A program made the translations under genes and the position numbers. Below, in pieces: positions 1 to 64,000 of a DNA stretch of 64,000 nucleotides (position 1 is its first letter; every line of letters starts with the position of its first letter). The DNA comes from Zygnema circumcarinatum SAG 698-1b. Taxonomy: Eukaryota; Plantae; Zygnematophyceae. The notes below the pieces were generated by a model. It had not been told where the DNA came from. It did not search any database and saw nothing but the letters and a program-made list of their open reading frames with translations. The stretch spans positions 2,604,001 through 2,668,000 of the forward strand of contig CM074806.1 in NCBI GenBank assembly GCA_037447605.1, written 5' to 3'.

Positions 1-701
1 GCTATTCTACTCGCATGGGATAAGATGAAATATGCGTCTAATTTGCTGCGGAAGACAGAGGCCGATTATGGAAAGGCGTTTGAATTCGAGCATCATGTCA
101 TTCCAGAGTGAGAGTTTCTCACTTGCATATGGCTTTTGCAACCATTGGCCATAATGAGCTTATGTGCGTTTAAGTGCTTTTGTAAAAGTGATGCGCATTG
201 CCGCATGCATTTCATCATGCATGTTGACATCGGACAGTGTTTTGCAAAGGTTGCTAATAGTGTACATACCGTTTCTGCTGTGATCATGCACAAATTAGAG
301 ACATGATCAAATGACTCACCTTGTTGTGCACGTGGCAGGAGCCATGAAATGCGTGTGAGCCGCTGCTTGTATCATACGGTGTTTGAGAAGGAGGGCGTCC
401 CAGAGTTAACCTCAATCTTTTGCGCATTGGACCGTATGTGGTAAGTGTTCGACCAATCTTATTTACTTTTTGTTCCTTCAAACTGCTTGCTTTCCTTCTC
501 CTTCAGCAATCTCAGCACAAAGAGCTGCCAACAAAGAGAAATGTTTGAACGTTGTTCAGAACCGTTTTTTTTGTTTGCTTCGCTCTTTTCCACAGGTTCA
601 GTCAAATCAATCCTAAGCAGCATGGTGTTGAATTTGAGCGTCCAGCCACTCTTGCAGACGGAGCAGCTGCCTGCAGATTCATTGTCAGAAAGGTGAGGTG
701 A
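1..701 (+). CDS. L-2-amino-thiazoline-4-carboxylate (ATC) hydrolase-like family protein, 3' part (5' end outside window); exons 1-107, 339-440, 596-701
   Basis: GT-AG splicing with matching phases gives ...AILLAWDKMKYASNLLRKTEADYGKAFEFEHHVIPESHEMRVSRCLYHTVFEKEGVPELTSIFCALDRMWFSQINPKQHGVEFERPATLADGAAACRFIVRKVR*. The C-x-Y...G-x-PEL...FC-x-x-D...R-x-x-TLA-x-G...C-x-F pattern matches my recollection of PF14196. Confidence 0.75.
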
Positions 702-1714
702 AGAAGCCCGCATAGGTGTTGGTGGGAGACCAATTGAGCTCGGTAAGTTTTGGCGATGTTACTTGAGCCCATGTACGGGATTAGGTCCATGCCGGTGCCA
801 ACGCATATCAAAGTCCATGCCCACACTCTGCAGGAAATGACCACGTAGCTGTCGAAATAAAGGACAAATTTACGATGTGAAGACCCGACTTTTGGTAGAA
901 ATTGGGCGTCATCGTTAGCAGATTTTGCAGATTACAGTTTTGAAAATCTGCGAACAGCTGTCAACCGCCGGGGGGGCGTCAGTCTGCCCTACAGCAGTGA
1001 AATGTGAAGTCGATTCATTGAACCAGGGAAGCGTCTTAGGTTGGGCATGCAGCTTTCAAAGGCATGTGTTCATTGTATCATTAATGCTGCCTCTAAGGCC
1101 TGGCTCTTTCACTCTTTGCAACATTTTTATTCCAATCATGTTTTCAATAGTGAGATAAAGCCGCTGCCTTGTATCTCGATTGCCTGCTGTGAAGAAAGTA
1201 CGCCTACTTGAAGCAGACATAAGAGCCGGTTTCCTCAAACTAAGAACCGTGGATGAACTTGTGATTTGGCATCCACTTTTGGCCGTGTCTGCTACCTTCA
1301 GCGCATCGACTGATGCATCCGATGCAAAAATCTAACGGCTCAGAGCTGACCACCTCAAGCAGCGGTCATTGCGCGATTTACAGACCGGAAAAGTTGGAAG
1401 ATCAACCAGTGGGTGCAGACACGATTCTATGCAAAAAATGCTGCTCGGACGTATGCCTCTCGTTGGGATCTCCACCCGCAAGTTGCTGTGGCGTGTGCCG
1501 CAGGAGGTGGGAGAGAGCAGGAGAGGCGGTGGGTGAGACAGGAGTGGGAGAGTGGGAAAAGGAATTGAAGGCGAGGGAGAGGGAGAGAGGGCGAGGGAGA
1601 GGGAGAGAGGGCGAGGGAGAGGGAGGGCGGGAGAGAGCGGGCAAACGTGGTTGGCGGCGTTGCCCAGGAATGAAATTTAATTCCATACGTACGTACGTAC
1701 GGCACAGGCGTGCA

Positions 1715-1870
1715 GGATATGGGCCGTACGCATGCAGCCGCCCGGGTCGTACGGATTGGCCGACCAAGGCTGGACCTCCACGCGGAGGGCGCGGGTGAAC
1801 TGACCCTAACGCCAAAAACCCTAAACCCCCAAACACTCCAAAACCCTAAAGCACTAAAACCCTAAATGCC
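1715..1870 (+). promoter_or_regulatory. Telo-box cluster (3x AAACCCTAAA at 1816-1825, 1841-1850, 1857-1866) with a site-II-like TGGGCC near 1720, upstream of the TRF-like gene
   Basis: Motifs read directly. Telo-box plus site II is an established plant promoter module. Confidence 0.5.
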
Positions 1871-2001
1871 CTTCGGGTTCCAGCACAAGCAATCAGCGCT
1901 CGCCAAGTGGTCGATTTGAAGCGTTGGAGGAGCCGCCCCTTCCTGCACTGCCTCTGATGACTTGAGAAGTTGAAACGGAATTTGTGAGCGAACAGGAGGA
2001 C

Positions 2002-5000
2002 ATGCGGGGGATGTTTGCGTGCACGAGACTATATGATGGAGAGCAGATTAAAGAAGTAGATGAGGCACCAAATGAAGGGACAGCGCAAGTAAAAAACGTT
2101 TCTTTTCAAGATAGGAAAATGACAGACTTTGACAAAGGCGAAGGACTCGGAGGAGAAGAGAATGAGTTTGTGGATGTCTTGAGCGAGATGGGCAACAGCA
2201 GCACGTCGTCGACATTCGTGGGACGAAAGGGCGGCCTGCTGCACGGAAAGGAAGGCATAGCAGAAGAAAATGGCCTCGAAGGACACTGTGGAGGTGCGGA
2301 GCCAGCAGAAGATGCTGAAGTAGGAGATGATGGATTAGGAGACGACGACAGGAGAGCTGAGGGGCAAATGATGTATGCTTTGCCTCCGGACCCTACATAT
2401 GGAACCACTGAACCAGTAGATGCTGAGGATGAAGAGGAGGAAGACATCGACATTGTGGAGGTAGATGAGGAAGAGGAAGCAAAGGTGAAGCAGGCAATGG
2501 GAGTCGGAGAAGGGATGCCCGTAGGAGAAGAGTATGTCGAAGAGAGGGAGGGGGGAGTGGAGGAAGGTCTGACAGGGAGTATGCCACAAGTGGAGGTCTT
2601 TTCAAACGGGGAGAGCATGAGGATGGGGAGAGACGAGGAGTTACCGCAGGCACTTGAGGAAGCAGAAGCTGCAGCTGCAGTGGGTCTTGGGTTGTTGGAA
2701 GTTGATGAAGCGCCTGCAGCCATGGTCACGACCACTATGATGAGATTAGGAAAAGAGCAGAATTTGATGAGAGATAAACGAAAGTCAAGCATCGAGCACG
2801 AAGAAGACGTTGAGGAGGCTCCTTCTCTGAGTGGTATGCGACACTTCCAGTATGAAAAGTGCACTATTGATTAGTGCTGCCCGTCCACTTGTTGGTTGCT
2901 CAACAGTTTTACTTGAATAATAGAGATATCTGGGACAGTTTCTGAATCGTCTTCATCTTGAGGCATTTGTCATTATCTCTAGCATCATTTCAGCTCATTC
3001 ACTCTGTGATAACCGATGGGGAGTGCTGGCTTACTCTGCTTGCCTGATGGACAGACGTTGAATCCGCCAGACCAACTCGACAACGAACAGCGCGCCCTCC
3101 CCCTCAAAAGAAAAAACGTCTGTGGATGCAGGAGGAGCAGTTCCAGCAACAGGACGTGACGGAGGAGCATATGCTTGATATGGAAGTGGATACGAACCTG
3201 CTGGAAAGAACTGGTTTCTTTGGAGAAGTGGGAGAACCTCCGGCAGCAGCAGCGAAGCTGCGACGAGGTGAGGATTCTCCATGTTTTCCGCAATTGCAGA
3301 GTTGAGTGGATTCCTCATTTGGGAACTGCTCCATGTTGATTCTAGTGGTGGTGGTGGGGTATGTTATGTGCTCTACAATACAGTTTGTATATCCATGAGT
3401 CTGGTGAAAGATATTAAGAAAAAATACGGGGCACTGGGCACTTTCTTACACTCTTGTCTGTGGCACGGCGGGGACCTTCAGCAAGCAAAATGGCCAGCAT
3501 TCCAGCGACACTGCCTGGATCCTCGGCTCATTTTCGAAACCCGAAGTTCGTTAATAAAGCCGGGGAATCTATAGGTATTTTAATCCTCTCTCATTCGACC
3601 TCAGCATGTTCCGTTGTTGCTTCTCTTAATTCTTTTTTATTCGCTGCATGCAGTGGTCTATCAAGGCACCATGCTTTTCTTTATTTTCGTAAGGAGTAGA
3701 ATTATTATCAGTATTCCTTACACATCTTTACGCTTGATCATGCCAAAAATTGGATAGAGAAAGTGCTTTGCCTAAACTGTCCGAGACCCCAAAGGCCGCT
3801 TGACTACTGTACCGGCTTTTAACGTAGCTACGTTTGAACTTTGATGCTCAAGCTTATTATTCTATCTTGGGACATGCAGTCAAGTTTGCAATAAAATCCT
3901 TTACTGTACCGGAGCTTATGGTGACCGTGCCAGAATCTTCTACTGTTGGTCAGCTGAAGGTGAGAATCAAACGCGTAATTTCTCGTCCATCTCTTGATCT
4001 AGCTCTGTTAGGGAGAAACTCCCTGATTCTGGTTTAGGATTGAAGCTCAGGAAATGATTCAAAATCTCAGCGAGTTCTCTTGGGAGGGATTGTTGCTGTA
4101 GAAAGCTGTAACGGAAGCTGTAATGAAGCTATTGGGAGGAGGACTACGACTGCGGGTATTGTTACAAGGAAAGCATCTACAGGATGAGGACATATCGCTT
4201 ATGCAGGCAGGGATTTCCAAGGCAACACCAGGCTCTGGGGATTTTTCGGATTCTTTGGACTTCATGCTTGAGCCAAGCCCTCTATATAGCTTAACTCCAG
4301 GAGACAACGACCCGTTGTTGGTGCTATCACAGGCCACAGAAGTGGGGACCCCACCGAGTATCAGGTTAACGCCCACTTTCTTATCTTAAGGTCTTTTTAT
4401 CGTTACTTCTCAATCCAGCTTCCCCTGTTTGTCACTCCATTTCTAGTCAATCTCCTCAAAGTTTTATATATATATTCTTCCCAGTAACTCTTTTCTCTCT
4501 TCTGGCTTCGGCTTCCTCTTAGTCTCCTTTGTCTCGTTATTAGTCTCCACTCCGCTTCCCCACTACACAATTCCTTGGAGGAGGGCACATCCACTCCAAT
4601 AGCATACCTTGATAGCTATTTCTTATGAATTCACCTGTGAATTATGGGCAGGCCAGCCTTTGATGGGATTCCGCCACAACCACAATCGACGGGACTTAGA
4701 AGCCGGTCTCGTGGAAGGAGTAAAGGAAAGGGAATGGCAGAAGATGATGCTAATTTTGGCGCCAATGCAAGCTATTACGCAGAGCCAAGTGAAGCCCAGT
4801 CTAAAGGGAGAGCTTTTGTAGCTCCTTCCCATACCACTCGAATCGCAGCTGCCCATGCACTGGCAGCCATAAGGGCACAGGCTGAGCAGAACCCGATGGG
4901 GGTGAAGATGGAGGGAGAAGCAGGTGTTGTGCAATATGGCTTGAACTCGACAAATGGAGCCATTGTGTTGCATGCGAGCATGCAGGAAGCTGAGCTGAAT

Positions 5001-5942
5001 GCCGGAGCTGCAACAGCAATGGCCATCGTGACACATGCGAGATCAAGAAATGGCGGAATGGCGCTGGTGAGTTTGGAGGGGAGGAGACGGATTCGAAGAC
5101 CCTTCACGGTTTCAGAGGTGGTAGCGCTTGTGGATGCAGTGGAGAAGCTTGGAACTGGAAGGTATGCACGCCATGTCCTTGTTTGTTGGGCTGGAGGTCA
5201 ACCTCGCAGAAAGCTGAGAAGTAACGCTTTTCGAGTTTGAAGGTAGTTCCTGACTTGTTTCGCATGGCATGGTTGGCGCATTCAATTGATGTATCTGCCA
5301 GATGGCGCGAAGTGAAGTTAAGAGCCTTTTCGCATTCAAAACATCGGACGTATGTGGACCTTAAGGTAATCATTCTTTATCTCACTTTTGAACTGTTATT
5401 TTCTGTATTCTTTCTATATTTCGCACACGTTTGTGTGACGTGGTAGAGGTATGGGCCTTCCTGCTCATTGCCTGCTACAAATTACCATCCGTGTATGCTG
5501 GTCTGTGTACGGCATATAGACTTGCTGAACGTTCCAGCTGAGTTCGGGGGGTTTAGTGACTTTGGTGTATAAGAGTTTTCTTGCTGGGAGACAAATGCAC
5601 GTAACTCCCAGGAATCCTGTGAATCTGTCCAATCAGCAGCGTCGAAGTCTATTCGAAAGGTTTTATTTCTAGGGCAGCATGATATATTTATGTTCTCCGA
5701 CCTTTTCTGCCCTTCAGCAATACCGAAGTAGATAAAGCTTCAAAAGCGATTAGCGACTGATGATGTTCGCTGCATTGGAACGCATGGATGTCGAGCAGGA
5801 CAAGTGGAAGACCCTCGTCCACACCGCCCAAATCGCCCCCCATCAGCGCCGAGGGGAGCCCGTCCCGCAGGAGCTTCTTGAGAGGGTGACGAGGGCGCAC
5901 GCCTACTGGACAGCGCAGCTACGGGAACAGCGTGGGGCGTGA
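2002..5942 (+). CDS. TRFL: Telomere repeat-binding protein, group-I TRF-like (TRP/TRFL): acidic N-terminus, ubiquitin-like domain, C-terminal telobox Myb plus Myb-extension; exons 2002-2833, 3055-3267, 3880-3959, 4102-4364, 4652-5161, 5302-5365, 5799-5942
   Basis: VKFAIKSFTVPELMVTVPESSTVGQLK / KAVTEAVMKLLGGGLRLRVLLQGK (Ubl); RRRIRRPFTVSEVVALVDAVEKLGTGRWREVK...RTYVDLKDKWKTLVHTAQIAPHQRRGEPVPQELLERV (telobox Myb plus extension). All intron phases are consistent. The start codon is a best guess. Confidence 0.92.
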
Positions 5943-6704
5943 CCAGCGAACAGCACGTGGCAGCAGCTGCTAGAGGAGCTTGAGCCCTTGCAGGCGCCCT
6001 CAATGTATACTCTCCTTGAAGACCCATTTGTTGGCTGTTGTACCTGTAAACAGGTTTGGCGATTTTGATAGAGGCAGGAAATAAGCTCCCCAGCTCGAAA
6101 TAGAGCGGGAAAAAAAGGCTCGAAGGAAGCCAATCACCATTCACCGGCTGAGCTGCCAAGTTAAGGTTGAATCCACGTCATTGTTGCACAGGCGTAGGTA
6201 GCATGCTTGGTTTGGCGAGGGCCGCAAATAGCATGGGAGCACAACCTCTCTGCTTGGAGGAGGTGTCACCATTTCCGTTAGTGTTAGTGTTGAAGGCCCT
6301 TAGGGGGGGGTCAGGTGAGGATGCCAGAGTATCCGAGGCTGGAGCTGCTGCAGCCGTGCAGGTCAAGGAATTTCAGAGGACGAGTGAAATGCCTACTTAT
6401 TTATCTCAGATAGATGTCGCAGACCTAATACAGAGTAGCGCTTTGGTGTTTCAAACAGTTCACTGATTCTGGACCTTCTATCCCAGAGGGTTATGTAAAC
6501 TTTGTACATTGAAAGGGTATGAAACATTGGATGAGAGATTTTTATAAGCTAGCACTGATGTTCTGCCTGACTCTGCAACGGACCAGCAAAAATGCTTCTA
6601 ATCGGAATGGAGTGCAGTGTTTCAGAAAGAGGAGGGGGGGGAAGCGAGTGTGGTGTTGGACGCTATGAACATCTTCTTTATCTTCAGCTTTTTCTTTCGT
6701 CCTT

Positions 6705-6789
6705 AGTTCCTTTGTGAGCGGTTCCTCCTGGTTGTCCATGTCCATTTGGTAGCCTCGCCATCGTGACTTCAACGCCAATTCTCCCTTTT
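6705..6789 (+). mobile_element. Copy A of short SINE-like dispersed repeat (ends ...GCCAATTCTCCCTTTT)
   Basis: Shares the core CCATG(T/A)(A/C)CATTTG..GCCTCGCCATCGTGA with the copies at 15.1, 22.6, 28.0 and 36.0 kb. Confidence 0.6.
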
Positions 6790-6918
6790 CCTCCACATGC
6801 GATAACAACAAACGCAATCTACAAGCCATGTCATGAAACAACACCAACAACAACAGCGTGCAGTGCTGTGCACGCGTGTGCAGAGATGGTCCCCTCCCGC
6901 TACGTTTGGCCATGACAT

Positions 6919-7268
6919 CATGAGCCATGAGTCCATGAGGCCATGAGGCCATGAGGCCATGAGGCCATGAGGCCATGAGGCCATGAGGCCATGAGGCCAT
7001 GAGGCCATGAGGCCATGAGGCCATGAGGCCATGAGGCCATGAGGCCATGAGGCCATGAGGCCATGAGGCCATGAGGCCATGAGGCCATGAGGCCATGAGG
7101 CCATGAGGCCATGAGGCCATGAGGCCATGAGGCCATGAGGCCATGAGGCCATGAGGCCATGAGTCCATGAGGCCATGAGGCCATGAGGCCATGAGGCCAT
7201 GAGGCCATGAGGCCATGAGGCCATGAGGCCATGAGTCCATGAGGCCATGAGGCCATGAGGCCATGAGT
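6919..7268. repeat. Tandem 8-bp minisatellite (CCATGAGG)n, about 43 units, a few CCATGAGT variants
   Basis: Read directly. It explains the ASWPHGLM-repeat ORFs in three minus frames. Confidence 0.97.
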
Positions 7269-7885
7269 TCGCTCGTCGCGACACTCGCGCACGTCCGCTC
7301 CGCTGGCAGTTTCCCAGTTCCCCAGTAGCAGTCAACTGCGGTCAACCGCCGTCGTGGCCTGGCCCAGGCTGTTCACAGCAGGTACGACGATCAAATCTAG
7401 TACTGTAATCTATGCACAGAAATCCGAGTACGACAAAATTCCCTGCCCGGCACCCCAGCTTGTATGGCCGCCGGCTCTCGGTTTTGCAGTTTGAACCGCG
7501 CCAATGTGCGTCCGTACATCCTACAAGCTAGGGCGTTAGTCTGGTTAGTCGGTCTGCCAGTTAGTCATTTTATCAGTTAGTCATTTAGCCACCACCGCCG
7601 CTGGGCCCGTCCAGCCGTCCGCCCGCCGCTGGCCGCGCACCGCCCACTGAAAAAAAAAATCAAGAAAAGGCGCACCGCGCGCCGTCAGACCGTTCGATCG
7701 GAGGAGATCGGACGGTCAGGAACGAGCGGCGCGGGATTGAGCAGATAAAGATTGGGCTTCCAGTGGCGGCGCGCGCACGACCTTTGGATCGACCGCTCGC
7801 GGCGTCGCACTTTTTCTGGAAGGACAGCGACTGACTGGTCTCGGGAAGATGTCGTCTTGTAAATTGTTTTAAAAAGATTAATGTT

Positions 7886-8378
7886 GGGTATTACTAAATT
7901 CACACCTTTTTTGTCTAGATACAGACTTTTTTTCGATGGGCAGATTTAAAAAACGGAAAATGCTTTTTTCACACCTTACACCTTTTTCCGTCGGGCAGAT
8001 TTTACCCCCAATTTGTTTTCGAGAGAAAAATATATCGGCCTGCCCGAATCCGGTCGGAGCGGAAGATCCGTCCGCCACGAGATCGTTCGCGGGTGCGCGT
8101 CCTTCACACTTGCATTCAATCTTCGCCGTCGATTTCATCGCAGATCGCACCACGGACGGTCGCACACCCCTAACGATCTCGTGGCGGACGGATCTTCCGC
8201 TCCGACCGGATTCGGGCAGGCCGATATCTTTTTCACTCAAAAAAAAATCACGGAAAAAGGTGTGTATCGATTCCAAAAAATCATTTTCCGTTTTTAATCC
8301 TTTTTTGTCGATTTTAAAATCTGCCCAGCGAAAAAAGGTCTGTGCCTAGACAAAAAAGGTGTGAATTTAGCAGTACCC
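7886..8378. mobile_element. Foldback MITE with long terminal inverted repeats and a perfect 56-bp internal IR (8032-8087 / 8172-8227); near-perfect 8-bp TSD (TTAATGTT / TTTATGTT)
   Basis: GGGTATTACTAAATTCACACCTTTTTTGTCTAG... pairs with ...CTAGACAAAAAAGGTGTGAATTTAGCAGTACCC. The inner IR was checked base by base. Confidence 0.85.
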
Positions 8379-9417
8379 TTTATGTTAGGAGGTGTCAGAC
8401 TTAAAAGTAGTGCGTACGTTTGAAACAAGAACGAGTACTCCGGCAACTTCGCGAACCTTGTGCGGCGGAGTACTTTCGATTTTTTCTTGTTCGCAAGATT
8501 TTGTTGAGTTTGACATCTGGATACCTGAGGCGGTCGACGAGAACTTTTTACTAACGCTCTGATGATTGCAGAGTGTATCACACCACTAGGCTTGTTGCTT
8601 AATAATGGAGGCTGATGATATGGTTACCAAAGATGTTTCTCATTTTCTTTGCAAATGATTTTCACCTACTTTTAGACAAAAAAGCGATGAGCAGTTCTTG
8701 AGATCCTTTTGCGACTCCTTTATGTTCACATGCATATTCTGGAAATCAGGTTCTTAGCATTCAGAACACAGGACAAGAAATGACACTCCATTTGATTCTT
8801 TATTGCACCGACGAAATTGTAAGATTCACAAGGTCAGAAGGACACTCGCCGCAAACAAAAGCACCTCCATAACAATCAGGAGAGAAAACGAAGATAGCAT
8901 TGCCTTGATAACTACAAACGCAAGGCATCGAACTCGGCTATTATATGTCCAGTCACCGACAGTAAGCACTTGCAGCCGCACACGAACCCGGTTTCATTCA
9001 CTGCAACAAGTCCGTCGGGACAGCAGCCGGCAGGACTACCAAGCTACACATCGCTCAGGACCCGCGCCACACCCTTAGAGTACGGCCATAATACTGCGTA
9101 GGAACTACTGCCGTACAGACTGCGATCAATGAGATTGCCCATCTAGAGAGCTCCAAGCAGCATCCTTCATGCCCTGTCTCCAGCAGTAATCACTTCAGAA
9201 TCGACGGGCTTTGGTATGTCCTTCACCTAGTTCGCAGACAGGTTTGATCGTCAACCTTTCCTGGATCTATCAAATACAATGTCGCGTCTCAAAAACTATA
9301 GAAATTGGCAAAGACTGGCGGAAGGAGACAGAAGTTCCTGCCACTGCGACTATGAACAGTAGAAATAGGATGACCATCGAAATTCAGACCTCCGGTCAGC
9401 AAGATTGGCCGTCGACT

Positions 9418-11463
9418 TTATTCACCCATGCACTGAACAAGACTTTCAAACCATTCGTCTCCAAGGGCGTCTGCTCCAAGAATGCCCGTATCCAGGGAAG
9501 GTAATCCCAAGCCATCAGGGTCACACACATTGATCGAATCACCTGCAGGGACAGCAGGCATGCTAAAGTCTGATCCCGATGTGACGCCGCTTGCAGGGGA
9601 GCCAATGAACCCGTTCTCGAAGGTCTGCGGCATCTCGTTGCTCCAGTCTTCAATCTTCACTGTCTCCACCGGTCGCACAGGAGCAGAGAATTGTAACTTG
9701 CTACCTGCAGACTGGTTCGGAAAGACAGGCTTGATCAAACTCGCGGGTGCGGACATTTTTGTGTCGCAATCGTCATCGTCGAGGTCCTCCACAATGTTAA
9801 CCTTAACCTGCAGCTTTTGAGGAACTCGTTTGCTGTGTGCCTCGTTATGTAACTCGTCTTTGGTAGGCCCGCGTGCAGCTGCAGCACTGTGAACAGAAGT
9901 CTTGCCACTTTCCTCTTTCACTGAAATCAATCCTGCGGACTTCCCCATCTTAAGGCCATCAAGCTCACTGCGGACTCGCTCGAGCTCCTGCCGCAACTTC
10001 TGATTTTCATCCTGATACCGTCGTGCCTGCTCTAGAGCATCATGATACTTCCTCGTCACTGCTGTGTTCTCCACACGGAGCTTTGCTGTCTGAATCTCAA
10101 GCTCTCCCAAGCGCTCCTGCCGACGCTGTCGAGATCGCTTCGCAGAAGCTCGATTGGATAGCATCCTGCACGAAAGCAGACGGAACAGCATCCAATTAAC
10201 ACAACAATATTGCCAAACATTCAACATCAAGTCCGTTGTGGAGATGCTAAAGTAATCAGCAGGCGACCCATGGATCTCTGCACAACGTAATATCCAGCGT
10301 TTCCGACGACAAAAAACAATAAGAATGTTCCATGAAATTCAGAGAAGGAAACCAATGAGGCCTTACCTCCTGATCTTCTTGTCATTCGAGGGATCCCCGT
10401 CATCGTCCTCCTCATCATCCATATCAATGGCATCTCCAACCATCGCAAGGCGATTGTCCCGGCTGCACGGGTCGAATCCATCTCGACACAAGTTCCAATG
10501 CTGCATCTGTGCAGACATGATTGGAGATGCGCCGTTCAGGCCCTTAGCAGCAAACTGCACTCCAGCCGCCGGCCCTGTTGGCGCTGAGGATTGCAACCAT
10601 TGTTCCAAGTTCTCTGTTCCGTCTGCCTGCCGAGACCACGCAGTCTGCTGCCTCCCTGTCATCCGCATCTGCGCAAGCATGGCTGACCCTGCAGGGCCGG
10701 CCATAGAGGGTCCATTCAAGGCGCTTGGATTCTGAGAGGACTGCATGCTCGGAGGAGCTGGCTGTCCCATCGGCATGGACGCCGCAGGCCCCCATGGAGA
10801 GAGAGTCGGCGCCTGACGAGCCGCTCTTGGCAGCTGCGCCTGCCAAGCTGCCTGCTCCCTGCCGGCAGGGAAGGCAACATTGCCGGCAGGACCTGCAAGG
10901 CCGCTCTGCGCATCTAGAGGTCGAGTTCGGACCTGTCTTACGGCCTTTCGCGCCCTGCATCGAAAGGACACGTGGGTTACTTAACAGCCTTGACCGACAA
11001 ATTTCTAAAGCAAAATAGGAACGAAAACAGAACTAGAGAAAACCGGTAACATCATGGATACTGAAGTAAGAACAGGCCCTGATTACTCATTGACGGCGTC
11101 GTATGATTAAGTTCAACAATGAGTTGCATACACCTCATCACGCGAAACATAAACCGCTAAGAGAAGACTTCCAGGGAAACGAAAACGACAGACTTACTGT
11201 TCGGCTTTCATCATATTTGTCGACTGCTTCATTCCAGTGGAAGTAAACTGCCTCGTATTTTGCAATCCAGGCGGCATCCCAGACGCTGCAACCTGTTGCC
11301 AGTTCCACATCGCTTCCGCCTGTGCTGCGCCCTCGTCCCCTTGGTCTTCCCACTCCGTTCCTCCGGTGGTGTACGACTCGTCTCCATTGAAAAGCAGAGC
11401 AGCAAGCTGACTCCTCCTTTCCGCCTCAGTGAACTGCGTCAGGACGTCAGGAGGGCGACACAT
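9418..11463 (-). CDS. bZIP transcription factor (group C-like); exons 11463-11198, 10954-10367, 10165-9418
   Basis: KKIRRMLSNRASAKRSRQRRQERLGELEIQTAKLRVENTAV shows the N-x7-R basic motif, a leucine zipper and the LRVEN motif typical of group C. The intron falls in the usual basic-region position and phases are consistent. Confidence 0.9.
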
Positions 11464-11765
11464 GGCTGCCTATCTCGTTTTCCTTTCGGTGCAAATCCGC
11501 AATACCTCGAATACAGCGAGAGAGCGAGCGAGAGAGAGAGAGAGAGAGAAAAAAAAAAATGACCTGCAAGCTTCAACCTCCCACCTCCCCGTGTCCTCCC
11601 CTCTTTGAAGGTTTCCAGCCCGGGATCGCCGGGCAGGCGGACAAACCTTTCGCAGAGCTGCCCGGCGCAGGCCCCGCCCGCCCGCCCCTCCGCGCGGTTA
11701 CGCGCCGCGCGCTCCGCGGCGCGCGGTACTCGTTCTGTCGCGGGCCCGCCCGCCGCCTTATCTGC

Positions 11766-11773
11766 TGACGTGG
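11766..11773. promoter_or_regulatory. TGACGTGG (hex/G-box-like bZIP site) about 300 bp upstream of the bZIP start codon
   Basis: Motif read directly; function inferred. Confidence 0.3.
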
Positions 11774-14182
11774 TCCCTCGCGCCTTTTTGCGCCCCATGT
11801 GAAAAAGGATCAAAAGGTACCGTACGGCGGTCTCACTGTCCAAGTTTGTTGCCGGCCAAGGCGCTTTTCCGCCGGCCGATAACGGCAGCCGGCTAGCTAG
11901 ACGTGGCGCACGGCGACTGGCGGATGCGTTCGTTTTTGCAGTCTCTCCAGATTCCCGCGGAAAAAAAAAGCGATCGCCACGGACGGCTCAGATCCGCGCG
12001 AGGCGCCGCATCCCCCGCGGCCCGTCCGCCCGCCTGCCCGCCCCCCCTCCGCCCTCCGGGCAGCGGAGCACGCAGTCGGCCGCGGGCAGCGCGAAAAGCG
12101 ACCGCGGCGTGCAATCGCGGCCGTACGGTGGCAGGGCGGAGGAGCGTGTCAGGATCGCCGGGCGGCAAATTCCTCCGCCGCTTTTGACCGCACGTGCTCG
12201 CAGGCAGCCGCTCGCCGCCGCGCGGAGAAGGGCCCGCCCGCGGGCGGGCGGGCGGCGGGGCCCGACACCCGAGTCGTCGCAGATCTTTGTTCGCCTCGCG
12301 CCAAGTGTTTTTTGTCGTCGCCGTTCTGTCCTATCGGCCGTACGTCCGGGGCAGTGCGACGTTTTCGGTATGGACGCCTCGCTCGGCGTGGAGCCAGGCG
12401 GGTGGCTGACGGGCTGCCCGTGGAGTACGGGCAAGCAGAGAAAGGTCCGTGGCGCTGCCGTCATTGGGCACGGGATCGTTCGACAAAAGCGAGCGCCGGG
12501 CGGCGCCTTATGGAACGGGCGAGCGGGACGGGCGGGATATGATCCGCCTCGCGCTGATCGTTCCGTACGGACACCCTCGGCCGTTGCGCACGCGAGCCGT
12601 ACAGTACCTCCCCCTAATATTTTCCACCCGAGTACTTTCGTTACCCAAGAAATTCGCCCTGATTTGGAGGAAACCACCATTAGTACGGTAAGTCTGTGTT
12701 AATGTAATAGGGGTGTTAACCTAACCGGACCTATTTTTCAATACAAAATCTGTTAATCGTAACGGGTTTCGGACATGGGTCACGCTATTACGCTGTACTG
12801 TACATTCGAATAAAATATCTAAATCGTACGGTATATGTACAGAGCCAATCGGAGGTCGTGTAGTTAAGACTACGGCACCAATAGAAGCTCGCGACAGGGC
12901 CCGCCGGGCGGCCTTACGCCTCCGTACAGAGAGAAACAGTACGGCCGCGGGCCGGACTCTAACATAATACCGGCCGCTTATTGTTAATACGGACTTCCTT
13001 ATATTTTCAAATTCTAAGATTTTCGCCCAATATTTGCTGAAACCATGGGTACTGGGGTACTGTAACTGAACGGGGGCGGGCGGGCGGGCGGGCGGGCGGC
13101 AGCGGGCGGATATTTTTGGCAATCCGCACGCGCAGACGCGGCGAAGGGACGCGCCGTACGGCCTTCACGTGGGCGCGAGAGCTCGGCGGGTTGGCGGGCC
13201 GCTAGCCGACAAGCGAAGTCAATGTTGCGGCAATGTCCACTTGCGGGGACCTGGGCGGGCAGGCGTACGGACGAGGGAACGGGACGAGCTTGCTACGAGC
13301 GAACTGGATGCGCTGACGCGCTCTATCTCACTGTGCCGGTTGGGGACGCACGCTGTTCTATGAATGGCTCGATGTTCTCACCAGTTAGGGTCGTGCAGCA
13401 TAGAACAGTCTATGTGGTACATCTAGTTAATCTTGACGTTTCGTCCACGCGGCGGATCTGACGGCTGGCGTGGTTCCAATTCCAAATTTTGTCGCGACCC
13501 GCCGTGCGTCTGGGGGCCCACACGCGCCCCTCCGCACCGCCCGGGCGCGGCCCGATCGAGATGGGCACGAGCAGGTGCCAGGTGGCGGCCCCTCCGCGCC
13601 CCGGGCCCTTCGATTGTGCTGGCGTCACATGATGATGTCAAATCACTTTGTACTGTGCTGACGTGGTTCAACTTTGCTGATGTCACTCGCACAAACCTCG
13701 ACCCAACTGACAGGATCAACCTGAATTGGACTGACTTGCAACTTCAGAGACTCCGACATAAAGCCGGACGCTAGCGGTGCGTTTCCATGGTTCAACTTTT
13801 TCCATGTGGTTGGAGCTCTGGAGGCAGAAACTGGGGCAGGAGCCGCAGGACGTCATTCAACCTCCGTTCAACCACCTGCTGGACGGACTGCGAGTCTCGC
13901 ACGAGCCAACTGTTGGCAGGCGCATGGAGCCCGGCGGGGCACAAGGCGGGAGGGCGCCGGCGCGGTACCCGACAGGCAGTTTTGTACGGACGCGCGAACT
14001 GCGGCACGTGGGCCGGGCGCAACCGGCGAGGGCGGACTGCTGGCGCCATGTGCTGCCGCGGGCCGGGCGGTCTGCTTTGGCGTATCTGGGCTGGAACAGC
14101 TGGCGCCGACGGACAGGGAAGGCAGGACTGACGGGGACCTGCAGGCTTGCCGTACAACGACTTTCTCTTTGAAAAAAATATA

Positions 14183-14642
14183 GGGGAAGTGCTATTTACA
14201 CACCTTTTTCGCCGATCAGATTTTATTCAGAATATTATCGAGTTCAATGCCACTTTCGGCCCCGTTCTTATCGACTCAATTACTTCTGCAAGCAAGTCCT
14301 TGAGTTGTGCCCTGTTTTACCGCAGAGTCCGCATTGGGTCTCTGTCCACCATCCACTGCTCACGAATGTCCTGTAAACGAATTGGAGTCGCGGTTTCCAG
14401 ACAGCCCCGAGTGCCCGCCCGGCTGCTCCTCATGGCCCCCCTTTCCAGAGAGCTTTCACTGTCCCAGCAGCTCGTCCACAGCGAAATCGGAGACCTTGTA
14501 GATCAGATAGATTCTTGAAGCAGTGGTGGTTGCAACGATGCGCCAGATGCTGCTTCTGCTGCTTAGCGTTTTTTGTGAATAAAATCTGACCGGCGAAAGA
14601 AGGTGTGTATCTAGCCAAAAAAGATTTATAACTAGCATTTTC
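14183..14642 (-). mobile_element. Non-autonomous DNA transposon derivative with imperfect ~50-bp TIRs, carrying a degenerate CCHC zinc-knuckle coding remnant (14280-14336, minus)
   Basis: GGGGAAGTGCTATTTACACACCTTTTTCGCCGATCAGATTTTATTCA pairs with TGAATAAAATCTGACCGGCGAAAGAAGGTGTGTA...AGCATTTTCC. Internal minus frame reads TQCGLCGKTGHNSRTCLQK*. Subterminal sequence resembles the 7886-8378 MITE and 24770-24810. Confidence 0.7.
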
Positions 14643-15054
14643 CTAAGGAAAATGTGCAAAGCAAAAAGGAAAAAAAAATGGTTGCACCAATCACGCCAAG
14701 TTACCTTGCCGACGTAGGATCACGACTCTGAGATAGCCGTACGAGTGCCAGGTGCTCACCCGGGCGGGCTCGTACGGCAGGTCACGGCGCGCTGCGCTTC
14801 GTACGGTCGCGTCCTGACGGTTGTTCGTACAGTAGCGCAGCTTCTTGGAAACAGCGTGCTTACGTCAAGTTCCATAGCCATGACTGCGGCAGGGCCGTAC
14901 AGGTACCGAATGAACCTCCCTCCGTGGCCATGGCGGTCCGTCTCCCCCACAGCGACCCCGCCATGCAGCGACGCCGTACGGTACGGTACCTCGCTCGGCC
15001 TCCGTCCACACTGAGTCCAGTCTCTCTCGGCCAGTCCGTGCGGTATGTAGGGCC

Positions 15055-15085
<31 letters not shown>

Positions 15086-15127
15086 GCCGACTTCGTTTTT
15101 TTATTCGTTGCAACAGGCGACTCAGGT

Positions 15128-15237
15128 CACAACACAAAAGGAAGTGGCATTGATCTCACGCTGGCGAGGCCATCAAATGTACATGAACAAAATCATCATG
15201 GGGAACCACGAGGAACTGGTCGCAAAGAACCTGAGTG
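15128..15237 (-). mobile_element. Copy B of SINE-like repeat, flanked by a possible 7-bp TSD CTCAGGT
   Basis: Core GGCATTGATCTCACGCTGGCGAGGCCATCAAATGTACATG. CTCAGGT occurs at 15121-15127 and 15238-15244. Confidence 0.6.
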
Positions 15238-15557
15238 CTCAGGTTCTTTCTATTCCTTGAAAAGAGAACATTACATTTTGGCGGACAGCATGCTTACGGT
15301 TGTTACTTCTCTTCAACCCAAAGAACGAGGAAGCGTACATTCCGTTCAACCGTCTCTACTCGCAATGCACGGCTTACACCATGCCAAGAATAAATTACAA
15401 GAAAATCTGTTGGCAGCGTACAGAGGATATTTTCTCCACGTTCAAATTGGCCCTCTACACAAGAATAATACCTAGCCCCTTCCTTATGGACAGTACACTC
15501 TGACGTAAACTTTACACTCTGCAGTTGACACAAGGAAATGTGTGTCGAGCTGTCAGT

Positions 15558-18500
15558 TCAGTCGTCATCATGGTCGATGCTGACAGGGACGAGTCCCTCA
15601 GTGGAGGAGAGCCGCATGAGACTTGCAAGCTTAATAGCAGCTCGCACTTGCATCCATTTTTTGCCCTTTGCAAGTTGGGGGTAGGGCGTGGACGGAGGAG
15701 GGTGCATCTTCTTCTTTCCCTCCGCCTTTGCAGCTCTCCGCTCCTCCTCTGTCAATGCGAGCTTCAGCTTTCGCTTGTCCACCTGATTTCGTACGAATGT
15801 GAGAAACAAGTCTGGAAAGTGGGGCAGCCGCTCGTACCCCGGCAAGTAGTTGATATCCACCACATAGTACCTGCAAGGCCCGCGAACATCAACAGATCGA
15901 CTTCGAAGCTGAGCGAGAGAATATCATGCAATGCTTCACATGCAACACAATGTGCGCGCTTTCATCTTACAATGCAAAAAAGCGACACAAGAAACGGAAC
16001 GACACGAAATCTGTCACCTATTCTTGCATCCATCTTCTCGCAGAACATCAACGTTGAAAGTCTGCAAGCCCAAGCGCTTCCGCAGCTCCAAGCCGAGAGC
16101 CTGCATGAGCTCGGGGGGGGGGTCCACCACCCGCCCATCATTCATCTCTTCTTCCGTCATGTGAACGTTGGAGATTCGGTTGAACTCAACCAAACCTGCG
16201 CCCTGCATATGCGGCAGAACACTTCTGAATGGGACCGCTTTCTGGATTGGACAGCGGTATCCAAAAAACATAACAATCGCAGGACTTGAATGCTAAGTTC
16301 TACAAATTGAACAGCGCTCGGTTTCAGGTTCAGGCTTCTGTCAAGATAAGACTCTTCTAGCTTCATCCGTATCAGCTTTAAAACTAGAATCTCATGACTT
16401 GACTTGCAGAAATTCTAGGAGGTTAGTGCCAACCAATTTCTGTATAAAAATGAAGGCAACAAATTCATGTTTCATGCATCCATAAAGCAGCGAAAAATGT
16501 CCAGAAAGTGCAAAACCGCGATAGGTAGATCAGCACAAACAAGAGCAGATGCACTGAATAGTTCCTGTTTATTTCGAGTTTTCCACTTCATCAAGCGACC
16601 GAAAGCTGAACTTGTGATGCAGTTCAGGATTCGGCATGGACCTGCTTGAGGGTGTCCTCCACAGACGTGCTATGAAGTGCATGCCCAGCTTCTGTTTCCT
16701 TCAGCTTTGGAGGCACCAACGATTTGCTTTCCTCAGTTTCTTCTGCCTCAGTCTCCTCTACAGTCGGAATATCTGGCAGAGACTGCCGCTTGAAAACCAT
16801 AGTGACATCACCCAGCACATAGAGCTTGAACAGAATGCCACCATGGTTCACAAACTCCTGCAGAAAGGAAAACAGAATGGACGATTATCTCAATAGTAGT
16901 CCTCGCCCAAGCATGCAGGATGGGTAGGAAGCAGAAGCCAAGCAGTGAAGCTGAGAGGAACAATTAACAAAAGAAAGAAAGAGGACGGAGAAGTCTGCGG
17001 TAGAAGCTAACAATGGAACTGAGACATCCGGTCTTATCACTGACAAAAACTTCTGCACAAACGAGATGAAGTTCTACAAGGGTAGGACATAACGCAGCAC
17101 CTGTAAGATCACCGGAGGTTCCAAACGGCTCAACGCACTTTTTGACACAACCAGACACAGTTGATGAGAGTTCACAGTTCCGTTGGCTGCAATGGGCTTT
17201 ACGACAAATGGGAGCTTAAGTCCATTCTCTGTTCCAGCCATCAACAGTCACACGACATGCCCCACAATCTCCAGCTTTCAGGACACTAAATCCTTACAGA
17301 ACGATGTGGTCGGCTGTGAAATGGACTCACTCATCCACGATGTTTCTGAGGTGATATTCTCTGATGATGCATTGAGAGCAAGCAGTCCTCAGTGAGGGCG
17401 TTGGTTTCCTTTACAATGCGTCACATCAGTGACCTATTGGTGGCCTGCATGCGTAGCAACATTCTGGAGAGGGTGGAGACACGTATGCGCCTTCTTATCA
17501 TCATCACTATCTCACTGTCTTTGAGAGTGCGGACCCATACGATACCTGCAACAATCTTCGCAATGTTTTTCGGATCAACTTCCGCCCCGATAGAGAACTG
17601 CTTTGGAACCTCGATTGGCGCCCCCAGTCTCGAGTCATCCATGTTCTCAACCACCTGCGACCCGGCCTGGGAACTGTCACTGCAGAACAGAAAAGGACCG
17701 TCTAATGCAGACCCCCGTATGCTTCTCATAGAACTCCGTGACTGTCAACATGCACAGTGAAACGCCTTAAGACTGACGGCCTTGACACATACTGGTCTGA
17801 TACTTCTCTCCCCTGCACTCCTTTTACCTCTCGCCCTCTCCTCTTTCTCTCTCTCTCTCTCTCTCGCTCTCAAACACACACTACTAGAAACAAGCAAGAT
17901 AATGGAAGTCGTCAGATTGACATCCAGCTTTTCCTTGGATGTGGATTTGGAAAACTGTGCGTTAATGAAAGAGAGAAAAATACAGAACTCGGCCTGGAAA
18001 TGGGATATTAATCCTTGACTTCTACTTGTTTGTTTTTACCTCGAGCATCTCTGTCCGATCATCAAGCCGATGTACCGCAGAATATTTGTCGATAATCACA
18101 ACTTCAGGATGAGCTGCCTCATACTCAGTTAGCTGACTTGCCCATTCGTCTCCCTGCATTGGAAAAATGACTGACCACTGCAGTGAGCCTCGGCCTATAG
18201 GTACTTCTCAAAGAGCACCACCATGAGTTAGTTTCCCAAGAGAGATTGTGGCTTTGTAGGAAAAAAAAATCTTTCTGCAACTGAGATCAGTGACACGGCA
18301 CTACATTATCTTCAGAATGGTACGAGTTTTAAACGATAAGAAATTTTTCCCTCTAGGTTGAACGCAAGGATCAATTTAATGCATACAATGCACCTGGGAC
18401 TACAGGCATCATGTTGCACAATACATCGTTAGCGTTATACAAGCGATTTCTACACACAGTAAGTTAGTTCCTTCTCCTCCTTTCGATTGACGCAAGACGG

Positions 18501-19194
18501 TCGTTGGGCAAAAGGAAAGGGGCCGTTGCTTCTACATCTGAATTCAGCAGCCTTTGTCAGCTGGATTGCGATCAAATTTACATATGCCACATGCCATATG
18601 CCATTTCCGTCTCTAGGCAACTCGTAACCAATTGTAAATATAGTACTAGAAATTAACGCGAACTCTAAAAATTACGATTCCACCAATGAAAAATGATGCT
18701 AGGTTCCTTTAAGTGGGAAAAATAAATAAACAAAGTATGATGTAGAACATTGGCTGATTGATGCGCCGACAATGCACATCACCGTATCCAAATGTTGTTC
18801 CTGCGCCTTTGGAGCTTCAGCAGATTGTGGGACCACAACCATTGCCGTTTCGGCACTCAAAGAAAACTCTCGGATCAAGCATCAGCTAATCCCAGAATCC
18901 AATAAATGCAGAAAACAGCGAACTCGACCCCCGGCACGGGAGCATAGTGAAGTTTAAAGTTCGAGAAAAAAATAAACCAAAAATCCAAGAACCTGGACCA
19001 TCAAACAAATGTACCTCCAGCTTGTGTATGAGCAGGTCAAAAGGTCCCTGTTCAGCAATGGACCGCGTCGGAGTGACGGAGACAAACTTGACGCTCTGCT
19101 CCTCCGCGGCCTGCAGAAGCTCCGGGGTGAAAAAGCTCTTCACCCTCTTCTCCCGCAGCGCGTAGCCCACTACGATGGGCGGAGGCGCGGCCAT
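15558..19194 (-). CDS. ITPK1: Inositol 1,3,4-trisphosphate 5/6-kinase / inositol-tetrakisphosphate 1-kinase (ATP-grasp), about 7 exons
   Basis: [15 protein letters not shown]...[10 protein letters not shown]; [22 protein letters not shown]; [20 protein letters not shown]; [17 protein letters not shown]...KRQSLPD; [13 protein letters not shown]; VDINYLPGY. These are the standard plant ITPK motifs in order. Confidence 0.95.
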
Positions 19195-19299
19195 GGCTCC
19201 CCCGCCTCCTCCCTCCCGCCTCCTCCTCCCGCACTTGCTTCCCCCTCCGCGCACTGCACAGGGCCGCCCCTCCAGGTTTGCGCCCTTCCCGCCAGTTTG

Positions 19300-19620
19300 T
19301 TGGTGACGTCACTCCCAGTGGTACGGAGGTACATCATGTACGGTAGGCAAATCAAACTTTTCGAGTTCAGCCCCCCTTTGGCACGTGACTCAACGCGTTT
19401 CTGATGCGCCACGTGTCACACAAATGGCGCGTGGTCACATGCCATTGGCTGTAATCGCCAGTACTGTCGCAATAGCGAAATCGTGTCCATTTTTAGAATA
19501 CTCCGTACCGTTTAGTACATGGAACAGTTGGGACGGTGAGGCAGAGGAGCGGTTGACCCGCTTGACCGGACCCGCAAACCAGACCAGAAACCGTCTTCAG
19601 GTTTGGGATGACGTCATGAA
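19300..19620. promoter_or_regulatory. Divergent promoter between ITPK and orphan gene copy 1 with four ACGT palindromes (GTGACGTCAC 19303-19312, CACGTG near 19382, CACGTG 19410-19415, ATGACGTCAT 19608-19617)
   Basis: Motifs read directly. These are G-box/C-box types bound by plant bZIPs (established); function here is inferred. Confidence 0.45.
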
Positions 19621-20854
19621 ACGTCATGAAGTCATCAGCCGGACGGATTGTAGCCCCTTATAGAGCTTTACTGCAATGAAGATTGGAAGCGAAGGGGGGT
19701 TGACAAGCAGGTCCAGAAGCTTAACCTCCTCTTCCCATGGTCAGGATGTAGGTAGAAGGTGCACCTGCTCATCATCTCTCTTCAGGTACGCTGTAGTTTC
19801 TTACCCTTTTTCGGGTCTGGACACATATTTTGCTTTCTGCATGTGCTAAAGCCAATCTACTTCGTGCCACCGTTTGTACACAGCCCTAAGAATTAGCTTT
19901 TCTGAAAGCGCAATTCTTGAAACTTCAGGACGGAAGTGCTGTGCACTTTGCCGACAGCTGCTGATGACGTTTAGCACTTCTGTTTATCCTGAAGGCTTAT
20001 TCGTGGTCCCTGTTTGAACGTGTAGTCCTTGGCGGCGGAGCAATCATATCTTATGTGTTTGCTTTGCGTCAGCCCTCAGAGGACTGAGATTTAGGGTATG
20101 AATAAGCTGCGCTTTGGTGACAGCTATATTGCTGGGCTAGTCAGCTGTATAGTAGCTTCAGGGCGTACATGCGAGCTCACTTTCGTGCCAAAACGTTATC
20201 AACCGGCGACTGCCCTTCTGTACTTTCTCTTGAACTCTGGGTATAGCTGTGGGAGAGCTGTCCATTGGTCATTCAGCAAGTGGAAGAAAATTGTCTAATT
20301 ACTTTTAGAGTTACATTATTCAGTGTCCGATTTAGGGAGGGGGGGGAAAACGGAGAGACAAAGAAGCCGCCCCTCACTTGACTTATCATAGAAGCTGCAG
20401 AGCTTTGTTTATGAATGACAGAGTTGTAAATTGCTGTTAAACGGGTGCGCGCCTTAAGTATCATTAGGTGTTATGTGCGTATGCACTACCTTCTATTGTG
20501 CACTTTTGCAGCTCCCTTGGCTGGTCTTTGTTTGCGAATGGCATTTGTTTTGTTCTGAAGGCTTGTGAAAGATAAACCACTCACCGTAGTGCTGAGTCCA
20601 TGCGTTTATATACATGTTCTTTTTCGCTTTTCACTGCTAACAAGTGCTTCATGATGAAATCTAGCATAGGCTTGTGGAAATCTTTGACGTTCTTTCATAC
20701 AGACTGGAGGTCGCCCTTGGCGACAGTTGGATCGCTGGAACTGGTGTAGCCCTCAGTCGTGTTCTCTGTTCGTTTTAACTATTCTCATTTATGTTCCGTG
20801 GTGAGGTGAAATATTCCAATATGTGTTTTTCGCTTTTTCTCCACTGCAGCTGTC

Positions 20855-21460
20855 ATGGGAAATACGCCAAGCTGGAGTGCGCAGTGCTTTCCTGATCGTC
20901 TAGAAGTGACGGTGGATTTGCGGCGATTCCATGCTGATCTCCCTTATGATTTTGAGGGCTTGGGTGGTAACTTCCACTTGCCTTTCGCGTTAGGACACCG
21001 AACTCTGCGCGTTGGTGACTTCATTGCACTCGCACAACAAGACGTTCCCGTATTGGGACGCGTTGAGGTGGATACTGAGAGGAGGAGAAAAGTTAACTCA
21101 GATCCGGGAAGTCAAACTGTTGATCGTTTGGTTGTGGGAGTTAGCCAGCCTCTCTTGAAGAGTGATTCAGATTGGAAAAAAATCAAGCGACTGGAGACAG
21201 ATATTGGGGCGGTCCTCGTGGAAGTTAGAGTTGTGAGCGATGTTGTCGGCATTTTGAAGATGGAAATGAAGCCGGGAAACTGGCTGCACAGGGGTGGGGC
21301 GTACCTTGTAGGACGGGCTGAGGGTTCTGTGGAGATCTATGTAAGGGGGAGATTTGAAACCCAACAAGATCGGACTAGTTCGCTATTGAATTCTGTCCTA
21401 CTTGGTGCATTAGGACTTGGATCACTGCTCCTCATGCGTCTGGTGAGATACTGTCGTTAA
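20855..21460 (+). CDS. Orphan 201-aa protein, copy 1; putative N-myristoylation (MGNTPS) and C-terminal hydrophobic tail
   Basis: Single coding exon just after an intron acceptor (CACTGCAG CTGTC ATG). ORF is intact in three diverged copies, and about 10 synonymous changes separate copies 1 and 2 in the first ~85 codons. Confidence 0.8.
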   Translation: MGNTPSWSAQCFPDRLEVTVDLRRFHADLPYDFEGLGGNFHLPFALGHRTLRVGDFIALAQQDVPVLGRVEVDTERRRKVNSDPGSQTVDRLVVGVSQPLLKSDSDWKKIKRLETDIGAVLVEVRVVSDVVGILKMEMKPGNWLHRGGAYLVGRAEGSVEIYVRGRFETQQDRTSSLLNSVLLGALGLGSLLLMRLVRYCR

Positions 21461-21605
21461 CCAGTATGAATTCCCGCAAGTTGACAGCCGCGTCGTGATT
21501 TTGTCTGGTAGAATTGTCTCCCTTCTCCCAAAACTCTTCTGTATAATATTGGTGTCGGCATACTGTCTGGCTTGTTGAAGCAATGTCAGACGGGTCGTCG
21601 ATGGG

Positions 21606-21914
21606 TCATTTCGGTGCAGGGGTGGTTTCTGGCGACTCCTCGACCGAATTCAAGACTCCCTTCTTTGCCTGCACCCCCGGGAGGTGGCCATCATAGAGTT
21701 CCACCTGGAGGCCTTGCCTGGGGAAGAGGGCATTCAGAAGACGTGACACCTCCAATTTATGGCTTGCACAGAGCTGGATAGGGTCTATAAGAAGGTCATG
21801 GTCCCTCTTATATACGTTTGCATCGAGGTTTTCTTTCGTTATTTCCTCATCGCTGAGAGTTCACGCTAGTTCCGAGGTCGTCAGCTCAAAGTCCAGCTGT
21901 CTGGGAGAGAGCTC
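21606..21914 (-). pseudogene. Last exon of an unrecognised gene ('gene X'), copy 1, with in-frame TGA at 21861-21863
   Basis: Acceptor TGTCTAG then ELSPRQLDFELTTSELA*TLSDEEITKENLDANVYKRDHDLLIDPIQLCASHKLEVSRLLNALFPRQGLQVELYDGHLPGVQAKKGVLNSVEESPETTPAPK*. The same frame is open in units 2 and 3. Confidence 0.6.
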
Positions 21915-22616
21915 CTAGACAGCTTGATCTACTTCTAGGGGTCAAGCTGGTCAGGAATAGTTGTACATATCGTACTGTGTGAGGAAGGATGACGGTTCTT
22001 ATAACAACTCTACCAACTTCAGGCTCTCATACTTTCAGGTTTTTCATTGCCCGTATCTGTACGTGACCTCGTCTCGGTTTCTGCTGACTTTATTGTGGAC
22101 GAGTTAGGTGATGTGATTACCTCTCATTCGTTCTGAAGGAAGCACGTTTCTACTCAGACGCACCATGTCCCTTTTCAATAATGTGATGCCCCACTTTAAT
22201 CAGCAATTGCAATGAATTACGTATGTGAAATAGCGCACGATAAATGGTTAAGCACAAGAAGGAGAAACAACCTTCCGCAACTGCATGGAAAGCTGGTGCA
22301 ATCGAAATTAAATATTGCATTAGCAAGTTGCTAACGAATGTAGATTTCAACATGTTGCACAGAACAATGGAAAATCGGTCAACGAGGCCGGGTGACGATT
22401 CTTGCAAGTGCGTGCACAACGCTGACAATTTTGCGAGCATATCCAAACCCTCATATCAATGCTACATAAAAAAGGAACTATTTTTTTTGAAAAACACAAA
22501 TTTGACGGACATCAGAAACAGGCAAGTTTATGATGAAGGCTAGACAAAACGAAAAAAGCACAGAACAAGGATCCTTCACATTAAGGCTTACAATTTTTTT
22601 TTACAAATGTCTGCAG

Positions 22617-22699
22617 AAAAGGGAAAATGGCATTGATCTCAGGATGGCGAGGCCATCAAATGTACATGGACGAAATCAGCATGGGGAACCACGAGGCAC
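22617..22699 (-). mobile_element. Copy C of SINE-like repeat, 83 bp, perfect 8-bp TSD GTCTGCAG; empty sites in the paralogous units
   Basis: GTCTGCAG at 22609-22616 and 22700-22707. Unit 2 (about 25132) and unit 3 (about 33555) have a single (G)A/TCTGCAG without the insert. Confidence 0.85.
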
Positions 22700-22826
22700 G
22701 TCTGCAGGCTCTCCTCATGTACAAATCGCTGAGCGTGCCGCCGAACTCAAGACATGACGTGACACCATGGCAGCTGCGTGGCACGAAGGGGGATAACTGA
22801 AAGGCTCCTTTCCCCGGGGAGGTGGT

Positions 22827-22943
22827 CTACTGTACGAACGTGAGCGGCTTCTTCAAGGCCTTCTGGATGTCTGGCGCGATGGTCAGGGGAGTCACAGTGG
22901 GCGCATAGCGCTGGAGAGGTATGCCCTCTTTACTGATCAAGAA
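22827..22943 (-). pseudogene. Duplicated GPX terminal exon, unit 1
   Basis: Acceptor TTGCGCAG then FLISKEGIPLQRYAPTVTPLTIAPDIQKALKKPLTFVQ*; near-identical to 33694-33810. Confidence 0.88.
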
Positions 22944-23658
22944 CTGCGCAATGCGAGAATGCAACCCACTGCCTCGGTCAGCCCTCATTCGTCATATCAG
23001 CTTCGAATTGTCTTTTAGAATCCATGATATGACACGATCACCGAGTACCTTAAATTCGCGTTTCCTCTGTTCATAACTCCCTAACTTATACGGATGGCCC
23101 AATACTCACAGATTCATTGGGATAGCAAGTCATGTGGCTGCGTGTAAAGTCACGTTTGGGGGGGAAACGAAGAGACAAGGAAGTCGCCCCTCACTTGACT
23201 TAATCATAGAAGCTGCAGAGTTTTCTTTATGAATGGCAGAGTTTTAAATCGCTGTTAAACGATTGCGTGCCTTAAGTATACTGATTAGGTGTTATGTGTG
23301 TATGAGCTACTTTCTATTCTGCACTTTTGCAGCTCCCTTGGCTGGTCTTTGTTTGCAACTAGCATTTGCTTTGTTCTGAAGGCTTGTGAAGGACGAACCA
23401 CTCACCATAGTGCTGAGTTCATGTGTTTATGTACATCTTATTTTCGCTTTTCACTGCTAACAAGTGCTTCATGATGAAACTAGCGGCCTTGCGGAAATCT
23501 TTGACGTTCTCTCATACAGACTGGAGGTCGCCCTTGGCGACAGTTGGATCGCTGGAACTGGTGTAGCCCTCAGTCGTGTTCTCTGTTCGTTTTTATGTTC
23601 CGGGATGAAGTGAAATATTCCAATATGTGTTTTTCGCTTTTTCTCCACTGCAGCTGTC

Positions 23659-24255
23659 ATGGGAAATTCGCCAAGCTGGAGTGCGCAGTGCTTTCCTGAT
23701 CGTCAAGAAGTGACGGTGGATTTGCGGCGACTCCATGCTGATCTCCCTTATGATTTTGAGGGCTTGATTGGAAACTTCCACTTGCCTTTTGCCTTAGGAC
23801 ACCGAACTTTGCGCGTCGGTGACTTTATTGCCCTTGCACAACAAGACGTTCCCGTATTGGGACGCGTTGAGGTCGATACTGAGATGCGGAGAAAAGTTGA
23901 CTCAGGTCTGGGAAGTCAAACTGTTGATCGTTTGGTTGTGGGAGTTAGCCAGCCTCTCTTGAAGAGTGGTTCAGATTGGAAAAGAATCAAGCGACTGGAG
24001 ACAAATATTGGGGCGGTCCTCGTGGAGGTTAGAGTTGTGAGCGATGTTGTCGGCATTTTGAAGATGGAAATGAAGCCGGGAAACTGGCTGCACAGGGGTG
24101 GGGCGTACCTTGTAGGACGGGCTGTGGGTTCTGTGTATATCTATGTACGGGGGAGATTTGAAACCCGACAAGATTGGAAAAAATATCTATTGGATTCTGT
24201 CCTAGCTGGACTTGCATCACTGCTCCTCACTCATCTGGTGAGATACTGTCGTTAA
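23659..24255 (+). CDS. Orphan putatively myristoylated protein, copy 2 (198 aa, MGNSPS)
   Basis: Intact ORF paralogous to 20855-21460. Confidence 0.75.
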   Translation: MGNSPSWSAQCFPDRQEVTVDLRRLHADLPYDFEGLIGNFHLPFALGHRTLRVGDFIALAQQDVPVLGRVEVDTEMRRKVDSGLGSQTVDRLVVGVSQPLLKSGSDWKRIKRLETNIGAVLVEVRVVSDVVGILKMEMKPGNWLHRGGAYLVGRAVGSVYIYVRGRFETRQDWKKYLLDSVLAGLASLLLTHLVRYCR

Positions 24256-24478
24256 CCAGTATGAATTTCCGCAAGTTGAGAGCCGCATCGTGATTTTGTC
24301 TGGAAGAATTGTCTCCCTTCTCCCAAACACTCTTCTGTATAAATTTGGTGTCGGCGTACTGTCTGACTCCTTAAAGCAATGTCAGAGGGGTCGTCGCACA
24401 TTTTGATGCCACGACTATGGAACTACATATTAAACATCATCAAGCCTATTTTAATAACCTCAATAAAACCATTGCAGG

Positions 24479-24695
24479 TCATTTCGGTGGCGTTTCCTCG
24501 ATCAAATCCAAGACTCCCTCCTCTGCCTGCACCCCCGGGAGATGGCCATGATAGGGTTCCACCTGGAGACCGTGCGTGGGTATGAGGGCCTTAAGAAGAC
24601 GCGACACCTCCAGTTTTCGGCTTGCACAGAGTTGGATAGGGTCTATAAGAAGGTTATGGTCCCTCTTATACACTTTTGCATCGAGGTTTTCCTTC
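24479..24695 (-). pseudogene. Gene X last exon, copy 2 (5' part replaced by a repeat insertion)
   Basis: KENLDAKVYKRDHNLLIDPIQLCASRKLEVSRLLKALIPTHGLQVEPYHGHLPGVQAEEG...PPK*; about 9 synonymous differences from copy 1. Confidence 0.55.
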
Positions 24696-25075
24696 TTTAT
24701 CCAATCCAATATCGTATCGATAATGTGTCGTATCGGGAACAATACATAGTGTGTATTTTTAGGGAAAGTGCTATTTACAGTGTCCTTTTTCTGAATGTAG
24801 TGTCCTTTTTCGCCGGGCAGCTTGTACAAAGGAAGTTTTAGCGAAAAATGCAGTTTCATACGTTTCAGAATAGATACAGACCTTTTCTCGTCGGGATGGC
24901 CTCACCATCGCGAGTTCAATGAAAGTTTCTTATTCCATATTAATACGATATTATACATTGTCTCGAACCTCAAGGTGTATACAGTAATACCGAGCTATAA
25001 CCCTGACACTAACACACTACAGTATCGAACCTCAAGGTGTATAGTACGGAACACTCCGCCGGACAACCAAAAGTG
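24696..25075. mobile_element. Composite repeat patch replacing several hundred bp of unit 2: MITE-family end (TAGGGAAAGTGCTATTTACA about 24770), SINE-like fragment (24895-24930), 19-bp direct repeat TCGAACCTCAAGGTGTATA (24963-24981, 25025-25043)
   Basis: Absent from units 1 and 3; matches elements at 14183 and 7917. Confidence 0.6.
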
Positions 25076-25267
25076 AAAAACAAGGATCCTTCACATTTAG
25101 GCTTATATTTGAACAATTTTTTTTTACAACTGACTGCAGGCGCTCCTTAAAGTTATGTACGAATCGCTGAACGTGCCGTCGTACTCTGCAAGACATGACG
25201 TGACACCATGGCAGCTGCGTGGCACGAAGGGGGATAGCTGAAAGGCTCCTTCCCCCGCGGAGGAGGC

Positions 25268-25384
25268 CTACTGTATGAACGTGAGCGGCTTCTTCAAGGC
25301 CTTCTGGATGTCTGGCGCGATGGTCAGGGGAGTCACAGTGGGGGCATAGCGCTGGATAGGTATGCCCTCTTTACTGATCAAGAA
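25268..25384 (-). pseudogene. Duplicated GPX terminal exon, unit 2
   Basis: Intact acceptor, ORF and stop; near-identical to 33694-33810. Confidence 0.88.
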
Positions 25385-26125
25385 CTGCGCAATGCGAGAA
25401 TGCAACCCACTGCCTCGGTCAGCCCTCATTCGTCATATCAGCTTCGAAGAGTCTTTTAGAATTCATGATATGACACGATCACCGAGTACCTTAAATTCAC
25501 GTTTCCTTTGCTTATAACTTTCTAACTTATGCAGATGGCCCGATACTCACAGATTCCTTGGGATAACAAGTCATGTGGCTGCGTGTAAACTCACGTTTGG
25601 GGGAGAAACGAAGAGACAAGGAAGCCGCCCCTCACTTGACTTAATCATAGAAGCTGCAGAGTTTTCTTTATGAATGGCAGAGTTGTAAATCGCTGTTACA
25701 CGAGTGCGTGCCTCAAGTATACTGATTAAGTGTTATGTGTGTATGCACTACTGTCTATCGCGCACTTTTGCAGCTCCTTTGGCTGGTCGTTGTTTTTAAA
25801 TGGCATGTGTTTTGTTCTGAAGGCTTGTGAAGGACGAACCACTCACCATAGTGCCGAGTCCAGGCGTTTATGTACATGTTATTTTTCACTTTTCACTGCT
25901 AACAAGTGCTTCATGATGAAACTAGCATAGGCTTGTGGGGCCTTGTGGAAATCTTTGACGTTCTCTCATACAGACCGGAGGTCGCCCTTGGCGACAGTTG
26001 GATCGCTGGAACTGGTGTAGCCCTCAGTCGTGTTCTCTGTTCGTTTTAAATATTCTCATTCGTTTTCCGTGATGAGGTGAAATATTCCAATATTTGTTTT
26101 TCGCTTTTTCTCCACTGCAGCTGTC

Positions 26126-26722
26126 ATGGGGAATAAGCCAAGCTGGAGTGCGCAGTGCTTTCCTGATCGTCTAGAAGTGACGGTGGATTTGCGGCGATTC
26201 CATGCTGATCTCCCTTATGATTTTGAGGGCTTGGGTGGTAACTTCCACTTGCCTTTTGCGTTAGGACACCGAACTTTGCGCGTCGGTGACTTTATTGCAC
26301 TCGCATTACGAGGAGTTCCCGTATGGGGACGCGTTGAGGTCGATACTGAGAGAAGGAGAGAAGTTAACTCAGATCCGGGAAGACAAACTGTTGATCGTTT
26401 GGTTGTGGGAGTTAGCCAGCCTCTCTTGAAGAGTGGTTCAGATTGGAAAAGAATCAAGCGACTGGAGACAAATATTGGGGCGGTCCTCGTGGAGGTTAGA
26501 GTTGTGAGCGATGTTGTCGGAATTTTGAAGATGGAAATGCCGCCGGGAGACTGGCCGCACAGGGGTGGGGCGTACCTTGTAGGACGGGCTGAGGGTTTCG
26601 TGGAGATCTATGTAAGGGGGAGATTTGAAACCCAACAGGATTGGGAAAAAACGCTATTGGATTCTGTCCTACCTGGACCTCGATCACTGCTCGGCATAAG
26701 TCTGGTGAGATACTGTCGTTAA
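26126..26722 (+). CDS. Orphan putatively myristoylated protein, copy 3 (198 aa, MGNKPS)
   Basis: Intact ORF paralogous to copies 1 and 2; the C-terminal tail is less hydrophobic (VLPGPRSLLGISL). Confidence 0.72.
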   Translation: MGNKPSWSAQCFPDRLEVTVDLRRFHADLPYDFEGLGGNFHLPFALGHRTLRVGDFIALALRGVPVWGRVEVDTERRREVNSDPGRQTVDRLVVGVSQPLLKSGSDWKRIKRLETNIGAVLVEVRVVSDVVGILKMEMPPGDWPHRGGAYLVGRAEGFVEIYVRGRFETQQDWEKTLLDSVLPGPRSLLGISLVRYCR

Positions 26723-26869
26723 CCAGTATGAATTCCCGCAAGTTGAGAGCCGCATCGTGATTTTGTCTGTAAGAATTGTCTCCCTTCTCCCAAAAATCTC
26801 TTCTGTATAAAAGTGGTGTCGGCATACTGTTTGGCTCGCTGAAGCAATGTCAGACGGGTCGTCGATGTG

Positions 26870-27057
26870 TCATTTCGGTGCAGGGGTGGTTTCTGGTGGC
26901 TCGTCTATGGAATCCCAGACGCCCTCCTTTGCCTCCACTCCCGGGAGATGGCCTTTGTAGAGTTCCTCCTGGAGGCCGTGCCTGGGCATGAGGGCATTCA
27001 GAAGACGTGACACCTCCAATTTATGGCTTGTACAGAGCTGGATAGGGTCTATAAGAA
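26870..27057 (-). pseudogene. Gene X last exon, copy 3 (truncated by the 5.9-kb block)
   Basis: LIDPIQLCTSHKLEVSRLLNALMPRHGLQEELYKGHLPGVEAKEGVWDSIDEPPETTPAPK*. Confidence 0.55.
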
Positions 27058-27994
27058 TAGAGATAGATAGGGATATATCTGGATCCCCCCTCCCCCCTCC
27101 CCCCTCCCTCCCCCCTCTCCCCCATCCCCCCATCCCCCCTCCCTCCCTCTCCCCCATCCCCCCTCACCCCTCCCCCCTCCCTCCTGCCCCCTCCCCTTCC
27201 CCCTCCACTCCAGCTCACCCCCACTCCTCCCCCTTCTGTTCTCCTCCTCCCCGACCCCCCCTCCACTCCGCCTATCATCTCGCTCCCTTTGCCGTCCGTC
27301 ACGCACCCAGCCGGAATTTCAAATGACACCAGTTTCTATGTGCGTAACGATCCAACTGAAATTCTTTGCTTTGGTGTGAGCACATGCCGCGACACATACC
27401 CTACCGTATAGGCAACACGTGGCGTGTTCTGGAGCAAAGTCGATGGACTTTTGCTGTCCAAAATAAGTACAGCCCCTCAGGGCTGTCCTCAGGGCGGACG
27501 AGACCTGTTCCGTGCCGTTCCGTTCCATGTCGTCCGCTCGGTCTGGCGGCGTTCCTTGCGAGCCGTTGTCACAAACCGCCAACAGCGAACAGCGGCTCCG
27601 CCGTTCGACCGCCGAACTTTACGGGGGCTGTAACAGAACAGCGAACAGCCGTCGGGCTGTCGCCCCCCCTCCCGCCCTTCGCGTCGCGGCGGGTTGGCTG
27701 CTCGCCTGCTGCTCGAGCCGCGTCGTCGTGGTTTCAAGGCGGGGGGTGGCGGGCACCGCGCGGCTTTTGGGTGTTCGTCCTAGGGTGGCGCTTTGATTGG
27801 ACTTTCTTCAACTGCTTGAAGCCTGGAGGTGGAAACTGAGGCGGAAAGTGCTTTCTTTATCTCCGAAACGAACTTTTTCAACTAGACTTTACTTATTAAA
27901 CTTCAACTGTCCGGATGCGCGAAACTTCATCAGCAAAGTTGAACCACGAAGCAAAATTTGAATGAAGTTGAGAAAACTTGGAGCGTGAAATGGC

Positions 27995-28090
27995 AGCCTT
28001 AGGTCTTTAGTGAGCGGTTCATCGTTGTTCCCCATGGACATGTTGTTGTCGTCCATGAACATTTGATGGCATCGACATCGTGAGACCAAT
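27995..28090 (+). mobile_element. Copy E of SINE-like repeat (diverged)
   Basis: GTCCATGAACATTTGATGGCATCGACATCGTGAGACCAAT matches the family core. Confidence 0.55.
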
Positions 28091-29294
28091 ATGGATGGTC
28101 GTGTGCGATATGTTTATATTTCTTGTTAAAACTCGGACTTTTAGAACTAAAAAAGTAGGGCCTTCAAACTTTTGGGAAAATGAACCCCCCCCCCTCCCCT
28201 TCCGTCCCCTCCCCTGGCCTCCCCTCCCCGCCTCTCTCCTCCCCTCCCCCCCCCTCCCCGCCTCTCTCCTCCCCTTCCCCCCCCTCCCCGCCTCTCCCCT
28301 CTTCTTTCCCTCCCCTCCCCGCCATTGCCCTCCCCTTTCGTCCCATCCCCTCCCCTCCCCTGCCCCAAGTCATGATCTAGCACTACAAGCACGAAGGGTT
28401 TCCCATCAAGATCGGCAAGCATGGCGACAGCCGCTGACTCTACTCTCTCTCTCTCTCTCGCCTCTGCTCTGCTCTCTTTCTTGCGCTGATGTGTGGGAAG
28501 GAGAAAACAGGGGGGTGGAATAGCCAAAATTAAAGGGCGAACTTTCAGAAGATGGGGCGAGATATCCAGAGGGGGGGGGATATCATTTCCTGCTTTTATT
28601 TTGTTTTAAAGTCAATACGGACGTGTGTACGGCGTCCTAGGGACAGTTCAAGTGCCGTGGTTGGGCCGCCATTAGCCAACCATTGGCTGCAATCCAGCCG
28701 CTGCACTGCCATTGCCCTTGGAGGCCGCCGCGACGTGACTTGGTGTGACGTCGCATGACGCACGTGACATCATCCTGAAGTGCTGCCGTTAAATCGAGCA
28801 GGTTGAGAACAAATTAGAAAAGTAACATAAAAGTCGAACAATACTCTCACGACCATCCTAAAGAGCAACGCCACTTCCCGGCACGCCCTGCAAGCAGCAC
28901 TCGCAGTCGCCCCCAGCGCAATTCCCATTTCTCTAATCGTTTCGAACAACGAGCCGGCCGTCCCGTTCCTCGCCGTTACAGTTACAGTTCCCGCGGCAAT
29001 CTCTGCGATGCGTCTTTCCGTACAATACCGTCGCGCCCACAGCTACTGTAGCGGCCAAACAGCGCGCAGCGGAACGAGGCGCAAAGCGACAAAGGGCGGG
29101 CGGGCGGGCGGGCGGGGCCGCCCCCCGCTGGGTCGCCGCAAGTGCGAACTTGCCACGTGGAGACGCAGCACCAATGGCGCGACGCCACGTGTTGACGTAA
29201 CTGTTCGCTGCCGGCGGCTCCGCAAACGGACAAAAGGGACAGCTGCGCGGGGGCGCACAAAGGCGCCCGCGCGGAGGGGAACGGCACCGCGCTC

Positions 29295-29295
<1 letters not shown>

Positions 29296-29345
<50 letters not shown>
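29296..29345. repeat. (GCT)n microsatellite, about 16 units, upstream of the root-cap gene
   Basis: Read directly. Confidence 0.95.
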
Positions 29346-29496
29346 GATCGACCCGCAGCGAGGGGGCGGAGGGACACAGGAAGAGGGAGGGAGGGAGGGA
29401 GAAAGAGAGAGGGGGAGAGGTAGAGATAGGAAGAGGGAGGGAAAGAAAGAGATAGACAGAGCGACGGAGGGAGGAGAGTGAGCGAGAGACGGCGCA

Positions 29497-32352
29497 ATGG
29501 CTGCAAACGGGAGAAGTTGGGCGGCGGTCGTTGGGGTGCTCTGCGCTGCATTGCTCCAGTCCTTGCTTCCCGCCGTGGTAAGATCAGGCTTCGGAGAAGG
29601 CACTAATGATAAGTCGGCACTAGAAGTGAAAACTTGTGGAAAGGCTTGTCGTGGTATTAACATTTTTGGCAGTTAGACCTTCTTGAAATGAAAACGAATG
29701 TATCATAATTCCAACCCCTGAAACCCCCCAGGTTGGTCCTGATTTCTCCTCTGTGAGCACTTTGCGCAGAGCGGCAGCTCCATTGTGGGATCGCTGTTCT
29801 GCGACAAGTGCTGGGACGGCTCCTTCAGCGGCACCCTCGACCTCCTGGACGCGCTCACCCCTGTAAGGCTTCTCCTCATCCATCCATGTCCCAAAATCCC
29901 TCTTTGCGCCATATCTCTCTTTCTCTTCATCCGCACCTCCATCACCCTCTCTCTCTCTCTCCGACTCTCTCCTCTCTAGTTTCATTCTTGCAATGTGATG
30001 TCCACCACTTGAGTGGGAGTATTGTAGGCTGACGCCGTGGTGCCACGTGTGCCCTAATGCGGTGCCAGGTGAGCATCAACTGCAGCATCAGTTCCGTCGT
30101 GGCCGGGCAGACCTCCTACACGTACGTGTGGGCCACGGGGGGCACCCCTGCAAGCGGAGGCTTCCAGGTAACCACGTCACAAACTCTCATCCTCAAAAAT
30201 CATGCTAAGTCAATAAATAAACTAATAAAGTGTACGTTTTCAATAGGATAATTTTCATTGTAATATAGATTTTTTTTTTTTGCTAATCAGCTCCTTCAAC
30301 ATAAATGTTGAATTTCGTTGATTCTCTCTCCCTATTCTTCGACCCCTCTCTTCCTCCCTCCCCCTGCCTCTCTCCGCCTCACCATTGGGGATGCATGCAT
30401 GCGCGCATATGCATGCCCGCAGGTCGCCATCAGCGGCGCTACGGGCACATCGGCGCTCATTTCCGCGAACGCGAAGTTCCTGAGCGCGCTCTTCGTGGGC
30501 GGCAATCCGCTCAGCGGCCAGATCGCGACCGCGCAGATCGACGGCTGCTACGTGACGGCCTCCAGCGGGCTCTGCCCCGTCAACATCCTCAACAACGGCC
30601 AGTGCAGCTCCGGAGGCGTGCTGGTCAGCTCTCTCTCTCTCTCTCTCTCGCTCTTTGCGTCCCATTCTGTTTTACGCTTTGACCGCCTTTTTCTCCATTT
30701 GCTTCTCCTACTCCTTCGGCCTCCGTCTCCGTCTACTCCTTTGTGTCCCTCACCCTTTGAAGACTAGTTTCTGTTTTTTTTGCTCTCTACCACCTACTCT
30801 TTCCCAATATTTTAACTCTCCCGTCTTTCTCTCTCTCTCTGTTTTCTCTAATAATTCCTTGTACCTGTATTGCTCCTCTCCCTTCCGCCTCGTTTTCGCT
30901 CTGCCCAGCCTTTATCTCGTTCATCCTCCTCTGTCAACACTTCCTTCTCCATCCACTTTCCTGGTTGCCCTCCCACGCAATCTTCCTTCTTCCTCCCTCT
31001 TCCCTATTTGTCTCCCTGCTTCTCACTCTTCCTCCCCCTTATTACTCTCCAGGGTAACGCATGGATCAGCGCCGTGACTCTCACAAACTTGGCTTCCACC
31101 TCCGCCGACATCAGCCTGGGCGTGCAGGCGTGCTACGCCCCCTCCATCCGGGACGCGAGCTGCCCCGCCGCGTCTGCCCCCTCTCCCGGGGGAGTGGGAG
31201 ACCCCCACTACACTGGGGCCGATGGCTCCCGCTTCGACTTTTCAGGTATGATTTTTAAGATCTGTAATAACATGTTAAGGTTGAAAGTTTTTGCGTTTCT
31301 AGCCTTTTTTGAGTGTTCAGCATGAAACCTTTGAACACTGCTTAATGGTAATACAGTTAGCGGTGAGAAATTGCAAATTCTTCAAAGTTGATGGATGTGG
31401 ATGCGTGCATTGCGAGCAGGCGAACCCAACACCACCTTTTGCCTCGTCAGCGACGCCCACCTCCACATCAACGTGTTCTATGGCGGCCGTTACGGGCGGT
31501 GGGGCAGCAACCCGCACAAGGCCCTCACATGGATCCGCCAAATCGGCGTCCTTTGGGGCCACCACACCATCCTGCTGGCGGCACGGGAAGGCGCCAGGTG
31601 GCAGTACGATGGCGGCTATCTGGGCCGCCTCATGATCGACGGTCAGGATGTGGAGCTCGGGCAGGCGGGAGACTCTGCCGTCCGCGCCAATGGCGACATT
31701 GAAGTGAAGTGGCTCGCGGCGAAGAGGCGCAGCGGCGATGACTTTGTGGATGTGTTCCACATCAAGGTCGCGGATGTGCTGAGTTTGAGGCTCACATTGC
31801 GTCCAGAAATCGCGATGTTGAGGACCCCCACGGACGGCGTTGTGCACTTCGACTTTGAAATGCCGGTGGCCGACTTGTCGGACAATGCGCATGGGGTTTT
31901 AGGGCAGACCTTCCGCTCCGACCACAAGGATAGACTGTGAGTGCTGACAGACATCAAGCGAAACCCCTCTCCTTTCGCATTATTTCGCCCTACCTGCAAC
32001 GAGTCATGCCGTGCTTTGGTTTGTTTCTGATTGGAGCCCAATTATGCACAGGATACATTTGACTGACACGTTGTTTTGAGAATGACGTTTGGGTGGCAGT
32101 GCGAATCAAAAGCTGGAGTACAGTGAGCTTTTCGGGGCCGAAGTGGTGCCGGGAGACGACGCGGAAGGGTTTCTGGACGGCAGCGTGGCGAGCTACCGCT
32201 CCTCGGGCCTCCTCCGCGCGGACTGCCTCTTCGCGCGCTTCGTCCGAGCGCGCGAGCGCGTGCAGGGGACGGAGCGCGCCACGGAGCTCGCGTCCTCCGC
32301 CGCGCGGAACATGCTCGGCGAGAGCGTCAAGAGCTTCGCGCTGTTGCAGTAG
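29497..32352 (+). CDS. Secreted protein: signal peptide, Ole e 1-like N-terminal segment, root cap / LEA-related domain; exons 29497-29577, 29770-29862, 30069-30167, about 30423-30624, about 31053-31246, about 31420-31937, about 32100-32352
   Basis: MAANGRSWAAVVGVLCAALLQSLLPAV; IVGSLFCDKCWDGSF...VSINC; GDPHYTGADGSRFDFSG...FCLVSDAHLHIN...TWIRQIGVLW; LSDNAHGVLGQTFR; Y-R-SSGLLRADCLFARF (PF06830-type root cap motifs). Confidence 0.88.
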
Positions 32353-33693
32353 GCGACGCGACGCGACGCGATTAGGGTTGTGGGCTCGCCCGCTCGAGCG
32401 ACCGAGCGCGGGGGCTTTGGCTCTCTCACACCGCTCCTTTGTGAAGCGCGGTTTGTTCGTGGGATGAGCGAGTGCTCGCGTTGGTAGCGGATGGGAGGTG
32501 TGGGCCGTTCTGCAACAGAAGGGTCCTTTGGCGGTAGTCGTAGGTAGTTCGACGGCGCACAGTGTGGCGAAGCAGTGCGTGTATGGTGTGTACTTGATGT
32601 GGAACAAATATGTATATATCACGAGATTTTTTTTCTGGGTTGAAACGTGTTTTATGTGTTGGTCCGCGCTTCAAGAAACTGCAACCGAGTGGTCAATGCA
32701 TGGACACAGTTCCTTCGTGGCATTCGAGGGGCCGCGAGGGTTAACTATACACATAAAGTAAAAAGCCCCTCAAACCGACCCGAGCGAAGACGCAAACTCC
32801 CCCTCCCACTCCCCCCTCCTCCTCCCTCCGCCCTCCCTCCCCTCTCCCCTCTCCTCCATCCCCCCTCCCCTCTCTCCCCTCCCCCCTCCCCCCACTTCCC
32901 TCCGCCTTCCCCCCTCCCCCCTCTCCCCACTTCCCTCTTCCCTCTTCTTCCCCCTCCCACATCCCCCCAACTTCAGGCTGTCATACTTTCAGGTTTTCAA
33001 TTGCCCGTATCTGTATGTGACCTCGTCTCGGTTTTTGCTGACTTTATTGTGAACGAATTATTAGGTGATGCAATTACCTCTCATTCTACCTGAAGGAAGC
33101 ACGTTATTACTCAGACGCCACATTCACCATGCCTCGTTTCAATAACGAGATGCCCCAATTTAATCAGCAATTGCAATGAATTATGTGCAATAGCGTGCGA
33201 TAAATGGTTAAGCACAAGAAGGAGGAACAACCTTCCGCAACTGCATGGAAAACTATTGCAATCGAATTAGTTTTTGCATTGGCAAGTTGCTAATGAATGT
33301 AGGTCTCAACATGCTGCACGGAACAATGGAAAACGGGTCAACGAGGTGCGAAGTGCGTGCACAAGGCTGACCATTTTAGAAGCATATCCAAACCCTCATA
33401 TCAATGATACATAAAAAAAAGAACTATTTTTTTTTGAAAAACATAGATTTGACGGACATCAGAAAAAGGCAAGTATAATGAAGGCCAGACAGAACCAAAA
33501 AAAGCACAAAAAAAGTATCCTTCACGTTAAGGCTTATGTTTGAACATTACAGCTGTCTGCAGGCTCTCCTTAAGTTATGTACAAATCGCTGAGCGTGCCG
33601 CCATACTCTGCCAAGACATGACGTGAGACCATGGCAGCTGCCCACTGCCACGAAGGGGGATAACTGAAAGGCTCCTTTCCCCGCGGAGGAGGT

Positions 33694-35892
33694 TTACTGT
33701 ATGAACGTGAGCGGCTTCTTCAGGGCCTTCTGGATGTCTGGCGCGATAGTCAGGGGAGTCACAGTGGGCGCATAGCGCTGGATAGGTATGCCCTCTTTAC
33801 TGATCAAGAACTGCGCAATGCGAGAATGCAACCCACTGCCTCGGTCAGTCCTCATTCGTCATATCAACTTCGAAGAGTCTTTTAGAATCCATGATATGAC
33901 ACGATCACCGAGTACCTTAAATTCACGTTTCCTCTGTTCATAACTTTCGAACTTATGCAGATGGTCCGATACTCACACATTCATTGGGATAGCAAGTCAT
34001 GTGGCTGCGTGCAAATTCGAAAGAAAACATTGGAAAGTGCTCAAAAGCCAAGTTTGCAGGCTCGCTGGCGGATATGTGTTTCAAAAACCCTAAACCGGGG
34101 ACTTCGGTTTTCTTACATTTTGTCTCATTTTTTCTTTATTTTCCCTCACACGCCTTTCTTCTTCTGTTAAATTTCCTACTTCTTGCTTTGGGTTTTTCGG
34201 GTTTTCAGGGTTAAGCAAACTGAACAGTTCAAGTCACCATACCTTAGCAAAGTTCCAGTCGATTTTCCCAGGCAATGAAGCCTTCAGAAATTCATATGCA
34301 CGGTTGTTTACAGGGCAGCACTCGGTCGAACGGGATAAGCAGTTCGCGAAACCAGTAAGCGCACCTTCAGGGCACATGGGATCGTTCACAGTAACCTTTG
34401 CAAACATTGGAAACGTGGCGGAATAATTGGCAGCAGCAAAAGCTTTGATCTCGGCATTTGACCCTGCACAGAAATACCTCCTGCCTTAAGCAGTGCCGAT
34501 TCCACTACCTTTAAAAACTTTAATTAATAGCTTCACATCAAGTTGGTGCAGCGTCGTTTTCTGGCTAATTCTCTAAAATAACGTTTTAAACGTTTTTTTT
34601 TTAATAACATTTTTTTCTCTAAAAAAAACAGCCTACAAGCAGAGTAATGCCTGGTATGGTTGTGATCAGCATGTCACTATCACACTTGTGGGGAAGCTCT
34701 CATCTGACATGAGAAGACACTTTTGACACATTGAATACACACGGAGCCATTTGAACCCTATTCAATTTTAAGCGTGTGACAGCATAAGCGCTTTCTCCAT
34801 GTACTATTCTGTTCAAAGAAGTTGCAACAAGTTGACAAGAAATAAAAGAGTGTCTTTCGAGTGACAAAATACTGCATGTTAATTGCAGGTCGAGAAAATT
34901 AAACTGCTGTAAAGTGCTGGATACTATGCTCCAGCATTCCAATTCAAGCTAAACTATTGCAGCATGCACGAACTTATCCGACAGAGGGACTCACCGGGCT
35001 CTTGGAGGTTGAATTGATTGCAAGGAAAGGCTAAAACTGTAAAACCTTCCGGTCCATACTGCTTCTGTAGCTGCACTAGCTCTTCGTAATTCTGGGAGCA
35101 GATAAAATGTGGTTAGCCAATGGCTGACAAACCTAAGCCAATATGGTTCCAAAGCTCTAAGAGCAGGGCAGACTTTCGTCAAGAGCCATTTCACAATGCC
35201 CTCTCATTAAACAGAAGCAAATGCTCTTTTCTTGCGTAAACTGTAGGCTATTTTTCTAAGTAATGCAAAACGAATTGTCCACCGCATTGCCTTCCCATGT
35301 TTGCATCGCCTTTAGGAAAGCAACACTAAATTTCATGAGCTCAAAGCTTCGCTCTTCAAAATTGTGGCGAATGAGATGACAAATTCTCATCAGACCTTTC
35401 ACAAAGTATCTGGAAGCCTGAAGTCGCGCTGATGACTTACCCTCTGTGTTAGACCGCAGAAACTTGCAACGTTGATTACCAATGAGACCTGCATGAGAAA
35501 AAGGCTCACCAAAGACGTCAGAGTGCATGACCAACCAAGAGATTCAACGCCATCACACCTCCAATCTGACCAGTCTGACAACTGTTGTAGTTTTCAAAAT
35601 CCACATCAAATCTAGCCACGTTGCACGATTTTCATAAAGTAGACAAATAGCGATTCATTTCAAGCATCCATTCGAGTAATAACCTTCATTAAGCTAGCCA
35701 AGATCTATTCAAGCTTCTGCGACGGAGATGGAGAAGGGGACGGACCTGGCCGACCAGCTGGCGCAGAGACACGGGTCGCCCGTCAATATCGAACAGGCTG
35801 AGGTCGTAGAATCTCGCCTCGGCGGCAGCAGCGGCAGAAGGCGCGAGAATGGCGACGAGCAGCAGGGCTGCAGCTGCGGCAGCCATGGCCAT
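33694..35892 (-). CDS. GPX: Secreted Cys-type glutathione peroxidase-like protein with a 4-Cys insertion; exons 35892-35746, 35488-35441, 35091-34995, 34463-34243, 33810-33694
   Basis: Signal peptide MAMAAAAAALLLVAILAPSAAAAAEA; FYDLSLFDIDG; VINVASFCGLT; LAFPCNQFNLQEPG; IDWNFAKFLISKEG...RYAPT. The C/Q/W triad is present and phases are consistent. Confidence 0.95.
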
Positions 35893-35939
35893 GGGCTTGC
35901 GGAATGCAGGAATGAACGCTGCAACAGGCGGACCATTCC

Positions 35940-36390
35940 AACGATTGCAATGGTTACCAACCATTGATTGTCAATCATTGCCAACCATTGCCAACCATTG
36001 CCAACCATTGCCACTGGTCAGAAACCATTGGACTCTGGTAAGGGGAATTTCATTGAACTCACAATGGCGAGGCCATCAAATGTACATGGACAAAGGCATG
36101 ATGTGGAACCACGAGGGACTGGTCGCAAAGGACTCTGGACTTTTGGTGCAGTACCGTATCAACCATTGCCATTTGCCAATGGTTCCGACCATTGGCGTAA
36201 AACCTGTCCAAAAATTGCCAATGGTCGGAAACCATTGGACTTAATGGTTACCAACCATTGCCAACCATTTCCAATGGTCGCAACCATTGGATGCCAATAG
36301 TTGCCTGCCAGTCCAACGGTTGCAAACCGCTGGCCGTCCAACCATTGCCATCCGATGGTTGTCCAATGGTTGCCGATCCAACTAATGGTA
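35940..36390. repeat. Degenerate 10-bp minisatellite (CCAACCATTG) interleaved with its complement (CAATGGTT), immediately 5' of the GPX start
   Basis: Read directly. Related, more decayed units occur at about 41640-41900. Confidence 0.8.
36039..36129 (-). mobile_element. Copy D of SINE-like repeat, 91 bp, perfect 9-bp TSD GGACTCTGG
   Basis: GGACTCTGG at 36030-36038 and 36130-36138, flanking the family core. Confidence 0.82.
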
Positions 36391-37451
36391 CAACACTGCG
36401 CTGCACAGCATACTGTACAGTATCACGGCCCCCGTACCTATGCTGACGCCACTCAAGCCAAGCGCACGGGCTGTCTAAGAGGCGGCTGCTCCCTCGTGGT
36501 TCTCACTCCTGCCTCGCCCTCTCGTGGTTCTCGCCCGAAGGCCGTACGGAAAAACAGAGCAGGAAAATGACTTATTGTACGGATGCCATGCTGGCAGTGT
36601 TACTCTGTACGGCATTACTCCGGGCTCTCCTTCGCACGTGCGATCGAGCGAGGGCCTGCCGGGCGGCCCCCAGACGGCCTCCCCTCGCCTCGCCTCGCCC
36701 GCGCTGCGGCCCGCGGCCCTGCGTTGGGAGCAGGCCCTGAGCCATTGCAAGGCGTGGAAGGGCAGGCACGTCGCGGGAGCTGCACGGTCTCTCTCTCTCC
36801 CCTTCTCTTCCACTCTCTCTTCCTCTCCCTGGCTCTCTCTCCCCCCTACACGCTCGTTGTCATGTTGGGGAAAATTATTTTGTTTCTGCTTTAGAATCAT
36901 GGCATTTTCAAGCAAAATATGATGACTGTTTATTGGCTGTGCGTCTTTGCTTTGAATTTTTTAAAAAGAATTATCCCTTGTACTGATTCCAGTGCTGTTC
37001 TATGGCGCTCTCGCTTTCAATATGCATCAATTTGAATTATTTTGTTTTATAATTATCTCTCCTTTGCCCGTTACTCGGCCTTTCAGAGCCTACATTGTCC
37101 ATTGCTAAGGTTTCCTTAACGGGATCATCCTTTTCCTTTGGTCCATTTCTTAATTAAGGTCTTTCTTGGAAAATTGGAACCACCATTTTATTCACCACGC
37201 AGATGAAATGGAATCCCTTCTTACGAATTCCAAATTTTCTAGAAAACATTCTTCTGTCCGTTCCTTCCGTCCCTTCCGTCTCCATTCTGGCAGGACCTAC
37301 TCCCTACTCCATGTCTATTCGTGCGAGTTTCAAACCAGCATACCTACTTTCCCCATGGTTTTCCCCCTTCTTGTATCTCACCTTTCTCCCTTTACAACCT
37401 CACGTTCCTTCTCCTTCATTTCCAGGTGAAGGCCTCCAATCGCGAGTGAAG

Positions 37452-40400
37452 ATGAATCGTAAGGTCGGAATCCACGGCCTCCTCCTCCATGGCTCCCTTC
37501 TCTCATTCCTCGTCGTCTCCCTCTCCTTCTCCAAAGAAGTGACTGCTTTCACAGGAGAGGGAGTGCGGACCCCTCGCCACGTGGCAGCAGCTCATGCAAA
37601 AGAAGCGGTGGGAAAACCGTCGGTGTCAAGTAACTGGATTCCATCAAGGAAAGGTAGTTTTGATGAGTCTCAAACGTCGCCATTGACACAATCCACTGAG
37701 AATTATACATACACTTTTGAAGTACTGAGGGCCATAGAACCACCTGCGGGAGCGAAAATGTGCGAATTGGAGATAATGACAAATCATCTTTTCGCAAATT
37801 TGCCTCCTCCGTTTGAGGGCTCCTACACGCCTCCGGAAGACTGTGGAGAGGTGGGCTGGTCCTTACTTTTTTTATCGTTGTTATGGCTCTCCTGCTTCGC
37901 TTTCAGGGCAGTAATCCGTTCGATTTGAAGTCGGATGTTTGCGTGAATACTGGAAACAAAAGGTGCTTATCGTGTTAAAAAACACGGTTTGATATGGGCT
38001 GACGATAGTTGTTTGTTTATTCAGCAGTAGAGAGCGATAAGAGGCATGTGATCATTTGTGCGGTCCTTTGTAAAGCATACGATGGAACTTTTATCATGGA
38101 ACTATTCTGTAATTTTTTGTGGTCAGGAATGGAGCCTGGTGGTGCTCACGTGGTCGGCCAATGTGATTGGACGGCAGTACGATCGACTCGGGGACGTCTT
38201 CTTCGATGGCCTCCACATCTTGCATACCACGTAAGGGTGGAGCAATCCTTTCTTGTCCTTTTGAGGTATTTTTGCTTTTTCTTCTGTACGATGAACCTTC
38301 AGTTTCAAATTTGAACTAGCAAGCTGATTCGCAGTTCTAGTAGGTGGGCGTTTCAGTTGTTTGGATGAAAATCTTACAAAAAGAGTTTTTTTTTAAAGAA
38401 ATACCATGCGTGTAGTCGTATAGGTATATGGAACATTCCTTGATAACAGAGCACCCCCCTCCCGCGGCAACAAACCCCAGAATTTTACTTTAGGGAGGTT
38501 TGACATCTTTCCTTTATGCAGCCGTGGGCACATGCATGGGCTCAGCTTCCGCCCCCTCTCCTCTTCCTCGTCCTCCCATTTCTTCCTCTTTTTCAGTCAC
38601 TTTGTTCGTCGTGCTTTTGTTTTGTTTTGGAACGGCAGTTGTGGGGCCTTTATCTGATACAGTTTTATGGTGTTCAGTTCTCTGTCTTGTCTGACGGAAC
38701 GCTTTGGAGGGGGGGGGGGGGTCAGCACGGAGGAGCCGTCCGCACAGGGAGTCAAATGGAGCTTCGAGGCTGACGTCACCCGCTTCGCTCCTTTCCTCAA
38801 GCAGGCAAGCCCCGCCTCCTCTCTCTCTCTCTCTCTCTCTCTCCCTCCCTCTTTCTCTCTCTCTTTAACCACCCTTCTCCGCTCGCTCGCACTTTCATTC
38901 CCTCCCTCAAACCTATCCTTTCTTGTTTTTTTCAAGAAACCAATGTCATTTTGCAAAAGCGAGTAGCGGCCATGATTTAGTGTCTCTAGTTCGATAATCA
39001 CTCGAGACGTTGGGAGCGGGAGGCAGTGCTCGTCAGTAGCTATGGGCAGTACAATGCGACTTGCAGCTTGCACCCATGTACTTACCTTAGTTCGTTGATC
39101 GCATTGAACGGAACAGGAACGCTATGTCACTGTATATGTTGGCAACGTTGTGGACTCCACTTACACAGGTACAACTCTCTGAGCCGTTCCAACTGTTCCT
39201 CTCTGTAAAACACACACATTGCAAACATAGATTGCCAGCTTGCAGCAATATCAAAGCCGCGCTTCGGTCTCTTCCCCTCCTCATCTTTCTCACATGAGCT
39301 GTCCCTTTCTGCAGGAATATACAACGTGAGCTTGAAGCTCGCATTCTATGGCGGCCCCTCCCCCCCTCAGTTCGCGGATTCCATCGTTCCGATTGGCGCT
39401 GCCGAGAGAGGCTACGCGGCGTGGGCATTGGACTACGAAGCCAGCTCGGGCAGCAAGGAAATTTCCGCGCTGCCCAGGAACATTTATCGGGCTGAGCTCG
39501 AAATAACGCAGTGCCAGTCAGCCAATGACGAGTTTTACTGGAGCAATGTGCCCTGGAAGTGAGCTTCCAGTCTTTTTGCAAGGACCTGCAAGCATCTGCC
39601 GTTCTAAGGGTTTGACATGACATCTTGTGAACATACAGAAGTCATCCTTTTTTCAAACTAATTCAGACCCTTTTTCCGTTTTTGACAAACGGATAAGATA
39701 GGGGCAGAAGCAAGTAGACTACAGCATAAGTCAGGTCAGCACCAACCAATCATAAGCCGACAGTTTGCATATTCGTCAGGGTTTTTCCGTATCTCTTTTG
39801 TTCTGATTGCTGACCTAGCTTATGCCTGTGTTCTCCTGTCTTACCCCCCTATCCCCCCCTATTTCAAAACTATCAAAAACTCCCTCAACCCCCTCAACAC
39901 ATTCAGAAACCCAAAACCCCTTTCTTTCTTTCTCCCGCGCTTTGTTTCCCCTGCTTGCAGATACATCGACGAGGTCCGGCCCGAGTACAAGGACAGCTTT
40001 TTGGGCGGCGGAGTGTTCCGAGAAACGCAGGCTTACTTGGACGGAGTATTGATGGGCTCTGTTTGGCAGTATCCGGTCATCTTCACGGGGGGAGTCAACC
40101 CCTATTGGTGGAGGCCCGTTGTGGGAATCGGAGCGTTCGCAACTCCGACCTATGTTCTGGACATTACGCCCTTTGTTGGGAGACTGGTAGACGGAAAAAA
40201 TCACACATTTACCCTCGCGGTGGACAACATTCTTGAGGGGGGAACGTGGTTTGTGGATGCAATACTGCATTTGTGGCTGGACAAGGGCTGCGATCAGACG
40301 ACTGGAGAGTTGCTCACTTATCAGGTATCCAGCAGAGGGAGCAAGCATCCGATTTTGCCGTATATTTCCCTGCTCTTCTTCTCAAAAGAATATGTCATTT

Positions 40401-41242
40401 AAACAAACAAACAAGTCGGTTTTTTGTTTACTTTGCATACGTGTGCAGGTGGCTTCCTCCGTTACTCCTTCGGAACTTGTATCGTTCTATGCGAACGGTG
40501 TGGATGCGAACATTACAACGAAGGCGATGCGGCTGAATGCAGTGAGCGGATCGGTGGGGACTTCGTTTGGAAATTTTACGAGTACAGTTGAGAGCGCATT
40601 CAGTCTCTTGAATTTGAACCGAGTTCTGAGTGATACGTTCGTTGGAGTGACGGCTCAGGAGATCAAAACGTCGACGTATTCTGTCATGCAAGGAGAGAAC
40701 GGGACTGTGTTCTACTCGCACACGGAGAGGTTCAGTTTTCCGTTTTATGTTTACGTCCAGTACAGCATCTACAATGGTAATGTCTTCTGCTGAGAGGGCC
40801 TCTCATCGAGTTTCTGCTTTATCTATACCATTTCATTTTGTACCTACTTTTTTTGTTGCAGCATCGTCTGCTGCTTTCTTTCCCCGGTGAGCTCTGAATT
40901 TACGCTAAATTCCCATTTAATCTGGCAGAGGGATCGAGCTTCGAGCTTCTTGGAAATTTCAAACATGGCTTCAATTTTGAAAAATCAACTGCTTTTTTTG
41001 GTGACCGGAACGAAAAGCAAAGCAATTTTCAAAGCGGAGGAGGAGTCTACGATTCGAGCACACCGGGATGGGGGGAGTCGAGGCAGAACTTCAACTACGA
41101 GAGCAATTTCCAGGGCTGCTATTCTCGGAAATACCGCCAAGCGAACTATACCTTTTTTTACGACAAAATTTCCAAAACATGTCCGCCCTTGGAGGGGGGG
41201 ACTGACTCGAGGAGGGAGGGCGCTGTACGGAGGGCGCGCTGA
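37452..41242 (+). CDS. Peptide-N4-(N-acetyl-beta-glucosaminyl)asparagine amidase A (acidic PNGase A family), copy 1, 8 exons, signal peptide
   Basis: EWSLVVLTWS...GRQYDRLGDVFFDG; TEEP...KWSFEADVTRF; VGNVVDSTYTGIYNV; LPRNIYRAELE...NDEFYWSN; GVFRETQAYLDG...YPVIFTGGVNPYWWRPVVGIGAF..PTYVLDITPFVGRLVDGKNH; WFVDAILHLWLD; GCYSRKY. Confidence 0.93.
38805..39116 (+). other. Non-canonical GC-AG intron in PNGase A copy 1
   Basis: Exon ends ...AAGCAG|GCAAGC with no nearby GT. The homologous intron in copy 2 is AAAAAA|GTGAGG, and phase 0 fits the next exon. Confidence 0.75.
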
Positions 41243-43476
41243 GCGAGAAGGGAAAGAAAAGTTCGCTGCCTTGTGGGGGGGCGAGGAGGAGGGAGCTGCT
41301 GGGTGGGTGGGAGTGGCGGTTTGGTAAGGGCCTGCTTGAGTATGGCTGCCTGCTATAATTGACGTAAGAAAGGAAGGAGGAAGTTTTGGGTTCGGCATGT
41401 TTTAGAAGTTACCGTGAACAAGTGCATGCAGGTGCTCGTTTACTGTGTATAGGTTTTCCTTATTGGAGAATTGATTAATACGGGCTGTACAGTAATGTAG
41501 GAAGCAGCTGCGGTAGAAAATTGAGCGGAGCGTGGTGTGTAGATAGGTAGACTTCTTCTAGCCTGCATCCGAACTGCTCCTCAAGTTCTCAGTGAATGAA
41601 TGAAGGCATGCATTCCCACAATCCCATTGTGGTGCAGTACTGCACAGGTTAACCATCGGATTGCCAGCCATTGGCAATGGTTGCCTGGCTTCGCCAGTCG
41701 ATGATTGGCGACATTGGCAACAGTTGATAACCGTTAATTCCGAGGCCAATGTTTGCTAAGATTGCAGCCATTTCCTTGTTGATCCAATAGTTCGACCCGT
41801 GATACTGCACAGGTCATAGCATGGAATCAACAACCATTGGCAAACCAGCCATTGCTTGTGAATGTTGCCTGGCGTATTGGCAACCCATAGATCGAAGCGT
41901 GGCACTGATTGGCCACTCTTTGTAGCTCTGGCAACATTAGGCTCGAGTCTCGTCAGTAGCATCGGAAAGTTTCCAACCAAACGCCGTGACTGAAACCAGC
42001 CCGGCGTACTGACTACTACTTTTTCCCCAACGGGTAGTTCTAACTAAAGAATTCTTACTTTCGTAACCGGGTCCACAGTCAGTCCACAGTCCACTAGCTA
42101 CAAAGGATGTTGACCTCGTTTGACCTCGAAAATTTTAAGCAGCGCGACACGTGTCAGGCATGCCATCACGTCGTACAATCAGGCGGCGGTTCGCGACAAA
42201 CAGATCCGTACAACAAAAACATGAATATTCAAATGACGAAGCCTCACTTGCCCAAGTTAAACGACAACCATAAAGTATGCGATGCTTTGTCCCCTTCAAA
42301 GTCCAATAGCATCAACACGAGCTATGAGTCCATATTTACCATCAGTGGCGGATCCAGGATTTTTGCTGAGGGGGGGCTAAGCCCTCTTTCAGTATAATAA
42401 AAAAAAGAAAAAATCGAATTTCCAAAATCTGGGCCTGGGCTAAGCCCCCCCAACTTGTATATGTGGGCCCCCATGTGTGCCATGCCATTTACCCGCCGGA
42501 GAATGTTCATGTTCAACAACACCCAAGTTGGACCTTACGGCCCTCGAGAGTCAGATTCTCTTGGCCTCGTACCATCTCGCACGCGCCAATCCAACGGTCA
42601 GATTTCCGTGGGGAGTCACATGGCATGTCATCATCAGCCCTGCAGTCCGTACATGTGCAAAGTCACGTTGTGCCACTTTTCGCGTCCTCATTCGTCGAGG
42701 AAGTCGGACCGCGCCGCCTGTCCGTACACTTATCCGCGCCGTGTCGGCGCCTCCAAACTCCAAAGCCGTTCCAATTCAGAAACGACAAATTGTAATTTCG
42801 CCTTCCGACAAAATGATGATCGGTAATTTTGGGATTTAGCATCCTAAGCCTCCACTCCACGATCCACAGAACGTTCCAAAAAATAGAATTTTTCGGTTTT
42901 TTGACCCAATCGCCTTATCTGAATCTGACCCTAATCAAAGTCAAATCCAGTCAAGCATCAAAATCCTGTACCACGTGTTGCCCCCACAGCGGCTCCGAGA
43001 AATCCGGGTCCTCTCCCAAATTTAAATGAAGCCTTCAGACGGCCCCTCATTGGATCCGTAAATTTCGGAACGTCATCTGCCTTAGGTACCTCCCCAAACG
43101 GCCCGATCTTCAGTTTGTGAGATGACGGCTCCTGGCGGGCTGCGAGGCGTCGGCCTCCGTCGGCGGCCACCAAGCGGCGCCGCCAAAAAAACGCCAAAAC
43201 GAATCTGAGGGACCAATCAGCGGCGGACCTCGTGAGGCATGCCGCCGGTCTCCTACCGGACAGGCGGCCGGGCCAGATCCAACCCCGCCCGCCGACACGT
43301 GGTCTGACGGGGCTGCCGCCCGGACAGCACGGGTGGATCCGAGGGAGGTGCCAGATGTCGTCAGTATCGCGTCGCATCGCGATATCATGCGATACTGGAC
43401 TGTAAATCTCTCTCCTCTCTCTCTCTCTCACTCTCTCCCTCCATCCATTTGCTGGAGGTTTCCGCAGAGTGCGACC

Positions 43477-46400
43477 ATGGCTGGCAAGGGCGGACATCAT
43501 GGCGTCTTCCGAGCCGTTCTCCTCCTCATCCTCTCTCTCTCTGCCGCTCAGCGGGCGACATCTGCCGCAAACAACGCCGTCCGAATGCCTCGCCCCTTTG
43601 CAGGCGGACAGCCGCAAGCAGGTTTTGAGAGCTCGTTCGTGTCCTTCAAGTCCCCTCCGCCGCGGCGAGCTAGCGCGGGCATCGCCGCCGTCTCGCCGAC
43701 AGCGGGCGATCCCGCGGACAACTACACGACCTCGTTTGAGGTTTTGAGGCCGATCAAGCCGCCCGCCGGAGCGAAGAAGTGCAAAGTCGACATAATGAAA
43801 AATCATCTTTTTGCCGACTGGCCGCCGCCGTTCGAGGGCTCGTACACACCTCCCGCAGCCTGCGGAACGGTATGCTCAGTTTCCTTTACGCCATCTTGAT
43901 GGCAGATTTTGTTTCAAGCGCCATAAATGGTCAATATAAGCAAGTGCTTCAAAATATGAGCATTCAAATGCCTTCCATCTTTTGCATTTTTTTTGCGGTC
44001 ATTTGTATCCCTTTCCTTCCTAGCGACCTTTTTTTATGGGCTGCTGCAGGAGTGGGAGCTGGTGGTGCTCACGTGGTCGACCAATATTCGCGGCGTTCAG
44101 TTTGATCGTGTGGGGGATGTCTACCTTGACAACCTTCACGTGCTGCGAACTATGTCAGTGCCTCTCTCTCTCTTCATCTCTCTCTCTATCTCTCTCCCTC
44201 TCTCCCTCTCTCTCTTGCTTACTATCTCTCGCTTTCTTGCTCCCACTCTCCCGCCTTTCAATTTGTACGTTTGGGGAAGTGGAGCAGCACGCAGGAGCCC
44301 AGCCGTCGAGGAGTGAAATGGAGCTTCGATGTGGACATCACGCGCTTTGCTCCCTTTCTGAAAAAAGTGAGGCTCCCTCCTCCCTCCTCCCTCCTCCCTC
44401 NNNNNNNNNNCTCCCTCCTCCCTCCTCCCTCTTCCCTCCTTCCTCCTCCCTCCTCAACATCAGCCGGCAAGACAACTTTTTTCTTTCTTTCTCCTCTCCC
44501 CCATTTCCCCCCCGTTTCTCTTTTTCTTTTTTTCCGTTTGCACTGAGCAGTCATTTTCCGGTCAGTATTTTCCGCAGTCACATTCTCAGCCATTTACTGA
44601 TGTAACTTTTTTGGGTTGAGCAAAACAGAAACGCTCCGTGAGTGTGTCTGTTGGGAACGTGGTGGATTCCACTTACACAGGTGGGACCCTCGCTCAGTCT
44701 TTCAGCAAAGCAAAGTGGCCGTGCTGAAAGGTTAAATTTAGACTTTCGAGCGGAAGAATTTAACAATGTGAAGTTAATTTTGTCGGGTTTTCATCCCTTG
44801 TCCTTTGGTTGTTGTTGTTGTTGTTGTTGTTGTCTGCCGCCATGCAGGAGTGTTCAATGTGAGCGTAAAGCTGACCTTCTATTCGGGGCAAGCCCCTCCT
44901 CACTATGCGCACAAAGTAATTCCGATCGGTTCAGTCGACAATGGCATCGCTGCGTGGGCCCTGGACCACAACAGCAGCTCCGGAAGCACACAAATTTCCG
45001 GACTGCCCAAAAACATTTATCGCGCGGAGCTTGAAATTGTGCAAACCCAGCACGCAAAAGACGAATTCTATTGGGGGAACGCAGCCACAAAGTACTTACT
45101 GTACAGCCTAAACTCGGGTGCTGAACCTACAGATGTTTAGAGCTCAGAAAATCGACCTCCTCATTATAAAGCGTGAAGCGGTCTTTTTGCAGATTTAATG
45201 GCTGAAAGTGGTCCTCTTCCTCTTCCCTTGGCCTGCAGGTATGTTGATGCGCTGCCGCCGGAATATAGGGATTTTTTCTATGCAGGAGGGGTATTCCGAG
45301 AAACGCAGGCTTACTTGGACGGAGTAATGATGGGCACTGTTTGGCAGTATCCGGTCCTCTATACCGGCGCCGTCAACCCCTACTGGTGGCGGCCGGTCGT
45401 AGGCATTGGAAATTTCGTGGTTCCGACCTATGTTCTGGACATTACGCCCTTTGTTGGGAGACTGGTTGACGGAAAAAATCACACTTTTACCCTCGCGGTG
45501 GACAACATTCTGGAGGGGGGAACGTGGTTTGTGGATGCAATACTGCATTTGTGGCTGGACAAGGGCTCCGTTCAAACAGCTGGAAAGCTGCTCACTTACA
45601 AGGTGCGAGCTATTTTAGCGTACCTTAAAACCACAGTTTCTCTATTTATCAGCACACCTTTTGGGACAAGGTGATTTTTACTTTCCTTTCCTTGCCTTGA
45701 CTTGAGTTTACTTGATTTGACTCGACTCTACTTGGCAGACTTGAGTTGATTTGAACTCTCTGACTGGCCAGGTGGCACCGTCCGTGACCCCTTCGGAAGT
45801 TGTAGCTTTCTTTGAGAATAATTTGGATGCCAACATCACTACGAGGGCTCGCCGGAAGAACAAAGTCAGTGGGTCCGTCATCACATCGTTCGGAAATTTC
45901 ACGAGTTCGGTTGTGAGCTCGTTCAGCCTCTACAACTTCAATCAGATTCTTGACGAAGCCTTGACGTCTGCCACCGCTCACGCAGTGAAGGCCTCCGTCC
46001 GAGCCTTCATGAAAGATGCAAAGGGAAATCTACTCTACTCCCACAATGCAACCTTCAATTTCCCGACCTTCGTCTATGCCGAGTATTATGTCTATCCAGG
46101 TACGCCTACCTTTTTTCGTTTACTCCAAACCTTAGCCATAAACATCCCCCCCTTCCCGAGAAGCTTAACTGATGTCTTTAGTCAACATGACGTGATGTTG
46201 TTGACATGCGTTGGTTTGCTGTCTTTCATGCTCGGTCTGCAGATGGCAATAACTTCCAGTTGTCCGGAAACTTCAAGCATTCCTTCAACTTCATAAAGTC
46301 AACCCTATTTTTGGGGTCCCGCGCTGAGCGGCAGACCAATGTCCAGAGGGGCGCGGGCGTCCTCTCCAGCCTCGCCCCGGGGGGGGGCGGGGGCAGCCAA

Positions 46401-46499
46401 AGCTTGGCCTACCGGAGCACCTTCCAAGGCTGCTACTCGCGGCGGTGCAGTCAGAGCAACGGCACGTTTTCTTACGACAAAGAGTCCAGCAAGTGTTAG
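43477..46499 (+). CDS. PNGase A family, copy 2, 8 exons, signal peptide (10-N gap at 44401-44410 lies in an intron)
   Basis: Same motif series and intron positions as copy 1: EWELVVLTWS...GVQFDRVGDVYLD; DEFYWGN; GVFRETQAYLDG; WFVDAILHLWLD; GCYSRRCSQSNGTFSYDKESSKC*. Confidence 0.93.
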
Positions 46500-46852
46500 C
46501 AGATATGAGCATTGAAAATTTTGGAAGGGGCAACTTTGCAAGCTTTCAAACCGGCGTTTCATAGAACCAGACATGAGATTTCGCCCCTGCTAGAAGTCCT
46601 GAATGCGAATTAGCACGATCGGACTGCGGAATGAAAGTTTTGAATGCTAAGAAATAAAAATGTTCTACATACATACTTCTGCACATGCATAGACAAGCTT
46701 TTAGAGAGGAAATGAAAGAAATTTGTATTTCAGGACTGTTGATGTCGAAGATACAACAGAGCGGAGCAGCGACGTGACATCAGAAGTCGATCCTTAGGCT
46801 CAAGTGAAGGTCCTCAGGCTGCGCCTTCTTCCTTTTCCTTCCTTCCTCGCGG

Positions 46853-46892
46853 GTACATTTGACGGCATCATCGCCGTCGTGAGTCCAATGCC
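46853..46892 (+). mobile_element. Diverged fragment of SINE-like repeat (copy I)
   Basis: GTACATTTGACGGCATCATCGCCGTCGTGAGTCCAATGCC matches the family core. Confidence 0.5.
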
Positions 46893-47399
46893 GCATCTCT
46901 GTCGTCCTCAAGATCTATCTCAGATTCCTGTCGCCTCTCTGGCTCTCTGTCAAAAGCCAATCAAATAGAATTAGGGCGGGTCAGACTTAGTCCGGAGGGT
47001 ACTAAATTCCCGAATTTAAGGCCCAATAACCACGCCCAAGCTCAGGGCCTCTGGAGACCGATGAATTGCAAATTAAGCACTCCGCCAGTAGAAGCGAACG
47101 CAGTGAGCGCCGCGCGAGCCAGTTCGCTTATAAAATCGTGCCGCGCCTTGTCGCCATGCGCGTCACGCACGTGGTGCCGCCTCTCCACCGCCGCCCGGAC
47201 GCCGCGACCCGCCGCTGCGCAGAGCAGCGTTTTAGGGCTGCTCAGATTTATAGTTTCTTTCCCCCCCCTCCACCAGCTCCTTCCTTGCGGCAACCGCGTC
47301 CTCACGGACTTCATCAGCACCACTGGAGAGTGGTGAGCGAAGACGCCAAGGCGAAGAGGTAGATAAGCGTAAACTAAGCTAAGGTAAGCTAAGGTAAAG

Positions 47400-47687
47400 C
47401 TCACTCTCCTCGTTTATTCTCTCCGTCCCTCTATCTCCCTTTCTCCCCTCTTCCTCGCTGTCTTCCTCTCAAACTCTCTCTCCCCCCTCCATTATTGTCT
47501 TTCTCCCATTTTTCACTTGCCTGCTGCTGTTTCTCTTCCTCACTTAGTCTACCTGGCTGTATCTTGGCCTTGTCACCCACTCTACTCCCCTTTGTTGCTT
47601 CTTTGTCTCTCCCTCTTTGTTTCTGCCTCACTGTCTCTCTTGTTGTCTCTCCCTCCCTCCCCCTCACCTCTCTTTGTGCCATCTCTC

Positions 47688-47727
<40 letters not shown>

Positions 47728-48600
47728 CTCCCTATAGTGTCTCTCTCCAGTCGACGTGTTTCTATCTTCCATCTCCCCTCTCTCATGTCGTCCACCTCCA
47801 TGTTCCCTCTCTCCCTCTCCCTCTTTTCTGGGAGGAGGGGAGGGAAGGAAGGGGTCTCTCTATGGGAAGCGAGGGGGTCTCGATCTCTCTTTTGCAGTTT
47901 ATGTCCCTCTCTCTTTCTCTCTCTTCTGCTGCTGTTTCCTTTCCCTCCCCAGTCCTCTCCCCACGACCTTGTTATCTCTCCCTCCCAGTCCCTCTTTTAT
48001 CCCTCGCCTCACTTTCAACGAGACCCTTTCACACTCTCTGACCCTCCCTCCCCTACTCCTTGCCTCTCTTTCTCTCTGCCTCTCCCCCCTCTTTGTGCAC
48101 TCTCTCTTTCTCACATTCGTTGTTGTAACTTCCCCCCCCGTCCCTCACCCGCTTCCTCTTTTCTCCTTATGCTAGCCTGGCTGCGTTTGACTCTTTTTTT
48201 CATTCTCTTCGCAAGTTGGTGTTTGGAAACTCTTTTTGAACGGCCGGCTTGCAGATAGATAGATCTGTCAATCTGGGAAGATTATCCATATAGACGTCAG
48301 TCTGTCTTGCCACCTACGACCCTTTTTTTTGCTTGTCTCTCTCAATGTTTGTCTTTGTGTGCTCACTTGCTCCCTCCCTCCACTCTCTCCCCCTCTCACC
48401 ATTCATTCTCTATTTCCGCTCTGCCCCCTTGCCTCCCATTCCCCCTCCCCCCCTTCCCCGTTAAATCCTGTGCCTCCTAACCAGCATTTGTAATGTTATC
48501 AACATAATAGGTTTGTTGTCTCTCTGCAACCAAAGCTCCCACTCTCTCTGTCTCTCTCTCTCCCTCTCCCTCTTTCCCTCTTTGCCCACACGTCAATCGT
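47400..48600. repeat. Homopyrimidine-biased low-complexity tract (CT/CCT-rich), about 1.2 kb
   Basis: Read directly. Confidence 0.9.
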
Positions 48601-48677
48601 TCACTTCTAATATATTTTTGTATTGTTGTTGTCTTAGTTACACCTCTATCAACTTGTTTCTCCTAAGTCTGATGCAG

Positions 48678-49570
48678 ATTATGGTAAAGGAGCATTGCCT
48701 CGTGCCAACATAAGTTTAGGGCCTGTTATCGACTCTATGGGTCGGAAGAAGTTGAAGGCGTTGGAAACGGACCGGGTTGTAAATAGTGAAGGCGTAACAA
48801 TTGGCACGGGCGATTCAGTTGAGAAAGAAGACAATGAAGGAGAAAGTACAGAAAAAGAAGGTGAAGGAGGAGTAGGGTTTGAGTGGGAGAGTTACGAAAC
48901 TGAGTGCTTTGTAGAGGGGGAGAGGACAGGCAAAGGTGATAGAGAAGAGGAACCAATTTTTGAAAAGTCACCTCAACGAGGAAAAAGGGTTTTTTCAAGG
49001 ACAGAAAATGTTCCTGTAGAGTTGGTGGGTGGGTGTAAAAGAAGAGGAAAAGAAGATCACACAAAGAACGAGCAGTCTCAAAGTGGTAACGCATCAGCAA
49101 ATGTTATCCAGTGCCCTCGCAATCACCAAAAAGATATGCGAAAAGCTCCGCCAAGGTTAGACGATCGCTCTGAAAAGGTATGAAAAAGACTTTTAGGTTG
49201 TTGTTTTTGTTTGTTATAGTGTTGTCATCTTTGCGCAATACTGAGCATGCATTACGCTCCTCCCATAAATGTGCAGGTAAAATACAAAATGATGGTTTGT
49301 TTGGAATCTATTGCACGACTGCAATCAGAACACGTACAGATAGAACGACAAAGAGCCGAGTGGCAGGAAGTGAAAGTGGAGATGAAACGACAAAAAGTGG
49401 AGATAGAACGGCAAAAATTCGAGTGGGAGAAAGAGAAATGGGAGCAGACCGAGGCACGGCGAACTCAAGAGCAAGAAAAAGATCGCAAATTACGCTTTAT
49501 TGAAGCAGTCTTAAAAAACCAATCAATGTCAGAAGATGCGATAATTCGCATTTGGGATCGTTTACAGTAA
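48678..49570 (+). CDS. Acidic / coiled-coil ORF inside the putative transposon (exons 48678-49177, 49277-49570; upstream exon unresolved)
   Basis: GT-AG intron in phase 0. The C-terminus ...VKVEMKRQKVEIERQKFEWEKEKWEQ...IIRIWDRLQ* resembles Harbinger ORF1 / NAM-associated tails (inference). Confidence 0.45.
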
Positions 49571-51365
49571 CATATGGGAGTATTCACGAAAGCGTGTGCA
49601 CAGTTTCAATGATTCTAGTATTTATTAAGTTAAGAACAAATGGCGGAAGTTTTTGAAATGACATATGGCTTCTGTTATGTGCATAAGAAGTGTTTGTATA
49701 TATATGTTTGTGTTTGTGTTAATGTATGTTTTCATAAGAAGAAAGAGAGATGATAGTATTTGTTAATGCTAAAAAGAAGATTTGGAAATGTTTTTTCAAT
49801 CTTGTCAATTGAAACAAATATGGGTTTTTAGTGTTTGATCACAATGCCAATGCATGTTTGAAAATAGTGAACTTTGTTTGAACCCTTCTGGCTATCGTAA
49901 TTTTCTTGTTACTAATTCCTAGTATTATGAATCGGTAAATGTTCATGATGAATGTTGCATGATTGATAACAAAACATTGTTGTTTGACTCGCTCGCAAAT
50001 TTGGCCATGTGTCAAGTCTGAACCGCCCTAATTAAACAAGCACTTCACTGTCTCAGATTACAGTACACGAAAATGCAATCTCAGATCTTCTCTAATCACT
50101 CATCCTCAAACTTCTCGAATCGCAAATGCAAAGGCTGTGGCATTGATCTCAAATTGCAATTCGTAGGTCGCAACATCGCAGCTCGAGGATAGCAGCACTC
50201 CGCATATCTGGCACTGCCGGTTGCAATCTGAGATCCTCTCTAGATCCTCTTTAGATCCTCTCTAGATCCTAAGGATCCCGTTTGAGTTTTGCTGCACGAC
50301 GCCGCCTCCTCCCATTGGCCCGCGCAGCGTTAGAAATCAGATTCGAATCGGATGCTGAGTGCGTGGCGATTCGTTGCGGATCTGTGTGGTCCACAGCTGT
50401 CGCATGCAGGCAGCTGTCTGTGCGCCACGTGGCGGTCCATGGTCGGTGCCCCGCTTCGATGCGCAATTACTGGGAGCGTGAGTTGCGGCGTGACAATGCG
50501 GTGTCTTCGAGGAAGTTGCCGACCCGAGTTCGAACCCTCCGACCGACAGAAGTACAATTGCACCGCAAACATGGATTCCTGTAAGGTGCCTCAAGTAGTC
50601 AAGTGCCCAAATTTCCCCCTGGAGAGTTTTTCCCGCTCATTACCGCATGTAGCAGAATTAGTAGGAGAAGACCGAGTCGTGCCTTTGCGCAGCGAAAATT
50701 AGGAGATGGGATGAAGGGAAAACAAGAGGGAAAAAGCAAACACATACACACAACATAACTTACATGATGTTACAAAGTCGTCTTCAACTCAACAGTGTGC
50801 AGTGGAGCATCCTTATTCAAGGGCAAGAAGTAAAGTGACATTTGTAGAGTGAAGGCGCTGCGGGCCTCCTTCCCAAATCCAAGCACCTGGAAACTCCATG
50901 CATCTGTTTGGCCATTGGTGGTAGGGGTCAAAATGGTCTGTCTTCGGGGGAAAGATTGATTCCCAGCAGTGTGTTGATGAAAATGACGAGTGAAATGGGA
51001 GCCACGATTGTCGAGTGCATTGCCCCCCTCATCGTACACTAACCCCAACATACAATGCGCCTTTCTTAAGTACACTTTTGCAAATCCTGGCATTTTTTTG
51101 GTCTATAAATGGAGAGAAAAAGTCATGACCACCTGCTTCTGGCAATCAACTTTTTGCAGACGGATCAAAGCGACTCTTATGATGTGCTGAAGGTGACAAT
51201 GCCACATGCAATAGAATCCACCGCTGTTATTGTATTTGAAATTGACAAAAGTCCGCCCTGAAGCATTTTGTCGATCGTCCTCAAAACCGCCTTGTTCTGG
51301 CTGGTCCTTAGGATGACCTCCCTCTATTATTTTGTTTAAAACAAAAAAAGACTAGCCAACAATTC

Positions 51366-54300
51366 TCATTTGTAACCAACCGGGCTGCTAAAGAGGCCTC
51401 GTTTTTTAAACGCTCGCCCTAAACAGGAGCTCTCCTTCAAATTTAGAAAAGTCTGAACTCCTTCACTCGCGCCCCCCCCCCCGTGCGGAGGCAGGCAGGC
51501 CGCCAGCTGTGCGCATAGCGCTCTGAGGTCCGGAGAGGAGTCAAGCCGCGCCGCGCTCCGCACTGTGAGAGCGACCTCCGGAAGGCAAGGAAGGAGTTCC
51601 GCCACAACGGAATCATGGCTCGCTAACAACGCAGTCAGGAGCTTACCACCGGCAAGGCGCTCCTGCAGAAGGGGCGAGAGAGAGGGAGAGACCAAGAGAG
51701 AGAGAGGGAGAGAGTGAGTGAGCGGAGGGGGGAGAGAGGGAGAGTGGAGAGATTGTAGAGTTTTTAGGCATTCAAGGGTGTGTGAAGTTTCTTATTGAGC
51801 ACCCAAATGCGTGACCCGTTTCCTGTAGTGAAGGGGGCGGGAGGACGGACCGAGTTGGAACGTCGGCTCCTTATGGCGGCCACTGCGAGGGAGAGAAGGT
51901 CCGCCGCGTGCGGGAGCATGGCGGGTGCAGGAAGGCGGTGCGCGGAGATGAAAAGAACTTGCAAACACGCACTCCGAATCTTCTCCTCTCTAGCACACTG
52001 AAATTCTCAGGAAGTTAACATATGGGAAAACTCAGTAATTTCAGTTACGGTGTTCAAATAATCAGAGGGAGAGGGAGAGGGAGAGGGAGAGGGAGAGGGA
52101 GAGGGAGAGGGAGACGGAGAGGGAGAGGGAGAGGGAGAGGAGGGAGGGAGAGGGAGGGAGAGGGAGAGGGAGAGGGAGAGGGAGAGGGAGAGGGAGAGGG
52201 AGAGGGAGAGGGAGAGGGAGAGGGAGAGAGGGAGAGGGAGGGAGAGGGAGAGGGGGAGGGGGAGAGGGAGAGAGGGAGAGTGGGAGAGAGAGAGGGAGAG
52301 AGGGAGCGAGGGAGAAGTGGGGAAGAGAGAGTGGGAGGAACAACGTAACAGAGTGGGCTTAATCAGACAAACAAACCCGGGAACAGGAGAGAGCACAAGA
52401 GAAAGTAACAGTGAGGGAGAATCGCAGAGAGGGTGACGGAAGAGACGGAAGAAGACGGAAGAGGGGGAAGTGTGAGAGTGGGAGGGAGAGTGAGGGAGGG
52501 AGGGAAGGGGAGCACCTCGGCAGCTCTCATAAGGGGAGGGACAATTCTGCGAGCGAGAATTTGTTGGGCAGACGGTGAAGCCTTTTGATTGGCGCTGATG
52601 AGCACATTTGCCATACACATTTGGAAGGACAAAGGAGCTGTTTCCAAGTCGCAAATGAACGGAATATTAGGAGGGTCGTCTGTCAAACATGTGATTACCG
52701 CCGCCAGAATATCTTCCGAGTGGTGCGAAAGATCTGTACATTGAAGGCCACAAAAAAACCTCAAATTTGCTTAAAACTCTTTAAATGGAAAAAACTTAAA
52801 TTAGCGAGAAAAGAAAAGGAGAAAAGGAAACGAGTTCCCTTAAATGGGAAAATCTATCTCCGGTAAACAACAGCCCACCTTTTTCAAGCTCCACTTCTTC
52901 GATCAAAGGCCTCCTCCGCTCTCTCTCCTTCTCTCCGCCCTCCACTCTCCTCCCACTTCTGCCTTCGTCTCCCTCATCCAACTCCGAACATTCGACTGCA
53001 TTTTCTTCCGCTCTGCCTGTCAAGCCGATTTCCTTTACTCCCGTTTCCCTGACAGACTCAGAAAATGCCCCCTCCTGTTTTAGCTCCTCTCCTTCACATA
53101 CCCTTCCCCCTCCCTCCTCCCTCTCCTCTCCCAACTCAACAATCAATGGAGATCGTCTAACAGCAGAATCCTCCTGACCTTGCTTTCCATAGAAACCCTC
53201 TCGCAACACCTCCCTATCTTCTCTTCTCCCTTCCGCAGACCCTCTCTGTGGTGAATTTCTGCTATTTTCTGCTCTCATAGAATGATGATCCGTTCCCTTG
53301 CCCAGCGCGTCCCTCTCCTGCTTCTCCTCTACTTCAACGGAGTTCGGAGCAGTTCCGTTTTCCATGCGAAAATCTGATGATTTCACATTCCCCAAAAGTT
53401 CGGTTCGGATCATTATCGCCAAGCAGTCGATACAGCCGTGCTGTAATTTCGCCAATTCTGCACAATGTCTCCAACAGAAACCCTAAGAACCCTAAAGTCT
53501 TCAAAATCCTCTCGAGCCTGAACCCTAAAGCCCCAAGCAAACATTAATACAAAGGAACAGCAAACCAAAACCTTCCATCTGGTAGCCCAATTGGGACATT
53601 ATCTGTCGCAAAGCAGAGAAAAGGCATTCCAGATTGAAGTATAGAACCTCTCAAGGGCCCAACAAAGCTCCCTGAACCCCCACTCTCCCCTCCCCCCTAC
53701 CAAAGCCTGCCCAGTGTCCAGGTCATGCAGAGCTTCACACCTGTGGTAGCCTCCCACTCCCCCTCCCTCTCCCTCTCCCTCTCTCCCGGGGGAGGGCACG
53801 GCCGCAGAAGTGAGAGAGAGATCTGAGCTCGAATTCGACCCATCCACGGCTCCATGAGAGCCTCCCTCTCCCGCACCTGCGGGAGGAGAGCGGCGTTGAG
53901 AGCAGCAGAGGGTGGGAGAAGAAGCCGCTTCTTCAGAGCTGCGGCGTATTATGGAAAGTAAAGTCCGCAAAGTTTTGCAAGTCGTAGGATTCTAGGGGGT
54001 ATAGGTTTTTCGAGTGCTGTCAAAGATTTTTCTTTCTAATCATTCAGGGTTGCTCATATCCCCATCACCACGCTTCCCCCTCTCTTCCCACAACTCTCTT
54101 CCCTACCCTCCCCTCCCTTCTCTCCCCCTTCCTCCTCCCCCCCTCCCCCCCCCCCCTCCCGCATCTTTCTCTCCCTCTCGTTCTCTCCCTCTCGTTCTCT
54201 CCCTCTCTCCCTCCCTCCCTCCCTCCCCCACACCAACCATGAGAGAGGTGCATATGGTGAAGAGGAGCGCCTTGGCCTTGAGGTCATCCATGGCGGCCAC

Positions 54301-57300
54301 CGCGCCCTCCAGCTCCGCCGCCATGCGCGGCAGCAGCACCTGCCGGGGGGGAGGAATTAGGGTTTAGGGAGAAAGGAAGCAAGGGTTTAGGGTTTTAGAT
54401 CGAGTCTGTCGGTTTACGAGTTTTTTAATCTTTAGGGCCTTGCGAGCTGGTAGGGATTAATGGAGTGGAATTGGAATTTAGTTTTTATGCCTTTGGGGCT
54501 TTACGTTACGCACCTGAGGTAACATTCTTCCCAAAAGCTCCGCCGCAAGTTTTCGAATGCTTTCAAACTCCAACACGCCGCAGACTCTGCCAGAAAGAAA
54601 GTGTTCGCATAAGGAAAAACCAAAAAAAAAAAAAAAAAAAAAAGTTCCCCAAAGTAAACTAATGGCTCTAAGCATTAGGAAGAAGTTTCCAACATCCGCG
54701 AATAAAGGAAGGCAGAAACCAAAATGAAGTTTAATCAGTCCTGCCTTAGCCCTGCTTTCAGGAGGCAGAGAGCCATTCAAACACTAACGACCGGATTGCA
54801 GGTAAGGAACCCTTAATTTAGGGTGAGCGATCGATCTTACCTTTCCAAAAGGAGATCGAATATGGAGTCTGCAGCTTTTTCTGCCCCTCCATTACCTCTT
54901 GGCCCATAGAGCCAAACATTTTCCGCGGCAGAAAAGACGGAAAGCGGCAAAACTTTGAGCACAAGGAGGGGGCTGAGCCGCGAAAATGTCTCCCTCGCTA
55001 ACGGACTGGTGGGCATGGAGCCCTGCCACGTGGCGCCCTCTGATTCGGTAGCAGAGAGGTTCAACAGCTCTTCTTCTGAGAGGCTGCAGACAAAGCGTAG
55101 AGGGCAAGTCAGGATTTGGAAGTTGTCAGAATAGAGGGTTTAGGGTTTTACATTTTAGGGTTCTGCTTGAGCTTCTGTCAGAGGGGAGGAAGAGAGGGAG
55201 GGGGAGGAAGGAGAGATGGGATCGACAAGGGAGAGAGTGAGGGAGGAAGAGGGAAGGAAAGTGGAAAATGGTGTAAACAAAATAGAAATAGGACAGAAAA
55301 ATTGGCCCTCACTTTCGCTGAGCAGCCATTTGTGCAGCGACACGTGGCAGAACCAGATGGGCTCTCTCTGCTAACTGCCTGCTGATCTTGCTGAGGACAG
55401 CTGGCAGCACGGGATTGGCTGGATCAAGCCACATCCGATTCAGCAGAAGGTCCACAACTGCCGGCCAATCACCATCTGCCACCTGGACATGTGCCAGCAC
55501 AACGGCACCGTCAAAACTTTCCCAGACAGAGTTAGATTTCAGAAAAAAAGGCAAATATTTGAAGAGGGGGGAGGAAGAGCCAAAATTTTCACACTCAGAG
55601 CTGGCAATAGATAGGGCGAAAGTTTTATGCCTCACCCGCTCTGCCCAATGAGGAAGCAGCCCTGTGACCCGCTCCAAACTGTTCCCTGCGCACCACCGTT
55701 CCGTTCCGTTAGAGGGAAAACCAAAACCGTTCCGTTAGGGTTCCTGAATCCTTCTTTCCAGAACTGTCCTTCCTTTCCATTCCCTCTCTTTCAAAGTTCT
55801 GAGGTTTGATTTTCTGCGATTCAAATGATGTCATCTTTTGAAGATTTATGCATTTTAGATTTTTCCACCCCCCCCCCTTTTTTTTTAAGGGTTTCAGGTT
55901 TGGGCGATAATAAGGGTTCGGACGTCGGTAGAGCCCCTACCGCTGGAGGGAGACCGTACAGAGTGAGAATCTCCTCCCTCTGCAGAGAGACTCTGTGACC
56001 TGCGAGCCCGCTTACCCCCCAAACTTCACATTGAATACACATCACTTTTGACATGTTACATAGCCATCACTTACATTGCTTGCTGTGCAGTTTTATGAGG
56101 AGAAAAACCTTCAAAAAGATTTCCTCCTGCAATTTAAAACCGACGAGTACTACCTTCAAACGTCCTCCCCACTCTCTCCTTCAAAGTTCAGATTCAAACT
56201 CAGAAGGAGTTGCGGGAATTGGTTCTCACTGTAAAGCATCCAAAAGTGTGCTCAGAAGCTGACACGTGTCAGGATGCTCCTTGAACAGAACTGAGAGCGC
56301 GTTCGTTGCAGCGGAACGGACCCTTCCGTCGTCCGCATGGAGCAGGGGCAGGAGGGAGGGCAGGACGAGGGGGGGGTCTGCACCACTATGAGACTTGCTT
56401 CAGAGTGTGCTTCAGAGTGTAGTGTTCCACAACTTTTAGGGGTTACAAACTTTCCAAATCGCGGAGTTCTAGGGATTAGGGTTGCCTTACATTTGGAGTT
56501 TGTGTTGCGGAGAGACTCCAGATATTCAGTGCATTGAAGTTTTAACATTTCTCAAGGTTTCCAAAGGCGAGTGAGTGTACATGGTCTGGTAAGTTCCATG
56601 TTAGTCGTAGGACGACAAGAAAGGAAAGAGAAGGGGGCAGAGGCGAAAGAGAGCGTCTGGGAGAGAGATGGACCCCTTCAACGCGAGGAGGGAGGGAGAG
56701 GGAGGACAGGNNNNNNNNNNNNNNNNNNNNNNNNNNNNNNNNNNNNNNNNNNNNNNNNNNNNNNNNNNNNNNNNNNNNNNNNNNNNNNNNNNNNNNNNNN
56801 NNNNNNNNNNATACTGACCCGCCGAAGGCAGAAGTCCTGAAAGCTCTAAGACAATAAACCCTCGCTTGGAGAAGCAAACAATTGCACCTTTCGTATCAAG
56901 TTGATGCATCAGTTTGGGTTTCAGATGCATCACATGTTCAGTCAGCAAAGCATTACAAGTATATCCGCACCCGCTTGATCATATCAAGTGGAGGTGCATC
57001 TGCATCCCCCGATTAGGGCGGCTCCATGGGCCACGGGGAGAGGTCCTCTACCGTTCTGGTTCTGTTCTACGGAATCACGAAACTCCGCCATGGATTGCAG
57101 TCGAAGGAGCACTTGCTTGAGCCCGTCCGCGTACAGAGCACGCTCTCCTTCGTTCCACTGCTTGACAATTCATCTCCGTCACCTCAAAGTAACTTTAGAA
57201 TAAATACTTCACTGCTGCCTGTTTCACATGCCTATATCACTCAGAAATGGGTGGTGAAGACTCAACCCTAAAACTATCCTAAGCCCTCTTTGAAGTCAAC

Positions 57301-60300
57301 CTAACAATATATCCTAAAGGCCCTGAACCCTCGCGAGCCTTCAGGCGGTGTGCAGGCGGTGTGCTTCAATGGGCGAGCCGCAGAGCCCGCCGCCAATTAC
57401 GGCAGAAGGCTTCCATGCAGAGCCGCTCAGATTTCCGTTCTTGCCGTCATCATCAGGCCAAGACAAGACACTCGCATTCATGGGAACGTGCCACATGCAT
57501 CCATGCATGTGCATGCATGGATAGCATGCATACATGTATGCATGTATGTTGATCGAGATACATGCGCACTGTCATCCAGCCATACATGCTGCACACGTGA
57601 ATGTATGCTTGTGCACAATACGCACATATACATACATCGGTACTCATGTACATCTATTTCAAAAAGTTGGGACCTTTTGGGAGAGAAGTTCAGATTGAAA
57701 ACTAAGTAGCAGTCATCTGCAGGTGCACCAGCGAGAGGAAAAAGGCGAAACGCCGCTTCCTCAAGGGCACTTCCTTCATCAGGAGAGTTTTTTGACATCA
57801 TCTTTCCTCCCCATGTAGCCCACTTTCTCATGCAGTTTCCAGTATATAACTTCGAATAAAGCGTCGAATCCCAACTTGAATGTATTACTACTGGGTTTTT
57901 AGGGTTTTTAGCCATTACTCCGCCACAAGACGGTGTGCCCTGCAAGAACGCTTATGTGGAAAGTATGGCAAGCATAAAATAATGGCTATTCCTCGGGATT
58001 CCTGAAACACCTGAAGTCCTAAGAGAGCACTAAGGTAAAAGATCTCTCATTCCGCTTAAGTTTAACCATCATGCACTGGTCATTACGAAACAGCATTTCG
58101 GGAAAGTCTGACGAAAGAACTATTAGAATGCCCTACAAGACCGAACCTTAGAAACTTGAATGCAATCGAGTCATGAAGACGCAACTGCGATCGACACTTA
58201 CCGCAAGCAGCTCCTTCACCAAATCCACCAACACATCCAGGAGGGCCCATATTCTCTCCCCTCTCCTGCTCCTTCCCTCCTCCTCCTCCTCCTTCACATT
58301 CTTGGAGATGCCTGTCCCACTCCTCTCTCCCTTCCTCTCATCATCCCGTTCGGCGGTCAGTTTAATGATTTGACGAGTTTGAGGTGCTTCTCCACCTCCT
58401 TTAAGTATGTTGCTTTGTGAAGAAAATGCATCTTTATGAGGGTCAATAATTCCTCTGGTGATGGCGATGATGCAGTCTGCAGCAGCGAGGGTGAGTCGGG
58501 TAGGCATCCGCCGCTTTCCCTCCTTCACACTGCAAAATGAACGTATATGCGAATCTGGTACATTCTAAGAGAACGACGTAATGTATGTACATAAAACGTG
58601 TACATATACGTGTAGGGCTCTCCAGGCTTTTATTCGATGGATATTTGAGAATTTCATTCGTACTAGCTTGGCTTGCTTTGCAGAAAAATGATGCAGTGCC
58701 TACTTTCACATTGATGAAATCTTTATCTCCTGAAGGATAAAGAATTGCAGGCATTCTACGGCAGATAACAGAATAAATAAATCAAATATTTTCCAGCATT
58801 TCAAAAATTTCTAGGGTTTCAGCATTGTCACAGGTTTCATATTCTAGGGTTTTTGAAAGAGATAGCCCTGATAATTCACCTTTGAGTTTGGACCACATGT
58901 ATGAGTGATGGAATGGCTGCAGTAAATAGCTCTGCACATGGAACCTCCTCCATTGTAACTTCCCCAGTTGTGAAATCCCCAGGATCAACAGGTTCTATGC
59001 TGTGAGCCGTTCCTGTTGCATGTATGGCAAAACGGCGAGCACGGTTACATGATCCGATTTTTTCATCAACAACATAAGTGCAAGTTAACTAGGAGCAGAT
59101 AAACGCAAAAATCAATACACCCCCAAACGATGCAATGAAGAGGTTTTTGGTCTGTTTGGAAAGAATTTGACCCTGTGGACTTGCAACTTTTGAGTTCCGG
59201 GGTTTCGAGCATTTGAAAGCTTGTTCGCTATGGAACTTGAGGATCCGTTAACTTTAAGGGGAGCGTAGATTAAGAAAAGGGAGGGGGCGAGAGAGCGAAA
59301 AGAGAGAGAGAAGGACGAGAGAGAGAGAGAGAAGGGGGAGAGAGGAAGGAGAGAGAGGGGAGAGAGACCTACTTTTTGCTTGAACAACAACAGCATGATC
59401 TTCCACAAGCCCCCTCATGAGCAGACAGCCGGAAAGCAGCGCCTTGCGGTTCCTCTCACGCTCTGAAACGACCGCTATCAAGCTCTCTACCAATGGCCCT
59501 CCGCCACCTGGCAGCATGCCATTGGCTCCTGCCAGCAGCCACGTGAACAGACCAACCAATTGCCTTCTTTTTGACGATTGCCGCGACCCCCCTTCCACCT
59601 GCAAACGTGTGGAAGAAACAGGAAACTTGGGACAAGGTATTGTAAAGCTTTCAAGCTTTTTACTACCTTTTTTTAATTTCTAGAGTGGATTCTAGGACAA
59701 TTAGTGTTCCAGTCAAGTCAGGGTTTCATTGAATGTTTTGAGTAAGTTGGGAATCGACATTGTTGTAGCTTTTAGGGTTAAGTGGCGGTTTACATGGCCT
59801 AGAAAGGCTCCACAGAGCACATCTGCATGATGGGAGCAATGCCGAAGCAAAGCCGCCAGAGCTCTTCCCACCGTTCCTGCACCCCAAGTCCTCGCATCAT
59901 CAGCGGGTAATTGGGGTCCTGCTGCTTAATATTTTTTTCCAGCCTTTTAGGTTCCTTAAGAATTCAGAAGATTTCGGGTTCTAGCGAATCAAAGGCTTCG
60001 GAAAATCTCAGGATATATCTTTCCTTTGGGGATTCCAAGGTTATCCGGGTTTTGGGGTCTGAGGTATGGGCACGAGGCTTCTAAGTTATCACACCGTTAC
60101 ATTAATTCAATTCTTGTTGTTGAGTCTACTGTAAATTAAAAATTACTTTTATTATCTTTGGCTTCCTTTTCCATTTGGACCTTGACAAAAAGGTGGCCGC
60201 TCAGATGCTTCCATGCTCTTGGTTGGGTGGGAATGTGAGACCCTTCTAAAGTTTTCCAGAACTTAGTGTTTCAGACCGTTCAGGACATTGGATTTCAAGA

Positions 60301-60808
60301 ATTATAGGTCTGTAAATTTTCAAGTTTTTCAAATTGTAAGTGCAGCTAATTTTTATTTATGATCACCGAATGGTTTTAAGGTTAGTGGAATTTCGCAGCC
60401 ACCAAAAATTATGAATACGATTGTATCTGAAATTCACCAGCTCCCTCGAATTCAGTAATCCTTGTTTGATCAGCATGACGAAAGGGTTTAGCATGTTGAA
60501 GCTACTTTACGGCTTTAAAACACTTGAAATATTATAAGAGTTTTTGTGTTTTAAAAAGCTAAGGATTAAAAATTTCGGCATTTAAAAGTTCAAAATTAAA
60601 TTTCTAGTGTTGCTTTGAAGATTTGCGACACTTTCAACATTTCAAATATCGAAAGTAAGACTCGCAGGATGCGAAGTCAACCTTTCTTGTGCAGATTGGC
60701 CCTCTCCTGCAGCTGCTGCTCGAGCAGCTCCGTCTCCGCGTTCAGAAGCGTTCGAAAAACGCCCGGAAGGGGCGGGGCTTCGAACCTTTCAGCGGTCTGC
60801 CAAGCCAT
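51366..60808 (-). CDS. Large multi-exon ARM/HEAT-repeat protein resembling Arabidopsis At3g57570; 100-N gap at 56711-56810; boundaries approximate
   Basis: Collinear exons: TVGRALAALL; LTLAAADCIIAIT; ALYADGLKQVLLRL; VRSAATNALSVLFKEH; WPAVVDLLLNRMWLDPAN; TFSRLSPLLVLKVLPLSVF; LLPRMAAELEGAVAAMDDLKAKALLFTIC; VLFISAHRL; ERLAGGKLLTALLAS...DSSPDLRALCAQLAACL. Similarity is from memory, not a search. Confidence 0.75.
52065..52300. repeat. (GAGAGG)n purine hexamer tract in an intron of the ARM gene
   Basis: Read directly; a similar tract lies at about 1575-1630. Confidence 0.95.
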
Positions 60809-62045
60809 GGCGCGGGCACGCCCCGACTGCAACTGCTTTGGATCCCCCCGCCCTCTCTCTTTCCCACTCTTTCCAACGTCCGGATTGAAGGCTTTCAGCA
60901 GCAAGAGAGGCTTTGGGAAACATTTTCTTGCTGCATTTTCTCTCTGCTTAATGCAAATTGCAGCCCAACTCCAATTCTTTTCGACTCCGCGTCTAGCCGC
61001 CTCAATCGCGCAGGTCCGAAAGGAGGAAGGGGTACGGCACAGTGCCGTACATCGTCACAGCTAGTCCAGGCAGCCTCGGTTCACAACTGTGAAGGGCTGC
61101 ACTTTCGGTTTTAGGGTTTTCACATAATGGTTTCTCCAAAGTCGATTTGTGACAAGACCGACTTAGAATCGTGCTTTCATTGTCGATGCAGGGTTCATGG
61201 AGATGAAGAAACTTCTCGAGGTAAACCAAGGAGTTCAGGGAACGGAGAAATCAACGAGTGCGCTGAAGCATACACTTTGTAATCCCTCCACCCCTCCCCC
61301 CCAAGCAGGCCCCTGTGTGTGGCTCCTCAAGGGCCTCCTGGCACCAATGTGGAAATGTAATGGGGGATACGCTGTAGTTTTCAGGGTTCAAGAGTTCCAC
61401 TGTTTAAGAATTTCAGGATGCATTTGCAAACATGTATATGAATTACTAGCTAGCTCAACTGCTGGCTCGGGTTGGATCGGTAGTTGATGAAGGTAAGTGC
61501 GGCAGTGGCAGAAGGGTGAGGCTAGTGGCATAGAATTGTCCTGAAGGAAGAAAGGGAAGGATAGCGAGCGGAAGCAGATAGGCGGGAGGGGCAGCGAAGA
61601 TCAGTCGGACTAAGTCACACACAAACCCAGTTGTAAGGAAACCGACCATGTGCAAAGATGTTGCTGCCAGTTAGCCATTCTGCTTCTTCCATGTGAAACG
61701 CTCTCATTGACTTGTTGAAACTCTAATCGGAGATTAAGCGCACTATTAAGCTAGACTGTCTCACGCGCAAGGAAGGGAATAAACCCTGTCAAAAAACCAT
61801 CCCAGCATCCATAATAAAAATCCCACATTACAGCATCAAGTCGAGCTAACCTCGGGTCAGATAGCTTGAATCCCTTCCACAGAGCCCATATACACTGTAG
61901 GCGCTGTAAACAGCTTTCAAAGCTAAGGAAGAATTGTCATCGTGCTTTCCGGTACATCTAACTGGTCTCTCAGAGATGGGAGATAAGAGGACGGGTGAGG
62001 CAAACAGCAGTATTTAGTAAACATTCGGCTCAGATTAGCAAGGGA

Positions 62046-63798
62046 TTAATTTGCCAAACTGGGTCTCCTGCAGAACACCCAACCCCGAGCGGGACACCAC
62101 GATCAGCAACTCAGAGGAAAGAGGAATAATCAGTTGAAGCCTAAACATCCCTAAAGACGCTAAGTTGAAAGCAGAATCCACAACACAACAGCACAGCAAG
62201 AAATGACATTCTTCTGATGAGAATTCACCTCTGTACGTGGTCAAGGATGAGCAGCCGGGGCCCAGGAGGGATCTTCACTTCTTGAAGCGCACTGCAATTT
62301 ACGACAAGTTTGAAAAGACAAAAACGAATTTCTTCTGGATTGAATCTCTCCCAAAGAAATAGGCAATACACAGCAGATCAAGGATTGCATGAGAAAATGG
62401 ACGTCATGAGCGTGATGATAATGACAAGACATGCATCCCAGTCCTAAAGTCACTAATAACCCATCAAAAGAGAAATGGGAACCAAAATTAAACTGATGTC
62501 AAACGTAGTAAAGGTTCACACTTTGCCCAAAAACAAGAGAACAAGACAGTAACTCTCTTCCGGGATGTAAAAATGCAGATGGGCTCTGCACAGCAGGATG
62601 CAAGGAGGGTAGCTCATTGATTCTCATGATTAAGGCGTCAAGTCAAATAAACGCTTTCTGAAAGGCTGAGTTCTGTCCTCACATGCGGCAGCTTCTTCTG
62701 CAATGCAAGCGTCAAAACCCTCTCTGATGTCATGCCACAATCAGCAACTGTGCTCCTGATAGATGCTTCCACGACAGAATATGAGGAAACTTAACCTCGG
62801 CCTAAAAAGTCACTGCGGACTCTGCTAAGAACCAATACAGCCTCACCACATGGCTGGACAGCCTCACCTGTCGTTAAGAAGTGGCAGTGTTTGGTCTGTA
62901 AGCAAGCCCTTCTTGAAGTTTTTCTCGTACTTCTGCAGGCCAAGATTACTGAGCATGCTCTTTGTTCGCATGTAGTTCAGGTCATCAGCTGGCTGTTGAC
63001 TGAATTGTTGACCAACCTGCACCAATTCAATGAGCGAAGAAGCCATCAACATGCAATTCACTGAACTTGAGCCACGAACCACTCTCTTTCTTTCTTCTCC
63101 CCTCCCGCCATTTTCCCCCCTTCGTTCTCTAGTTCTCTTTACCACTCCAAAGACAGTAAATCGCCGTCACTGCTAATTTCGTGGAAGGTCGGATGTCGTT
63201 ACCTTATATATGCCACCCTGTATGAGTGCAAAAAATATGCCGGTCGAAATGGCATTGGCAGCAGGATTGGGGCCTCCCATTCCGCTCACAAAAGAGAATG
63301 CAAGGCCGGAACCAAAAGCTGCAGCCATGCTGCAAGCAAAGAGTACGGGACAGGTAATTGTCATGCAATGGGCCTGAATGGAAGTGACGCACCAGGGAGT
63401 TACTTGCCTTCTACGAAATATGATCAAGAAGAGAAAATCTCTCTCTCCCTTTCAATTTCGTTAAACAGAGGAAGCAAGATGGCAAGATGACAGGTGACTC
63501 GCTAAATCGCCTGAGATTTCTTTCACTAAACGAGAAAAGATAGAAGGCTAAAGACCAGAGGAAAAATTGACTATACATATTTCTTTTTCGTCCAAAAAAA
63601 ATCTAAAATTCCACTAATACGAATCCTGCAAGATATGGAAGTGAAAATCTCCCAAGTGCAAGCACTACTAATCACTCACTTGGTCTGAATGTCATCTACT
63701 CCCCCTCGCGCCCGCTTCATTGCTGCGGTGATTCCTGCATTGATGCCGGTCATAACCGCGAAATTCCGCGCCTGAGTCCATGGACCTCCCGCCAGCGC
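62046..63798 (-). CDS. HP30: Tim17/Tim22 (PRAT) family protein with C-terminal SAM domain (HP30 / TRIC-like), 3' part; 5' end beyond window
   Basis: QALAGGPWTQARNFAVMTGINAGI; SMAAAFGSGLAFSFVSGMGGPN; TKSMLSNLGLQKYEKNFKKGLLTDQTLPLLND; SALQEVKIPPGPRLLILDHVQR. The final exon (62067-62046) is tentative. Confidence 0.9.
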
Positions 63799-64000
63799 CT
63801 GTTTCCCCCCAGCAAAACAAGTAGTGATCAGAAACACAATAAGTAATGAAAGTAATAAATCCGGGAAAATAATCAACTTTCTTTGTCAGCAAGTAGAAGC
63901 TCAAAAACTTGAAAATGTATGCGTGCGCGTGCCTTGTGTTCCAGCAAGACAAAAAGGAGCATAAAAATGGCCCTGCTCCAGCCTCAAACAAATAAAGACG

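Follow-up and report, generated by a model that had tools for sequence, protein, structure and literature searches.

Organization of the array

The window analysed here is a 64,000-nt stretch of the Zygnema circumcarinatum SAG 698-1b genome (contig CM074806.1, positions 2,604,001 to 2,668,000). An ITPK gene on the minus strand (start near 19190; identity based on PF17927) and a GPX gene, also on the minus strand (33694-35964, stop codon to first coding exon), bracket a tandem array in which a direct-repeat search finds three head-to-tail units, pairwise ~90% identical and at present diverged by 9-10% in each pair. Every unit has an A block, carrying a small plus-strand gene, and a B block, corresponding to the 3' end of GPX on the minus strand. 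The A blocks lie at 20341-21842 (A1, ~90% identical to 23158-24396 and 25599-27057), 23158-24700 (A2) and 25599-27057 (A3), and the B blocks at 22013-23151 (B1), 25069-25592 (B2) and 32967-34018 (B3), with ~90% identity in every pair of either kind. The original prediction of three 2.4-2.8-kb units with a shared breakpoint is borne out by the repeats, by the lengths of units 1 and 2 (2817 bp and 2441 bp) and by two identical junctions, but unit 3 is split, its A and B blocks being 5.9 kb apart (27058-32966).

The B-to-A junction occurs twice, with the same structure both times: the B block ends at 23151 or 25592 (equivalent to 34018), ~6 nt follow (junction 1, 23152-23157; junction 2, 25593-25598), and the A block begins at 23158 or 25599 (equivalent to 20341). 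The last GPX intron is thereby linked to a position that precedes the small-gene ATG by 520 nt. On the B side, the breakpoint falls inside the last GPX intron, as had been proposed; on the A side, its proposed location in a 5'-UTR intron of the small gene is plausible, given a strong acceptor 5 nt before the ATG.

The units also differ in content. The spacer of unit 1 (21843-22012) has no counterpart in unit 2 or 3, and that of unit 2 (24701-25068) is unique apart from a fragment of a MITE-like element at 24895-24930. Unit 1 alone carries an 83-bp MITE-like insertion (22617-22699) flanked by an 8-bp target-site duplication (GTCTGCAG at 22609-22616 and 22700-22707), with the empty sites at 33555-33562 and 25132-25139. 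The 5.9-kb segment private to unit 3 is GC-richer, has C-rich low-complexity arrays on either side (27084-27232 and 32799-32968), and contains a Root_cap-family gene of several exons (30318-32352, plus strand; PF06830 on two exons, exon limits approximate) with homologues that are 51-63% identical, Closterium included. A further gene, represented by its last exon, had been placed between the small gene and GPX; we rejected it, as this stretch, which is missing from unit 2, has no coding support and is made up of spacer and 3'-UTR sequence separating two convergent genes. What was described as a three-gene cassette is thus one gene plus one gene fragment.

The small gene and its family

The product of the small gene is ~250 aa long. 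It has an MGNxxS start that, by its motif, is of the N-myristoylation type, and further contains a beta-rich domain and, at the C-terminal end, a hydrophobic helix. Although first taken for an orphan, it belongs to a small family of 14 cluster representatives, Netrium and Closterium among them, which is restricted to Zygnematophyceae-type algae. The family matches no Pfam family and no fold in the PDB; its AlphaFold2 models have pLDDT values of 88-90, and an N-terminal MGNxxS and C-terminal hydrophobic helix are family features. Uncharacterised relatives in Closterium sp. NIES-64 (CAI5955259.1), Closterium NIES-68 (GJP55125.1) and Netrium digitus (EukProt EP00270_P020380), found at E values of 1e-12 to 1e-43, share these two features together with invariant W107, G118, G157 and an R-F-E motif, and the Closterium gene has an intron directly after the helix, at the position matching that of the small gene. 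Identity to these relatives is only 31-49%, and family members show no conservation of the tail beyond the helix. Unlike the array, the Closterium locus has just one copy, and no GPX lies within 10 kb of it.

Copy 1 has a first coding exon of 196 codons (20855-21442, plus strand), which is followed by a GTGAGA donor and has a CAG acceptor 5 nt ahead of its ATG. It is 63% identical to P0001, a relative's transcript-derived protein from RNA-type contigs that continues beyond the open reading frame into a second exon. For copy 1, tblastn of P0001 and a splice model place this second exon, of 53 codons, at 21620-21781 (plus strand), ending in TAG at 21779-21781 and encoding a C-terminal TPPIYG tail common to copy 1 and P0001. 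The first exons of copies 2 and 3 (23659-24237 and 26126-26704, both plus strand, 193 codons each) are open, and the exon-1 ORFs of copies 1, 2 and 3 encode 201, 198 and 198 aa. The earlier claim of an intact ORF in every unit thus holds for the first coding exon but not for the second, where copies 2 and 3 have in common a premature TGA that removes the conserved tail. In copy 3, exon 2 (26884-26991, plus strand) stops at 26989-26991, and the TPPIYG codons remain in frame past the stop. A deletion has taken the original acceptor and the initial 12 exon nt from the putative exon 2 of copy 2 (24478-24585, plus strand; TGA at 24583-24585), and an ~80-nt insertion provides a new CAG that keeps the reading frame and re-creates a hydrophobic stretch of 19 residues; this CAG may serve as the acceptor in copy 2.

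All three copies preserve the acceptor before the ATG, the donor, the sequence context of the ATG and an MGNxxS start. Given the position of the breakpoint, no unit has lost its polypyrimidine tract or the CAG acceptor that precedes the ATG by 5 nt. An invariant 71-nt block, beginning beside a TGACGT motif, lies upstream of every ATG. The region between the ITPK gene and the array is different: no repeat of any part of 19.3-20.34 kb was found within the window, confirming that units 2 and 3 are without the original upstream region. Two G-boxes and two ACGTCA motifs are confined to 19300-19786 (plus strand), at the end of which lies the sole strict donor-like site (CAG|GTACG, at 19786), and this region may serve the small gene as a promoter and first non-coding exon.

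Divergence of the three copies

The copies are asymmetric in their changes. Copy 1 has a single derived residue, and copies 2 and 3 have 11 and 13 (p=0.004 and 0.001). Branch omega is 0.46 for copy 1, 0.86 for copy 2 and 1.06 for copy 3, with dS equal on all branches, and the substitution rate in copies 2 and 3 equals the noncoding rate. Codons 1-87 of copy 1 have accumulated five synonymous and no replacement changes. In codons 156-196, dN exceeds dS on all three branches, with 5-7 replacements per branch, and residue 4 differs in each of the three copies. The premature TGA and a 9-bp helix deletion are common to copies 2 and 3, as are three substitutions at which the outgroup agrees with copy 1; because noncoding site patterns are star-like, the order ((2,3),1) rests only on these five coding characters. 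R173W is present in both copies 2 and 3, and copy 3 additionally has L144P, a proline at a family-conserved hydrophobic position, and a weakened membrane helix (KD 1.32). We note that omega near 1, L144P, R173W and the weak copy 3 helix are equally compatible with dead pseudogenes.

The reading frames of copies 2 and 3 are nonetheless better preserved than neutrality predicts. They contain no indels in 588 coding columns, against 4.6 expected from the noncoding rate, a figure based on just 10 noncoding events. Each copy on its own would escape a stop with a probability of 0.37-0.38, and the joint chance under neutrality that copies 2 and 3 would have neither frameshift nor stop is ~0.002.

The GPX gene and its fragments

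The resident GPX gene resembles plant-type GPX genes (Pfam GSHPx, PF00255; structures 2v1m and 2p5q) in its GSHPx domain, in its Cys-type VNVASFCG, FPCNQF and WNF motifs, and in its usual C-terminal exon. Three exons upstream of the last match Pfam GSHPx, and the true last exon (33697-33810, minus strand; TAA stop at 33694-33696) aligns to residues 137-168, the C-terminus, of solved 169-aa GPX structures. B3 is the resident 3' end of this gene: 3' flank, UTR and last exon, together with the initial 208 nt of the last intron up to the breakpoint. B1 is 84-91% identical to it, and the shorter B2 is 90% identical to 33500-34018; the last-exon coding copies are at 22830-22943 in B1 (96.8% identical to the real exon) and 25271-25384 in B2 (97.6%). 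Unlike plant-type GPX genes, the two extra pieces carry no coding sequence beyond the final 38 codons, the rest being non-coding flanks, and are therefore not peroxidase genes. With nothing but the final exon, a portion of the last intron and 3' flanking DNA, they can encode no peroxidase and are non-functional passenger fragments, in agreement with the original prediction.

Near-perfect complementarity to the GPX 3' exon had also been proposed. Perfect matches of the fragments to the mature mRNA are up to 27-41 nt long, and the 3'-UTR part of that mRNA is only 88-89% identical. Perfect runs of 65 and 79 nt span the exon-intron boundary. Fragment-specific changes are fewer in 33694-33900 (6/207 sites) than outside (26/245; p=0.0015, for a window picked after the data were seen), and the conserved block takes in 90 nt of intron. 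Comparable conserved blocks are also found in the A part, which suggests mutational or conversion mosaicism. By sequence match, the fragments could possibly act antisense to GPX.

Origin of the array and alternative explanations

We favor, as somewhat the likelier account, a tandem segmental triplication in which copy 1 is conserved and copies 2 and 3 are relaxed, shortened paralogues, rather than a dosage amplification. Selection on dosage, as first proposed, finds no support in the omega values, the excess of derived residues, the shared stop and the weak copy 3 helix. The array would have begun with one non-homologous join between the last intron of GPX (minus strand) and a site ~520 nt ahead of the start codon of the convergent small gene (plus strand), yielding two units head to tail. 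The third unit, with its copy of the same junction, would then have come from unequal crossing-over between these two, both steps being close in time. Copies 2 and 3 would derive from one duplicate that already had the premature stop and the 9-bp helix deletion. The MITE insertion in unit 1 and the deletion and replacement in unit 2 would be later, as would the gain of the Root_cap-bearing segment by unit 3, unless it was lost from units 1 and 2. Because copy 1 retains unique upstream DNA, ancestral residues and the full C-terminal tail, we take it to be the conserved, functional parent gene; we read copies 2 and 3 as C-terminally shortened paralogues under relaxed constraint that are probably still expressed.

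A less probable, though serious, explanation is that copies 2 and 3 are plain pseudogenes, duplicated without promoter and first exon and never expressed, their exons remaining open by chance or through homogenisation. Their omega values and noncoding-like substitution rate fit this, as do their common stop, the lost acceptor of copy 2, the eroded helix and L144P of copy 3, and the position of the G-box/ACGT-motif cluster and only strict donor upstream of the junction. No matching protein was found in 5.8 billion sequences including transcriptome assemblies, a collection apparently without this species. However, the low joint chance of two undamaged frames, the signals intact in all copies, the in-frame replacement acceptor of copy 2 and the invariant 71-nt block all argue against pseudogenes. 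An artefact of assembly, with diverged haplotypes or mis-joined contigs placed in tandem, is the most improbable explanation of all: this is a scaffolded assembly containing N runs (44401-44410 and 56711-56810), but the array has none and lies wholly in gap-free sequence, and its junction is a tandem-duplication signature that collinear haplotypes do not make, found twice with diverged flanks. The units, moreover, differ by 9-10% and have private indels and a MITE with its target-site duplication.

Diversification, the other form of selection originally proposed, is unlikely, although it keeps some standing in that none of the three copies has lost its exon-1 frame, splice signals or MGNxxS start. 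The three bodies would be functionally distinct isoforms, perhaps under one promoter with the copy 1 5' exon spliced to any of the acceptors that each unit retains before its ATG, and the excess of dN in codons 156-196 and the variable residue 4 are in keeping with this. The replacement counts are tiny, however, the changed positions include family-conserved ones, the conserved tail is lost, and such splicing requires 2.8-5.3 kb of read-through past poly(A) sites from a 5' exon that is itself conjectural. It is more doubtful still that the GPX fragments are kept because read-through of the small gene, antisense to the GPX last exon and 3' splice site, regulates GPX. Copies 1 and 2 each have a fragment downstream of them in opposite orientation, and the perfect runs and depleted changes of the fragments would suit such a role. 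Against it, the repeat search found no inverted repeat and thus no hairpin precursor, the GPX fragments being in direct orientation; the conserved block extends into the intron while the UTR part has diverged; blocks like it occur in the A part; and the fragments begin ~1 kb past the small-gene stop codons. A rice survey deals with pseudogene-derived antisense transcripts and small RNAs that act on the parent gene (PMC2708354). The likeness is one of layout only, a fragment with long perfect identity to the parent mRNA lying downstream of and opposite to another gene, so that read-through would be antisense to the parent; the Zygnema case differs in having no inverted arrangement and a conserved part that extends beyond the mature mRNA.

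The triplication with one conserved copy, which we prefer, has parallels in Drosophila, where catalogues describe partial and chimeric tandem duplicates formed via non-homologous junctions and expanded by unequal crossing-over (PMC4069613; PMC5460883). As in those duplicates, the units are head-to-tail, the breakpoints lie within a pair of adjacent genes, one of them copied (nearly) in full and the other only as a fragment, and extra units reuse the junction. Unlike them, the array is old (9-10% divergence), lies in a reference assembly rather than being a known segregating variant, comprises three units that were later remodelled internally, and has no chimeric ORF over the junction. Simple dosage effects of tandem duplicates have found little support (PMC5460883). 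One conserved copy and two drifting ones are an ordinary outcome of tandem duplication, and we regard the array as being of modest interest.

Results

A direct repeat of three units

The three tandem units with a common breakpoint described in the original prediction are borne out by self-comparison, which shows a direct, head-to-tail array with repeat spacings of 2804-2858 and 2406-2467 bp, and no inverted pairs of at least 100 nt were found within 17-37 kb. Each unit combines an A block, carrying a small gene on the + strand, with a B block, carrying the 3' end of a glutathione peroxidase (GPX) gene on the - strand; blastn blocks are about 90% identical for every A pair and every B pair. In unit 1, block A (20341-21842) is followed by a 170-bp private spacer and block B (22013-23151), and in unit 2, block A (23158-24700) is followed by a 368-bp private spacer and a shorter block B (25069-25592). 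The lengths of these two units (2817 and 2441 bp) agree with the size of about 2.4-2.8 kb first proposed, but unit 3 departs from it, with block A (25599-27057) and the resident block B (32967-34018) lying 5.9 kb apart (27058-32966). At both B-to-A junctions (23151/23158 and 25592/25599), the end of B (equivalent to 34018) is followed by about 6 nt and then by the G-run that opens A (equivalent to 20341). Because the two junctions are built alike, the second is a copy of the first, and this shared structure is as would be expected if an initial non-homologous join had later been amplified by unequal crossing-over.

The units diverge by 9-10% and are distinguished by private indels, and N runs are absent from the array, with the nearest at 44.4 and 56.7 kb. 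Furthermore, the unit 1 B block carries an 83-bp MITE-like element (22617-22699) with an 8-bp target-site duplication (GTCTGCAG); both other B copies have an unoccupied site there, and the insertion thus postdates the duplication. On sequence grounds, the divergence, the private indels, the MITE-like element with its target-site duplication, and the lack of N runs argue against an assembly duplication, and the units are probably independent loci. We note that the assembly is scaffolded, with N runs outside the array at 44401-44410 (10 nt) and 56711-56810 (100 nt), and that the MITE-like element (∼83 bp) is dispersed, occurring also at 15133-15216 and 36051-36133 and in part at 24895-24930.

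GPX and its two fragments

The resident gene (- strand, 33.7-36.0 kb) encodes a plant-type glutathione peroxidase, with matches to Pfam GSHPx (PF00255) on three exons (the best, E=6e-12, is above the cut-off, and the two others are partial) and the motifs VNVASFCG (of the catalytic Cys/Sec type), FPCNQF, and WNF. In solved GPX structures (169 aa), residues 137-168 align with its last exon (33697-33810, stop codon 33694-33696). With 34018 as the breakpoint, the join is 208 nt inside the last intron, so the proposed join within GPX stands, and the intron is the fourth, as proposed, provided that 34243-34470 is a single exon. The extra B blocks of units 1 and 2 contain only the last 38 GPX codons (22830-22943 and 25271-25384), part of the last intron, and 3' flank, and are therefore fragments and not genes. 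The other GPX exons do not recur anywhere in the window, and with the catalytic exons missing from both pieces, their description as passengers holds.

The spacer stretch and the 5.9-kb segment

The "gene-X last exon" proposed as a third member of the repeat (32967-33560, copied at 22013-22616) finds no coding support. The resident copy has no open reading frame (ORF) above ∼58 aa, a 101-aa frame in unit 1 is broken over three frames in the resident copy, and the two copies are set apart by indels of 1, 2, 4, 7, and 14 nt; the stretch has no Pfam match and is absent from unit 2. As two genes converge on it, with a stop codon at either side, it is best read as 3'-untranslated region (UTR) and intergenic DNA. 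The sole other gene nearby is a probable Root_cap-family gene (+ strand, ∼30.3-32.35 kb), which lies within the 5.9-kb segment and outside the repeat. Two of its exons give PF06830 matches of 22.2 and 13.6 bits against a cut-off of 27, each falling short because the domain is split over two exons; its homologues are 51-63% identical, carry PF06830 and the name Root cap, and the nearest is from Closterium.

The 5.9-kb segment may be original and later lost from the short units, or it may have been inserted in unit 3, replacing ∼220 bp. Insertion fits a simple unequal crossover more easily, but the arrival of an intact multi-exon gene would itself be unusual. Homology between the A blocks of units 3 and 1 ends 12 nt past the stop codon, and that between units 1 and 2 runs 49 nt further; the segment is GC-richer and is bracketed by C-rich low-complexity arrays common across the window. 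In the Closterium locus, synteny shows a single copy of the small gene and no GPX nearby. The C-rich arrays are of the TCCCCCC or CCCCT type, and include 27084-27232, 28186-28366, 32797-32968, and 52064-52339, among others.

The small gene belongs to an algal family

The small gene was considered an orphan, a label that does not survive comparison. The window ORFs (201, 198, and 198 aa, mutually 87-88% identical) have no Pfam match and are not on record in exactly this form in public assemblies, the species apparently being missing from the protein collection searched, but a full HMMER scan yields a family of 14 cluster representatives, the named ones being from Netrium digitus and several Closterium strains; a profile search for a wider family added only two members. 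A word-index search gave a closer relative, P0001 (250 aa, 63% identical), present in four RNA-type run assemblies. P0001 is longer than the window ORFs, and its C-terminal part matches, by tblastn, another exon of copy 1 (21620-21781), ahead of which lie a donor (GTGAGA, 21443) and a CAG acceptor. In Closterium, an intron interrupts the gene at the matching place, directly after the hydrophobic helix. So far, the family is seen only in Zygnematophyceae-type data.

The N-myristoylation consensus (PROSITE PS00008) begins M-G, with the glycine opening the pattern G-{EDRKHPFYW}-x(2)-[STAGCN]-{P}. The N-termini of copies 1 to 3 (MGNTPSW, MGNSPSW, and MGNKPSW) conform to it and are predicted to be myristoylated; across the family the N-terminus reads M-G-N-x-x-S/T, with G2 in 16 of 17 members and N3 nearly invariant. 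Other shared features are the invariant W107, G118, G157, and R-F-E, and a C-terminal hydrophobic helix, modeled at residues 170-195, with Kyte-Doolittle (KD) values over 19 residues of 1.84, 2.22, and 1.32 for copies 1 to 3, respectively. About 50 residues follow the helix in spliced copy 1, which is long for the tail-anchored class, versus 5 in the unspliced ORF. AlphaFold2 models are beta-rich and confident (pLDDT 88-90; pTM 0.77-0.81), and Foldseek searches against the PDB, with and without the helix, returned best TM-scores of at most 0.2 and E values above 0.006; START/Bet v 1-type rows were dismissed as noise. The modeled fold or domain family may be a new one. A PPxY-like stretch near the C-terminus, TPPIYG (21740-21781, equivalent to P0001 residues 236-247), is retained in both copy 1 and P0001 (63% identical), and is unconserved across the wider family.

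Copies 2 and 3 are shortened and fast evolving

The intact ORF ascribed to every unit is found for exon 1, which is open in all three copies, but copies 2 and 3 have a premature TGA in exon 2. As predicted after splicing, copy 1 encodes 249 aa, ends at TAG 21779-21781, and keeps the TPPIYG tail; copies 2 and 3 would each encode 228 aa and end at TGA (24583-24585 and 26989-26991), 18 codons ahead of the normal stop, which cuts off the tail. Copies 2 and 3 also share a 9-bp deletion in the helix and the substitutions D104G, D116N, and R173W, where the outgroup sides with copy 1; the common stop, deletion, and substitutions indicate that both go back to a single duplicate in which these changes were present. 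In copy 2 the original acceptor is gone, as are the first 12 nt of exon 2, and in a putative splice the terminal CAG of an insertion of ∼80 nt preserves the frame and restores the 19-residue hydrophobic stretch. In copy 3, proline replaces the family-conserved L144.

Rates of residue change differ between copies. In a relative-rate test, copy 1 has one derived residue, copy 2 has 11 (p=0.004), and copy 3 has 13 (p=0.001), with dS equal across the three branches (0.045-0.048). Branch dN/dS is 0.46 for copy 1 (including the stem of copies 2 and 3), 0.86 for copy 2, and 1.06 for copy 3, and codons 1-87 of copy 1 have five synonymous and no replacement changes. Against P0001, dN is 0.25-0.30 with dS saturated, which indicates purifying selection on the gene over a long period. 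The exon of copies 2 and 3 has changed by 4.3-4.4% versus 3.5-4.6% for noncoding positions, and we read constraint on these two copies as strongly relaxed. Nonetheless, their frames appear to have stayed open through most of the period that followed the duplication: splice signals, the context of the ATG, and the MGNxxS start are preserved in each of the three copies; noncoding DNA has 10 indel events in 769 columns versus one, in frame, in the 588 columns of exon 1; and copies 2 and 3 have no exon 1 indels where 4.6 are expected. In simulations, a copy avoids a stop with a probability of 0.37-0.38, and the joint chance of having neither indel nor stop is ∼0.002. Selection for dosage of the small protein, as proposed originally, would preserve sequence, and there is no sign of it in copies 2 and 3, which diverge at the noncoding rate and have lost the tail.

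Upstream region and promoters

Units 2 and 3 do lack the original upstream region, as predicted: no part of 19.3-20.34 kb, which sits between an ITPK gene (- strand, PF17927) and copy 1, is repeated in the window. The only G-boxes, ACGTCA motifs, and strict donor-like site (19786) fall in this region. Two G-boxes (CACGTG) and two ACGTCA motifs lie at 19382-19626, between the divergent ITPK gene and copy 1, and may form a shared bidirectional promoter. The suggested break within a 5'-UTR intron fits the donor at 19786 and the strong polypyrimidine tract and CAG acceptor found 5 nt before every ATG, but a single donor match carries no significance (chance expectation ∼0.4), and alignment of the P0001 5' UTR with 19.3-20.85 kb gave no signal above shuffles.

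How copies 2 and 3 might be expressed can be viewed in two ways. Every unit has an invariant 71-nt block (20719-20789 in unit 1), a length reached in 27 of 5,000 permutations, which together with a TGACGT motif spans 20685-20789, 23502-23590, and 25956-26060, ∼170 to 65 nt before the ATG and inside the presumed 5'-UTR intron; it may serve as an internal promoter or as a small exon of the 5' UTR. A structured RNA or snoRNA was rejected for it, as the conserved blocks are not unusually stable when folded (z of +0.4 to -0.9); an Rfam scan of 18-37 kb gave no credible RNA family. Alternatively, the three units may constitute one transcription unit with three alternative bodies, transcribed from one promoter ahead of copy 1, a shared 5' exon being spliced to acceptor 1, 2, or 3. 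A breakpoint in the 5'-UTR intron would leave each unit its own acceptor before the ATG, as such splicing needs, but we regard this arrangement as improbable.

Mosaic divergence

Variable sites are over-dispersed (index 3.25, reached in none of 5,000 permutations). Alike in all three copies are 20695-20960, codons 88-155 (with dN and dS both low), and the GPX last exon with 90 nt of intron (33694-33900, with 22827-23033 and 25268-25474). Fragment-specific changes affect 6 of 207 sites in 33694-33900, compared with 26 of 245 sites beyond it (post hoc p=0.0015). This conservation is odd for dead fragments; the block extends beyond the mature mRNA, the 3'-UTR part is 88-89% identical, and no stable fold was found in it. 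None of the pairwise gene-conversion tracts reaches significance and agreement is about as frequent in each of the three pairs, so recent pairwise conversion does not explain the pattern. We leave the mosaic as either old three-way homogenisation or mutational heterogeneity, and a function is also conceivable.

Antisense potential

Read-through of the small genes was proposed to give near-perfect antisense to the GPX 3' exon. Perfect antisense matches to mature GPX mRNA include runs of 24-41 nt in the exon and 3' UTR, where at least 21 nt was sought, and perfect runs to 65 and 79 nt span the GPX splice site; complementarity is thus sufficient for a possible antisense action on GPX. However, the fragments are oriented as GPX and no inverted repeat capable of giving a hairpin precursor is present, and antisense RNA would require transcripts of copies 1 and 2 to extend at least 1 kb beyond their stop codons. 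Small RNAs derived from pseudogenes are known in plants (PMC2708354), and the Zygnema locus resembles these in layout only.

Discussion

The original prediction was largely right in observation and partly right in interpretation. There is ample documentation of tandem duplications that cut neighbouring genes and leave copies that are whole, partial, or chimeric, with little effect through simple dosage (PMC4069613, PMC5460883), and the Zygnema locus is an older, three-unit, algal example. It offers a clean and datable case of a tandem duplication that broke within two genes, the outcome being one conserved parent, two fast-evolving shortened paralogues still open after ∼4-5% divergence per lineage, and dead GPX fragments carried along with the array. 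The region seems prone to tandem duplication, given a second tandem pair of PNGase A-like genes (37203-40793 and 43333-46296, + strand; PF25156 C-terminal domain; blocks 69-88% identical). The window also contains a near-perfect array of a 24-nt motif (6908-7268, 93-97%) with SWPHGLMA repeats in one frame, and its ITPK, bZIP, and PNGase A genes are of plant type. Together with the distribution of the small-gene family and the closeness of the Root_cap homologues to Closterium, these genes suggest a streptophyte alga belonging to Zygnematophyceae or close to it.

For annotation, the second exon, the GPX pseudo-exons, and the nonexistent "gene X" need correction. The locus would amount to a new kind of biology only if shared-promoter splicing or antisense control of GPX were true; the former would let a promoter-less array yield diverged isoforms of a membrane protein, one of them full-length and the other two tail-less. 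The array otherwise provides three naturally occurring variants from a small protein family specific to algae, and no relative of its confidently predicted fold has been solved.
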